From: Kondoa subrosea
Lineage: Eukaryota
Direction: 5' to 3'
Assembly: GCA_039545335.1 (NCBI GenBank)
Contig: BCIN01000002.1
Location: 3,329,564-3,393,563 of the forward strand
DNA length: 64,000 nt
Position numbers and translations under genes: made by a program. Numbering within the stretch: the stretch's first letter is position 1; each line of letters begins with the position of its first letter. Below, piece by piece: positions 1-64,000 of the stretch. A model generated the notes under the pieces. The model saw nothing but the letters and a program-made list of their open reading frames with translations. It was not told where the DNA came from and did no database searches.

Positions 1-7
1 TTTGCAG

Positions 8-2307
8 AATGGAGACCCCACGACACGCCCAGCAGCAAGAAGGTCGTCCACAGCATGGAGTTTTACAGGATTTAATTGCTCCAGCGTCTCATTTGAACAA
101 GCTAGGCCCTCTTGGACCAACAAGAGAAGCTTCGATTGGCTCTCATTCAGCGCATCCAGCAGGTCAAGCACAAGCATTTTCGCATTTACCGAAGAAGAAA
201 GATTCGATGACCGATTCGCATCCCTCTCAAACTCAGCATAATCTTGATCTGAAGCTGTTCCCCCTGACTCAGCAGGGACCTCATCGTGACCAGCATATGC
301 ATCGCGCCCTCGTAAACGAACACGAACAACAAGAAACTAGAGCTAATCTTCTTCCCTTTCAACATAAAGATGATTTGAATGTCAAGCAACATCAGCGCTC
401 CAAAGATATTGTTGATCCCGGCGCAGAAGAGATCAGAGTCAGCGAAAGACCTCACACTGGTGTTGGCGAAGCCATTGTAGCTTTTTCAGAGCATACTCAT
501 CCTGTCAAGCCTGTCAAACCTACCCATGGTGGTCTCAAAGCGCAACAAGAGGTACAGTGAGTCATTTTTTGCCCTTGTTGAATTCATTGTTCAGTGATAT
601 TGCCCTTTCTACAGCTTACCATCCAACGCTCGACATGTTGCAATCAATGGCACAAATTCCGAGCTTTATGCTCAGACTCACTATCCAGGCAAGGATGCAT
701 ATCATCCAAATGCACAATCAGCTGGACAGCAACAAGCTTATCCTCCATCTAATACTGATATGCTCAAGCCGCAAGATCCGCTTGTCGCTTCACATCAGCA
801 TATCAACCTGTATGCGCTCGCGCATGAAGCCAAGGACCAGCCTCACACTTATCAAGCTCTCCTTACCGCGCCGATTGATCACACAAAGAATGAAAAGTCC
901 AAACCCACTCCTGTTTCGGATGTCTCTCCTAATCACGGAAGTCGACCACCATTCGATCAGCAGCATAGCTCTGAAGCAGTGCAGACCATTCATCAGACAA
1001 CACAACACGGTCAGAAGCCACCAGGAACAGAACCCAATCATAATCGAGCAGATGAAAGGGAACCATTCCACGGAGCCGCTATTGGCCCTATAACTTTCCT
1101 GCCCTCTCAATCCGGTGCACAGAATGCGAAGCAGGAGCTTAGACCGGCAACTCATGTTCCACAACACGTGCCTGCTGCAAAGAAGGTCGAGTCGAAAGCG
1201 ATCGCATCCATCGAAACAGTCTGCCAGCACACTGAAGCCGCACAGTTTGGTCTAGCTTCATCAACTCTCGGACCAATACCCTCTGCATCAGCTCAAAAAA
1301 AGAACCAGCAACTTGCGGATCAGCAACATGCATTAGCCAATCAGCAGCTACAGCAGCCGCATCAGAAAATTTTGCAGCAGCAACAGCACCATAAAGGCAA
1401 CTATCTAGCTCCAGGCTATAAGCAAACCCAGAAGCCTTATCTTTCGCATCAGAACATGGGTTACAACAGTAATCCAAGTCAGAACTTTCATCATGGCAAC
1501 GGTATGATACCTCAATCGGCTTTGGGATACAATCAAGGCGCGATGGGGATGAATATGCCTCAGTCGTACATGAACGGATATGCTCAACAAGGCTTCCCAA
1601 TGTCTCAACAGAATGCCATGATGCCAATGCAGCCTAACGGAATGCCAATTCCGGGTGGAATGCCACCTCAAATGCCTATAGGCGGTTCGTCAGCACTCCC
1701 TCCTTCGCAACCTTTTGCTGGCGGTTCAGCTGCTCCTTTCAATACTGGCATGCCCCCGATGTCTAACGAGATGGGTCCTTCTTCTATGCCTCCAGGAGGA
1801 GATCAATTTGGTGCTCCTCCATCTGCTTTTCCTCCACGATCTGATCCAGCAGGCTTCCCTTCAAACCATTCGAACAACATGCCTTCTAAACCTGGAGTGC
1901 TGCCTTCCATGCCGGCTGATAATAGGATTAAACCCGCTACGGATAGTGATAGATCCAGAAGTATGCCTGGTCATGATCTCCATCCTGAGGAAGACGCTGT
2001 CGGAGCATCGAACGAGTTGAAACGGCATCTTATGCGAAGGTCTTCTGATCCATCCGCATCTGGTCATGGCGAAGATGATTCCAAATCACATGACTTTGAT
2101 TATGATCACCACAAGAAGAGGCAGCCATCAGGTAAATTGGACTACCTGGAGCAGCGAATCTGACTTTGACTGACATTGGCTACAGGTCACGCCGAGCTTA
2201 AGCGACATTTTCACTCTTTGTCCAAAGAAGAGCAAGATGCCGTAGCAAGAGAAACACGTTGTCCATTCTTGCGACTTTTCCACTCTCACTCTCATAAAAC
2301 TCATTGA
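8..2307 (+). CDS. Low-complexity Q/H/P/M/G-rich protein, 5' end outside the window
   Basis: A splice acceptor (tttgcag) ends at 7. Long open frames run 9-556 and about 615-2131, with introns at about 557-614 and 2132-2185. The last exon ends ...CPFLRLFHSHSHKTH-TGA. No recognisable domain. Confidence 0.65.
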
Positions 2308-2514
2308 AAGCCGAAGGAAGGAATTTGTTAACGATTATCTAGACTACTGTATAGCATGCTCATCTACCAATTCATTCATGTCATGTATAACTTTCACGCG
2401 TTTCGAGCGCAATGACGTATCTTCGAAGTTCGCGCGCCGTTCTTTGACTTTTGACTCTCTTGTCCTTCAACCGTTTCTTACGCAATCTTAGCAAAGCAAA
2501 CGAACATATAAAGC

Positions 2515-4655
2515 ATGAGCTACTCTAACGATAACAACCCTACAAGCACAAGAGGCATTAGCTCGTAAGCTACATTCCGACTTTTGCACTGGCCTTCTTT
2601 TGCTCATTCATTGCGTTCACTCTATCCAGTCTGGACAATGTTGGCAACGTAGGCGATCTGGCAGGCTCCCTAGGCTCTGTCTCCAGCGGACAGCCTTCCC
2701 AAACGTAAGCATTTTCCACGTCACAGCTTTCAAAAGTGGGTTCTTATCGTTCAATACAGCTTCTCTAACACTACTGGCTCAAACTACACAAGCGGCTCGC
2801 CTAACGTAAACACTTCTGGATCTGGTTCCACTTCATCTGATTTCTCTCAGTCGAACCTACCCTCAAACTTTAATTCTTCTGATCCCGGAGCTTCGATGAA
2901 TTCTGCAGGCCAAGGTTCTTTCACTTCAAGTGGAACCAACCTTTCGCAAGGTTCTTCATTTGGCAGCACTACTGGCATTCCAGGTGATTCAGCAGGATCA
3001 TCTGGTCTCAGCTCAGGTTCCCAATTCGGTGTAACCAACTCTATGACTGCTGGATCCGTTAGTCAGAGCACTTCTCAAACTCCCGGAATTTCTGGCTTGA
3101 ACCCTGAAGCTATCCAAACTGGTGCTACTAACCCATTCACTTCTGGTTCTTCTCTTTCTTCCACCACTAGCCAAAATGCTTCTGCGAGTGCTTCAAACGC
3201 TGCAGATCAAGCCAAAACCAGCTTATCTAGCACTGCCGAACAAGTCAGATCCAGCTTACCTTCTACTGAACAAGTCAAAGCAAGCATTCCTTCTGCTGAA
3301 CAAGTCAAGGCTAACATCCCAAGTGCTGAACAAGTGAAAGCAAACTTGCCGAACCTTAACAACACCAATGTCAACGTTGGTCCTCCCATTGGAAACGATG
3401 GCTTGAACCCTGGTGTTCAGACTACTTCAGCTGGAGGATCTACTCCAGGTGGCATTGTCAAGGTTTGCCAGCAGTGACCATTCGATTTCAATATGACTTA
3501 TAAGCGTTTTCTTAGGGACAAGATCACGTTGAATCGCTGGTTGCTGGAATTGGAGGCATTCTCCTTACCGCTCCTTTGGCAGCTGGAGAATTCATCGCAG
3601 GCAAAGTTCATCATCACGCTGATAGAGCTAGGGAAGTTGCCAACCAGCAAGGACTCGGCAATGTCGCTCAAGCTACTAGCGGATTAATGCAGAACGTTTC
3701 CAATGTTGCTCAGCAAAAGGTCAACCAGCTCAATGCTTCTCGTGGACCTGTAAGTGTTTCGGTATAGCATGCAATTCTTTGCTCAGGTATACGTAATATT
3801 ACAGGACGCCGCACCTATCTCACAAACTTTGTCTGAATATGCTACTTCTGCCGCTCAACAAGCTCAAGCTTTGGCTGCTCAAGCTGTTCAAACTGCTCAA
3901 GGTTTGGCTGGACGCGCTCAAGAGAACGCACCTTCTACTGGACAAGTCAAAGAGACAGCCAACAACGCAGCAGCTCAAACATCTCAAGCTGCGGGCGGAA
4001 TTGGCGCTACTCTCAACTCCTACATTCACTCAGCTCAAGATGCTGCGACCAACTTGGCACACAGCGTTCAAGATCAAGCTCAACATCTTGGTGAACGCGT
4101 TGGATTGACTTCACCACACGCTGCGACTCATCCAGCTACTGGCTCAACTACTGCTGCAACTGAATCTACTTCATCTACAGGTGCACCATCTTCATTCTCT
4201 GGAGCTGGTTCATCTGGCATGTCTGGTATCTCTCAAAGTACAACTCCTTCTTCTGGCAACCTCTCATCAGACAACACCGTTTCCGGTCGATACGACTTAG
4301 CTGCTGGTGAAATCCCATCGGAAACCGTGACCAAAACTTCCACCGCTGGCATTCAACCACCTGTCAACTCTTCCAACCCTTTCAACACTGAATCTTCTTC
4401 TTCTTCGGCTACTTCCAACAATCCATTCACCGGATCTGCTTCTGGCGCTACTTTACCTTCCCAAACTCAGAGCTCTAACAGCGGTGCTACTGGTACTGTG
4501 AATGAGTCTTTGGGTTACCCTGATTCGATTGCTCAGCCAGGTAGGTAGCAGTGATGGCCGTCGTTAGTCTAAGACTGATCAGGCCCCTCTCCTGTCCTAC
4601 AGGAGCTGCTTCATACGGACAAGGTAAACTCGGCTCTGGTCAAGAATACCAGTAA
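2515..4655 (+). CDS. Ser/Thr/Gly/Ala-rich multi-exon protein with NPF motifs and amphipathic AEQVKA repeats
   Basis: ATG at 2515. ORFs 2896-3477, 3576-3767 and 3754-4548 are joined by short introns, and the last exon reads GAASYGQGKLGSGQEYQ-TAA. The protein has three NPF motifs. Confidence 0.7.
3220..3351 (+). repeat. Coding tandem repeat, 30-bp (10-aa) period, about 4 copies
   Basis: Translation SLSSTAEQVRS-SLPSTEQVKA-SIPSAEQVKA-NIPSAEQVKA-NLP; the DNA motif gaacaagt recurs every 30 nt. Confidence 0.85.
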
Positions 4656-5002
4656 ACGTGGGTCTTTGCATGCGGTGAAACATGAGACTTAGTATGAGAT
4701 GAACATGAAGGGGGGAAAAGGCAAGGAAATGTATATAGAAGCTTACGTACACGCAAAATGATGAGTCACGGGAAAGATACACGTCCCTCTGCAGTTTGCT
4801 AGATCTTTAGAGTGACAGAGTCACCCAGTCGCGTCGAACTCCTTTGTTTTGAGTCGGCAACAACTTGTGTCAAACTCAAACTTCCATTCTCTCGCAATTG
4901 ATCTCTCCCTTCCCAGCTGACAACAAGACTGGTTCTCTGATATATACACACTCACACTCCTTTACACAGCACACACTCTCTTTATCCTATTTACAAGTAA
5001 AA

Positions 5003-6192
5003 ATGGTGAACCATGCATCCAACCGACTCAGCTTGGCTCCTTCTATCAAAGTCCACGTCACACCTAAAGCAAAGAATGCCATCCTGCTATCAAGATTGTT
5101 AGCTTATTTGTTCATTTACGTGTTCTCTATTGGAGAGATTGTCATTTCCTCTGCTGTACTCGTTCGTCTCCATTTTCTCTCCATCTCCACAGGTTTAGAT
5201 GCTTATGCTTTGGGTGTGAAAGGCCTATTCGGTAGGAGTGTACAGAGGTGGATACATAGCATCAAAGTACGTTTGCTTGAAACTTACCGAGGTTTAGTGA
5301 GCTAATTGATTCCGGAAACAGTCCACAATTAGTGGCTATCTCGTCCCTCACTTTCGTCACAATCACTTTCCTCCTCTTTTGCGGAAGAGTAAGAAGAAGA
5401 ATCGTGATTTGGATGGAATTGATCGCGTTGAGTTTTCTTCACCTCATTTTGTTCCATTCGTTAGACTCATATTTGCGAATTGGCGATACTTTCAGTCTGG
5501 CTATCTACTCCGGGTTAGTCGCCAAAACCTAAGGGAAACGAACAATTAGCTGATAAAAGGCGATCAGGTTATGGTTCTTCTCCCTTATTAGGATGCATGT
5601 AGCTACACCCGGCTTAATCTTACATTGCGTGAGTTGGGATTACAATAGGCAATGGCAACGAGCTAATCAATCCTCTTCTGCTCAGGGTGGATTCGTGCGT
5701 CTTGCATAATGATTGGTAAAGTCTATACTGACTTCCGCGACCATTCCGGCGTACAGCCTATCTGCAAAGGTCAGATTGTTGCAGCGCGTTGCTGTGTCAT
5801 CAAGCTGACATCTGCTGATACTTAACAGGCTGGATCACGATTCTCTTCTTAGCTTGGTTTGCTTGGGGTAGTACATGCTGGGCTATGGTGACTTTGATCG
5901 TGGGAGGTCAGTCGCGAGCTAAAGCCTCTCAGGTTATGTCTGATGACGACCTCTCATTTGACTGACAGCCGTTTACGCCCAACGAAATCCAAACGTGCAT
6001 ATCAAAGAAAGCGTCTGGAAATCCTATGCTGGTCACTACTTTGATCCAACTTTCGGCAATCGATTAAGTATGATGACTATTCGAACTCAAGAACCTGACA
6101 ATTCCACCGATCTCTTCTCAAGAGAAATCAAGGGTCATTTCAAAGAAAGGAACAATAGTATCGATCAACGAAGTCAGTTCACTATTGAGTAG
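5003..6192 (+). CDS. Small multi-pass membrane protein (MARVEL-like topology, tentative)
   Basis: Several hydrophobic segments (LLAYLFIYVFSIGEIVISSAVL, VAISSLTFVTITFLLF, WMELIALSFLHLILF, GWITILFLAWFAW) are spread over short exons, followed by a polar C-terminal tail. Confidence 0.55.
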
Positions 6193-6300
6193 TGCAACTT
6201 CATAAAGAAGGACAATTATTATTTTCGATCGTTTCGTCAAAAAACGCATAGTCATACATTTTTTTCCCAATCATTGCCCAAGGGTGGATATTACATTCAT

Positions 6301-8233
6301 TTACAAACCCAAGATATCCATTAACCTTTGTTTTCCATTTGATACCTGTTCATCGTAATTTTGCATCTGTAATTCTAACTCATCTTTTGTCCGCGAGAAA
6401 GAATCCTCAATCAATTTCTTGTACCAATCAGCAAGGTTCATCCCCAATTCTTCTTCACTTATAGGAGCAGATTCGGTATCCAGTACAGAGAAAGGGTCTT
6501 CGGATTGTATTGTAGACGAGATAGGAGCCAGGAAAGAAGTGGTGGGAGCTGTATTGTAAGATTCTGGTTCTTCTTGATCCTCTTCCTGATCATCTTCTTG
6601 TATCTGGGAAAGATCTTCCCTTGCTGATGATACGGCTATAGGAGAAGTAGCTTGTTGGATTATAGGTTGTGAAGGTATCGATCGATCTGGCGACAGATTC
6701 TGACGTTGAGGTGATTTGACAGGTCTAGGAGGTGGAGAGGGAGGACGAGTCATTATAGGTTCTGTTGGTGCTATCGGTATTGTTTTCGCTAAAGAAGGTT
6801 CAGCTGAAGGTTCTGCCATTTCGGCATCTTCTGGCTGCTCTGACGCTTGATCAATCGGTTCTTGATCTTCTTCCTCTTCTTGTGTTCCATTCATCTCAAT
6901 ATCCCCATTCTCTTTCAGTTCCTCAACTTCCTCTTCCTCTGGTTCCTCTGGAACCATCTCTCTCTCTTTCTCCTTCTTTCGCGAAGAAGCAGCAACTTTA
7001 GGTTTACTGCTCATCAAGCCTCCCGCTTTTGTACCAGCTTTCTCTTTCGCAGTTACTTTCACACTCTTACTGACTCCGGCTCGTGGAGGGTCTTCTTCTT
7101 CTTCATCATCATTATCATCATCGTTATCCAAAGCTAAAGAGTTGAGATTGAGACTAGGTGCAGAAGCTGGCATCCTATTCCCATTTTGCTGAGGGTAGCT
7201 TGGGGTAGGTTGAGAGAAAGAGGGTTCAACAGATCCATTCCGAGTAGCTCGAGTTGTTCTACGCGTGCTTTGTTGCTGTAAGGATACGATGGAAGGCGGG
7301 ACTTGAGTTGAGGCGCGGGATGAAGCTCGAGTAGATCTAGTCAGGACTGCCGTGGCTGGTGTTTGATCTGTTTGTTGAGGAAGAGGAGGTGAAGGTGAGC
7401 GAGAAGGAGGAGGTTTCTTCCGGGTTGGAGGTCTAAACGATGGTCAGTCAAAGTGAAGTGAGGCTATAGAGTCAGATAAACTTACTTCTTTTTGGCTGGT
7501 ATGAGTTCTTCCCAGCCATCTGGATCTGCTGAGGGCGCTCTTGATTGCTGTTGCGAAGAACCATTTATCGAAGTAAAGAATTGACATGAAGGTGCTCTTC
7601 GGTAATGCTCGTCTCTGCAACCGCAATAAGCCAGACCAGTGTAACGAGCAATCATGATTACCTAGGACTGTCACCTTCCTCCCAATTGCCTAGCTGAATA
7701 TTGCAGTAACAGCATGACACCAGGTCATCGCCTTGTTCGCTCGCGTTCCGATAGAAACCAGCAGCAACCATGTCTGCTATCTTTGGAAAGTTCTTCTTTG
7801 TAGTCTCATGAGGCCACCACTTGTCTGCCTTCTTGCCAAACGTATCTTTCCTCAATTTGGCCAGATCTTTGTCATCCGTTAGACCCAATTCGAGCAGTTT
7901 TGCTTGACCAGATCGTAAGAGAGCATAAGCACAAGCTTTCTTTGCTGAAGCTTTGCCTTTGATGACATGTTTGAGGTGTTCAGCTAAAGCAGTGTCTCCT
8001 TCTTCCCAGCCGCCCAGGCTCTTGTTGCACAAGTAACACGTCACATTATCTTGAGCGTCTATGGATGGAGCATAATAGAAACCAGCAGCAGCCAAAGACT
8101 CAGGCGTGACCGAATGGTTCGCAGGTAAAGGCCAATCCAGAGAAGTAGCAGCTTTCTTGCTACGCTTGCTTGCAACTGGCGCTGATTGCTGGAAGCTGGC
8201 TATACGAGCTTTGTAGGTATAGGCTGCTTCCAT
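6301..8233 (-). CDS. BIR1: Bir1/survivin-like chromosomal passenger protein with two BIR domains
   Basis: Two BIR repeats: LAAAGFYY...VTCYLCNKSLGGWEEGDTALAEH and MVAAGFY...VSCCYCNIQLGNWEEGDSPR|DEHYRRAPSC. A long acidic/proline linker and a C-terminal coiled coil follow, as is typical of fungal Bir1. Confidence 0.9.
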
Positions 8234-9032
8234 TGCATTGAAGGCAAAACTCGGTTGATGCAGATCAAAACAGTGCACGAAATTTGAGAGACGAGTGTTG
8301 GAGAGAAACAGTCATGCGATGTGTATGCGGTCATCTGCAGCACTGCTTTCGAACCAGCTGCTTCTGCTATCGTGATCTCACTTGTATCTGCTGAATCTAG
8401 CCTGAGCTGGTAGCATGTTGAGACTTGTGTGGCATTTGCCTTCTGTGTTCTACTCTCTTTTCACAGTCTTCGCTATACTTTTATTGCTCTTTTGTCCTTT
8501 CCTGCTCCGATTCATGCGTTCCTGCAGTTTATAAAGCTGCAATCCAAAGTAACCATAGCCCAGTGTTGGGTCTCCCTTATTCACGCGGGATGTCTGTCTG
8601 GCAAGCAGTAGCTTTCTTCCTGTTTCGTCTTCAAGCTTTATCAGAAGGAAACTCCGATCATTTGGGGACCTTGTCAAGTGTGCTCGTCAGGATACAGATG
8701 GATACAGCATCGATCTAAGTTCTCTCAAAAGGACCAGCAGTTAATGAGTGATTATACCTTTGCTTGGGCCGTACTATCGTATTCTTATAATCATTTGGCC
8801 GATTCCATGGCTTTGATGTCTGGGCACATAATGTCCGAATAGCCATCATCGTGAGCACGATGCTGCCAAAGTCTGGTGACTGTCTCGTAAACTAGAAACA
8901 AATGAAGGAATATGCATACGAATTGAAGTACAAGAAGAAAATGTCCATGCCCATACAATGCAGCCTCAAAGAGCGGACGAGCTAGCTTTACGAAATCAGC
9001 CTTACGATCAGGATATGCGTGGAAGTCTTACC

Positions 9033-9780
9033 TCATGAATGTGAAGCACCATGTGAAGCCATCTAACGAATTTACGACCAGCTTTCAACAGTGCTTTAGA
9101 GATGAGCTGCAGCCGAACTCACCTCTTGCTCCTTCTTCTGGTTTTTGCGCCACCTCCGCGTAGCCTGTTACGCGTATTCAGCCACGTGCCAAACCCTGAT
9201 TTGATAGCGAAGACCGACTAGCTTTTTCTGCAACTGCCTCCTGCTCGACTTTTGCTCCTCATTCAGCACTATTACCAGAATTTGCTTCATTGTTTGGCTT
9301 GGCTTAATGAACTCACTGTCAGGTTTGGCCATTAATAGTAAGGTTTCGGTACCGGTAAAATCTAGAGCGTCTGTTGGAGGATTCATCAGGCACCTTCATT
9401 AACATATGCTTGGGCCTTGTGCTTACGCATCTCTTCTTCGAGGGCGGTGTGACAGGCTTGACTTCCCGCGGCTGGACCAGAAGCCATAACTCTCGGCTGA
9501 GTAGGATGAAGGCCTTCATGATACGGCACACTTTCATTCTGTCAAACGAGTCAGACAGCAGTAAAACATTCAGGAGAATCCTGACGCTGTAATGCAATTC
9601 GGCCGCATATTCAGCTGACTAGACAAACAATAGTATGATGAGCAGGAATCAAGACATTTGTAGTTGACCTACTATCTGGGTGTAGGGTGATGGAGTATGC
9701 TCAGAGCCGTGATGCAAAAAGTATTGATGGGCAGGGCCGGCTCCGTTTGATTTGATATGAGGGTAAGGGAGCGAAGTCAT
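9033..9780 (-). CDS. Small 7-exon protein with a bZIP-like basic region and no leucine zipper (paralog A)
   Basis: Manual splicing gives an open frame: MTSLPYPHIK...YTQI|SAEYAAELHYS|NESVPY...EEEM|HALDF...KPD|MLNEEQKSSRRQLQKKL|ATRRWRKNQKKEQE|MASHGASHS-TGA. Intron positions match those of the paralog at 26783. Confidence 0.65.
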
Positions 9781-11690
9781 GATGCTTAGTATCGAAAGAC
9801 TACAAATGAAGAGAGGGAAGAGTTGGTGAGACGGTTAAGAGAAGAGAGAGGAGAATATTAATCGAGCGATTTTGTCTTCTGAAGAAGAAAGGGGTTGTCT
9901 CGGATTTGGAACATATGGCTGAAGATTATCACGTGGCATTGCCAAGAGAGCACTGGTAAGAGATACGCAATGCAAAGCAGACCACTGAAGGATAGCAGTA
10001 GCTTGAAATCGTGACAAAAGACCTGCGGATGCCGCGAGATACCGGACAGACGTCAAGAGATGCAATACAGGCCAGGCGATGTAATGTGATATCCTCGCAA
10101 GGGGACGATTGCTGCATACGCTACTACGACAGTACTCAATCTGGAAGTTCTCGTATTTTGCCGGAGGCACAGCCGCAGGACGATAATATCCGCCAGCTGA
10201 ACGAGAAGCATCAATTGCTAACGAGACGAGTAAAGGCGCTTGAAAAGCCTAAGATCACGAGACAGACAGCAGTGGAGTTGAGGAGACCAGTTCAGCTTAA
10301 TTCGGATCTGCTCGATACAAACGCAAGAAGACTAGATACCCATAACCTTAGGATAGCAGTAGAGCCAAAGGAGACTGGGCAACAGGCAGCTTGATATTGC
10401 GTCCATTGACTGAAAGGACTAAAGCGTATTTAGCAGAGCATTGTAAAGCCGAAAATCACGGAAGCAGATAGCCTGTTCCAGTACTTGAGATTGTACTTGT
10501 ACATATACAGGCAATTCGTTCGTCCTTCAAAGAGCTCAGGGTCTTTAGATTTGATTTTTCGACTCCAACCTGAAGTCTTCAAGCAATCCCGACATTCCAC
10601 GATTGAGGCATTGTTGATGACGAAGTGATCCGACTGAACAATCAAATTGCAATCAAGAGCCGCTTGTCTTAAGTGTCTTCCTTGGTATCTTCGGCGTTTG
10701 GCAAAGAAGCCAGCTTTTCCGCAAACGAGCGAACGTCGACAGCAGCTTACCAGCCAGACCCTGCCAGAACTCTCCCAAGAGCGAGTACACTAGGACAGCA
10801 TTATACACGAGTTCGGGAGCTCCGCAGCCAGCTCAGCAATCTTCTTGCAACAGTGAAAGCATTCTACGCAAGTCATAGTAGGATACTTGGAAAGCTCTGA
10901 CAATAATGGAACTCTCTCTTCTGATCTCATTCAGCGACTACCAATATACGTTGATCTTCACGTCAAAGCTGCAGAGAAGACCGATTGGGCAGGCTTAGTA
11001 AGAAATGACAGGCTTCCAGGTCGCCAGATGAGCGTGCAAGACACACCCTCAGATGCTCTGAAACTCATCGTGTATCGTCGTCTTCTGAGTGAATCACCTG
11101 AAGTCATGATAACGCTCTGGAGAAGGGAATGGAACAGGCATCTAGGCGATTCTAACACAGCGACTGGTTTGACTGTGCTCAGGAATATGTGCCTCAGCAT
11201 GCAGTATACTTTCCTTGCTTCCAATTACAGCCGAGATCTCCCCTTCGACGATGCAAGGACTCTACTTTGTTTGGCACTTTGGGCAAATCTCGCTTACGTC
11301 GTGCAGGCAATTGCTGCCAGAGGTCTACCCTCTCATAATTGGGCTACAGTTCTTCTAGAAGCACTAGGCAGAAGGCCAGCGATGGTTGATAGTATTCTCG
11401 AACTATACAGAGACGAACCAGAAGTCATTAAAGGCTTTAAAGGCTGGCTAGACATCTTCTTTTTTACGCAACTCAAACGAAGGATCGATTGGATGGCCAG
11501 GATGAACAAGCTCATCTGGAACTCGCTCTAATTCGAATAGCTGCTGCTTTTCGTTGGTCTGTTCCTCAAGACAATATGAATCGAGTCCCTTCACATGCAA
11601 GGGTCGATATAGAAAAGGTCTTAAGACAGCAAACCTCAACCGAACGCTTCGCTCTTCTCTATTGTGATCCATTGTTCAAAATGACTCTCA
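9033..11690. repeat. Arm A of inverted segmental duplication (partner about 24905-27550)
   Basis: The reverse complement matches 24905-27550. Examples: 9836-9911 vs 26659-26740, and the proteins of ORF 10887-11531 and ORF 25088-25687 differ at only about 8 of about 180 residues. Confidence 0.9.
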
Positions 11691-12029
11691 GGGCATGCGA
11701 TTTTGGTTGTGTGAAATGCTTAGCGTACTTCAGCACCGACACTATGGAGAAGGCTCAAATGCGTATAGCTGGAACAGCACCCAAATTCTCTTGTTGCAGC
11801 CTGTTAGTTCGAATTCTTGAGGGTACCAGAAACGCGAATTGATATGCTTGGCTGCGCTCTTTTCAGCTGCGGTATTGCGATGTATTGTGGTAAAAAGTGT
11901 CAGACTGAAGATTGGGATCATCATAAGGGAAAATGTGCTGGAAGAAGGCGAAAGAAGCATGCTGCAAAAGATAAAGAAGGGCGAAAGAAGGCTAGTGATT
12001 CATATTTACTCAAGCGCAATAATATGTGA
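10029..12029 (+). pseudogene. MYND zinc-finger protein, apparently disrupted (copy A); 5' end uncertain
   Basis: The C-terminal MYND signature reads CALFSC-GIAMYCGKKCQTEDWDHHKGKC. The T-run at 11457-11465 is 2 nt longer than in copy B and shifts the frame. A TAG at 11805-11807 may be a second lesion or a splice acceptor. Confidence 0.65.
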
Positions 12030-12424
12030 GTGTTCTGACTCATGATATGTGACCGGCTGAAGCGTTTTGGTAGATCATCAAGTCGATTGTCGAAACCAGT
12101 AATGTCGAATACATGTCAAGTAAACTCTCAGCCGTGCTGCAATGCAAGATTCTGCCCGATTTTGCAAATACTCGCAGTCGCTGGACTCATCAATCGAGTC
12201 TTCCGCTAGTTTCTTTCAAAAATGTGAAGCGTATATCAGTACTTCTATGGCTACATCTTCAAAGAAATGCTCTCTTCCGTTATTCTATTGATCAAATTGT
12301 TATTAATCGGGCCAGTACGACACAAATGCCTTCGTCCGCCTTGAAGCCTCGTAATCTATGTAATGAGGCCGCAGCAATTGAACCCCAACTGCATACTTCT
12401 TCGCAATGCTTGCTTCTGAGAAGC

Positions 12425-13194
12425 ATGGCACAATCACCTTACAATCCTGCTACTTATGCTGGCCCTCCTGATATTGCCAAGAAGGCTTGAATGAGCTCCC
12501 TTCTATCAAATTGCTCGACCCCACTCCCGAACTCTCTGAAATCCTCTTGTGATTTATGCCTTTTTTCTACAACCTGCCTGGAACAAGCTTGAGCGATAAA
12601 GATTTCCGAAATCATTATAGCTCTATATCGATTTGGCGAGAAATGGATAATGTCCCGAGTTGTAGGACACGCCGTGGGGAAATTGAATAGCATGTAAGTC
12701 CGAACGCGATGTTGCTTTTCAAGGCCTGATTCTGTATGACTGTACAGGCAACTCACCTCTGTCAAAGCTTACACTCTATACTGTATCGCCTCTCGTCATT
12801 CCAATCAAGATTTGATGTTTACTTCAAAAGAATGCGCAGCGAAGCACTTTCTACTGAAAATTAAGGACACGCGAGAAGTGATAGAGGAGGTTGATGCATG
12901 TCACTTAGTGAGCTTCCGATGATGAACGGGCTATCAATCTAATAACGTGTGATTCAGGTTAACTTTGCCATTCTCATACTGCAGTCGACCGTAGCTCAAG
13001 TCCGGGCTGCTTCTGAGCGCGAGAGGGAGGAGAAGATCTGCTTTGAGGAACGCTGGAAAACACTGCACAGAACAATCAATCGATACTTTGAGCTTCAACC
13101 TCGATTGCAATATTTGACTGCGAGTTGGCCGGTACCTCGACCCTTCGCAAAAGTTTCGGCTGCACTGGATGTCCTTCTGAAGGAGGCATGTTGA
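12425..13194 (+). pseudogene. Decayed or unresolved intron-containing gene remnant
   Basis: Intron-like segments occur at about 12694-12748 and 12908-12958, and a protein-like last frame runs 12959-13194. The upstream frames contain several stops. Confidence 0.3.
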
Positions 13195-13419
13195 AGCGAT
13201 GAAGGGTCTTCGGAAGTGTCGTCGTCGGCTGTTTGTGCTTAGTCCGCCAGTATTTGCAATATTACCTGTAGATTGACGTGTCTGACGACTCCGACTAATC
13301 GCGTTCTGTCACGCATGGCGACTGCGAGGATAATTGAAGTCCCAAAGTAGGGCTGGCGTCTATATAAGAATTGAAAATGCATGCACGAAATCCCAAACCA
13401 AACAAAGTTCCCGCTATAC

Positions 13420-15302
13420 TCAAGGTGCAATCTGTCAAGAGCTGTCAGCTTGCGTTGTACGATGAGAGACATTATCGGTACCGTCTGCGAAATACCATGC
13501 TGCTTGTTCAACAAGTCGCTATCAGCTCCAGACTTCTCCTCTTGAGGGTAGTAGCTATTCAAATTCAATGAGTTTCATAATTAGGGCTTAAGGGAGGGAC
13601 GTACTGGATCTCCTCGCGCTCTCTTCCACGTAGCCATTCAGGTGCAGTGCCCTTGAAGTAGACACTGCCGAATATCGTTAGCTTTTTATGTATGACACTC
13701 AGCTGAGTCTCTCACTCAGTCCACATGTCTATAGCAACAGAGTCAGAACGAAATCAAATCTTAGCTGGAATGACACACCTTTCTTTGGATCAGGGAAAGG
13801 CGAGTTCTTTGCTTCTTCTACCGCAGCGTCTACTTCCGCTTTCGCCTCTTTGTCTAAGTTCTTCAATTCATCTTCCTTCAACAAACCCCAATCCAAGATC
13901 CTAGTCTTCAATCCAGTTATAGGATCGTTCTTTGATCTCATCTGGTTGATTTCTTCTCTAGTTCGGTAAGTTGTTCCAGGATCAGACATGGAATGTCCAC
14001 CATATCTGTAAGTAACCATTTCCAAGAGTAAAGGACCTTTGCCAGAAGTGGTATGTTCTTTGGCGAATTGGATTGCTCGGCGAACAGCTAAAACGTCCAT
14101 AGCGTTGACTTGTAGACCTGGAATGAGATCGCCTCGAGTGTAGTAGGCTGTGTTGCTTGATGATCTTTCAGCTGATGTACCCATTCCGTATTCTATTACT
14201 CTCATGTCAATGCTATGTAAATTTAGGTAGGAATGGTATCGAACTGTTGTTTTCGCAGATAAAGACTGAAGGCAAATTCCATAGTTTGGCCATGTTGAAA
14301 GCTTCAAAGACTTGACCTTGATTGGATGCTCCATCACCGTACATGACAAAGGAAGCGCTGTCACAAATCTTGCGCTCAGCTGCTTACAGCGAAAGCCAAA
14401 GATCTCGACTGACAATTTATCGGCTTCACCCTTATACTTTTGAGCGAAAGCCAAACCAGCACCAACAGGAACTTGAGCGCCAACGATACCATTTCCACCA
14501 AAGAAAGATTTTGTGAAAATATGCATAGAACCACCTTTACCATGAGACATGCCATCTTGTCTTCCTAACAATTCAGCAATAACTCCTTTAATGGTTCCAC
14601 CTCTCATTACTGCGAATGGATGACAACGGTAAGCGGTAATAACTTTGTCGTCCCTTTCCATTGCGGATTCCATTCCGATTGCGATAGCTTCTTGACCGAT
14701 TGCCAGATGACAGAAACCTCGAATGAGTTTTTCTGCAAGTCGCATTGCCTGCAAATTAGATGTAGTCTAAACAGCTGAAATAGAGACTTGCGTTTATAAA
14801 GTTGATCAGCTGACTGTGAACGACAGCAGCTGTTCAGCATTGCATGATGCTTAGACAGGTCCACATTGAGCTCACCTGCTCCATCCTACGCATCCTGACC
14901 ATATTGGTGTACATCCAAAGTAAATCATCTTTCGAAACTTGCACGCTTGCTTCAGGAGTATCTATTCGATGACCATGAAATGTTTCAGGACTCAAAGGGA
15001 CAGTGAAAAGTTCTGTCGAGGAAGAAGGGATAGTTGAAGGATCAAACTCGTGGTCGCCTGTTGCTGAAGTTTCCAGGAATCGACGTGCGATGAGTCTGTG
15101 TAACCAAGTAGCTAGCCTATTAGCACTGTGATCCTGCAGTGACTATGGAGCGAGACTTGCATTGAAGGAGTGGATAGCTATGCAATGCAAAGATTGATTT
15201 CAATCTGGCAAAGTACACTGACAAGGCAAGCGGCTGGCTCACCTTTGTAGATGCCAGCCGCGCTGATGGCGTCAGCTGTAACGATCGTCTTAAAGCAGCC
15301 AT
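13420..15302 (-). CDS. PDA1: Pyruvate dehydrogenase E1 alpha subunit, mitochondrial
   Basis: Motifs [48 protein letters not shown] and [17 protein letters not shown] are present, with an N-terminal presequence-like [10 protein letters not shown]. The 3' end was inferred by splicing. Confidence 0.97.
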
Positions 15303-15671
15303 TGTAGTAAAAGTCGTGGAAATAGGTCAAAACCCAGCAAACTCAACAAACTCTTGATAAAGCAGCTTTTGATCTGAAAGGGCCAAGTAACGCACAAGAC
15401 GAGTCTTTTAACAAAATAGAAGTATGCACAGATATTACATAGAGGAAACATGATATAGCATTTTCGCGCTTTCGAAGATGCACTCTATCTCTCATCTCGT
15501 CTTGGCCTGCTTGTCTTGTCTTGTGCTCGATGACATATGGTAGAGACCAGAGAAAAGGAAACTGTCTCTTCTTCAAGCCCTTCAGTATCTTACGCGACTG
15601 CCTGCAAAACCCTCATCAGTTTCTGTTTTGCTTCAAGATGAACCACAGCAAAGGAAAGACTTACACACGCA

Positions 15672-16965
15672 CTATTGATGCATCTCCATCTGCTTCTCGC
15701 ACCAATTCCACTGTTCCTTCCAAAGCTCTTCATCCTTTGCTTTAGAATGTCGACAAACGCTTTTTCTAGCCCAAGGTTCCAAAAACACTCCTCCATCTTG
15801 AGTTGAGATATCTGGTGATGTACCTCCATAAAGTTGCGTAATGGCTCCTAGTTCTACGGGGTCTATTCAAAGCAGACATCATTTAGAGATTGAATAGAAG
15901 AGGAAGAGGGATCGACCAACGAAGTATAAATCGACCCTTCTCAAGAAATTCAGAACCAGGATACAAACAAGGAAGAAAGGCTTACAAGAGTCTTTGCGAA
16001 GAATCCTTGATTTCGCCATAAATCTGCACATCATAGTAAGTTAAAATTTATCATGACAGGTAAATCAATAACGAACCAGAATTGATATTGCCTGGATCTA
16101 AAGAGAGTGAGACGATGCCTTCATCTCCATACCGTTTAGCTAATTCATTAGCGAAAATGACATTTCCCTAATAAAGAATGTACATCAGCTTATTTCTTGA
16201 AGCTCATGTCATTGCAAGAACACACAAATTTGGAAGCACCATATTTGGTATACTGTTTCAATCCTCCTGCTTTGATATACCTTTCATCCTTCACTTTATT
16301 CAATTCGATACCACTTTTTGGAGCTAAGAACATAGCAGCTGAAGAAGCAGTTGATATTACTCGAACAGTTCCTTTAGGTGAATTGGAAGCAGTAGATCTT
16401 AAGATTGGGAGTAGATGAGAAGCGAAAGCATGAGATCCTAGAGTGTTGACTCCGTATTGAAGTTCATAACCTTGAGCAGTCTTACTTCCCGGACTGAAGT
16501 CACATCATCAGAGATGGAATATCCATGGAGAAGGAAGATTATATACTCTGGGTACATTACTCCAGCACTCAGGAACAGCTTTTGAGACGATCGAGATCAG
16601 CATACAGGTGATGAATAAGAAGAAGAATCAGAACGAACGACATGTAATTGTTTCTCTCTTTGCATGAACTCTTGAGCACTCTTCTTGATAGAAGGCAGAT
16701 CAGCCAAATCCAAAGCCAAGTATTGCGCTTCATGACTGGTAGCTTGTTTCAATTGTTGAATCGCTTTCTTTGCTTTCCCTTCTGATCGAGCAGCTAGATA
16801 CACCTTTGCACCTTTCAACAACAGTACTCTGCATGTTTCATAGCCTATTCCAGTATTTCCTCCGGTGACCAGAATAACTTTGCCAGTTTGATCTGGGATG
16901 TCGTCATGAGTGTATCTGGACTTTGAAGGGAAAGCAGAAGCTAGAGAAGCTTGAACGTTGCCCAT
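15672..16965 (-). CDS. Short-chain dehydrogenase/reductase (retinol dehydrogenase/WWOX-like)
   Basis: Motifs VILVTGGNTGIG, LALDLADL, GYELQYGVNTLG and the catalytic YGASK; the last exon ends ...QWNWCEKQMEMHQ-TAG. Confidence 0.92.
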
Positions 16966-17076
16966 CTTGTGTCACCGTAATGGAATAAGATGATGGCATA
17001 ATTTCACATTCAGTGCACAACTCTTTTCAACCTGTCACCACGACAGGACTATAAACTCGGCAGATACACAGACACA

Positions 17077-18016
17077 ATGGCCAATCCACGTCAAAGAAGG
17101 AAAGCTAGATCTTCCATTGGCAAATTAAGCAAATCCAAGCAATCTACGAAAAACTCGAAAAAAGTAACTGTTCGAGGTCCAGCTGCTATAGTTTCAGCCT
17201 GGGATGTGAAGAAAACTTTAAGACAGAATTATGCAGCTATGGGTTTACTCTCTTCAATGAATCCTAGACAGAAAGGTGGTGTGGAACCTGTTAAAGTCAT
17301 CAAGCCAAGTAGTGCCGTACAGTCAGAAGAGACAGAGCAAGAAGTGAGATTAGGACCGAATGGTGAAATTCCTAGAGGCTATGCGAAAATTACAAGAGAT
17401 GATCAAGGCAATATCGTGGATGTCGTTTTCGCTGATGAAGAAGGTTTCACTCCTGCTGCAAACGAGAGTGAACAAAAGCAAGAGTCATCCAGTGGTACAA
17501 CTACTGCTTGGGGTCAACCGTTGAATGCTACCTCAAGAACGGAAGAAGAATGGTCTGGCTTCAGTAATAATGCTGTGATTGAAGATAGTGGTCTTGATCA
17601 ACCTCAAGGAATACCTATGCCTCAATCTCAACATAAAGGAGGTGATGGTATTCATATACACAATCATATCAAACCACCTACATCAACAGTGCAAGGTTAG
17701 TCTTTGTATTCATACTTTAGCTGAGGCTTAGCTGAACTTGTACACTCATAGAACTAGAGAAGCTCGCTGCAAGGCCGGTAGTCAAAGTACCGCGGCATAG
17801 CTCTGAACTCGAATTCGCTTGGTTAAGGGATCTAGTCAAGAAACATGGTCAAGATATACCGAGCATGGCAAAAGATCTCAAACTCAATATCTGGCAGAAA
17901 ACGACTGGCGAGATTAGTCGAGCGTGAGTGCGATGACTATAAATATTGACTTCGCTGATATGCAAACGGATCATAGTATAAAGAAAGCAGGGGGAATAGA
18001 AGCGCTAAGGAGTTGA
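17077..18016 (+). CDS. NOP16: Ribosome biogenesis protein Nop16
   Basis: N-terminus MANPRQRRKARS, WDVKKTLRQNYAAMGL, and a C-terminal LVKKHGQDIPSMAKDLKLNIWQKT motif after the intron at about 17696-17751. Confidence 0.92.
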
Positions 18017-18440
18017 TTAGACACGAACATTTCATTTGGTTTGTGCTTCTGCGTAGAGATAGATATACCGGACTGATCTCTCTCAATAGGGCATTTGGCT
18101 TGTACTATTATAGATTGTATGGCATTTTGGCATTGGATTCGTTTTAGCTCTGGCTTCGGAGGAACATGATTTTAGGAATATCAAATTCATCCCATCTACA
18201 CAAGCAGCGGCTGCGCTCCGCTCTGATCTTGATGTCTTGTTAATTGGTCGGGTCAATGAAGCTACATCAAAGTTGTGCTTTTCTTTCAGGTTTGGTTTCG
18301 TCGCGTTGCTCTCGTGTGAGTCTGCAGCACGCGGTCATATAGCCCAAGTAGTCTGACCAGGCAGTCTGGTTCCCCTTTCCCCTATTCGGCAGCCGAAAAA
18401 TTATTGATATTCCCATTCCAACTATGTTTTTCAGCTTGAA

Positions 18441-20153
18441 CAAAACTCGCTCGCTTCCTTCTCTTCTTTCTTTTCCATCTCACTTGACTTCCTCATTTTG
18501 ATTCGTCCTGTCCAGTTCTGTCTACACCCTCACTACCTTTGACAAGGCTCAAGATCACATTCTTTTGATTACAACCCCTTACGCTCCTTTCAATTTAACG
18601 AACGACTTTCACTGAACACTACCCAACGATGCGCACTACTTCTTTTGTGGCTTTAGCCGCCTCATGTGCCACTTCAGTATATGGAATGCCTTTACTGGGT
18701 CTAGGCGGAAATGATGTGAGCTTGTNCCTTGTCTTGTCCTCATACCTTGGGCTAATCAATGAGCTGCAGTCTCCTCTGGCTGCCGTTAATGCAAAAGTAC
18801 AGGTTNATGGATTGGTTACTGCTACTGTTGCTGCAACTGTATGTCTTTCTTTCNNTNAACTGTCTCAATTTTGGCTGATGTTTTGCGTAGGTCGGAGGAA
18901 GTGAAGGACTGTTGCAAGCTCACGCTACTGCTGGAGCACTCAACATCGTTTCTGTTTGCGCTGATGTTGATGTATGTCCACTCGCTAATTCTTCTTTTGC
19001 TCCACCTGACATTTCCTTGCAGGTCCTGGCCAACACACACAGACCTGACTGTCCTGGCTATCATCAACCTTCGTCTGCTCCTGCATTTCACTATAAGCCN
19101 ACTTCTTCTTCTTCTAGCTGGGTTCCTCCTCCTACACATAAGCCGCACCACGATGGTGACAAGAACAAAGGAACACCTCAGAACCCAAACAACTACAATG
19201 CTCAACCTTCTTCCAAGCCACAAGACAAATGTCCTTTCGGTTATTACAGAGATCGGCAATCAGGTCAGTGCGAACGCAACAACCCAATCCGTTTGGCTCC
19301 AAGACCAGTTCGACCACAAAACAATGCCTGCCCAACAAACTACAAGCAACATCCTTTCCTTCTGGATCTTTGCATTGATATCGACTTCGATATCGACCTC
19401 GATCTAGGCATTTCTGGTCCTCACAAAGAATGGGATTCAAATGACAACTGTCCTGGCAACTGGAAAGATCATCCTCATCTTTTGGCTGTTTGCATTGATC
19501 CTTTGGTTCGCTTTGATCTGGATTTGGGCTTCGGTGGCAGAAGACCAGACAGGCAGCAAAACTGTGCAGCTGGATGGTTAGCCCTCCTTTCTCTTTTCGC
19601 TTTGTAACGATTTGCTCACATTTGGTTTGTTTAGGCGCAAACATTCTTCAATCATCAACCTCTGCTTGAATGCTTCATTGGACATCAACATTCTCAATGG
19701 TCTTCTCGGTCGCACCTATGATCAGGATAACCGATGCACTGCTGGATGGACTCGTCATCCTACTGTCGCTGGTCTTTGCATTGATTCTGCTTTGGATATC
19801 AACTTGTTCAAGAACCAACGTCAAACTGATGCGAACGGTGGATGCCCTGCTGGCTATGAAAAGCATCCTACTATTCTTGATCTTTGCTTGGTAGTCAATG
19901 TGAGTTGTCTTTCCTATTCTTTATCACAGAGAACAAGCAGCTGATCGGTTTGGTTATAGCTCGGATCACTCACTGGATCGAGCAGCAAACCTCTCGTGGA
20001 TGCCAAAGCAACAGTTGGCAATACTGCGGCTCCTCTTGTCGATGCTAAAGCTAAAGTTGGCGGCAACAATCTAGTTGATGCTAAAGTCAAAGTAGCCAAC
20101 ACTCCTGTCATCGATGCCAAAGTCAACCTCAATGGCAAAGATCCGATTCTCAA
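18441..20153. repeat. Left arm of a roughly 1.7-kb inverted repeat (partner 38553-40275)
   Basis: Near-identical reverse complement; across the coding part, position x pairs with 58706-x. The ORF track gives mirror-image translations. Confidence 0.97.
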
Positions 20154-20235
20154 AGTAAACCTTGGTGGAAATGACTCTTCTTCATCTGGATCACTTCTAG
20201 GTGGTTTGCTCGGAAGATCACTTGGCCGTCAATAA
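18629..20235 (+). CDS. Secreted protein with five Cys-x3-[WY]-x2-His...Cys modules and C-terminal LVDAK repeats (copy 1)
   Basis: Signal peptide MRTTSFVALAASCATSVYG. Introns at about 18716-18769, 18839-18890, 18972-19022, 19577-19634 and 19900-19959 give one continuous frame ending ...GGLLGRSLGRQ-TAA. Confidence 0.85.
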
Positions 20236-20553
20236 GAATATACAACAGAAGAGAGGAAAGAGAGAGGAAAGAGAGAGGGCTGCGGGATCAGTTTTCGTTT
20301 TTATTACTACTAAGATATTTTTTATGAAGAATAATGGGCAGTTCTATCAGAAGAAAGCGTATTTGGGTGCTATTTTGCAATGCATGATTGTCGTCGTTTT
20401 CGTTTATTATTATTTCGCCTTTGCTATTCTCCAGACACGACTCGACACGACTTTCATTCGACGCGACATGAGAGCCGCTTACACTGTTTTCCCTCAACAT
20501 CCGAATTGGTAGCATGGTCTTTCGAGCAGTGACAACGATAGCAATACTGCAAG

Positions 20554-21915
20554 ATGGTTTCAGTGCAAGAAGCAGAGAAAGCAATGGCTGAAGCCGCTTC
20601 AAAGCCAGGCGAATCAATCTTTGGTCCGTTGCCGTACATAACTCTACTCTATAAGGACTGAGCTCGGAGAGCGTGCCCAGACTCTGTACCTCGACTGTTT
20701 GGTATCTTCTTCCCTTTGCAAGAATCAAGAGAAGACGAAATCAAGCAATTCCCGGTCAGAGAATTCACTTATGGTCCTCACGAGCGGAACAAGCTGGACG
20801 TCTATGTGCCTCATACCGACGAGAAGAAGCCTGTTCTGGTGTTCGTTCACGGTAAGTTTGCTCAAGCAATGTAAAAATCAAGTCAAGCTGAGATGAATTG
20901 AGTAAAGGCGGGGGATTCACTATGGGCGACAAGAGGATCAATCCCACTACTCACGCAAACTTAGGAGCTTTCTTTGCTTCTCATGGATTTGTCACAGTCC
21001 GTCTTTCATCCCATTCCCATTTCAGAAGACCGAAAGAACTCATCATGCGCTGGGAATAGGTCATCATCAATTACCGCCTATACCCAAATGCAAAGTTCCC
21101 CAGTGGTGGAGAAGATATCTCACTCGCCTTGCAATGGATGGCATCGACGAAAGAAGTACCGCAAGCAGATCTGAGTAATGTCTTCATTTGCGGCAAGTAA
21201 GTTTGTTATTCTATAGGTCGAAAAATATCCATCAGTTACTGATATATGACATTTGGTGCAGCTCTGTTGGTGGTGTTCATCTTTCCATGTTCCTCTACGG
21301 AGCGGAAGCTGTACCGGAAGAATGCACCTACAAAACATGGCAACAGATCGAAGGACTTACTGTCAGAGGAGGAGTCATGATGAGCGTTCCTGCTCACTTT
21401 GGTGATTCGGTCAATGATTCCAGAAGAGATGTGTTGGAAGGTTATTATGGCGATGCGGAAAAGAGCAAGAAGGTGATTCATTTCATATCGATTCGAGAGC
21501 AGCCATTATTCATCTGATTATATGCTAGTATGATCCGCTAAGATTGAGATTGGGTAGTAAAGATCAAACTCCAATCTTGGTTAGCACTGGAGAATTAGAT
21601 CCAGAAGATGAGATCTTGAGCTCTGTCAGTCTCCTGCTGGAAACATTGATCATTAGAGGCTGACTCAAATCCGAGTCTAGATTCGTGAGTACATGGATCT
21701 GTGGAAGAATGGCAAAGCACCTGCTGGCGTTGAGAAACCTGAAGAAGTAGTCATGAAAGGTCAAACGCACGTCGCTCCACCTCATACTCTAGGTCTAGGA
21801 GGTCAGTCACTGACTCTGGTTCAGTTATTGGCACACTAAATGTATTACCTTTGCAGGATCTGCTGATGCTTGGGGATTGCAATTGATTGATTGGATGAAG
21901 GGAAAGGTTCAGTGA
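20554..21915 (+). CDS. Alpha/beta hydrolase, HSL/carboxylesterase family (kynurenine formamidase-like)
   Basis: Motifs FTYGPHERNKLDVY, VLVFVH|GGGF (oxyanion hole), INYRLYP and the nucleophile elbow GN|SVGG, with GELDP and GQTH towards the C-terminus. Confidence 0.85.
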
Positions 21916-22060
21916 CCGGAGCAATGTATGAGATGATCTGAGGTCAATAATGTACCGCTATGCGCTCCACTATTGCTGGGGTTTGACAAGCTTCATACAT
22001 CCGCGATCGGCGGGAATGACGCTGCGGATTTGCAAAAGTCAAGGTCAACCCAAATCAATC

Positions 22061-22434
22061 ATGTCAGGCAGCACTACAGACAAGTATGGCACTTTACACC
22101 TAGAATATCCAGCAGCTGATCTATGCAAAACAGAGCTATCTTCAAAAAGACTCACACTACTTCTGTTCCAAGTGAGAACAACAAGCCTGTCCCTAATCAG
22201 GTAGAAGAAGCAGTCAAGAACCCTCCTCAGGTATGCGTTCTGCCAGTATAGCTTCAGGCAGAAACTCATCGTTATTTGCTGCTAGAACATGGCTCAAGAC
22301 GGGACTGGTGTAGGAGCTGAACCTCCGATCAGCGAAGGACCAACTGATGGGTGAGTGGGTAAAGTACATCGGTATTATGTTTGGACTGACCTGTCCTTAG
22401 GGAGAAAGAGATGAACGAAAGACTCAAGAAGTAA
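22061..22434 (+). CDS. 72-aa hydrophilic microprotein, 4 exons
   Basis: Three canonical GT-AG introns splice to one open frame: MSGSTTDK|AIFKKTHTTSVPSENNKPVPNQVEEAVKNPPQ|NMAQDGTGVGAEPPISEGPTDG|EKEMNERLKK-TAA. Confidence 0.6.
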
Positions 22435-22818
22435 AGACTGTTCAGTCAAATAGCAATCGTATGAGTTGTCGACAGCTTAGAAAGGCCACAAGCTACTCCG
22501 CTATACTCTATGGTCGCTGTCGCTTCCCCCCTCTTGAAGGAGGGCTTCGCAGATCTCGCATCGGCTTTCTTGATTGATGTCTTCTGGACAGCTCTGCTTT
22601 TTGCTTTAGAATTATATAACCAGAGCTTCACGACGCTCTCTTGATCGTCGACCTAGATGCGTGCTCTATCTGATGATTCGGATGTAAGACATCTATAATT
22701 CCGGCTCAGCCTCGTCTGATATCTTTAATTTCGCTCTCTCTCGTTCTCTCTCTGCCTGTATCTAAGCTCTTTCGCATATCTCTTTTACAGCTATTTCCAT
22801 TCCTTCGAGCCCTTCACC

Positions 22819-24198
22819 ATGTCATCGGGATCTACGTCAACGAACAGACACTCGCTCATTATTTATAGCTTCGCAGGCGACAGCTCCAAGCCATTCGCTC
22901 TTAAACAACGGAATCCTTTAGGAGAATGGCCTTTGGTAAGTCGCTTTCCTGAAGATCCCGGATGCAGGATTTTGAAAAAGGAACGTATATTCAGACTCGT
23001 GAGGAAGCCCTGAAATACGTACGAGAGGTAAGCGTCAAAGACATGCTAGAATAAGAATTCTAACTATGTGTCGCGCAAGGGTGTGGAAGAGCAACAGCCC
23101 GGCATGGTTGAGAGTTACCAACCCTCTGCACCGCCTTCAGTGCCAAGGCAGCCAATGCCTTCTGATCAGCATCATTCGAGCTTGACTGCACCTGCTACTT
23201 TCCAGAGTCCTGCGTTCGCAATAGACTCAGCGTACCCATCTTACAATCCTGCCCACTTCCCTAATTTTGATTCTGCAGCACAGCATCATCACTACAATGT
23301 ATTCATGGGTTATGATGCTGCGGCTGAACCACACAATACTTTCGAGACTCATTCAGCTACCGCTGGTGGATCTTCTGCTTCGCCTGGTCATAGCGCTTAT
23401 GGATCCTATCCCGCTCAACACGGTTACTCTATGGGTCAGTCGGGTCAGTCATCCGTGCGATGTACATACTCGATCGCTAACGCTGGAGACAGTGATGCAC
23501 AACAATTATCCTTCTTATCAAAGTTGGTCGTTCATATGAACGGGTGGCCTTTACTCTGAATCTTGCTACAGGGCCCAATCAGATGGCTCCAGCTCAGGCC
23601 ACTGCAGGTGTCACATTCAGAGGCATAGTACCTACTCTTTCTGCTCATCGAGGGTCTCATCCTCCGGCACCTATGGGCTCTTCGTCACAACAGCGAACTG
23701 GTAATACTCAAGCAAGAACTACAGCTTCTAACGTTGCTTCGGCATCTGCTTCCACAGAGAGCCGAGCCCCAGTGAATCGCTCCGAGACCCTTTGGTCTAA
23801 GCACAAGGGTGAAGCATATGACCATGGATTTGCTGATAAAAGCTCATTCAGACGTTTCAGACCTCACCAAACCTGAACGCGATGTATTGAACGCCAACAA
23901 TGACCGTGTGTACATGTAGCCAAGTTACGCAACCAGCTAATTTCTGGAGATAGAGTTGGTCGGCGAATATGTCTTCGAGGAAAAAAAAAGGAAATTGAAT
24001 AAAATGATAGTCGGTCTAAGCTATCACATTGGAGGAGTTTTTTACGTGGCTAAACGCATCACACAGTACCAGCGAGAGCGTCACGCGAAGGAGAAGCAGA
24101 GGAAGAAGAATCAAGAGGTGAGTTCAGCTGCATCTTTCTGTCGAAAGGCTGGTCGTAAACAGCGTCGGACGACTCTACAGGGTCCTTCGCGCTCATGA
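22819..24198 (+). CDS. Multi-exon protein with a degenerate C-terminal basic region (paralog C of the basic-region family)
   Basis: Shares NTQARxTASNVASAS and the exon DVSDLTKPERDVLNANND with the 26783 gene. It ends QLVGEYVFEEKKRKLNKMI|YQRERHAKEKQRKKNQE|RRTTLQGPSRS-TGA with the same gtcggtct and gtgag introns. Confidence 0.65.
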
Positions 24199-24718
24199 GG
24201 TAAGGTCACCTGTACAACATTAAATTTTGAAGCTTATTGAGGCAAAGCTAGCTCATCCGCTCTTTGAGGATGCATTGTATAGACATGGATATTTTCTTCT
24301 TGTACTTCAATCCGTATGCATATTCCTTGCTTTGTTTTCAGTTCACGAGACAGTCACCAGACTTTGGGAAGCATCGTGCTCACGATGATGAACTATTGAG
24401 AGACACATCGTAAGCGGCCAAGAATAATGAAGATTCGGCCAATGTCAGGAGGGCACGGTGTCACAATCATATGCAAACCTAACATCCCCAATTGAGTACT
24501 GAGTACTAACCCGCTAGAGCGAGATGAAATCATTGATGAGAGCAGTATTTGCGTCCGTCTGGCTTAATCTGCACACGACAAGGCCCCGAAATGATTGGAC
24601 AGTGTCCTTCTGATGATGCCTGAGCATTGAAGAAGGCTATGAATCGACAGACAGCTGTGCATAGCAACGACGCAAACTCAACCCTTAGGCTGTCTTTGCT
24701 TCGAATTTCAGTTGCTTT

Positions 24719-26420
24719 TCACTGTAGAGCGTACGGATGCGAACAAGAGGGACAGGAGAAGTTCAAAGCATAGCAGGTCCTGCAAAGTAAAGTAGAGCAT
24801 AGAAGGCACAATGTTGCAGTACACAAGTCCCAACTTGAAGCTGCAACAGGCAGATACACGATAGCAGAAGCATCTAATTCGAAAGCAGTTAGCATAACTC
24901 TCACGAGAGTCATTTGGGACAATGGATCACAATAGAGAAGAGCGAAGCGTTCGGTTGAGATTTGCTGTCTTGAGGCTTTTTCTATATTGACCCTTGCATG
25001 TGAAGGGACTCGAATCATATTGTCTTGAGGAACAGACCAGCGAAAAGCAGCAGCCAATCGAATCAGAGCGAGTTCCAGATGAGCTTGTTAATCCTGACCA
25101 TCCAATCGATTCTTCGTTTGGGTTGCGTAAAAAAAGATGTCTAGCCAGCCTTTGAAGCCTTTAATGACTTCTGGTTCGTCTCTGTATAGTTCGAGAATAC
25201 TATCAGCCATCGCTGGCCTTCTGCCGAGTGCTTCTAGAAGAACTGTAGCCCAATTGTGAGAGGGTAGACCTCTGGCGGCAATTGCCTGTACGATGTAAGC
25301 GAGATTTGCCCACAGTGCCAAACAAAGTAGAGTCCTTGCATCGTCGAATGGGAGATCTCGGCTGTAATTGGAAGCAAGGAAAGTGTACTGCATGCTGAGG
25401 CACATATTCCTGAGCACAGTCAAACCAGTCGCTGTGTTGGAATCGCCTGGATGCCTGGCCCACTCCCTTCTCCAGAGCGCCATCATGACTTCAGGTGATT
25501 CGCTCAGGAGACGACGATACACGATAAGTTTCAGAGCGTCCGAGGGTGTGTCTTGCACGCTCATCTGGCGACCTGGAAACCTGTCATTTCCTACTAGTCC
25601 TGCCCAATCGGTTTTCTCTGCAGCTTTGACGTGAAGATCAACGTATATTGGTAGTCGCTGAATGAGATCAGAAGAGAGATGTTCCATTATTGTCAGAGCT
25701 TTCCAAGTATCCTACTATGACTTGCGTAGAATGCTTTCACTGTTGCAAGAAGATTGCTGAGCTGGCTGCAGAACTCCCGAATTCGCAAAGAATGCTGTCC
25801 TAGTGTACTTGGCCTTGGAGAATTCTGGCAGGGTCTGGCATGCGGGTATGCTGCACTTGACGTTCGCTTGTTTGCGGAAAAGCTGGCTTCTTTGCCAAAC
25901 GCCGAAGACACTAAAACAAGCGGCTCTTGAACGCTCACTCGAATTGCTCGTCATCAACAATGCTGGGAACGTGCAAGATCGGGAACTGTCAGATCGCTTG
26001 AATGAATGGGAGTCGAAACAGGATACGAGCCCAAGCTCGAGCTCTTTGAAGAACGAAGAGAATTGCGTATACATGTACAAGTACAGTACAAGTACTGGAA
26101 CGGGCTGTCTGCTTCTGTGATCCTCGGCTGTGCAATGGACTGCTGAATCGCTCGAAAACTCTTCTTGGCCGGAATACCAAGCTGCCTATGTCAGTTTCAG
26201 CTGCTCCTGCAGAACTCCACTGGCACTACTGCTGTCGAAAGACTCTAACGAGACAGTCTTTCCGCGCGCCTGACAAGGATAAATTCGAATGAACGTGATC
26301 CGTCGACTCTACTGCTGCTTGTACCATCTCCTAGGCTGTACTCTTTCGAGGCCGTCTACTCGTCAGCAGTCGATGCTTCTCGGTCAGTTGGCTGACGTCG
26401 GCTTCCTGCGGCTGTGCTAC
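24719..26420 (-). pseudogene. Paralog (copy B) of the MYND-finger gene, with a premature stop and a different 3' end
   Basis: About 95% amino-acid identity to copy A over the core. An in-frame TAA at 25088-25090 replaces the GAA (Glu) of copy A. Similarity stops after LYCDPLxxMTL, and I saw no MYND motif downstream. Both ends are approximate. Confidence 0.65.
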
Positions 26421-27550
26421 TTACACGAACACGGAAATCTTCAGACTGGTGCTCTGGCAGAGCAGCGTATGTAGCAGTAGTCCTCACGAGGATGATATCT
26501 CACTGCATCGCTTGCCCACTCTAAAATATCTCACTGCCTCTGCAAGTCTTTTGTCAAGATTTCAAGTTACTGCCATCTTATAGTGGTCTGCTTTGCATTA
26601 TGTTTCTCTTACCAGTGCTCTCTTGGCAATGTCATCTGATATTTATTTGTTCATATGACACAAATCCGAGACAACCCCTTTCTTCTTCAGAAGACAAAAT
26701 CGCTCGATTTTTCTCTCTCTTCTCTTAACCGTCTCACCAACTCTTCTCTCCCCTCATTTGTAGTCTTTCGATACTAAACATTATGACTCCGCCCACGTAT
26801 CCCTATATCAACTCAACCGAATTCGCCGGCAAACAACAATACTTTTTGCATCACGGCAATCAGCATGCTCCGTCACTCTACAACCCGATAGTAGGCCAAT
26901 TACGAATGCTTTGTTTCCTGCTCATTATAGTATTGTTTGTCTAGTCATATGAATATGCGGCCGAAAGGGTTCATGGCGTCAGTCTAACTCTCCTGAATGC
27001 TTTACTGCTGGCTGATTCGTTTTGACACAGCATCCGCCTGTAAGATATGAAGGATCTCATCCTCCGGAGCGTCCGGACTCTCTGCCTCAACAAGCTAATA
27101 ATACTCAAGCAAGAGCCACAGCTTCTAACGTTGCTTCCGCTTCCGGCTTAGCCGCAGTACATCACGGGGCAAGTTCAAGTAAGTATCATGCTTAAGCGTA
27201 TGCCAATGGATATGGCTAATGGATGCTCGATCAGACGTTTCAGGCTTCAACGATAATCAGGAACATGTATTGAACGCCCAACATGACAGTGAGTGCATTG
27301 AGCAGAGTCGTAGAGTGGATTAAAATTTAGTGATAAGCGACAAATCAGGATCAGTTGCAGGAGAGAAGGAGATTACAGAACGCACAAGTCGGTCTACGCT
27401 ACCATTTTGGAGTTTTGTATGTGGCTGAGCTCAAAACAGGCCCAACAAAGGTTTCGCGACAAGAGAAAGTTGGAAGCTGAAGAGGTGAGCTCTCAACATC
27501 TGTTGTCTAGAAGCACCGTTGAAGGCTGGTACCAAAATCGTCAGATGAAA
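24905..27550. repeat. Arm B of inverted segmental duplication (partner 9033-11690)
   Basis: Collinear reverse-complement similarity through the MYND-gene body, the shared intergenic region and the exons and introns of the basic-region gene. Confidence 0.9.
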
Positions 27551-28268
27551 GCTTCTCGCATTGCCTCATCTTCAAAGATCGGTTCTACAGCGAATCAAAC
27601 CCCACTCCACCACGAAGCAACTTCGCGTAAGTCCGATGCCCAGGTATATGTTAACGGACTTGCTAATACCTGCTCGACTCAGACGTTTCAGGCCTTACTG
27701 ATTCTGTCAAACGCCCCACAAATTACAATTACGTTGATATTAAAGATTTCATTGAGAACCATCGTGGCCGTAAGTATCTTCTAGCTGGGTTGCGCACTGA
27801 TATGACAAATGCTTTGCTCTACAAGATTTCAGAAACAATGAACAGGAACAGTTGGAGAATTTCAAGGACAACTCTTCTGGTAAGAGCATTTCTCGTTACT
27901 ATGCATCGCTTTCGAATAAATTTGACAGGAAAACAGTCAGAGCTTGAGAGAAATATCCGAAGGAATGTCGTAAGTCAGGTGTCCCAGTATTACTGCGATC
28001 CTAACCTTGATATGATTTCAGACTAGACGAAAGGTACGAAGCTATTGGCACAGGATTGCATCGCTCAGTTTCCACCAGGTCGCGTCTGAGAGGCCCGGAT
28101 ATGTTCCACACATTTCAAACGCATGTCAGGAATGTAAACGGCTCCATGTAAGTTGGAGTCTGATCGCAAGACTTTTGATTGATACGCAATCAGTTGAAAT
28201 GTGTACCTCAAGGCAGCTCAGCTAAATGCAAGAGGTGTGCAGATCAATGCTGCACCTGTGTATTTTAG
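26783..28268 (+). CDS. Putative transcription factor with an AP-1/Yap-type basic region and a C-terminal Zn(II)2Cys6 cluster (paralog B)
   Basis: About 12 short exons splice in frame. The basic region QERRRLQNAQ|AQQRFRDKRK spans intron 27388-27439. The C-terminus ACQECKRLH|LKCVPQGSSAKCKRCADQCCTCVF-TAG spans intron 28148-28193 and fits CX2CX6CX8CX2CX6C. Two of the acceptors used are AAG. Confidence 0.7.
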
Positions 28269-28504
28269 CGGCTTGTTTTAGCTTGTTACCAATTATGATT
28301 TTCCGTACCTTCATAGCGATTGACTCTGCTAGCTATCTTCGGCGAAGAGTCATGATGCAGTTGTTGATCAGCTCATGATTAATCACCAGTCCCCATCCCG
28401 GAAGAGTGCAATGCCATTGTTACATAAAACACGTCATCGAGAACATGCCTTCGCGCAAATTTCACCTGAAAAGGGCATCCTCTTTCTGTAACGAGCAACT
28501 TACA

Positions 28505-30445
28505 ATGGCAAAGAAATCCGCACAGAAAGTTCATGACGCTCAAGAGCACGCTTCAGCCTCTGCTGCCAATGCTAAAGAAGCAGCCAGCGACGGCAAACAA
28601 GCTGCCTTAGCCAAATTAGAGGAACTGCAAGAGTCGGAACTCAGAGCTGCTCTGCAAAAGAAAGCGGCCAAGGCTGGGACTGCTGCAAAGGACTCTGCTG
28701 AATCTTTGAAATCATCTGCACAATCTGGTTTACATCAGGCTCAGGACAAAGCTCAAAATGTGAAAGACTCTGCTTCCAGTCAATTGGATGGCTTGAGCAA
28801 TGCAGCTTCAGAACAGTACGCAAGCTTGCAAGGTCAAGCAAAGGATGCACAAAATGCTGCATCTGGTCAATTGGCTTCAGCTCAAGATAAAGCCAGCAAC
28901 GCAAAGAACACTCTTATTGGTAAAGCTTACGATGCTCATGATGCTGCTCTAGCTGGAGCTCAAAATGTCCAAGATTCCGCTCGGCAAACAGCTGCGAATG
29001 CAAAAAATTCAGCTTTAGGTCCAGTTCGCAACTTGCAAGCTCAAGCAGGTCAATTGGAACACAGAGCAGAAGAACAAGTTCACAGGGCAAAGACCTGGTT
29101 GGATACCTTTGTTGGAACACCTTATTCACTTAGAAGAACTTACATCGCTTATGTTGCTGCTTTCTGGTCTTCTTCCCTTGTCAGAATGGCTTGTCTTTCA
29201 CCTGTGCTACCAATCTTTGGCAAACATCTGAGTGAGACTTTGGCACCTATTGAGCGGGATGATGTGTCATGGTGAGTACATGTGCGTATAAGCTAGGAAC
29301 AGACAAGCTGATTATGAGGTGGGGACGACATAGGCTCTATATTGCTTTAACCAAAGCAATCGATCTGGCTATGGCCGTATGGGTATATCAATCTGAAGGA
29401 AGCAAATTCGATGCTCGTATGCCGATGGCTACCTGAATGTCACTAGCTAATGAGTCTCCTAGCTCTTCTCGGCGTTCTGCTCACTATGATTGGTCGCCCA
29501 ACTCTATATCAATTCTTCCATCATCACTTTTTGCTGTCTACCAAAACGGTTTCTGAAGTGCTTCTGACTGATGCAACTGCCGGCGCGGCTGCTTTATTCG
29601 TATTGAGCTCACTTCTACCTTCGCCTGCTAGTGAGTCATCAAATAGATGCTTTGACTATAGCTGAACATACTTGCAGCTTTCCGTCCACAACCTGTAGCA
29701 TGGTTTAAGCGTCACCTCAATTTGGCTTCCTTCCAGTCTAGTGAGTCATTTGTGCGGGAATGTCGATCAGTCTTACTGATGCTTGCGTTCTGCTCACAGT
29801 CGGTCTCGCCCTTGCTCTTGGAGCTCTGTCTTCCGCCTTGATCGAATTCGTTAGTGACAGAACCTTTTTACACCAAGTCATGAAAGCCGGTCTCCTGGAA
29901 CATAGCATTCCATCATACTTTGCTGCCAGCCGACCTGCTTCGGCATGGGCTCTTGCACATCCCCTTGTCAGCATTCCTACATTACGAACCAATTTCGACC
30001 CACTCAACATGGCCGATGCAATCACTCGATCTCTGCCATTCACCATCTCTTTCCTCATCTTATCCCTATTCGTTATCCCTCAATTACCGACTAGAAAATT
30101 ATCGACAGTCGTTTTCCTGTTGACAACGCCTGCGGCATTCTTCACGCTTTGGAACATCTTACCAGTCACTGCTTGGTCTTCTGGAGTAGCTTCGTTGGTC
30201 ATGGGCTTACGACAAGCTTTAGTTGCATCGTATGTCCCGTGTACTGATACCAGCTTGTGAATTTAGCTTATCTTGATTCTGAAACTTACAGAATCATGGC
30301 TTGGGTTCTTGCGGACCTAAGAAGACCTGTAGAGACCAAAGATGTGGCTACTAGTGTACAGGTCACTACTTCCAGAGTCGTTGGAAGAGAATTGGATGGC
30401 TCTAGATTGATTGAAGAGGAATCTATTGAACGCAAGAATCTTTGA
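28505..30445 (+). CDS. Protein with an N-terminal LEA-like Ala/Gln/Lys repeat region and a multi-pass membrane C-terminal half
   Basis: About 190 aa of AQDKAQNVKDSA-type repeats, followed by many hydrophobic helices in exons 29130-30300; ends ...EESIERKNL-TGA. Confidence 0.7.
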
Positions 30446-30806
30446 GAGGGAGAGGTAGTCACGAAATGAAGCTGACATGGGAAAGGCAAAGCTAAAGGAA
30501 CTTTACCGGCAATGAAGAGATTGTACCCCAAAGATATATGCGCAAATCCATATTAATGCAAGCTATGTGAAACCTATGATAAAGTACTTAACAACCAATG
30601 ATGATGTGAGAATATTATACACTTCCCCAGGAATGCAAACAAAGAGAATGACTGAAAAATAAGTTTGCCTATGATGTATTGCTATTGCAACCTATGGCTG
30701 ATTGTCACTTCTGTTAGGAAAGTCGCCTGATGCCTTCGGTAAAGTAACATCCTATAAGGGTGGCAACCTGACCTTCCTGTCGAAACTAAATATTTACACG
30801 TACATC

Positions 30807-32266
30807 TCAACCCAACAATGCTTCTTTAGTTCGATCCCTCGTACTTTTGAGGAAAGAAACCAAATTCGTTCCGCCAGTCCCCTTCAATTCCTTGGTTCCT
30901 TCCTTCTTCTGCTTCGCAGCTCCCTTCATTGCAGCTTCTTTAGCAGGTTGGATAATGAAACGATAAACCACTCTCATATGAGCGTCTCTAAATTTCTTAA
31001 GCGCTTCAACACTCTTGTCATACCCTCGAACCAACTCTTCATTTCCTTCTTCTAGAGCTAATGTTCGAATTGAAGGTTCTTGCTTGCTTAAATGGCGTAG
31101 AAAGTTTCGATGATGATGTGGCATATAGTTTGACATTCGGAGCATGAAAGTTTCATCGTGTCCCTTAGATTCTTCTGGTGGATTATGTAGTACACCAAGG
31201 AAGACGTCGAAGGAGTGAACCAAAGCGGATTGACCAGCTGATGGACCACCAAAGGTATGGATCGTGCTCGAGGGTAGATGGAGGAAAGAACCGCCGTTGA
31301 ACCAAGGTCTGATATCATTATAGAAAGAATGTGGAGTGCAATGAGTAGAGACTTGTTCCATTGTAATTGAGAGTTGATCAATAACGGAAGCGAGAGAAGT
31401 GAGGTAAGAAGCGATACGAAGATGAGCCAAAGAATCGTTGACGAAAGCTTCATCCAGCGATGTGGCCATATAACGTAATGCTGGCACACCTTGTAATTCG
31501 ATCAGAAGGGAAGTGAGGTAGAAATGTTCTTCAGATCGAGTGTTTGTGAAAGTTTGAACCATTTGCAGATTGCTGTACACGACAATCAGATGTTGTATGG
31601 ATATATTAGACATGACGCGTACTCTGCAACAAAGCCACGTTCTGGATTAATGTAATCCCAATTCCACAAGACTGTGTCAGCATAAGTGAGAATAGGCGGC
31701 ATATCTAGTCGAGAAGAGACTTGAAGCCACGGGATCGATATTGCAGGAGGGATTATAGGATTTTGACCGTGTATTGACGCCGAAGAATGGACGTATCGAT
31801 GAGCGAGAAAAGAGAGAAGAAGATGAGCTCGTCGAAGCAGAGGCATAGTGTCTAAGCCCGCATCGCTGATGATTTGAGCTTCTTCCACTCGTTTCCTCCA
31901 TCTTCTAGCTTGATCTTTGTCTGTTATAGTAAGCTGCTCCGTAGCCAATTTGACTTCGGCTGATTCATCCCATAAATGTTCCCAAAGTTGCCATGGCGTA
32001 TCTGAAGCGAATCTTCGCAAAGGTGGAGAAGGAGGTAAGAAACCAGAAGCGACATCGATATCGAAATCTGCTGAAGCCAAAGTAGACAGATCGAGTCTAC
32101 CTCCATCTCGTTCAACGACATCTTCCGAAGTCAGTGCGGGTATAGCTTGAGACAAGAAATGTGAAGCTGGCAGTGATAGGAATTGCTGATCTTGTACTTC
32201 ATCGCAGACTTCGAAAGGTAGCTTGAAGACTCGCCGACCAGCAGCTGTAGAAGTGGAGGCAGTCAT
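30807..32266 (-). CDS. Indoleamine 2,3-dioxygenase (IDO, Bna2 family)
   Basis: Motifs SGFLP, LRRAHLLLSFLAHRYV, PPILTYADTVLWNW, FYNDIRPWFNG, GPSAGQS, MSNYMPHHHR, FRDAH and KGTGGT; one intron at about 31573-31620. Confidence 0.95.
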
Positions 32267-32578
32267 ATTGGTGTTCGGTAGGACTGTCGTAAATAGTCCG
32301 AGCGCTGCTCAGAGCTGGTGTGTATGAGAGTGTTGATGAGGTGGAAGGGTTACTTGCTATGAACAATGAATGGTATGAGAGCAAGGCTCCATCAAATATC
32401 AGCATGAAAAGGCATGAAAACAGCCACCGATTTTGTAAGCGCGAGCGAAATTTGGCTAAGTCATTTTTTCTCGACACAGAATTGCATCAAACACAGCAAT
32501 TGTCAGCGTCTCGAAGCCATGAAAAGGTGACATTTGCTGTAGCGACCACAAACAGACAGCAGCATCACCACCGCGAGA

Positions 32579-34901
32579 ATGGAACGAACTCTGTTGTGTG
32601 AACATATCATTCATCAACAATTCGGGCCTCACGTTGGCAGAATCGCTACTCTTCTGTTGGAAAAAGGTCGCTTAACCCTTTCCGAACTTACTCGCTTGTC
32701 TTCGCGAACTTGCTCAAGCGAAGGCCATGTTCTGCTTTCACCTCATTTCGTCCGTTCGGCTCTAGCTGTTCTCATTCAGCACAATCTGGTTTGGTTCACT
32801 CGAACTCTGACCAACGACGCAATCCACAAAAGAGCTAGAGCAGAAGAATTCGGTCTTATGCAAAAAGAGTATTATGTACCTCACGATTCTGAAGATTACC
32901 CTGGCACTTTGCATTATGAAATCAACCCTGAAGAAGTAGTCACTCGCTTAAGGTTTCCTCAATTCCTCGTCATTGCAGAAAAGCTGGCAGAAGGGACTAG
33001 CAAAACTTTGTTGCAATTAGTCATGGCCCATGGAAGATTAGCTATTGGTGATCTTCTGTCTATGTACGCTCAAGAAGATGATGCAAGTTAGTTTTCCATA
33101 TCCGTTTCTTCTGCTTCCGACCTCGACTGGATGTTTCGTTTTTCTAAACCTTGACAGAAAGAGAAGAAGCTTATAATGTTCTCGATTGGATGCTCAAACG
33201 ATCTTACTTTGTTCCAATGATCAGAACAGCAACAGCAAAAGGTGCAGATCGCTATTTGGAAAGAGAGAAACTGGCATTAGACAAGATCACTTCTGGCCCA
33301 ACTACAAAAGCTTACAAAGGTCAACAAAGAGAAGCGTTGGAGACCGTTGTTGAGTTGCAGGAGACTGAAATGAGAGAAGCGCGGAGGAAATTGTTTGCTG
33401 GTCCACCACCTGCTTCAAGCGGACGCGGTGCTTCTTTTAAACCTTCTTCCTCTAAAACTGGTTCCAAGCGGAAGATGGATCTAGATGATGACCTCCCGTC
33501 ACCTCGAAAGCGAAGGACACATGATAGCAGTCTGGATGTGAGTTCGACGCTGGTGGGGCTTCTTCAAACGCTTACAAGGTGTTGATAATTTACAGGAATC
33601 CGTAATTATTCGTGTCAATAACACTCGCTTCTTGCTCAAGATACGTAACAAGCTCATTGAAGACGCTTTTCGCAATTACTATGGCAAAGCAGCGGAACTC
33701 GTTATTCGAGCAGCCCTCTCTATTATCGAGGAGCGTTGTGAGACTGAACCAGAGAAGATAGATTTGGTGTCTCCTTTCTCAGGCAAGTTTCCTTCGTCTT
33801 TATTTCCGGAGCGAATGATGACGTAGGATATTTGCAGATTCCTTTACTACTTCCCAAATTCTAGAGCGAATGGGAGCCATTTCTTCTTCTAGCACTTCTA
33901 AAAAGAACTTGCAAGAGATTGTTCGAGATGCCTTTTCGCGAGATGAAGTTCAAACTCGGCCCACTTCTCGCTATGCGTCTTATGAGCAGCAAGAAATTTG
34001 GAACCCTAAGAAGGAAAATACAGCTTCTTTCGTTCGAGAACTCTTGGGTCGACTCTCTTGTGGAGATGAAGACCCCTCAACTCGAGGGAAAGAAAATCCT
34101 TGTTGGTTGAGACCTGCTATTCTAAACGTTTCACCTGAAGATGATGAAGAAGAAGGAGCAGATGATACGAGTAAATTCAATTACCTCAATCAGGGGACCG
34201 ATGGCAGTGAGAAATGGGTCATCGATTTTCATAAAGTTCAAGCGGATCTAAAAAGACAGTTGGCTTATGCTGTTATCAAAGACAAGTTTTGGAACCAAAG
34301 TATTACCGATAGAGAAAGTGGCGTGGTTGTCCAAAACGACGAAAAAGCTGGAAGAGCTGGGAAAGAGGCCGTCAGGATCATGAGGATTCTCGATTCTCAC
34401 GGTAAACTGCAAGAGAATCATGTGCGTATCTCTATGGATCGAGTCGCAATCAGTGTTCTGACACTTGGGTATTGCGCACAGATCTTCAAGATCGCCATGA
34501 TTTCTCAAAAGGACTGCCGAAAGTGGATCTTCGATTTGGCTCGTTTTCACTTTATTCAGCAACAAGAAGTACCTAAAACAACAGACCGGGCAGTAGCTCG
34601 TACTATCTTCCTTTGGTTCATTGATTGGACCAAGACTTATGCAACTATCGAAAAACTCCTCTACCAAGCGTTGGGCAACATTGAAACTCGCAAAGCCCAG
34701 GAACAAGCGCCCTGCGCTGCTTTAATGGCCAAATCGCAACGTCCTGAAGTGAAAGCTGATCCTACTCTCTTGCGAGATGACGAATGGGCCACTTTGCATG
34801 ATTTGGATCGGAAATTGGTCGATCTTCAAGTTGGTCAATGGCGCATTATGTCGGACCTCTTCATACTGCAAATGAAAGATTCGCCTGGTATGTCTTTTTG
34901 A
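32579..34901 (+). CDS. RPC82: RNA polymerase III subunit RPC3/Rpc82
   Basis: LCEHIIHQQFGPHVGRIATLLLEKGRLTL, ALAVLIQHNLV and the C-terminal QQQEVPKTTDRAVARTIFLWFID motif. Confidence 0.92.
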
Positions 34902-35240
34902 AAAAGGGAAAAGAGTCGTCTCTTGCTGGTGATATGTGTACAAGATTTCCTAAAAGCATGGATACCCTTTACATTTAGCGATTGTACAATAGTGCTTTTG
35001 AGATCTAGAATACTACCACATGCCTGTTGCGCTGTTTGGAAGATAGTCTAATCAAAGATTGGACACAAACGCATGTGATTGCCTTGTTCGGCTTGCAGCA
35101 AATCCCCGCTTCGGTTTCCTCTCGACAGTCATCTTTCACAGGTGAGAACTGCTCTGATACACCTCTAGCAAGCCCACATCAATCACCATAGTATCAGCAG
35201 CACAATCGGTTTCTCTCGCCAGACTAATTCGCTGCCCAAG

Positions 35241-38237
35241 ATGACTACCTTAGTAAACGGACAGGTATGTCAAGAGTCGCTGCATTCACGGCCCTTTTGT
35301 TCGCTCATACGTCCGCTTTCTTCTGATGTAGCCTTATGAGCCAGTGGTCCCCTTCCCACATTTGATGACGCCTCAAGCAGAGTTAAACTTCCCTCAAGAA
35401 CCGTTTGCTGTGGTTCGTTGCACTTCTCTACCGTGTCTATTGATCTGGCGTTAATATGAAGCGGTCCCCAGGAAATCGCGGGCACTCGCAAACCAGGAGG
35501 AACTGGCGTTTACCGCAACAACATGTACCACAATGGAACAGAACTGCTTTCGATCTATGGTGATCCTGCTTATCCCAAGACTGCCTACGATTGCTTTGAA
35601 CATGGTCTCAAAGTGAACTTCTCTGGTCCCTGTGTAGGCAAAAGACCTTGGAGCACAAAGGAGAACGATTACGAGAAGCGATACACCTGGGAGACTTACT
35701 CTGAAATCGCTCAACGAAGAACGCACTTGGGTTCCGGTTTGGTTCATCTAGCGGAAACTCGATTAGGCGCACCAGAAGTCACGGGCTGGACTGTTGGTAT
35801 TTGGGCTTTGAATCGACCTGAATGGCAAATCGTTTCTTTGGCTACAATTGCTTACTCCCTCGTACTTGTCTCCCTTTACGAAACTCTTGGTCCTCAAGCT
35901 GTTGAATATTGTACCAATCACTCAGAATGTCGAGTAGGTCCTGGTCTCATCCGAAAGGCGAGCCGGGGGTATTAATGCGATTATAGGTCATCTTCGCTTC
36001 TCCTTCTCACATCCCCACTCTGCTCAATTTGTCAGACAAGTGTCCACTCATGAAAGTCATTGTTAGCGTTGACAAATTTGAAGACATCGATATGCCAAAC
36101 GGAGGTCCGACAGCTGGAGCTCTGCCAAAAGGCAATGTCTTGAAAGCATGGGGCGAATCAAAAGGCATTTTGGTCCTCGATATCGTTGAACTGGAATTAC
36201 TTGGTCAAGCTAACCCAAGAGCTCATGTGCCTCCGAAACCTGATGACATGGCTTCTATTTGCTATACTTCTGGAACTACTGGAAAGTGAGTCATTTCGTC
36301 TGGGATGTTTTAGATAGGCAGTAACCTGGCCTGTATTGTAGCCCTAAAGGAGCTATTCTTACTCACAAGCTACTCGTGAGTGTGGTTCAGACTGTAGTTT
36401 CTGCTTAATGAAATTTTCGACTCGCAGGCCAATTGTGTTCTCGGCCAAGTTCATGGTCGCTCTCTAGAGAAAACAGATGTCATGCTTTCCTACTTACCCT
36501 TGTCGCACATCTTCGAACGATTCACTGAAGATATCGCTTTCTATACTGGGTCTTCCATTGGTTACTCGTGTGGCGACAACACAAGATTACTAGAAGATCT
36601 TCAAACTCGTATGTTCTGCGGTCTTTGTTTCTGTGCTGTGCTGGGACTGAAGCTGTTTCTAGTCAAACCTACTATGATTGTTGCTGTACCTCGAGTGCTT
36701 AACAAGCTTTATCAAGGTCGACTACCCATCTCTACTGGTGGTGCATGCCTTACTGACCTGGTCCTATAGTCATCAAGATGGGAACAATTGAGGCTACTGG
36801 TCTGCGCGGAGCTCTTTCCCGTCGCGCATTCAGCACAAAGATTGCCAATCTACGCAAGGACGGAACAGTCGAACATGCTTTCTGGGATCGGATTCTTATG
36901 CGCAAGATCGCAGCAGCCGTCGGAGGAAACTTGAAATTCATTGGAACTGGTTCAGCTGCTATTTCACCTGCCGTCCTGGAGTTTTTGTCTGTTGCGTTTA
37001 GTTTGGGAATCAACGAAGGCTATGGATCTGTGAGTTTCTTGTCACGCATCTTTCATAGTTACTCATATTGCTACAGACCGAGAATGGAGGAACCTGCACA
37101 AAGGTAATGTTTTGCTTGCTTCTTGCCTATTTTGCCTCACACATACAAAAAAGAACATGGCGGGCGATTACACTGCTGGCGGAACTGTCGGTCCACCACA
37201 GCCAACGGTCGAAATCAAGTTAGCCGATGTACCGGCGTTGGGTTACTACTCCACCGATAAGCCTTACCCTCGGGGTGAAATCTTGTGTCGCGGTGAAGGT
37301 GTCATTCGTATGTCATGATGTAAGGCTATTGCAGAGATCGCAGCTAAGAACGGTTACAGCCGGCTACTACAAGGAACCCGAAAAGACCAAAGAAGCATTT
37401 GACGAAGATGGCTTCTTCAGTAAGTGCAGTACTAAAATATAATAGACCCAACATAATTGTTTTTGTAGAAACTGGTGATGTTGGCACAATCGACAACTTG
37501 GGTCGGCTGAAGATTATTGATCGAGGTAAAGTCTCGGCGCTTCTAATTGTGAACTGTGACTCATGCCAGGAAGTCCGTCTTGATAGTCAAAAACCTGTTT
37601 AAACTTGCTCAAGGAGAATATGTCGCTGTTGAAAAGGTCGAGAATGTCTACAGCGTCCCTTCTTTGGGTGCCCAGACTCTGGTGTACGCTGATGGACTAC
37701 AAAACCACTTGATCCTCTTCGTTGTACCGGATCCTGTTGCGTTGTCTGGTACGTGTCAATGTTTCAAAAATAAAACCTAAGCTGAAGTAAATCTTCGTGT
37801 ACAGGTCTGGCTCAACAAGTTCTCGGCAAGACAATTGATCCTACAAATGGTGCAGAATTGGCTAAAGCTGCGGAAGATCCAAAGATGACTAAAGCCGCTC
37901 TGGCCATATTCAACAAAGAGGCCGCTGCCCAGAAGCTGAATGGCTATGAAACTGCAAAGCAATTTGCCTTCCGCATGACCCCTTGTAGGCTCTGTCCTCT
38001 GTCTAACAAAGCAAAGCAAAGCTGACCGCTACGGTGTAGTCTCTGTCGAAGAAGATACTCTGACTCCAGTAAGCATAACTTCCTATTACCCTGAAAGTTG
38101 GGCTCACATTCTGTTCACAGACTATGAAGATCAAGCGCAACGTTGCTTACAAATTGCTGAAGCCTAAAGCAGATGTACTTTTCGCAGAGTACGAAGCTGC
38201 TAACAAGGGCAAAGGTGGTTTCAAAACCAAGTTGTAA
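35241..38237 (+). CDS. Long-chain fatty acyl-CoA synthetase, C-terminal TKL (possible PTS1)
   Basis: Motifs [61 protein letters not shown] and LTP|TMKIKR. Confidence 0.95.
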
Positions 38238-38470
38238 AGTAACAATACTCGTAGGCTTGTATATATAAGAAAGGTATTAGGACTTGCAAGATTGCATTGT
38301 ATGAATTGATATGTGAAACTCGTTTGTGAGCGTTTTCATTGAATCAAAACCCAATCGACCAGATGCGCCCAAATTATGGAGAATATAACTACTACTATAA
38401 GCAACGAAAGAAGGTGAAACTATACAAGATGAAAGTCGTGCGATCGCTACATAAGCTGCCTGAAATACTC

Positions 38471-40077
38471 TCACAGACCAAGAAGCGAGCCTTGCTTGCC
38501 TCCGCCAATGTTCAGATTCAGATTAGCCAGATTGCCGACATGAGCATCAGCCTTGACTATCGGATCTTTGCCATTGAGATTGACTTTGGCATCGACGAGA
38601 GGAGTGTTGGCTACTTTGACTTTAGCATCGACTAGGTTGGTGCCGCCAACTTTAGCTTTGACATCGACAAGAGAAGCTGCAGTGTTGCCAACTGTTGCTT
38701 TGGCATCTACGAGAGGTTTGCTGCTTGATCCAGTGAGTGATCCGAGCTACAACCAAACCGATCAGCTGCTGGTTCTCTGTGACAAGGAATAGGAAAGACA
38801 ACTCACATTGACTACCAAGCAAAGATCGAGAATAGTAGGGTGCTTTTCATAACCAGCAGGGCATCCACCATTTGCATCAGTTTGACGTTGGTTCTTGAAC
38901 AAGTTGATGTCCAAAGCAGAATCAATGCAAAGACCAGCGACAGTAGGATGACGAGTCCATCCAGCAGTGCATCGGTTGTCTTGATCATAAGTGCGACCGA
39001 GAAGACCATTGAGAATGTTGATGTCCAATGAAGCATTCAAGCAAAGGTTGATGATTGAAGAATGTTTGCGCCTAAACAAACCAAATGTGAGCAAATCGTT
39101 ACAAAGCGAAAAGAGAAAGGAGGGCTAACCATCCAGCTGCACAGTTTTGCTGCCTGTCTGGTCTTCTACCACCGAAACCCAAATCCAAATCAAAGCGAAC
39201 CAAAGGATCAATGCAAACAGCCAAAAGATGAGGATGATCTTTCCAGTTGCCAGGACAGTTGTCATTTGAATCCCATTCCTTGTGAGGACCAGAAATGCCT
39301 AGATCGAGGTCGATATCGAAGTCGATATCAATGCAAAGATCCAGAAGGAAAGGATGTTGCTTGTAGTTTGTTGGGCAGGCATTGTTTTGTGGTCGAACTG
39401 GTCTTGGAGCCAAACGGATTGGGTTGTTGCGTTCGCACTGACCTGATTGCCGATCTCTGTAATAACCGAAAGGACATTTGTCTTGTGGCTTGGAAGAAGG
39501 TTGAGCATTGTAGTTGTTTGGGTTCTGAGGTGTTCCTTTGTTCTTGTCACCATCGTGGTGCGGCTTATGTGTAGGAGGAGGAACCCAGCTAGAAGAAGAA
39601 GAAGTNGGCTTATAGTGAAATGCAGGAGCAGACGAAGGTTGATGATAGCCAGGACAGTCAGGTCTGTGTGTGTTGGCCAGGACCTGCAAGGAAATGTCAG
39701 GTGGAGCAAAAGAAGAATTAGCGAGTGGACATACATCAACATCAGCGCAAACAGAAACGATGTTGAGTGCTCCAGCAGTAGCGTGAGCTTGCAACAGTCC
39801 TTCACTTCCTCCGACCTACGCAAAACATCAGCCAAAATTGAGACAGTTNANNGAAAGAAAGACATACAGTTGCAGCAACAGTAGCAGTAACCAATCCATN
39901 AACCTGTACTTTTGCATTAACGGCAGCCAGAGGAGACTGCAGCTCATTGATTAGCCCAAGGTATGAGGACAAGACAAGGNACAAGCTCACATCATTTCCG
40001 CCTAGACCCAGTAAAGGCATTCCATATACTGAAGTGGCACATGAGGCGGCTAAAGCCACAAAAGAAGTAGTGCGCAT
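38471..40077 (-). CDS. Secreted Cys/His-repeat protein (copy 2)
   Basis: Inverted copy of 18629-20235 with the same exons. It diverges after NGKDPI and ends VKADAHVGNLANLNLNIGGGKQGSLLGL-TGA. Confidence 0.85.
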
Positions 40078-40275
40078 CGTTGGGTAGTGTTCAGTGAAAG
40101 TCGTTCGTTAGATTCAAAGGAGTGTAAGGGGTTGTAATCAAAAGAATGTGATCTTGAGCCTTGTCAAAGGTAGTGAGGATGCAGACAGAACTGAACAGAA
40201 CAAATCAGAGTGAGGAATTCAAGTGAAGTGAGATGGAAGAAGAGAGAGAAGAGAAGAAAGCGAGCGAGTTTTGTT
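38553..40275. repeat. Right arm of a roughly 1.7-kb inverted repeat (partner 18441-20153)
   Basis: Reverse complement of the left arm, including about 190 nt upstream of the ATG. Confidence 0.97.
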
Positions 40276-40655
40276 GATCCAAAGGCAAACATGGTTCGAA
40301 TGAAAATGCCGAAACTTTGAAAAACAGTCTCACGGCAGCAGCAAATCGTAAGAGAAATACTCGGCGTGTACCAGCGTGACCAGAGCAAAGATATCCAAAG
40401 ATATCCAGTTGCTGCAATGCGACCTCACCAAAGTACTGCTTGATTCCAATCGGAAGTCAATTCTTCTCGTTGCCTAGTCAACCAGAGAGCAGAGAAAGTA
40501 TACGATGAGCAGAAAAGAGAGCCAAGAAGTATGTCTGGAAGTCGCAACAGATACTATTCCGCTAAAATGCGAAAATGCGACAATAGCTCTTCTGCTCAAG
40601 CATGACTTCCAAAACTCAGTGCAACGCAGGAACGCTTTAGGGAAAGCAGCAACAA

Positions 40656-42319
40656 ATGGCTAGTTTCCATTTTGCAGACTCTGAACCCCCAAGTCGGTCG
40701 CCAACACCAAGCCTTGAAAATGTCAAGAATGAGAAGACGCCTGTCGAAACGTTGCTGCCCGCAGGTTGTCAGCCTGATGAGGTCTACAAGAGCATGATGT
40801 CTCCAGCCATGTACAATCTGCGTAAACGGTTTCTGGCGAGCTTGGAACGAGAAATTCCTTTGCTGGTGAAATTGCAAGTGAGTCGTAATGCGCTCTATTG
40901 CGGCGCAACCCTCAGTACGCGTGCAGTCAATCACACGAAATCGATATCTGGACTTCTACTTTCATATTGCATCTCTTTCTGGCAGTCACTCCTCTTTCCT
41001 CATCTGTCTTCCCCTCTTCTTCTGGTTTGGTCTGCCCGAAACAGGCTTCAGTCTTCTTTTCATCCTTGGCGTTGGTATTGCCTCGACAAGCGTGCTCAAA
41101 GATCTGCTATGCGTGCCGCGACCTTACTCACCGCCGATAGCTCGCTTCACGCTCATAGGAAGTCACGCCAAAGAGTATGGCTGGCCTTCCACTCACTCTA
41201 CCAATTCAGTCAACATAGCTCTCGTCTGCGCGTCAACCGTTGGTCCTTTAGGCAAAAGTCTGCTTAGTATTTATGCAGCAAGCGTTGTTCTGGGACGGTT
41301 GTATTCTGGAATGCACAGTATCCTGGACTGTGCAAGCGGCGTCTTGTTAGCGTATCTGCAGCATGTCTTGCTGGTCCCACTCGCGCCCACGTTGGTTGCG
41401 TGGTGTCAAAAAGGCTCTCTTTACTGTAAGTCGTTGCTCGAGTGAAACACTAAAGACTCGCTCACAGACGTAACATAGCCGGTCCGACCGTAGTTGCGAT
41501 CACTCTTCTTCTCATTACCTTTCACCCGCAACCTGTCGATCCGTGCCCATGCTTCGAAGACACGGTCGCGATAGTTTCTGTTGTGCAAGGCTGTTTATTG
41601 GGGCATTGGATTTTGGGAATGGGAAATGTTCAGAGAAATCCGATCTATAACTATTCCTCCGAGTCTAGCATTCTTGTCATGGCGGGCATTGGAATAACGA
41701 AAATCATCATAGGTTAGTATATTTATTTCGATCACAGGCCTTCTCCTCATGCTTAGCAGGCATATCTATTCTACTTATATGGCGAATCATGGCCAAACAA
41801 ATGCTTCATGTTGTCCTTCCCCCTTTGATCAGGATTAGTAAACCGTACTTGGCTCTTCCGCGAAGATATTACGAACCATCAAAGTATGTTCTGCCGCTCG
41901 CATAGACTGTCAACCGCTAATTGTGTATCAGCTCCTACCGCGAGTCTTATTCCAAAACCGATCCAGCGGAAAATATTCTCCTGAATCCTGTTCCTTCTCT
42001 GCTTGATCTGTCTACACCGTTGGATGAACACAAGAGTATCGCATCCAGCTTTCTTCAACCCAACGACGCAATCTTGCGGCATCGCAAGTCAGCTCACTCG
42101 ACCAAGGCATTTGAAGAAGATGTAACTGCCCAGGCTGACTATGGTCCACCACCACAACGATATGATGCTGATGTGCTGACTAAAATTGGTCAGTCCGTGG
42201 TCAGCTATAGCGGGCGCTTGTGCTCACTCTTCCTGCCTGCAGTCGTGTATAGCGGAATTGGACTGTTGGCATGCTTTGCGATTCCATTCGGGTTCGAGTA
42301 TATAGAAAGGGGAACATAG
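40656..42319 (+). CDS. Sphingoid long-chain base phosphate phosphatase (PAP2 family, Lcb3/Ysr3-like)
   Basis: PAP2 motifs KDLLCVPRP, EYGWPSTH and GRLYSGMHSILD, plus HPQPVDPCPCFED and RYDADVLTK...VYSGIG. Confidence 0.92.
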
Positions 42320-42419
42320 TGAAGCGCTGGCCGCGTTGTATATAACTGCATGCTGAGACAAACTTCACTCGTACTGAGTGCATTTGCAGGACGAGCGTCT
42401 TGTCTCGAAACATCGACCA

Positions 42420-45400
42420 ATGTTGAACGAAGAAGAGGAAGTCGACTTTGGAGCAGTCTCTGAAGACGATGTTATCTCACTTGGTGATACATCGCACATT
42501 GCAGCAGAAGATGGACAATTTTCCAACTTCAATGGTTTAGCAAGTCAGAGAACCGAATCCTCGCCGCCGAAGCCTTCAGGATCTTCAGTCCAGGCCAATA
42601 GTAATGCTTCAAGCCTATCAAAGCCCAAAGTGGACTCGAATCCTGGGACAAAACTCAGCACCACACCTTTTCCTAAGATGCCCTCTAGCTTGCCTCCAAG
42701 ACCTCCGGCTTCCCTCTCTATGTCTCCTGGCGATGCTTTGGCTCGTAGGGATCTACCTTTGGCTCGTCGCGATCCACCTTTGAGGGACAGCAGGTCTTCT
42801 GGTCCTTTACCGCCAACTGAATATCCTACGGCTGGAGTTCTACCTAGACAAAGATTACCTGAGGGTTGGCAGCTGAGAACATCATCCTCGACTGGCAAGC
42901 TTTACTATTGGTGTCCAAGTCTAGACAAGGCGACGTATGAATTTCCAACTGCTCCTGCGCCTGCAATTGCTGCCGTAAACAGAGATCCACCACGAGAATC
43001 TCAATCAGAAGACAAGAAATATGTAGCTGTCTCTTCTGAGCGTCTTTCATGTCGAGAAGAATCGCGACGAGACATTTCCCGCCAATCTGAAGCCTCTTCT
43101 TACATACTGCCAGAACGAGCAGAACCCGAAAGATCATCTAGACCTCGGGATAGATCACCACCTCCTCCGCCTGCTCGTTATAGAAGTCGAAGTCCACCCT
43201 ATGCTGGATCATCAGCGAGAGCTGAAGACCACCCCAAAGTGCCACTTCTTGCTAGGGCAAGAGACCGCTCTCCGCCTCCTTTGGCCAGACCTGCCGCTCG
43301 TCAAGTTTCTCCAGAACGGAAAAAAGCTGCTTCTCCTGATAGAAGAAGATCGCTTGATTATCCTTCTGAACGCTATGCAGACCGTCGTTCAGCTGGCGAA
43401 CCTCTTCCGCGCCGAAGTTGGTCTCAGTTGTCGCTATCAATAGTCAACCAACTTATTTCTATCTCTAGTACGATCGCCTTCTCCAGCTGCGGTTCGGTCA
43501 ACAAGATTAAGATCTTCCGTTCGAATTGCTCGCTCTCGTTCTCCCCCAAGAAGGCTTCGCTCTAGGTCACCAGCAAGGTTGGTCAGACAATTTTCACCGC
43601 CAACATTGCATCGCGGTCGATCACCTTCCCCTGTAAGAAACGCAAGGCCAATTTCTCCACCTGCAAGAATGGCAAGACCGCGTTCTCCTGAATTTCCGGC
43701 AAGAGGACGTCCTATCTCACCTGTACGATTGGCCAGGTCTCGCTCACCTCCAAGACTTGCACAAGTTCCGGTGTCTCGAGCTCGTTCACCACTTTTAAGG
43801 AAAGCTCGATCGCCATCTTTACCTCCTACTAGAGCCAGAACACCTCCCCGCGCCAGATCACCGGTGCCAAGGGAGAGATCACCTATATTGAGAGGCAGAT
43901 CACCTCCCAGAGCTAGATCTCCGGTTCATCGTGCAGTGGCGGACGCCCGAGCTGGAAGGACAGATCTGACAGAGAGCTCAAGATACACAGAGGATAGAAG
44001 GCCACTCGCGAGCAGACCTCAATCCCCGCCTGCTAGGAAAGGAACTGCCAGGTCACCTTCTCCGCTCAGAAGGCGCTCACCTCCTCCGCGTGTTGCATCT
44101 ATCAGAGAAGGTCTGCTGCGCCGATCATAATCTCAACGGTGCAACATCCTTATTTCTTGCTATTGCAACAGATCGACCAATCGAAGCAATTCAAGCTCGT
44201 GGAGAATCGCGCTATCCCGAAAGAACTGAAAGTAGAGTGTCACTCACCGAGTCAAGCAGGGATTACAGGCCTTTGAGACGGCCTGCGTCGCCTGAGCCTT
44301 CAATTCGATCAAGCAGGCCTGTCGAAACCGCACCAGGACAATCGAGCTCGGCGTATGATTCGCGCAATCGAGGTCCTTTACCTTCTCAGCAGGATGTAAC
44401 GAGGCAGCAAATTTATCCTTCTACAGTTCGCGATAGTCAACCTCGGAACGGAGAGAGGAAGCCACCCATCTTTACCGAGGCAACCTCTTCGCTGCGTCGT
44501 CCTGCACCTTCCTGTAAGTGATGCTTTCCTTCTGCTTCCGCATCGTCAATTCAGTCTTTCCTATTCAGCTCGTGAAGATGGTCCGATGAACCCTCCAGCC
44601 ACAATCGATCGTAGCAAGATCAACGACAGATCAAGAGAAGCTTCGCAACCTCAGTCGTCTGCGAATACCTACGATCGACCTACTGCCTCCCGCGACACAA
44701 AATCCGAGGATGCAAAGCGCCAATATTCAAATGCGAGACCCCTTCCTGTGGCAGCCGGATCTTCTGTCACCACATTACCGCTTCGGCCTGAAGCTAGAAT
44801 GAATGATAGACAAGTGCGAGAAGTCTCACCTGCAAGGTATCAGGAAGAGGTCAAACCATCTTTTCTACCTGATACTGGGTCTCGTCTCTCCCGTTCTTCA
44901 GACGAATCCAGATCAAATCAGGCTAGTACTCACCAAGCCAGGCCCAGCTCGAATTTCCCTTGGGAAGACAATCGAGATGATAGGTCGGCGCAGTCGGCGT
45001 TCCGAACAAATGAACAGCAATACTACAAATCTTCTCGCGATACAGCGAGCGAATCTCGAATCTCACTTCCGTCAAGAACTGAACCGCCGCTCCAAGCTTC
45101 TTCTAGTCGCCGTCCGGATACCAGAGATGCAACAACCAATGGTAATTTGGAGGATATGTCTGGTAAGATCCTTGCTCTGTATACATTTGTCTCTCTCTCA
45201 AGTTTTGTTTAGCGTTGCTGCACAACAGGCGCTCTGAAGATACCAGGAATGACAGATCCCGCTTATCAGAGTCTCAACCCCCGTATGTCTCAGTCTTGGA
45301 GGTATGACTAAGGCTGACTGAAAAGGCAGACCATCGCCTCGAAGCACTGCACCTCTCGAAAAATCATCATATTCAAGACCTTCTGCTGCTCGAATTTCGT

Positions 45401-46356
45401 CCTCTCCTCGCACCCGCCCTAGAGAAGAAGAAGAGTCGCCTGGTCCGCAAGCGAAACGTGCCCGTGCAGATGCAGCTCAGGAAGAGCGGAATCTCACTGC
45501 GGAAAGAGCTGAGCAGCAGAGATTGGCAAGACTCGCTGCATTGGAGCAAGAAGCAGAAGGGAGCCGTGCGCCCTCGAAATCAGCCGCAACCCACCGTCTA
45601 TCAGGAAGACAGATCAAAGGTGCCGCTAGTCAGGTAGGAACCGTCGATGCTGGCTGGGGACACCGGTCGCAAGCCTCAAGAAACGGGTCGATCACTCCTA
45701 TCAGCGCTTCACCTTGGGACCGCTCTTCTCGTCAATCAAGTCCTCCTTCAGGAGGGAAGCCATCATTATCGATACGAAACGCAGCTTTGACTGAACAATC
45801 CCTGAATAACCTTCCTTCGCGAGTTGATCCGCCTACTAAGCAAGAACGTGCTCCTTGGGGGGAAGCCGAACCTTCACCTACCGATCCGATCGCCCGATGG
45901 GTGCAGCACGATGTTCCTCGAGCCGTTACGCCTACGATAGAAGAACCACTCTTGGTCAATTATACTAGAGTCGATGATCAGCAAATGCAAGAATCTTCAG
46001 CCAGTAAACCTTCGCTTTTAGCTCGCCTGAGCCTCAGCTCGTCCACACCGAGGCCCCAATCTTTACAAGATCGATTATCAGGTATTGTGCTGCGATTTTT
46101 CTGATTTACCATTGGCTTACACAATCGTCGTTTAGCACCTTTAGAGAATGAAGGATCATCTGCAAGGGATGCAAGAAGACGACCGAGTAGAGATCAACGT
46201 GTTGCATCATCTGTGGGTCGCACGCTACATCTGCATCCGTTAAAGTCTGACTTGCTTCAGGACGGCAATCGCTTGAATGATAGTTCTGCAAGGCCAATGG
46301 CAGAACGTCTGTCCGAGCGGCCGGTTGACAACGGATACAGAAGACGCGGAAGATAG
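42420..46356 (+). CDS. Large Arg/Ser/Pro-rich protein with a WW domain
   Basis: WW-like LPEGWQLRTSSSTGKLYYWCPSLDKATYEFP and many RxRSP repeats. ORFs 42378-43565, 43579-44130, 44090-44521, 44586-45212 and 45523-46104 are linked by short introns. Confidence 0.75.
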
Positions 46357-46637
46357 ACACAGAGGTCTAGAGAGCAGCAGTATTTGTATAAATAGGATCT
46401 TCAGTAGCAGGACATGCAAAAGTAACATACGATCGAGAGAACAATTGCCCTGCGGATTCGGGAAACCTTTCGCGAAGCAATATTTTCAGATCCACTGCTA
46501 ACTCTCTTGACTTTGTATTGCACAGCGACTTCTGATAGTTGGGCGCTGTCTTTCCAGTTGTGGCTTCTGGACTACGTATCAGGCTGCAAGGAGCCAGGCA
46601 AGAAACAGGCATACTCCCTCTGCATACATCCGACAAC

Positions 46638-47699
46638 ATGAACAACAGCAATTCAAGCAGTTCGCCAATTATGCCTCTTTACAACTCTGGATCAGGTGCT
46701 GCGCATGGCCTAAGTAGCGCGGCGACGACTAGGGCAGCCAAAGGATGGAATAGGGCAAAGCTCATGCTGAAAAGAGCAAGTCGGTTTTCGCAGATGGACA
46801 TGGAACTGGCTTTCTGGCAGCTGGGCTACCTGTGTATAGCACCGCGAAGAGTGTAAGTACTCCCATGTCGGGACTTCAGTCACGCGTCAAGCTCATAAGT
46901 TCGGATCCAGCTATCGAAATGTATACTACCACAAACAGACCAAGAATACTTGGGCAAGGGATGATCCAGCAATGTTGCTCATTATCTCTGCAGCTGTAGC
47001 AGGTTAGCCAATCACTTCTTTGCTTGAAGTGCATTCTGAGCGGCATCATCTTCAGTTGCCGGCTTGCTGTGGTCGACCGTCTATGCGCGCTATTCTGCTT
47101 TACTGGTTCTGCGCACCATTCTTTCCATGGTATTCATTGACTTTCTGCTGGTCGGCGTCTGTATATCAACAGCATTATGGTACTTTCGTATGATCTTTAC
47201 TTGTACCAGAGCTCATTTCAGAGCAGGTTGCTGTCCAACAAATTCCTGACGCACTCCAGTCATACACATGCGACGGATCAGGAAGTTGAGTGGTGAGCTA
47301 GCCTTGGTTTCTGTGTCGCAGTGCTGATTCTCTACTCAGGGCATACGCTTTCGATGTTCACACAAACTCTTTCTTTCCCTTCTTCCTGCACCTCTATGTA
47401 GCGCAGTTACTTCTCTCACCTGTTCTAACAAGACATAACTGGGTGTGCTTGTTTGCTGGCAATACACTCTACTTGGCAGCTTTCGCTCAATACGCCTACG
47501 TGACTTGTAAGTTCTAAAACCCAAGCATAACCAGTCAGTCACCAATACCCTTGCAGATCTGGGATACAACGCTCTTCCTTTCCTCATCCGCTCCGAGTTA
47601 TTGCTCTCGCCTGTGCTGGTCATCTTCATACTGTACATTGTCTCATTATTGGGTTTTAACATTTCAAGACATGTTTTGGCTTTCTACTTTGGCGTATAG
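46638..47699 (+). CDS. GMH1: UNC-50/Gmh1 family Golgi membrane protein
   Basis: SQMDMELAFWQLGYLCIAPRRV|YRNVYYHKQTKNTWARDDPA and VEW|AYAFDVHTNSFFP. Confidence 0.95.
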
Positions 47700-47792
47700 A
47701 GATGAGCCGAAGGGCCTGTCAACATGGTATGCGGTCTGTCACGCAACAGGGTGTGTATTGTGCTATTACAGCTAAAACTCTCGCTGAAAGTC

Positions 47793-48309
47793 TTAGAAAT
47801 CTAGTACCAAACTTGGAGCAACCGTTTCGAAATGCTTCACCTATCGTAAAGCATCAGCTCCAGTGACGTCCTTAAAGAAATACCAATACCAACCTCGATC
47901 ACTTCAGCTTCCGGATTTTGTTTGGTCACTTGAGCTGTTCGGTGAATTGCTTCAACTGAAAAGCGAGTGATTGCATTAGCGATAGGCCAGTGTGATGTAG
48001 ATCATCACAGACTTGTAAATAGGCGGAGGTATTCAGTAGATAGATGCAGAGCGCTTGGGCTGACTGAATAGAAAATCACGACACTTTGTCAACGCACAGC
48101 GATATACTGCGTTTATCAATCTCATGCTGACTTTTAGTGTTCTTCTGCCAGCAGGTCTCGAACAACTCTTCCAGTGTAGCCTTGCAAATCACGCGTTGTA
48201 AGGGTGTGAATGTAAGCAAGTCTTGTAAACCTGAGCTCACGGTCTTGAAAGTTGGAATAGCAATCTCATCGTCTTCCGGCTTCATCTCTACGTCTTTTGC
48301 AGGCGCCAT
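47793..48309 (-). CDS. MHF2: CENP-X/Mhf2 histone-fold protein
   Basis: The spliced C-terminus VEAIHRTA...EVIE|VKHFETVAPSLVLDF-TAA matches the CENP-X terminal motif. Confidence 0.8.
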
Positions 48310-48591
48310 CGGTGCATCAGCTTGCAAACGCGCTGTCTTTGTTTCGTTGTACTTGCTCAAGCCAAATTCCCAGTCGCAACTGTCAGTCGGCGAAACGGCT
48401 GTCGTCTGGAGCTGAGAGTTCAGCATACCTTCTGCCTCTGTGTACTATTGATTTTGGCTAGGTCTCATCTTTCACTCCAGTGCTCGACGCGAGAGCAATC
48501 GAAGAGTTCCCTTTGTTTCTATTTGAATTGGTTCTTCTGATTATCATCGAGATCTCTATCTTTTATACCATCAAGCGGAGCACAAAGAGCT

Positions 48592-49012
48592 ATGGGTTCG
48601 GTTTTGCAAGATTATCTAAACAGTCGGTTATGACTGCATTCGATGTATTGCTAAGTTGACATTCTTGATGTCAGGCTTGCCCAAGATGGCACCTTCTGAA
48701 TATCTAAAGAGCTCTGCTGCTACTCTTCTCAGTCCTGTTACTGTCGAAGCAGGCGATGTAGATCAGTCAGAAACCTCATTGCAAGTTTTGGAAGCGAAAG
48801 AACGTCATCTCAAAGCTGAGTTGCGACAACTTTGTCTCGAAGAAACCAATCTCCGAGACCACATGCCTGTCACCGACTACTCTTCTGCTCAAGCTTTCAG
48901 TAAAGACGGGAGAGCTATGAAGATGGAAGCAGAAGATACTGCTCTGCTTGAGAGGATGCGCGAAGTAGCTGATGCCGAATGGGAAGTCGAAGGTGGCGCT
49001 TTTCTGCCTTGA
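48592..49012 (+). CDS. Small coiled-coil protein of about 120 aa, function unknown
   Basis: MGSVLQDYLN|SLPKMAPSEY... with one intron at about 48623-48674; heptad segment LQVLEAKERHLKAELRQLCLEETNLRDHM. Confidence 0.6.
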
Positions 49013-49229
49013 TTATAAGCTTCTGCTTACACTTCTTCGTGATGTGTCAGAGGCTGAACAGCGGGAAGAGTACAAGCAGGCGTATCAGCGCGTTTCCTGA
49101 TATGTTATGAAGATCTTCCTTTAGATATGCTTAGTCTTGTATCTTTCCTTTGAACTTTTCCATGATGACCAATGAGCGTGTCGACTCGCGCCAAAGTCAA
49201 TATGAGCCTTTTCTCATAATCGTTCAACC

Positions 49230-50681
49230 ATGTTCAAATGGTTCGCCGCAGGGACTGGAGCAGCTGTAGCCGGTGCAGCAACAGCAAAGATGACTGATAA
49301 CAAGCAAGAAGCATCTGCCAGTCCACTTTATCCATCTTCGACTTCCACACCCATTGCTTCTGCTCCGAATTCTGTTGTGCATTATGAAGCACCTGGTAGC
49401 ATCATTCCTTTCTCTAATCCTGGTCCTATTGCAGATTTGCTGAAACGGTATGTTCCCCCTTTCACATACATTTAGGAATAGCTGAATGCCGAAATATAGT
49501 CAGGCCTATATAACAGCATACGACAGACGCATGAAGCATCCAGCTTGGGTAAGTATCTTATCGCGATACTTGTCTCAAGCTGAATTGAGCGCTCAGACAG
49601 CGGAACATCTTACTGCAGCAAATCTGACAAGTGCTGGAGGAACAACTCGAGAGAAATCTATGTTCAAGGAAGACGAGTCGATACCCGATATGTTCCGCGC
49701 CAGACTGTCTGGTGTGTTTTAGCTTAGGACAGGACCTCAACTTGCTGACTACTTGAGAAGACTACTTCAGATCTGGATACGATCGAGGACACATGGTTCG
49801 TACACATTCCAGCTGTCATGAATTTGGCTCACGCCAATGTCAAGGTACCGGCAGCGGATGCGAAGCGCTCCCAAGTACGCTTCTTGCGCTTCACTATTGC
49901 ATAGCTGACTGAGTGATCTTGATTAGTCTGCAATGGACGAAACCTTTCTTCTGTCCAACATGGCACCGCAAGTGGGAGAATTCTTTAACAGACATTGTAA
50001 GTCGCCCTTATCACTTCAACATCCTGCTAATCCAATGCTGCGTAGATTGGGCTTACCTGGAAGACTTTTGTCGCAAATTGACACTACCGTTTGCGCATGT
50101 CTATGTGTTTACTGTACCTCTTTATTGTGAGCCATTACTGCGAGCCCATTCTTTCGGACTGAATATGAAATTAGTACCGAAAAAGGATCCGATAGACGGA
50201 AAATGGAAAGTCACATATGAAGTAATTGGAGCGGCTCCGAATGTTTCAGTGCCTACGCACGTAGGTCTCACCATTCTCGTGCAGTAATTGAGCTCACTTG
50301 GTCTGTTCAGTTCGCCAAAGTCGTTCTTGGCGCAAAATATGGATTCCCTGGCGAACGTCAAACTGAAACGTCTATTGGCGCTTTCGTTCTGCCAAACGCG
50401 CCGATACCAGATGAGACGCCTCTGATCTCTTTTAGCGTACCTGGCAAGTTCAGCAGTCCCTAATTTCGCCCTCATTTTGATACCGCGATTGAATAGTTGA
50501 CGCCGTTGAAAGAGCAGCTGGTCTGACTCTATTTAGCGATGCACTGAAGAATAGCTCGAAGGAGCTTTGCAAAACGATCAGTTGTGTAGTGACAATTCGA
50601 CGGTTTGACGATGCAGTCAAGGGGAGGAAAGGATTGCCCAACAGCCGCGATGAGCAGAATCGCATAAAAGGCCCCAGATGA
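49230..50681 (+). CDS. NUC1: Mitochondrial endonuclease G (Nuc1)
   Basis: Motifs AYDRRMKHPAW|TAEHLT, SGYDRGHM|VPAADAK, MDETFLLSNMAPQVG, NVSVPTH|FAKVVL and FVLPN. Confidence 0.96.
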
Positions 50682-50887
50682 CAACAGGAAAGATTTAATA
50701 TCGAGATAGTGGGGACGTGACGGCGAGGATTATTGAGACTTGATATAGCACTGTATAACTTGCTTTTGCGTATGTACTTGTTTGCGCAACTCTATGCTCG
50801 TGACACCCTTGCCCAATCGACTGTGACAGTATCTAACAGATACAGCGCTTTAAGTACGAGCAGTCATGAAAGCTAGGCAGGAACGAA

Positions 50888-51640
50888 CTAAGCACGACTG
50901 GCAGCTCCACTACAAAATTTGCCGTCAATAAGCACAACAAGCAGGCAAATGACAGAAGCTCACGTGAAAGGATCCATCTTTTGATCTTTCTTCATCTGCT
51001 CCGTAGCTTCCTCCCATTCCTTTGTGACAGTATGTATTTTTGGTCCACCTGAAGATGGATACAATGAGCTTCCAGATACCTCATTTACACAACAAGCTCA
51101 CCTTGTGATCGTACTGCAGCAAACACACCAACAGCAGCGACCATAGCCCCAATAGTGCCAAAGAAGATCTTGATGTTCGATCCAGGCGGTACTATTGGTT
51201 CACGAGGTCCATGAGGGCCGAAAGAGACATAATAGGCTGATATTCAAAGCTCAAGAACATCGTCTACCGTCAAGCGATAGGGCAGCTCACCAGCTTTCTT
51301 CTCGTTAAGAGACAACTCTTTCCAATCCTTCTTTTGCAGAGCTTCGAGATGCTTGAAGACTGATTCTTGTTCCGAAGGTGTGAGCGATTTCCAGGATGCT
51401 TCGATCTAAAAGATTCAAATCAGTGATCATTGATTGGCGTAAAGCGATAGATGACCAAAGCCAGCGGGCCAAATTGAGCCCTGACTGCAACGGGAAACTC
51501 ACGCTGCCTAGATCTGGGAGGGCTGCAGAGGAAGAGCCAGGTGTAGGGGTAGCGACTGCTGTAGCATAGCCATTACGGGACAACGAGGAGCGCAAGTTGT
51601 TGACAGCCAAACTTCTCTTGCTAAGCTGGGAAGCTCTCAT
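50888..51640 (-). CDS. COX5: Cytochrome c oxidase subunit IV (yeast Cox5 family)
   Basis: Presequence-like N-terminus, EKDWKELSLNEKKA|AYYVSFGPHGPREP, one transmembrane helix and TVTKEWEEA. Confidence 0.92.
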
Positions 51641-51858
51641 CGCAATTGCGTGCATTTCGGTAGTCTAGGTATTAACACAGGTCGGAGCAAAGGAATGAGT
51701 CAAAGCAGCAGCCAATACAAGTCGTCGAGCGAGAGAAGGGTTTTTGGTGAATCGGTTAGATTCGGACTTATGCCCGCGCGCTCTCACTTCATGAAGAGCT
51801 TTATATGCAGAGGATGCAGGGATGTAAGTACACAGAATACACGGAACGAGAGTGGAAA

Positions 51859-54659
51859 CTAAGTAGGTCGCATCTGGAAAGAAAGAAAGCACAATCAGCG
51901 TCAAAGACAAAGCCGGAAAGAGAAACTACCTTCGCGTTCTGGAGTGAGGCATATATGTCAGGGTAAGGAGATTCAGTCGAATCATAAACTGACCTTTACT
52001 ATGAGTGCCTTGTATTGCGAGACATCGCCATAGTGTTTTGCAGCTCTGCCTTCTGACACTACCCATAAATCTTTGCAGACTTCGTTGATGAACTATCAAA
52101 CCTATTAGCAGTGGCAATCATATGCGACGAGGCACTTACTCTTTCGTCGTGTGATACAACGAGTACTCCACCGGTGAAAACTGCCAGAGCTGCACTCAAA
52201 GCATCATGTGCTTCGATATCCAAATGATTGGTAGGTTCGCTGAAGAGGGATGTCAGTCGGTTGCTTTATATGTGTATGCAAAACTTACTCGAGAATTAAA
52301 AGATGTGGTCTTTGCAAAGCCAAGATGGCAAAGGCTACTCTTGACTTTTGACCTGCAAATGGACAGATATCAAAGGCGATAAAACAACATTTAGAAGCAA
52401 GTCACCTCCAGACAGTGTTCCTATCAGCTGCAAACCAGTGAGTCCAGTCAAACCAAAGTGACCAAGCTGGGTTCTGTATGCTTGTGAATCTTGACCGGGG
52501 AACAATCGTGCAAGATAAGCCACGGGCGAAATATCCAGAGGCAATGTATCGACTTGATGCTGTGCAAAGTCTGGAAAACTGTGTGAACACAATGTTCTAG
52601 TCGCCTGCGAAGCAACATACAAGAAACACGAAGTCGCCCATTTCGATTCATTTTACCATCGCTTGGTGTGAGTTCGCCAATGAGAAGCTTCAACAAAGTA
52701 GATTTGCCGGCTCCCTAACGTGATATTTAGCTGCTGCACGAAATGAAGTACTGCGGACGAGTGGCATACATTGGGTCCGATCAGACCAATGCGAGAATCG
52801 AGACCAATATCGATATTGACCCCTTGAAGAATGACTTTGCCTGTTCCTTCGTAGCTGAACTTGACTTCTTCCAATTGTAGTAAAGGTGGACTTAATTTGT
52901 CGGCTTCGTGGAACTTGAACTTGACAATGGCATCGTCTTCCGGTGGTTCTAGTTCAGGTAGTTTTTCCAGGATTTTGATCTTCATTTGTGCTTGTGCCGC
53001 TCTGTTTGCATTGTAACGCCATCGATCGATGAAGGCTTGCAGACCAGCTCGATACATCTGTTGCGCTTCGTATTCCCGCTTTTGAGCCTTTGCACGCTCT
53101 TCCTTTGTAGCATAGAATTGTGTGAAGTTACCTGAGTACTGACGTTAGTAACACACACAAAGCTGAGCATACAACTTGCCCTTATAGTAATCTAAGCGCT
53201 GAGAATGTTGATGTACGATATCTGTCGCTACCCTATCGAGGAAAGCACGATCATGTGATACGACCAGCAGAGTTCCGGTCCAAGATGTGGAGAGATAATC
53301 TTCTAGCCATGCCAAAGCAACTAAATCCAAATTGTTCGAGGGCTCATCCCTAACAAACTCGATTTAGCAGCAAACCACATGCATGCAATCCTTACTCACA
53401 GTAAGAGTAGATCAGGCTTGACAAAGAGTGCTCTAGCTAAACTCAAGCGCATTCTCCACCCACCGGAAAATGTTCTTGTTGCTTTTTCCTGATCCTCGGA
53501 AGTGAAACCTAAACCGTATAGCAGTTCTGCCGCTCTTGTTGGACCGGTCTCTGCGTCAATATCCAGAAGGAGCTGATGCACTTCGCCTAGCCTGACGCTA
53601 GCTTTCTCTTTCGCTTTCTCGTCTGCTGTTGAGTTGAGCTGTTCGTTCAATTCCTTCTCCTCCGCCATCAGGCGTTCTCTCCATACGTCCGCGCTGAGAA
53701 CACATTGTAGAGCTGAAGTATCATCGCCATGTGCTTCCTGCTCGACATAGAGGATAGATATATGGTTGCTGTGGCAGCGCTTATAAGCTGCGGCAATCGT
53801 AACAACTGAATGTAAAGCCTTACGGGATCGGTACCTAGAACAATCATCAGCCTCAGTCAAAGCAAGAATATGGCGTGACAGACTTCTCGCATTGCCATTT
53901 GCTTGAGCAGAGTAGTCTTACCGATACCGTTCCGCCCGATGAGACCATATCGCTGACATTACAGCATACATCAGTCATTATTTGCATCAAGAAAGCACTA
54001 CTAACCCTTCCAGCCGCCAAGGTAAGTTCGCCCGATGACAAAATGCGCAGAGAGCCAAAAGAGACATCGATGTTGACGAGATGAATGTCCTTGCTCTTGC
54101 CCTTCGCTTGACCCAACGATGATAAGGGATTTATCGCCATGAAAAGTTCCTCGTATTCTTTTTGTTTCTTGCTGGCATCCAGTAATTTTGTGCCCTCGTA
54201 CAGCTCCATACCGGTTCTTTTCGCCCTCTTTTCTGCTTTAGCCTTGATCTTGAGTTCGGCCTTCTCCAGCTTGGCCAAATCAACTTGAGTTGTTCGAGCT
54301 TTAGTCGTCGATGCGATGTCGACCGAACCTGGAAGGACTCCAGAAGCACCAGCTGAGAAAGCAGACAGAGTGACAATATGGTCAAGCTGCTTTGCACCCT
54401 TTGATGTAGACATAGTTCCGCCTCCAGCAGTTCGCATGAGATCTTTCAGTTGCTCAATCAAGTTCGACATTTTGGGTTCAGGCATATCTTCATCCTCCAG
54501 AGTGGGCCTGACGAGCGATTCGAGCTCTTCTCCATTGTCCTCTTGTATCGAAATCAGAGACCCAGGATCCAAAATATAATCCGTCAAGTAATTCAGCAAA
54601 GTGCGATCACAAGCTGGATTGACAGAGCTAGCCAATAGGTCAGCAGCGGCTTGAGACAT
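51859..54659 (-). CDS. GCN20: ABCF ATPase Gcn20/ABCF3
   Basis: Two nucleotide-binding domains ([59 protein letters not shown]), the linker [19 protein letters not shown], and no transmembrane segments. Confidence 0.93.
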
Positions 54660-54810
54660 GGGTAACAGCCTTTCAAGGGGGTATCTGGCTTGCAAATGGT
54701 AATCTAAGGACGACAGGCAAACTTGGCTCAAATTGAGGATAACTTCTGACAGCGTTATCATCTCTATTACACGCAGTACAACACCTTTTTCTACCTCTAC
54801 AACAAGATCT

Positions 54811-56909
54811 CTAGAAAAGCTTCGGCGGAAGCCCAGTATTTGACATAGCAACAGGTGATAGCTACCAAGTCGTAAGATCAGGGTTGAAGCGAAGAGCGAA
54901 GATAGCCTACTAAATGATGATGCACCAAATTGAGTGCTTTGACTGCATCTCGGCTGTCTATAACGCAACTAGAAAGCCACATTAGGATTGAATTGGACAA
55001 CACTTCCAGTTGCCTTACGAAGTATTGATCTCAGATGCTCCTTGCGAGATGGCTTCAATGTTGACATTGCCTTCAGCAAGTACACTGTACCAGCATCACA
55101 TGAAGATGAGCAAGCAGTGAGCAGACTCGCTGACTTACGTAAACATCCTTCCAGCTATACCGACCATATTCTTCATCTGCTTCCCGACCAAGCTGAGAAT
55201 GGTAAGGTCTCGCTTGTATGTGACTTCGCCAACCACAGAAAGCTCAGCAACCACCTTATCGAGCAAGCTTTTCTTGAAACCGTTGTGCATACTCAGACTG
55301 AGCTGAACTTCGGAAGTTGAAATCAGGTCTACTATAATGCCGTATCGATCTAAGGTACTGAAAGCTTTTGCAAAGAAGCCATGGCTGATAGTCTTCCGAT
55401 TCGATCGGATGTTAAGCATAAGGATATTATCTTTGATTGTAACTGCCGTAGGTAATCTTTTGCCAACAAGAAAGCCATTTGGCGGGTGAGAAGGTTTTGC
55501 AAAAGGTGAGGCTGCCGTAGGTGAAGGCGCGTCAGGATAGATGATAGTACCCGCTCCTGCGGGATTCTCCACATTCTTGATGCGGATTGGAATAGCAGCT
55601 TTGATAACTTGCTCCATAGTGAAGGGGTGAATGACTTCTGATCCATAGTAAGTGAGTTCAGCGGCTTCTTCTGGTGTTATTTGGGCCAACACCCTCGCTG
55701 TTGGCACTTTTCTCGGATCGGCTGTAAAAATGCCATCCACTTCTTTCCATATCTGAAGTTCTGCCGCTTTCAGACCGACAGCACACAGAGCAGCGCACAG
55801 ATCCGTATAGCCGCGACCTATCTGAGAGAGAAGAGAACCAGGAACAATGCCGAAGAAGCCTAATGGACGTTGAAAAAGAGGTGGAGAATAGCCTGGACGG
55901 ACTGACCAGTAACAACCGGTACTCTGTCCCCGCACTGTCTCAACCTCGCGCCTAGACTTTCAGCTAACCTATTGTAGAATTCTTCACCCAGCGCGACAGG
56001 CCCAGTGGAATATGTAAGTTCCTCTTGCTTCTGAATTATTGTCTCCAGCGTGACAAGCTCGGAGTCTATGCCCTGCACGTCGCTTTGAGTATCACTATTC
56101 TGTTTGTGAAAGAATGGACTTACTCTGTCCTGCAGAACGGCTGCAACTATTCTGCACGACAGTTTCTCGCCCACACCCATAATGATGTCTCTGCTCTTTA
56201 GGGAGATTTCGTCCAATATTTGAGCTGCTGTAAGAAAGCTCCGCAGTCTCTCGCAGTCGTACTCCAGTTCTTCTTCTAGCTGAGCAAGAATCTCTTCATC
56301 TTTTACAAAGCGCTTCGCTGCAGCTATGTGGTCGGCTTTGATCTGATCAACAGTTGTATGATATGCTGCTGTTTGCTGATTATCGTCTATCGAGTAGAGG
56401 GATGATATTGAGTTGCTCATGTTGCGAAATGCAAAGGGAGATGGCGATGTAGAGCGAGTCGCGGGCGAAGAAGAAGAAGACAGGGCAGAGATTGAATTTG
56501 AAAGTACAGAAGATGAAGCCGTCCGTACAGGCTTCTTTGGCGAACTGTTGCCAGTTGCCGGAGGTGTGGCATTGTGTCTGTCGTTCGCAAGTTCGCCAGA
56601 CTCTTCGCTGTTTGTTTGCAATGCTTCGGAAGCAGCTCTGAGTAATAGATTGGTCGTTCCTGTTGCTTTTGTATCGCCAGACCTTGCTGAACAGACCAGG
56701 ACCAGCCGCTGATTGCTATTCAAGGCATTCCTAAATTTTTGAACATCTTCCACTATTAAAGGCTGAGGATGCTCGTTACTCGCTATAGCTTACGGCACAA
56801 TCTGCTCCGCTATGTTGTCCATGAATCGTCCCAAGCTGGTTCCACCAATCTTCGCTACAATCCATGGTCCAGTTCCGTTACAGCTCGAATTCCCATTTGT
56901 ACTGCTCAT
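54811..56909 (-). CDS. HOM3: Aspartate kinase
   Basis: Motifs WIVAKIGGTS, LVCSARS, GEKLSC, IGRGYTDL, WKEVDGIFTADPRKVP and EEAAELTYYGSEVIHP, with two ACT domains. Confidence 0.96.
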
Positions 56910-57125
56910 GTCTGGCTTGATAGATACAGTGGGTATATCGCTCGCAATCCCGACCAGTGAGCTGAATGATATCCTAGGACTTTGGTATGCGAGTGAATCG
57001 TTTCGAGTCAAACGTTAGCGGTCAAATGGGGTTGATAAGTAGAGACGTAAGCACACTACAGAAAGCGCAATACAAGGTGTCGTTAGACCAGTACAAAACA
57101 TACAATACTCCTGTGTTCGCTCAGC

Positions 57126-59032
57126 TCACAGCTTCGCTCCCAAACCCAATGCTGTCTTGATGGCTTGGCGGACACCCAAATCAAGCATCTGCGCCAACGA
57201 GAATCAGAGGGACTTATTGTGTGAAGCCCTGTGAACACTCACCACTTCTTCGCTTCCTCCGGGGATAGTAATGCCTCGAACCTCACGATAGATGCGTTCG
57301 ATTCTTTCCGCTCTTCCGCCCCGAGTATATCCAATACCGCCGACAATCTGTACGGCCTCCCGACTGAAATTAACATACTGATCAGCATGAGGTATGCCAA
57401 ATGATAGGGAAGACTTACGCTACCAGTTCAAGGACTAAACCTGTATGCGCCTTGAGTAGAGCAGTAGTCCCTCCCAGTAGTCTGTTGCCTTCTTCGTGAC
57501 TGCAGATCGATCAAAAAACGCTGCAAGTGATCACGAAGTTGAACTAACCTGAGATTCTCAAGTTGATAGATCAAGGACTCAATCCACGCCTGCTGACTTT
57601 CTATTACCTAGTGTTGCCGTATCAGCGCTGCATCGGTAGTTACAGTCTACAGTCTGCTCACTCTGGCCATATGCGCAAGTTTGAAGCGAATGACAGGCTG
57701 GCTGAGCAAAGTTTGCTTGAAGACCATACGACCCGATGCATATCTGTAATTAGAATCGTCAAAATATGCTGCTTGACAGTTAAAGCGACTGATTCGCACG
57801 ACAAAGCATCTTCAATGCAACATCGAGCCATTCGATTTGCGTTGTAAGCAATCATCATACGTTCCTAAACAAGAGATGAGTTGTAGCTTTCGAGACCAGA
57901 CCAAATACTCACATGATTGAAGTTCTGCAAAATATACGAGAAGGCCTTCCCCTCCTCGCCTAAAAGGTATTCAACGGGTACTTTTACATCCTCGAAATCC
58001 AGGTAAGATGTTCCAGCACTTGCAGTGCCAGAAAGCTTCATCTTGCGAGTCTTGACACCCTCAAGACGAGGAATTAGCAAGAAAGTCAGGCCTTTCGGAT
58101 CTCCTGGTTGGCCAGAAGTTCGGACTGCAGTGGTGAAGTAATCGGACCAGACTTGGTTATGTCGAAATTGATGTCTTATAATCAAATCATGTACAGCGAG
58201 AGCTTACCAGCATTTGTGATCCACTTCTTCGAACCATTAACGATATAATGTTTTCCATCTTTGGACTTCACGGCAGAAGTCGAAACGTTCTTGACATCAG
58301 ATCCAGCTTCTGGCTGCGACAACAGCATAAGTTCGGACAGAAAAGATAGCGCTGTTTTGATCTACCTCTGTTATTGCCAAACAAACTCGCTTCTCGCCGC
58401 GAATTAAAGGCGGAATGACCTTTTGCTTTAGTGCTTTGCTCCCGTATCGCGAGATTGGCGGAAACCCGATTTGAAGACCTCCAAACAGACCCATCACTAG
58501 TGGTAACTTTAGCTTTCCTTATCGTTCCCTCGTCCAGACCGAATAGGTGCTAACATGTTCCGAGTCCGCCAACACGATTCAACTCGTCTATCATCACAAA
58601 GTCACTGCAATTCATGTCGATAAAGCCTCCCAGCTGCTGCAGGAAGCGTGGCTCACTGAAAACCTGGCAATATCAAACACCAAATAAGCGACTTATCGAA
58701 TCAAGCTGACAGCGAAACTGACCATTCCAGTCGTCAGGCGATATACCTGCAATAATTCCTCTATTGTCCTTTGCATTTACCCATTCCTTCTCTATATGAG
58801 TGCCAAAGGCAAAGGGCAGCATCATTCCAGCTTTAGCCGCTTCCTTGAGCATATTATGATCGGGTTCGCCAGCTTCTTCCCAATCTGCAACGTTCTCCAT
58901 CAGGTGTTCTTCCACAAAAGCGCGAGTTAGCGCTCTGAGTTTGCGATGCGATTCATTGTAGTAAGGCGACGGCAGAGAATGCCACGCAGGCTCAGCAAAA
59001 GGTATCAAAGATGTAGCAGATTCAGCAGACAT
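57126..59032 (-). CDS. Acyl-CoA dehydrogenase, C-terminal AKL (PTS1)
   Basis: Motifs IPFAEPAW...SPYYNESH, CLAITE|PEAGSDV, VNGSKKWITN, NFNH|ER, EAVQIVGGIGYTRGG and IPGGSEEV; ends LGAKL-TGA. Confidence 0.95.
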
Positions 59033-59138
59033 GACTAGAAGATGGAATATTGTGATTGTACAAGCAAGCTAAGCGAGCCAGGACCAAAGTCTGAAACAAG
59101 AGGTGAACCAAAACTCTCGGCAATGTCAAGTTGGCAGA

Positions 59139-60899
59139 ATGGAGCAAGCGGTAGGAATTATCGATGAGCGTGAGTCAGACCAAGGCAGCGCAACAGAGCA
59201 AATATAGTAGCTAAGTCACTATGGCCGACAGAGGACAAGAGGAATTCGAGCGATAAGATCACTGATTTGCGGCTTACACCGTGACAGCCCAAGTAATCTC
59301 TAACGCGTCTACAGCTTGAGCACTCCGCAAGGTATAAGTGCAGGATGGCCAGACCTTGCAAATCCATGAATTGGATCTCATTGTGGAGCACAACAGAAGA
59401 AGGCAAACAATGGACTTCAGTCAGGTGCCTCAAGGTCAGTTCCAGGACAAGACAGTCATGGTGCCTGCATACTGATCACAGCAACTGCAGTGCGGTGAAA
59501 GGTATATTGTATGATGAAACTCGTCTCGTTCGGCTTACTAAGCAAAGGTTGACAGGCTACTGGATAGAATAAAGGCAGATGCCGTCTACTCTACACTGTT
59601 TCCATCAGCGGATTCACATCACTTCATAGACTGTATGTCACTCTTCGCGGTTTGCGTCATGAAATATTTGACATCGAAAGTATAGGTTCAATGAGCAAGG
59701 TTGGAGGTCTTACTCAAGGCAATCTTCGCCGAAGAGAAGACCTATGTCAAGCTGAGCGGCTACACATGGCCAAGGTCGCGGCGAAGCGGCTCAATCGAGG
59801 TGACTTCAGCATGGGCGAGCTGAAGAAACTGGCAGAACAGAATGGCGAAGATGTGGAAAAATATCTCTATGATGTAGCATTGAGACCGCGAGCTTCCGCA
59901 CCTTGCCTTCATTCTCTAGCTGAGCTGTTCTGGAATAGGAAGCTGGAAATACCGCAAAACCTACCTCGGCTCCGTCAGCGACCTCAATCAGTAGACCTGA
60001 AGCCTGAAATTTCTGCTGAAGCAAAGGGCAAAGGTCGTGCTATCATTGACTCCTCTGAGGATGACGAGGACGAAGATCGTATGCGCGGTACAGAAGAGAA
60101 TACAGATGCCAAGCCTGAAATCATGTGTGTCCTCTTTTTTTGCGTTGTTCCGCTTTACTGATTCATTCACAAAAGTACGGCACCTTTGCAAGTCAAGGAC
60201 TACAAATGGCCGGAAGATGTTCAGCTGGAGAAGCTTCGAAATGGCTATGTAGTACCTCGAACAGAAGAAACGTTAGCGAGATTAGCCAACCCCGAAGCCA
60301 AGTCGAAACGTTCAGGCTCGAGCTCTCAATCAGTCGATAAAGATGAGGATATGTCGGACACAAGTGCAAATAACAGACGGAAAAGTCGCAGGATAACGAA
60401 TGTGTGTTCTGGACGATGTCGCTGATTTCTCGCAGACACTGACATGTTTTATGTAGCGGCAACGGGGAGCGCAACTACCACATCTTGAATTGGTCGACCT
60501 AGAAGCGCAACTCGCAGGTAAAGCAAAAGCCAAGGCGAAGAAGACAGCCAAAGCGCATCACAATTATGCTTCTGTTGAAAATCTCCTGGAAGACCTTGGT
60601 CTAGAATTCGCGGATGCAGCTGCTGATGCACTGAAGCAGTTCAAGGTTATCAATACATCGCAATTTTCTCGCTTTACACCAATCTGGTCAGTGAGTTCGA
60701 TCCAGAACGCACCTTGATTGAGCTCTGTAGTAGGTGGAAGTTCTTTTGCAACGACAGGCTTTCGAGATTGCTATCAGCGGAACAAACGATAGGTACGGTC
60801 CGGCTTTCACCTACGCAAGATCGATTTGACGAATTCTCAACAGAATTGTCAACGGTTGTCGAAACTTGGCTCGTGGATCTGGGACGAGTCAGTACATGA
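59139..60899 (+). CDS. Hypothetical multi-exon protein; 5' exons unresolved
   Basis: Protein-like frames 59652-60161, 60186-60425, 60490-60717 and 60714-60899 are separated by intron-like segments. No domain recognised. Confidence 0.5.
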
Positions 60900-61035
60900 T
60901 TACCCTGGATGATAAGGCTCGCCCCACAAGCGCGGGTATATCCTTATTCCCGACTCTGCATAATGTTTCTCAAGTGCATAACACTCGAGACTTGTGAAGA
61001 AAGCGGGTTTTTTCCTGTGACCAAAGTGTAGCTAT

Positions 61036-63750
61036 ATGTTCTCCCGTAAAAAGGTGCACTCGATAGAACCAGCCCATCTGCAACAGAACCCTGGATTACG
61101 AAACGACAATGCAAGTTGTTATCTGAACTCAACATTGCAAGCCCTCGCAGCTTCAGATTATCTACACGACGCTTTAGCGGACTTTGACGAAGCCGGTCCT
61201 ACGTCTGTCAAGTCGAGCAGCTCATCTCAGTCGCCCTCTCTTGCTCAACTGAGTGAAAGTCATTACCCGCCTGATGTGCCCATTGCTGCAAATTTGACAA
61301 CTGTTCTTCGCAAGATTTGGTCTGTAACAGATGCTCTTCCCTCAGTCAAGAAAGCCAGACCAGTAGATCCTGCAAACTTACATCGAACGTTGGCTGCCAA
61401 GAATACAGAATACGATGGTGCAAGTCAGCAAGATGCGCATGAAGCATTGCTGTATCTCCTAGAAGAGATGCGAATGGAAGAGCTTGATGTGAGCATGACC
61501 CGCTGACTCTTCATGCATTACTGATTTCCCCTCTTTTCAAGTTGATCAAGAAGATTAGACCACCTCAGCCGCCGAAGAAGAAGAAAAGAGTAACATCACG
61601 TACGTTCTTGTATATGGACAGTCTTTATTCCAGCTTATCTTCATATAGCTGCCGATTCGGAAGAGTCTTCCAGCTCTTCCAGCTCTGAAGACGAGGCTCC
61701 TCAGAAAGCCAGCGGACTTGTTCCCTTCGTGGATACAATGTTTACCGGTAAACTTGCGCAATTCATCATATGCGAGCACTGCAAATACGTTTGTGCTTTC
61801 AATCGCTTGGGGCTTCACATAATCTAAACAATTTTGGGCAGGTCTCTGTTGCTTATGAGCCATTCACCGACTTATCTGTACCGCTCAAAGGCGAAGGTGG
61901 TGCGTGAGCTAAGCAGATCGTAGACGTCTATTGACTACCCCTTGGCACAGATAAACCGGAACGACGGAGAAGCAGAATCAAGAAGTTTCTCACTTCCAAC
62001 TTCGTACCGCCAGAGTCTGGTGCGATCAGTTCTTCTCCCCCATCAAGTAGTGCTACTCGTCCTTCTTTCAATAATCGTCGCCCTTCTTTCCTAAGTCAAA
62101 GTGATACTGAAGCATCGGAGTCAGATGACACATCTTCAAAGCAGGAAGAAGCAACAACTTCATATGATGCGAAAGTCAAACGGAGGCGGAGCTTGGATCC
62201 GTCTAGCCTGCGCAAGCACAAGTCCATTTTCGCTCATTCCGCGTCAAATTTTTCTGCACTTTCGCGAGATCCATCCCCTTCTGGAAATGGCAGGTACTCC
62301 AGCGGTGGAAGCGACACTGGGAGCAATGTATCGAGATCTACGTCAGCATCTACGAAACCTACGAAACTCAATCGAGAAGAAACGGAATATGTCAAGCGTG
62401 TTCTCGCTCAAATCCCGACATCTAACTTCAAATCTCCACTTGATCTGCTTCGCATTGCCTCTCCAAACAATCCAGGCGCACCAGGCCCAAATGGAAATGG
62501 TCATCGAACAGACAAACAGCATGATGGTCTGCTCGAAGCGCAAATGTCTACTGGCTTATATCAAGCGCTGTGCCAGTTTACAAGTGTTGAGGTAAGTCAC
62601 AAATCATGTGATCAAGATCTTCATTGACTATCCGCTTGCTTGTAGGTCCTGGAAGGCGATAATGCTTTCCACTGCCATAATTGCTGGAAGCTTGCGAATC
62701 CGAGAATGCGGAGATTGCGCCCAAGAAGTGATACTATCACGGCACCACCAGCAGCTTCGGCCTTACCTCAACAGCTAGAGCAGCTTCATTTCAATCGGCA
62801 ACGTGCAACTTCAGAAGCTCCTACTATCCGAATCAGCCCCACAAGCTTCGGGATCGAATCCGCAGTCACTAGCGATACCTTATCAGACATTCCAGCGTCA
62901 GATGTTGAGTCTGGAATAGAAACCGATGTCGAATCTGAATTCGCAAGTGATCATCAAGCAACTCAATCGGAAGAAGGCGGTGATCATGTCAATGTAGAAG
63001 ACTCACCAGAAATAAGCACTCGTCAGTTGCCGCCTACAGTAACATTTGCCAATGCTTCGCCGCGAACTGCTATTCCAAAAGCAGAAAGGTATATCACAAG
63101 GAGAGCTCGCAAGCGCTATCTTATCGATACATTGCCCTCCGTTCTTTTCATCCACTTCAATCGATTCCAACAGACCAGTCGAAGCTCTTTCCTTACTGGA
63201 AACACATCATTCAATAGCTTAAAGAAGAATGATGATTTCGCCTCGTTCCCTCTCCAGCTAGACTTGCAACCTTTCCTCGCGCCTCTTGGCAGGCCACCTC
63301 GGCGGAATCGCAAGGGCGGATACGACAAGCACATATATTCTGAAGATTTGGAAAAGCACGAACACACGCAATATCGACTGAAGGCTGTTGTTGTGCACTC
63401 TGGGTCTATGAGTAGTGGTAAGTCGGATTATGTTTCACGTGCATCAAGATCTAATGATGTTTACAGGTCATTACATCTGCTTTGTTAGTTCTGGACATAC
63501 CGCACCCATACATCGCACGAGATCAACGAATTCTGACCCGTCTGCGATGGAAGAGAAAAGTCTGGATAGTCTGGATGTCGCTTCAGCTCCTGCTTCGCTC
63601 AGTACATCGCCAGAAGCAAGCACTCTGATTCAAAATTCGTCTTCAACGGGCAAGCAATGGTTATATTGCTCAGACGAGGAAGTGCGGCCAGCTCCCATCA
63701 GTGAAGTTATGAGATGTAAAGCGTACATATTATTGTATGAAAGGGAGTAG
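61036..63750 (+). CDS. Ubiquitin-specific protease (peptidase C19/USP)
   Basis: Cys box GLRNDNASCYLNSTLQAL, QQDAHE, zinc-ribbon pairs CEHC and CHNC, His box VVVHSGSMSSG|HY, and AYILLYER. Confidence 0.95.
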
Positions 63751-64000
63751 AGAGAGTGATGTACATGTTCACTTGGAGCAACTGCCAATCTCTCAAAAAT
63801 AGACTTTCATTCTGGTCAATTGCAAAGACCGGCCTGAGGGCAGACAAGCATCGCACGTACTCAAATGTACGCTGTGAAGGTCCCATCAAAGCAAGTAACC
63901 AAGAAGCCTACTCGTTCTGACCTATCCGCTGGAAGCGCTGATGTTTCGGCGAGTCCTCCATGGCTTTCCGCCCCAGCTTCGCAGGATTACCTACAGCTGC

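What the first reader, a model, noticed from the sequence alone, without database searches (positions are those of the whole stretch)
26783..28268. Hidden chimeric transcription factor: AP-1-type basic region plus C-terminal Zn(II)2Cys6 cluster
Seen: about 12 short exons splice into one frame containing QERRRLQNAQ|AQQRFRDKRK and ending ACQECKRLH|LKCVPQGSSAKCKRCADQCCTCVF. Each motif is split by an intron, so the ORF track shows neither intact. Established: N-x2-AQ-x2-FR is the Yap/AP-1 bZIP basic-region signature, and CX2CX6CX5-12CX2CX6-8C is the Gal4-type binuclear cluster, which is usually N-terminal and followed by a dimerisation coil. Here no leucine zipper follows the basic region and the protein stops two residues after the last Cys. 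Inference: this may be a monomeric factor reading a composite site with two unrelated DNA-binding modules, an architecture I do not recognise.
Basis: partly seen in the sequence, partly recalled or inferred. Interest (0 to 1): 0.82.

Follow-up and report, generated by a model that had tools for sequence, protein, structure and literature searches.

The report
Intron-rich fungal gene, C-terminal zinc cluster
A small, many-exon gene in a poorly sampled basidiomycete fungus probably encodes a DNA-binding protein that ends in a zinc-cluster motif, but its supposed AP-1-type second DNA-binding module is only a look-alike and such two-module factors are already catalogued.

Summary
Eleven GT..AG-bounded exons (26783-28268, + strand) join into one 283-codon frame. 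It carries a bZIP-like basic stretch split by intron 27388-27439 and ends in a complete Zn2Cys6 cysteine pattern split by intron 28148-28193. Each pattern occurs only there among six frames plus 164,331 single-intron splices of the window.

An inverted, truncated paralogue (9780-9123, - strand) keeps exons 1-5 open with the same phases. It has only 3n exon indels, a TAG where this gene has the AAG acceptor at 27337, and the same GTCGGT donor.

- No leucine zipper follows the basic stretch.
- The N/AQ/FR signature is absent from the paralogue.
- No Pfam test of the spliced protein could be run, no RNA run was listed, and no orthologue was found.
- Zn cluster+bZIP and Zn cluster+homeodomain factors are already catalogued (PMC5415576).

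Verdict: a probably real, fast-evolving gene and a variant of a known kind. Interest is modest.

The parts
26504..26782 (+). Conserved upstream region (pyrimidine-rich tract, presumed promoter/5'UTR)
   Evidence: 234 of 274 aligned nt identical to the paralogue's upstream region; blastn 81% over 26504-27027
26783..26890 (+). Exon 1, start codon; donor GTAGGC
   Evidence: First ATG after an in-frame stop; 108 nt in both copies, phase 0
27031..27178 (+). Exon 2 (low-complexity N-terminal region)
   Evidence: Open in frame; the paralogue's exon is 36 nt shorter (3n); best codon score of all exons (+14.4)
27244..27288 (+). Exon 3 (alternative in-frame acceptor at 27234 would start it at 27235)
   Evidence: tandem acceptors 9 nt apart in both copies
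27338..27387 (+). Exon 4: first half of the basic stretch; AAG acceptor 27337, donor GTCGGT 27388
   Evidence: Paralogue has TAG at the homologous acceptor, the same donor and same phase, 50 nt in both
27440..27484 (+). Exon 5: second half of the basic stretch
   Evidence: bZIP-type pattern spans junction 27387|27440 only; 45 vs 42 nt in the paralogue
27485..27544 (+). 60-nt segment: either an intron (GTGAGC..CAG) or coding for a homeodomain helix-3-like motif
   Evidence: In frame, no stop, no CTRAY motif; Pfam Homeodomain E=0.0027, 17.9 bits, below cut-off 22.9; 19 of 19 PDB hits are homeodomains; the paralogue has a stop here
27545..27626 (+). Exon 6; homology to the paralogue ends at about 27547
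27692..27769 (+). Exon 7 (alternative acceptor 27682); 27563-27702 is an internal duplicate of 27115-27254
   Evidence: Local DNA alignment score 78 against shuffle mean 23.4, sd 2.6, max 36
27826..27879 (+). Exon 8; AAG acceptor 27825 is required for the Zn-cluster frame
   Evidence: AAG is the first AG 25 nt after CTGAT; using CAG 27832 instead ends the protein without the cluster
27929..27969 (+). Exon 9
   Evidence: GTAAGA..GACAG and GTAAGT flanks
28022..28147 (+). Exon 10: basic flank plus Cys1-Cys2 of the Zn2Cys6 pattern (28121-28147); no in-frame ATG
   Evidence: acceptor TTTCAG with CTAAC 17 nt upstream
28194..28268 (+). Exon 11: Cys3-Cys6 (plus two extra Cys) and stop TAG 28266-28268
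   Evidence: Zn2Cys6 pattern spans junction 28147|28194 only
9060..10064 (-). Truncated inverted paralogue (exons 9780-9673, 9538-9427, 9361-9317, 9268-9219, 9164-9123); no Zn-cluster part

Best explanation
One intron-rich gene (26783-28268, + strand) of an under-sampled basidiomycete encodes a small protein. It has 283 aa, or 303 aa if the 60 nt at 27485-27544 stay in. The protein is fast-evolving.

Its one complete DNA-binding signature is a Zn2Cys6 binuclear cluster at the extreme C-terminus. With no linker or coiled coil after the last Cys, it most likely contacts a single CGG-type triplet as a monomer, in the manner of AlcR or Pho7. His sits at the base-contacting position four residues after Cys2, and basic residues upstream of the cluster would add contacts.

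The Arg/Gln-rich stretch 140-160 residues upstream matches the bZIP basic-region pattern but is not a bZIP domain. It most likely serves as a nuclear-localisation or auxiliary, low-specificity DNA- or backbone-contact helix. In an intron-retaining isoform it would form part of a degenerate homeodomain-like helix-turn-helix.

Shown: the frame, the patterns, their uniqueness in the window, and the paralogue support for exons 1-5.

Inferred: that the gene is transcribed as one unit, that the AAG acceptor at 27825 is used, that it binds zinc and DNA, and that it binds as a monomer.
For: - Single open frame from 11 exons.
- Zn2Cys6 and bZIP-type patterns occur only at the target junctions among six frames plus 164,331 splices.
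- No in-frame ATG in exons 7-10, and a stop 6 nt before exon 10's acceptor, so the cluster must be spliced to upstream exons. The latest possible start is the ATG at 27545.
- Introns 6, 7, 9 and 10 begin with GTAAGT and intron 8 with GTAAGA. Six of ten introns have CTRAY 15-30 nt from the 3' site. AAG 27825 is the first AG after CTGAT.
- The paralogue keeps 119 codons open with the same phases. Exon length differences are 0, 36, 0, 0 and 3; intron differences are 6, 0, 1 and 2. It has TAG at the site homologous to AAG 27337, and the GTCGGT donor is conserved.
- Only 2.3% of simulated neutral copies at 30% divergence stay open.
- GTC donors seem to be used in three other genes of the window.
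- The in-frame codon score is +20, against -57 and -127 off frame.
- His at the position after Cys2 that is Lys18 in Gal4 and His in Put3; monomeric Zn2Cys6 binding in Pho7 and AlcR, with AlcR's base contacts within or upstream of the cluster (PMC6265462 passages).
- No zipper.
- The paralogue's stretch lacks the signature.
Against: - No transcript evidence of any kind.
- No HMM-level test of the spliced protein was possible. Contiguous halves of the Zn cluster give no Pfam or PDB hit.
- The two Zn-cluster exons have negative codon scores (-6.3, -6.2). The whole gene scores 0.06-0.07 bit per codon, at the bottom of the window's genes.
- Exons are not better conserved than introns between the paralogues (244 of 344 against 226 of 299 aligned nt), and dN/dS is about 0.53 with saturated dS. 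Constraint is therefore weak.
- Four of ten introns lack a CTRAY motif, among them the three around the basic stretch.
- An all-canonical path that skips the basic stretch (exon 27349-27416, then 27545) is also open (274 aa). Its GTATGT donor is not conserved in the paralogue.
- The usual Pro two residues before Cys4 is Ala (recalled consensus).
- No orthologue was found. This carries little weight, because even the neighbouring IDO gene has no hit above 47% identity, and none above 44% over most of the query.
Confidence: 0.45

Rival explanations
1. One reading: a monomeric two-module factor. A genuine AP-1/Yap-type basic helix reads a TTAC/TGA-type half-site, and the C-terminal Zn2Cys6 reads a CGG triplet, so that together they recognise a composite site.
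For: The spliced stretch fits the bZIP basic-region pattern and N..AQ..FR, and does so only at this junction in the window. Composition-matched chance is about 1 in 1,000 for the bZIP pattern and about 3 in 10,000 for N..AQ..FR. The exon 4/5 splice is backed by the paralogue. Zn cluster+bZIP proteins exist in 10 of 191 fungal genomes (PMC5415576).
Against: - No zipper, and Gly/Pro or a helix-turn follows within 20-30 residues.
- bZIP basic regions fold on DNA as extensions of the dimeric coiled coil (established knowledge).
- The invariant Asn is Lys in the paralogue, and AQ..FR is AT..WR.
- No bZIP hit for contiguous pieces in Pfam or PDB, whereas the piece holding the second half hits only homeodomains.
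- The two modules lie about 140-160 residues apart.
Confidence: 0.1
2. The 60 nt at 27485-27544 are exon. The protein is then an atypical homeodomain-like helix-turn-helix (exons 4-6) plus a C-terminal Zn2Cys6, a member of the Zn cluster+HD type. The bZIP-like pattern is a by-product of the basic first helix.
For: - The segment is 3n, stop-free, lacks a branch motif and has three internal AGs before the CAG.
- Pfam Homeodomain E=0.0027, profile positions 29-55.
- 19 of 19 PDB hits at E<=10 are homeodomains. The best, Msx-1 (E=0.033), aligns to HD 16-58.
- Two of the three hits among 1.84 billion representatives are multi-homeodomain proteins.
- W[FY]QNR occurs once in the window's six frames and in 4 of 300,000 composition shuffles.
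- Against a local HD profile the retained form scores 14.2 bits, the spliced form -0.2, and 0 of 3,000 shuffles reach 14.2. That profile was built from hits selected by this same query, so the test is partly circular.
- Zn cluster+HD occurs in 35 of 191 genomes.
Against: - The score is below Pfam's cut-off (17.9 against 22.9).
- Arg53 is Gln, so W[FY].N.[RK] is not met.
- The alignment needs a 3-residue deletion between helices 1 and 2.
- Adding exon 4 lowers the local HD score (14.2 against 15.4).
- AlphaFold2 on the 62-aa piece gives two long helices, not three, and Foldseek finds no PDB match.
- The GTGAG donor and YAG acceptor are conserved in the paralogue, where the segment carries stops and two compensating 1-nt indels.
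- The multi-HD hits owe their E-values to summed repeats.
Confidence: 0.2
3. A decaying or never-functional chimera: a by-product of the inverted segmental duplication and an internal duplication. Its motifs would be relics or accidents, and it may be untranscribed or non-coding.
For: - Weak codon bias, negative in the Zn exons.
- Exons no better conserved than introns.
- The paralogue is truncated exactly where homology ends (27547) and stops 8-9 codons later.
- Non-consensus splice sites and missing branch motifs.
- The next gene's ATG lies only 237 nt downstream.
- No homologue anywhere.
Against: - A complete 6-Cys pattern in frame, reached through ten introns without a single stop or frameshift over 283 codons.
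- Both copies kept exons 1-5 open, with 3n-only exon indels.
- The upstream region is conserved at 85%.
Confidence: 0.2
4. Two separate transcripts: an upstream gene ending near exon 6, and a short downstream gene starting at ATG 27545 that alone carries the Zn cluster.
For: ATG 27545 is the only in-frame start downstream of the basic stretch. The paralogue shows that a product with exons 1-5 only can persist.
Against: There is no stop after exon 5 or 6 in frame unless splicing differs. There is no room for a terminator and promoter between exon 5 and exon 6. Strong donors and about 50-65-nt introns run evenly spaced through the whole region.
Confidence: 0.05

Closest known systems
Fungal dual-specificity transcription factors of the types 'Zn cluster + bZIP' and 'Zn_cluster + HD' (Shelest 2017, PMC5415576; Table 3, section 9 and supplementary Table 4 row read)
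   Same: A Zn2Cys6 cluster sits in one polypeptide with a second, unrelated DNA-binding-type motif. These types are rare and usually single-copy: Zn cluster+bZIP in 10 of 191 genomes (at most 1 per genome), Zn cluster+HD in 35 of 191.
   Different: Those were called by InterPro domain hits. Here neither the bZIP nor the homeodomain reaches domain level, there is no zipper, and the Zn cluster ends the protein. Domain order and spacing in the catalogued proteins were not available to me.
Monomeric Zn2Cys6 DNA binders AlcR (Aspergillus nidulans) and Pho7 (fission yeast) (PMC6265462, abstract and discussion passages)
   Same: No coiled-coil dimerisation element follows the cluster. In AlcR the base contacts come from within or upstream of the zinc module, and the segment after the last Cys makes no direct contact with DNA. 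That fits a protein that stops two residues after Cys6.
   Different: Both are larger regulators with further domains. Pho7 uses a segment downstream of the cluster that this protein cannot have. No sequence relationship was shown here.
Ume6 of Saccharomyces cerevisiae (Anderson et al. 1995; only the title seen in reference lists)
   Same: The Zn2Cys6 cluster is at the C-terminal end of the protein rather than the usual N-terminal position.
   Different: Ume6 is a large repressor/activator platform with residues after the cluster (recalled). It has no bZIP- or homeodomain-like stretch (recalled).
Yap/AP-1 bZIP factors
   Same: The N-x2-AQ-x2-FR basic-region signature with flanking Arg/Lys (pattern match).
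   Different: No leucine zipper, so the defining dimeric architecture is absent. The signature is not conserved in the paralogue.

Membership tests
bZIP (PF00170 / PF07716) | Basic region signature N-x7-R/K with flanking basic residues (PROSITE-style pattern, recalled) | tested here: met
   Regex matches only at junction 27387|27440; 317 of 300,000 composition shuffles match
bZIP (PF00170 / PF07716) | Leucine zipper: Leu (or similar) every 7th residue starting 10 residues after the invariant Arg | tested here: not met
   Residues at R+10, +17, +24, +31 are M,S,T,H (60 nt spliced out) or V,S,W,K (60 nt retained)
bZIP (PF00170 / PF07716) | Profile HMM score above the curated cut-off | tested here: inconclusive
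No bZIP hit at E<=10 for 27337-27480, 27440-27626 or 27314-27784. The spliced protein was not testable with the family tool.
bZIP (PF00170 / PF07716) | Signature residues conserved in homologues | tested here: not met
   In the paralogue's homologous exons the Asn is Lys, AQ is AT and F is W
Zn2Cys6 fungal binuclear cluster (PF00172) | CX2CX6CX5-12CX2CX6-8C spacing, with a small residue before Cys1 and a basic or His residue at the base-contact position | tested here: met
   Both the loose and the PROSITE-style (recalled) regex match once, at junction 28147|28194. His sits four residues after Cys2, the position of Gal4 Lys18 and Put3 His (PMC6265462).
Zn2Cys6 fungal binuclear cluster (PF00172) | Profile HMM score above the curated cut-off | tested here: inconclusive
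   Each half alone gives no Pfam or PDB hit. The ESM Atlas look-alike search gave only a weak lead to 69-aa basidiomycete Zn_clus clusters (score 0.83).
Zn2Cys6 fungal binuclear cluster (PF00172) | Usual context: N-terminal cluster followed by a linker and a coiled-coil dimerisation element | tested here: not met
   The cluster is the last 32 residues and the stop comes two residues after the last Cys
Homeodomain (PF00046) | Profile HMM score above the cut-off (22.9 bits) over the whole 57-position profile | tested here: not met
   17.9 bits, E=0.0027, profile positions 29-55 only; 15.2-16.5 bits for other extents
Homeodomain (PF00046) | Recognition-helix residues W48, F/Y49, N51, R/K53 | tested here: inconclusive
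   W, Y and N are present. Position 53 is Gln, so W[FY].N.[RK] has no contiguous match at this site, while W[FY]QNR does.
Homeodomain (PF00046) | Three-helix fold | tested here: inconclusive
   AlphaFold2 without an alignment, on 62 aa lacking exon 4: two helices (2-17, 24-42), mean pLDDT 75. Foldseek against PDB found 0 matches.
Homeodomain (PF00046) | The 60 nt at 27485-27544 must be part of the mRNA | not testable with these tools
   No RNA run was listed

The most novel reading that the evidence does not exclude
A lineage-specific composite DNA-binding protein, assembled by segmental and internal duplication. Optional retention of a 60-nt, in-frame intron would switch the middle of the protein between a bare bZIP-type basic helix and a homeodomain-like recognition helix. 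Each form would be tethered to a monomeric Zn2Cys6 cluster at the extreme C-terminus. One gene would then give two factors that read different composite sites.
Probability: 0.08. Interest if true: 0.65.

Novelty: new variant of a known kind. Interest (0 to 1): 0.33.

Why it matters
If the gene is expressed as modelled, it would be a compact example of a Zn2Cys6 cluster that ends a protein and cannot dimerise through the usual coil. It would also carry a second DNA-binding-like helix. That makes it a small natural test case for how monomeric zinc-cluster proteins gain specificity, and for how dual-domain factors arise by duplication. The truncated paralogue and the internal repeat show the raw material.

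It would not overturn anything. Dual-specificity factors of these types, C-terminal clusters and monomeric clusters are all on record.

Its practical lesson concerns annotation. In intron-dense fungal genomes DNA-binding motifs can be invisible to ORF-based scans, and a stop-free 3n 'intron' should be read as possible coding sequence.

Tried and rejected
- RNA evidence: no RNA holder was listed for 26600-28500, so read laying could not be used.
- Whole genome: none is held for this window.
- Homologues:
  - A word-based search with exon 10 among longer proteins found no candidate.
  - An exhaustive HMMER search with 27440-27626 found 3 hits at E<=0.001. Two are generic multi-homeodomain proteins and one is a bacterial repeat protein. 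None is an orthologue.
  - In the metagenome scan, 597 stretches matched a pattern but none was confirmed.
  - These blanks weigh little. The neighbouring IDO gene's best-scoring hits are 42-43% identical, no listed hit exceeds 47%, and all named hits are Basidiomycota.
- Family tools on the pieces: PDB and Pfam on the two halves of the Zn cluster and on the first half of the basic stretch gave nothing.
- ESM Atlas look-alike search: a weak Zn_clus lead for exon 10 and nothing usable for the 62-aa piece.
- Structure: AlphaFold2 plus Foldseek on the 62-aa piece gave no fold match.
- Splice-site training: an unbiased ORF-bridging harvest of introns was too noisy. A targeted version gave about a dozen plausible introns but no AAG acceptor to calibrate against.
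- An alternative model of mine, with donor 27764 and acceptor 27832, breaks the frame ('HDret_altdonors'). I therefore found no route to the Zn frame other than AAG 27825.
- Mating-type HD1/HD2 pair: considered and rejected. The two copies are DNA-level paralogues of each other, lie 16 kb apart, and one is truncated.
- Continuation into the downstream Ala/Gln-rich ORF through a donor before the stop: considered and rejected. The only candidates are weak donors (GTATTT, GTGTGC), and one of them, joined to the acceptor at 28389, opens a short frame that stops at 28491.
- Ume6 primary paper (PMC2143208): not held.
Full report
WHAT IS THERE

The window is intron-dense fungal DNA with 46% G+C. It holds ordinary housekeeping genes: BIR, pyruvate dehydrogenase E1, Nop16, IDO, RPC82, an AMP-binding enzyme, PAP2, an ABC ATPase, aspartokinase and UCH. 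The IDO neighbour's best-scoring database hits are 42-43% identical. No listed hit exceeds 47%, and every named hit is a basidiomycete. The source is therefore a basidiomycete lineage without close relatives in the protein libraries, and this weakens every "no homologue" result below.

THE OBSERVATION

The exons are 26783-26890, 27031-27178, 27244-27288, 27338-27387, 27440-27484, 27545-27626, 27692-27769, 27826-27879, 27929-27969, 28022-28147 and 28194-28268. All are bounded by GT..AG.

They give 852 nt and one open frame of 283 codons, ending at TAG 28266-28268. The frame contains the quoted strings, split as stated by introns 27388-27439 and 28148-28193. The protein ends two residues after the last Cys.

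As a control for the freedom to choose splices, I scanned the six frames of the whole window and all 164,331 peptides made by removing one GT..AG interval of 40-150 nt on either strand. The following patterns each occur only at the two target junctions:
- the Zn2Cys6 spacing pattern
- a stricter PROSITE-style version of it
- a PROSITE-style bZIP basic-region pattern
- N..AQ..FR

The patterns were written from memory. Composition-matched shuffles of exons 4+5 reach the bZIP pattern in 317 of 300,000 and N..AQ..FR in 84 of 300,000.

IS THE EXON MODEL RIGHT?

No RNA run was listed and no genome is held, so the evidence is internal to the window.

(a) An inverted paralogue. A self-comparison shows that 26504-27547 has an inverted copy at 10064-9060. 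Identity is 81% over the upstream region, exon 1 and intron 1, 65% further on, and none beyond 27547.

With the homologous splice sites, the copy has exons 9780-9673, 9538-9427, 9361-9317, 9268-9219 and 9164-9123. They keep the same phases and stay open for 119 codons.
- Exon lengths differ by 0, 36, 0, 0 and 3 nt. Intron lengths differ by 6, 0, 1 and 2 nt.
- The site homologous to the doubtful AAG acceptor 27337 is a TAG.
- The unusual GTCGGT donor is identical.
- At the observed divergence (244 of 344 aligned exon positions identical), only 2.3% of simulated neutral copies stay open.
- This supports exons 1-5 as coding, including the intron that splits the basic stretch.

Constraint is nonetheless weak:
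- Amino-acid identity is 42%.
- dN/dS is about 0.53, with dS near saturation.
- Exons are no better conserved than introns (226 of 299 aligned intron positions identical).

(b) GTC donors also fit best in three other genes of the window.

(c) Downstream half.
- Exons 7-10 have no in-frame ATG. A stop lies 6 nt before exon 10's acceptor, so the cluster must be spliced to upstream exons. The latest possible start is ATG 27545.
- The Zn frame requires AAG 27825. Using the canonical CAG 27832 gives a frame that ends without the cluster, and I found no other donor that rescues it.
- AAG 27825 is the first AG, 25 nt after the intron's only CTRAY motif (CTGAT). This is the position a scanning spliceosome would take (established knowledge).

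(d) Weak points.
- Four of ten introns lack CTRAY, among them the three around the basic stretch.
- Codon-usage log-odds favour the frame (+20 against -57 and -127). Per codon this is only 0.06-0.07, against 0.10-0.44 for other ORFs of the window, and it is negative in the two Zn exons.
- An all-canonical alternative that skips the basic stretch (27349-27416, then 27545) is also open. Its GTATGT donor is not conserved in the paralogue.

(e) An internal repeat. 27563-27702 is an internal duplicate of 27115-27254 (score 78; shuffles 23.4 +/- 2.6, maximum 36). The paralogue is truncated where homology ends and stops 8-9 codons later. The gene therefore sits in a locus that has been built and rebuilt by duplication.

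WHAT ARE THE MODULES?

Zn2Cys6. The six-Cys spacing is complete and unique in the window. The residue four positions after Cys2 is His. This is the position of the CGG-contacting Lys18 of Gal4, and it is His in Put3 (PMC6265462, discussion passages).

Each half alone gives no Pfam or PDB hit. The spliced domain could not be given to the family tools, which accept only contiguous references. Membership therefore rests on the pattern. An ESM Atlas look-alike search gave only a weak lead to 69-aa basidiomycete Zn_clus clusters (score 0.83).

bZIP. The basic-region pattern is met. The residues at the four heptad positions after the invariant Arg are M,S,T,H, or V,S,W,K if the 60 nt are kept.

The paralogue's homologous stretch has Lys for the Asn, AT for AQ and W for F. 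No contiguous piece hits a bZIP model or chain. I therefore do not file it as a bZIP.

Homeodomain-like reading.

Read through, 27440-27626 gives the following:
- It hits Pfam Homeodomain at E=0.0027 and 17.9 bits, covering profile positions 29-55, below the 22.9-bit cut-off. Other extents give 15.2-16.5 bits.
- All 19 PDB hits at E<=10 are homeodomains. Msx-1 (E=0.033) aligns to positions 16-58 with a 3-residue gap.
- Among 1.84 billion representatives only 3 proteins reach E<=0.001. Two of them carry 8 and 4 homeodomains, and their E-values reflect summed repeats.
- W[FY]QNR occurs once in the window and in 4 of 300,000 shuffles.

Against this reading:
- Position 53 is Gln.
- Adding exon 4 does not raise a local HD-profile score: 14.2 bits against 15.4 for the contiguous piece, -0.2 for the spliced form, and 0 of 3,000 shuffles reach 14.2. 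That profile was built from hits chosen by this same query.
- AlphaFold2 on the piece gives two helices with mean pLDDT 75, and Foldseek finds nothing.
- The donor and acceptor are conserved in the paralogue, whose segment carries stops.

I rate this as a real possibility, most plausibly as an intron-retaining isoform. It is not a demonstrated homeodomain.

HOW IT MOST LIKELY WORKS

I commit to the following reading, at about 45% confidence. It is one gene for a small nuclear protein whose specific DNA contact is the terminal Zn2Cys6 cluster.
- The cluster binds a single CGG-type triplet as a monomer, because nothing follows the cluster that could dimerise.
- The precedents are Pho7 and AlcR, which bind as monomers. 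In AlcR the base contacts lie within or upstream of the zinc module, and the segment after the last Cys does not touch DNA (PMC6265462).
- The basic stretch probably acts as a nuclear-localisation or auxiliary contact helix.

The rivals are:
- homeodomain-like plus cluster (0.20)
- a decaying or non-functional chimera (0.20)
- two transcripts (0.05)

COMPARISON AND NOVELTY

Shelest 2017 (PMC5415576; Table 3, section 9 and one supplementary row read) catalogues dual-specificity fungal factors:
- Zn cluster+bZIP in 10 of 191 genomes, never more than one per genome
- Zn_cluster+HD in 35 of 191
- bZIP+HD-like in 5 of 191

The other supplementary tables are PDFs that I could not read. They may name the species and give domain order.

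A C-terminal Zn2Cys6 cluster is known from Ume6; I saw only the title of Anderson et al. 1995 in two reference lists. A phrase search for a characterised protein with both bZIP and Zn2Cys6 domains returned none (16 papers, none on such a protein).

The architecture class is therefore known. What is unusual here is a cluster that ends the protein, combined with sub-threshold second motifs. I rate it a new variant of a known kind, resting on in-silico evidence only.

VERDICT

Interest is 0.33.

Noticed in passing
window 18439-20153 and 38553-40275: A second inverted duplicate pair, 96.9% identical over 1,723 nt. Both copies carry scattered single-base N's. They encode the same His/Pro/Cys-rich ORFs (18891-19607 + and 39099-39815 -).
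   Followed up: no
window 8838-11689 and 24244-27547: The inverted duplication that holds the finding's gene has very uneven identity: 93% at 10688-11689 / 25908-24905 (a divergently transcribed ORF with no Pfam hit), 81-82% at the promoter and exon 1, and 65% over exons 2-5. This suggests gene conversion or unequal rates along one duplicated segment.
   Followed up: partly
window 36717, and introns in the aspartokinase (about 55860-55960, -) and ABC ATPase (about 53850-53920, -) genes: The only well-fitting introns between Pfam-supported exons use GTC donors (GTCGAC, GTCAGT, GTCTGT). This genome may tolerate C at donor position +3 more than most fungi do.
   Followed up: partly
window 28505-29275 (+): An Ala/Gln/Lys-rich repetitive ORF with a hydrophobic C-terminal part (LEA-like in appearance) starts only 237 nt after the finding's stop codon. 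It has no Pfam hit at 1e-4.
   Followed up: no
window 30810-32308 (-): The best-scoring database hits of the IDO/BNA2-type gene are 42-43% identical and no listed hit exceeds 47%. All named hits come from Basidiomycota of several subphyla, so the source lineage has no close relative in the protein library.
   Followed up: partly
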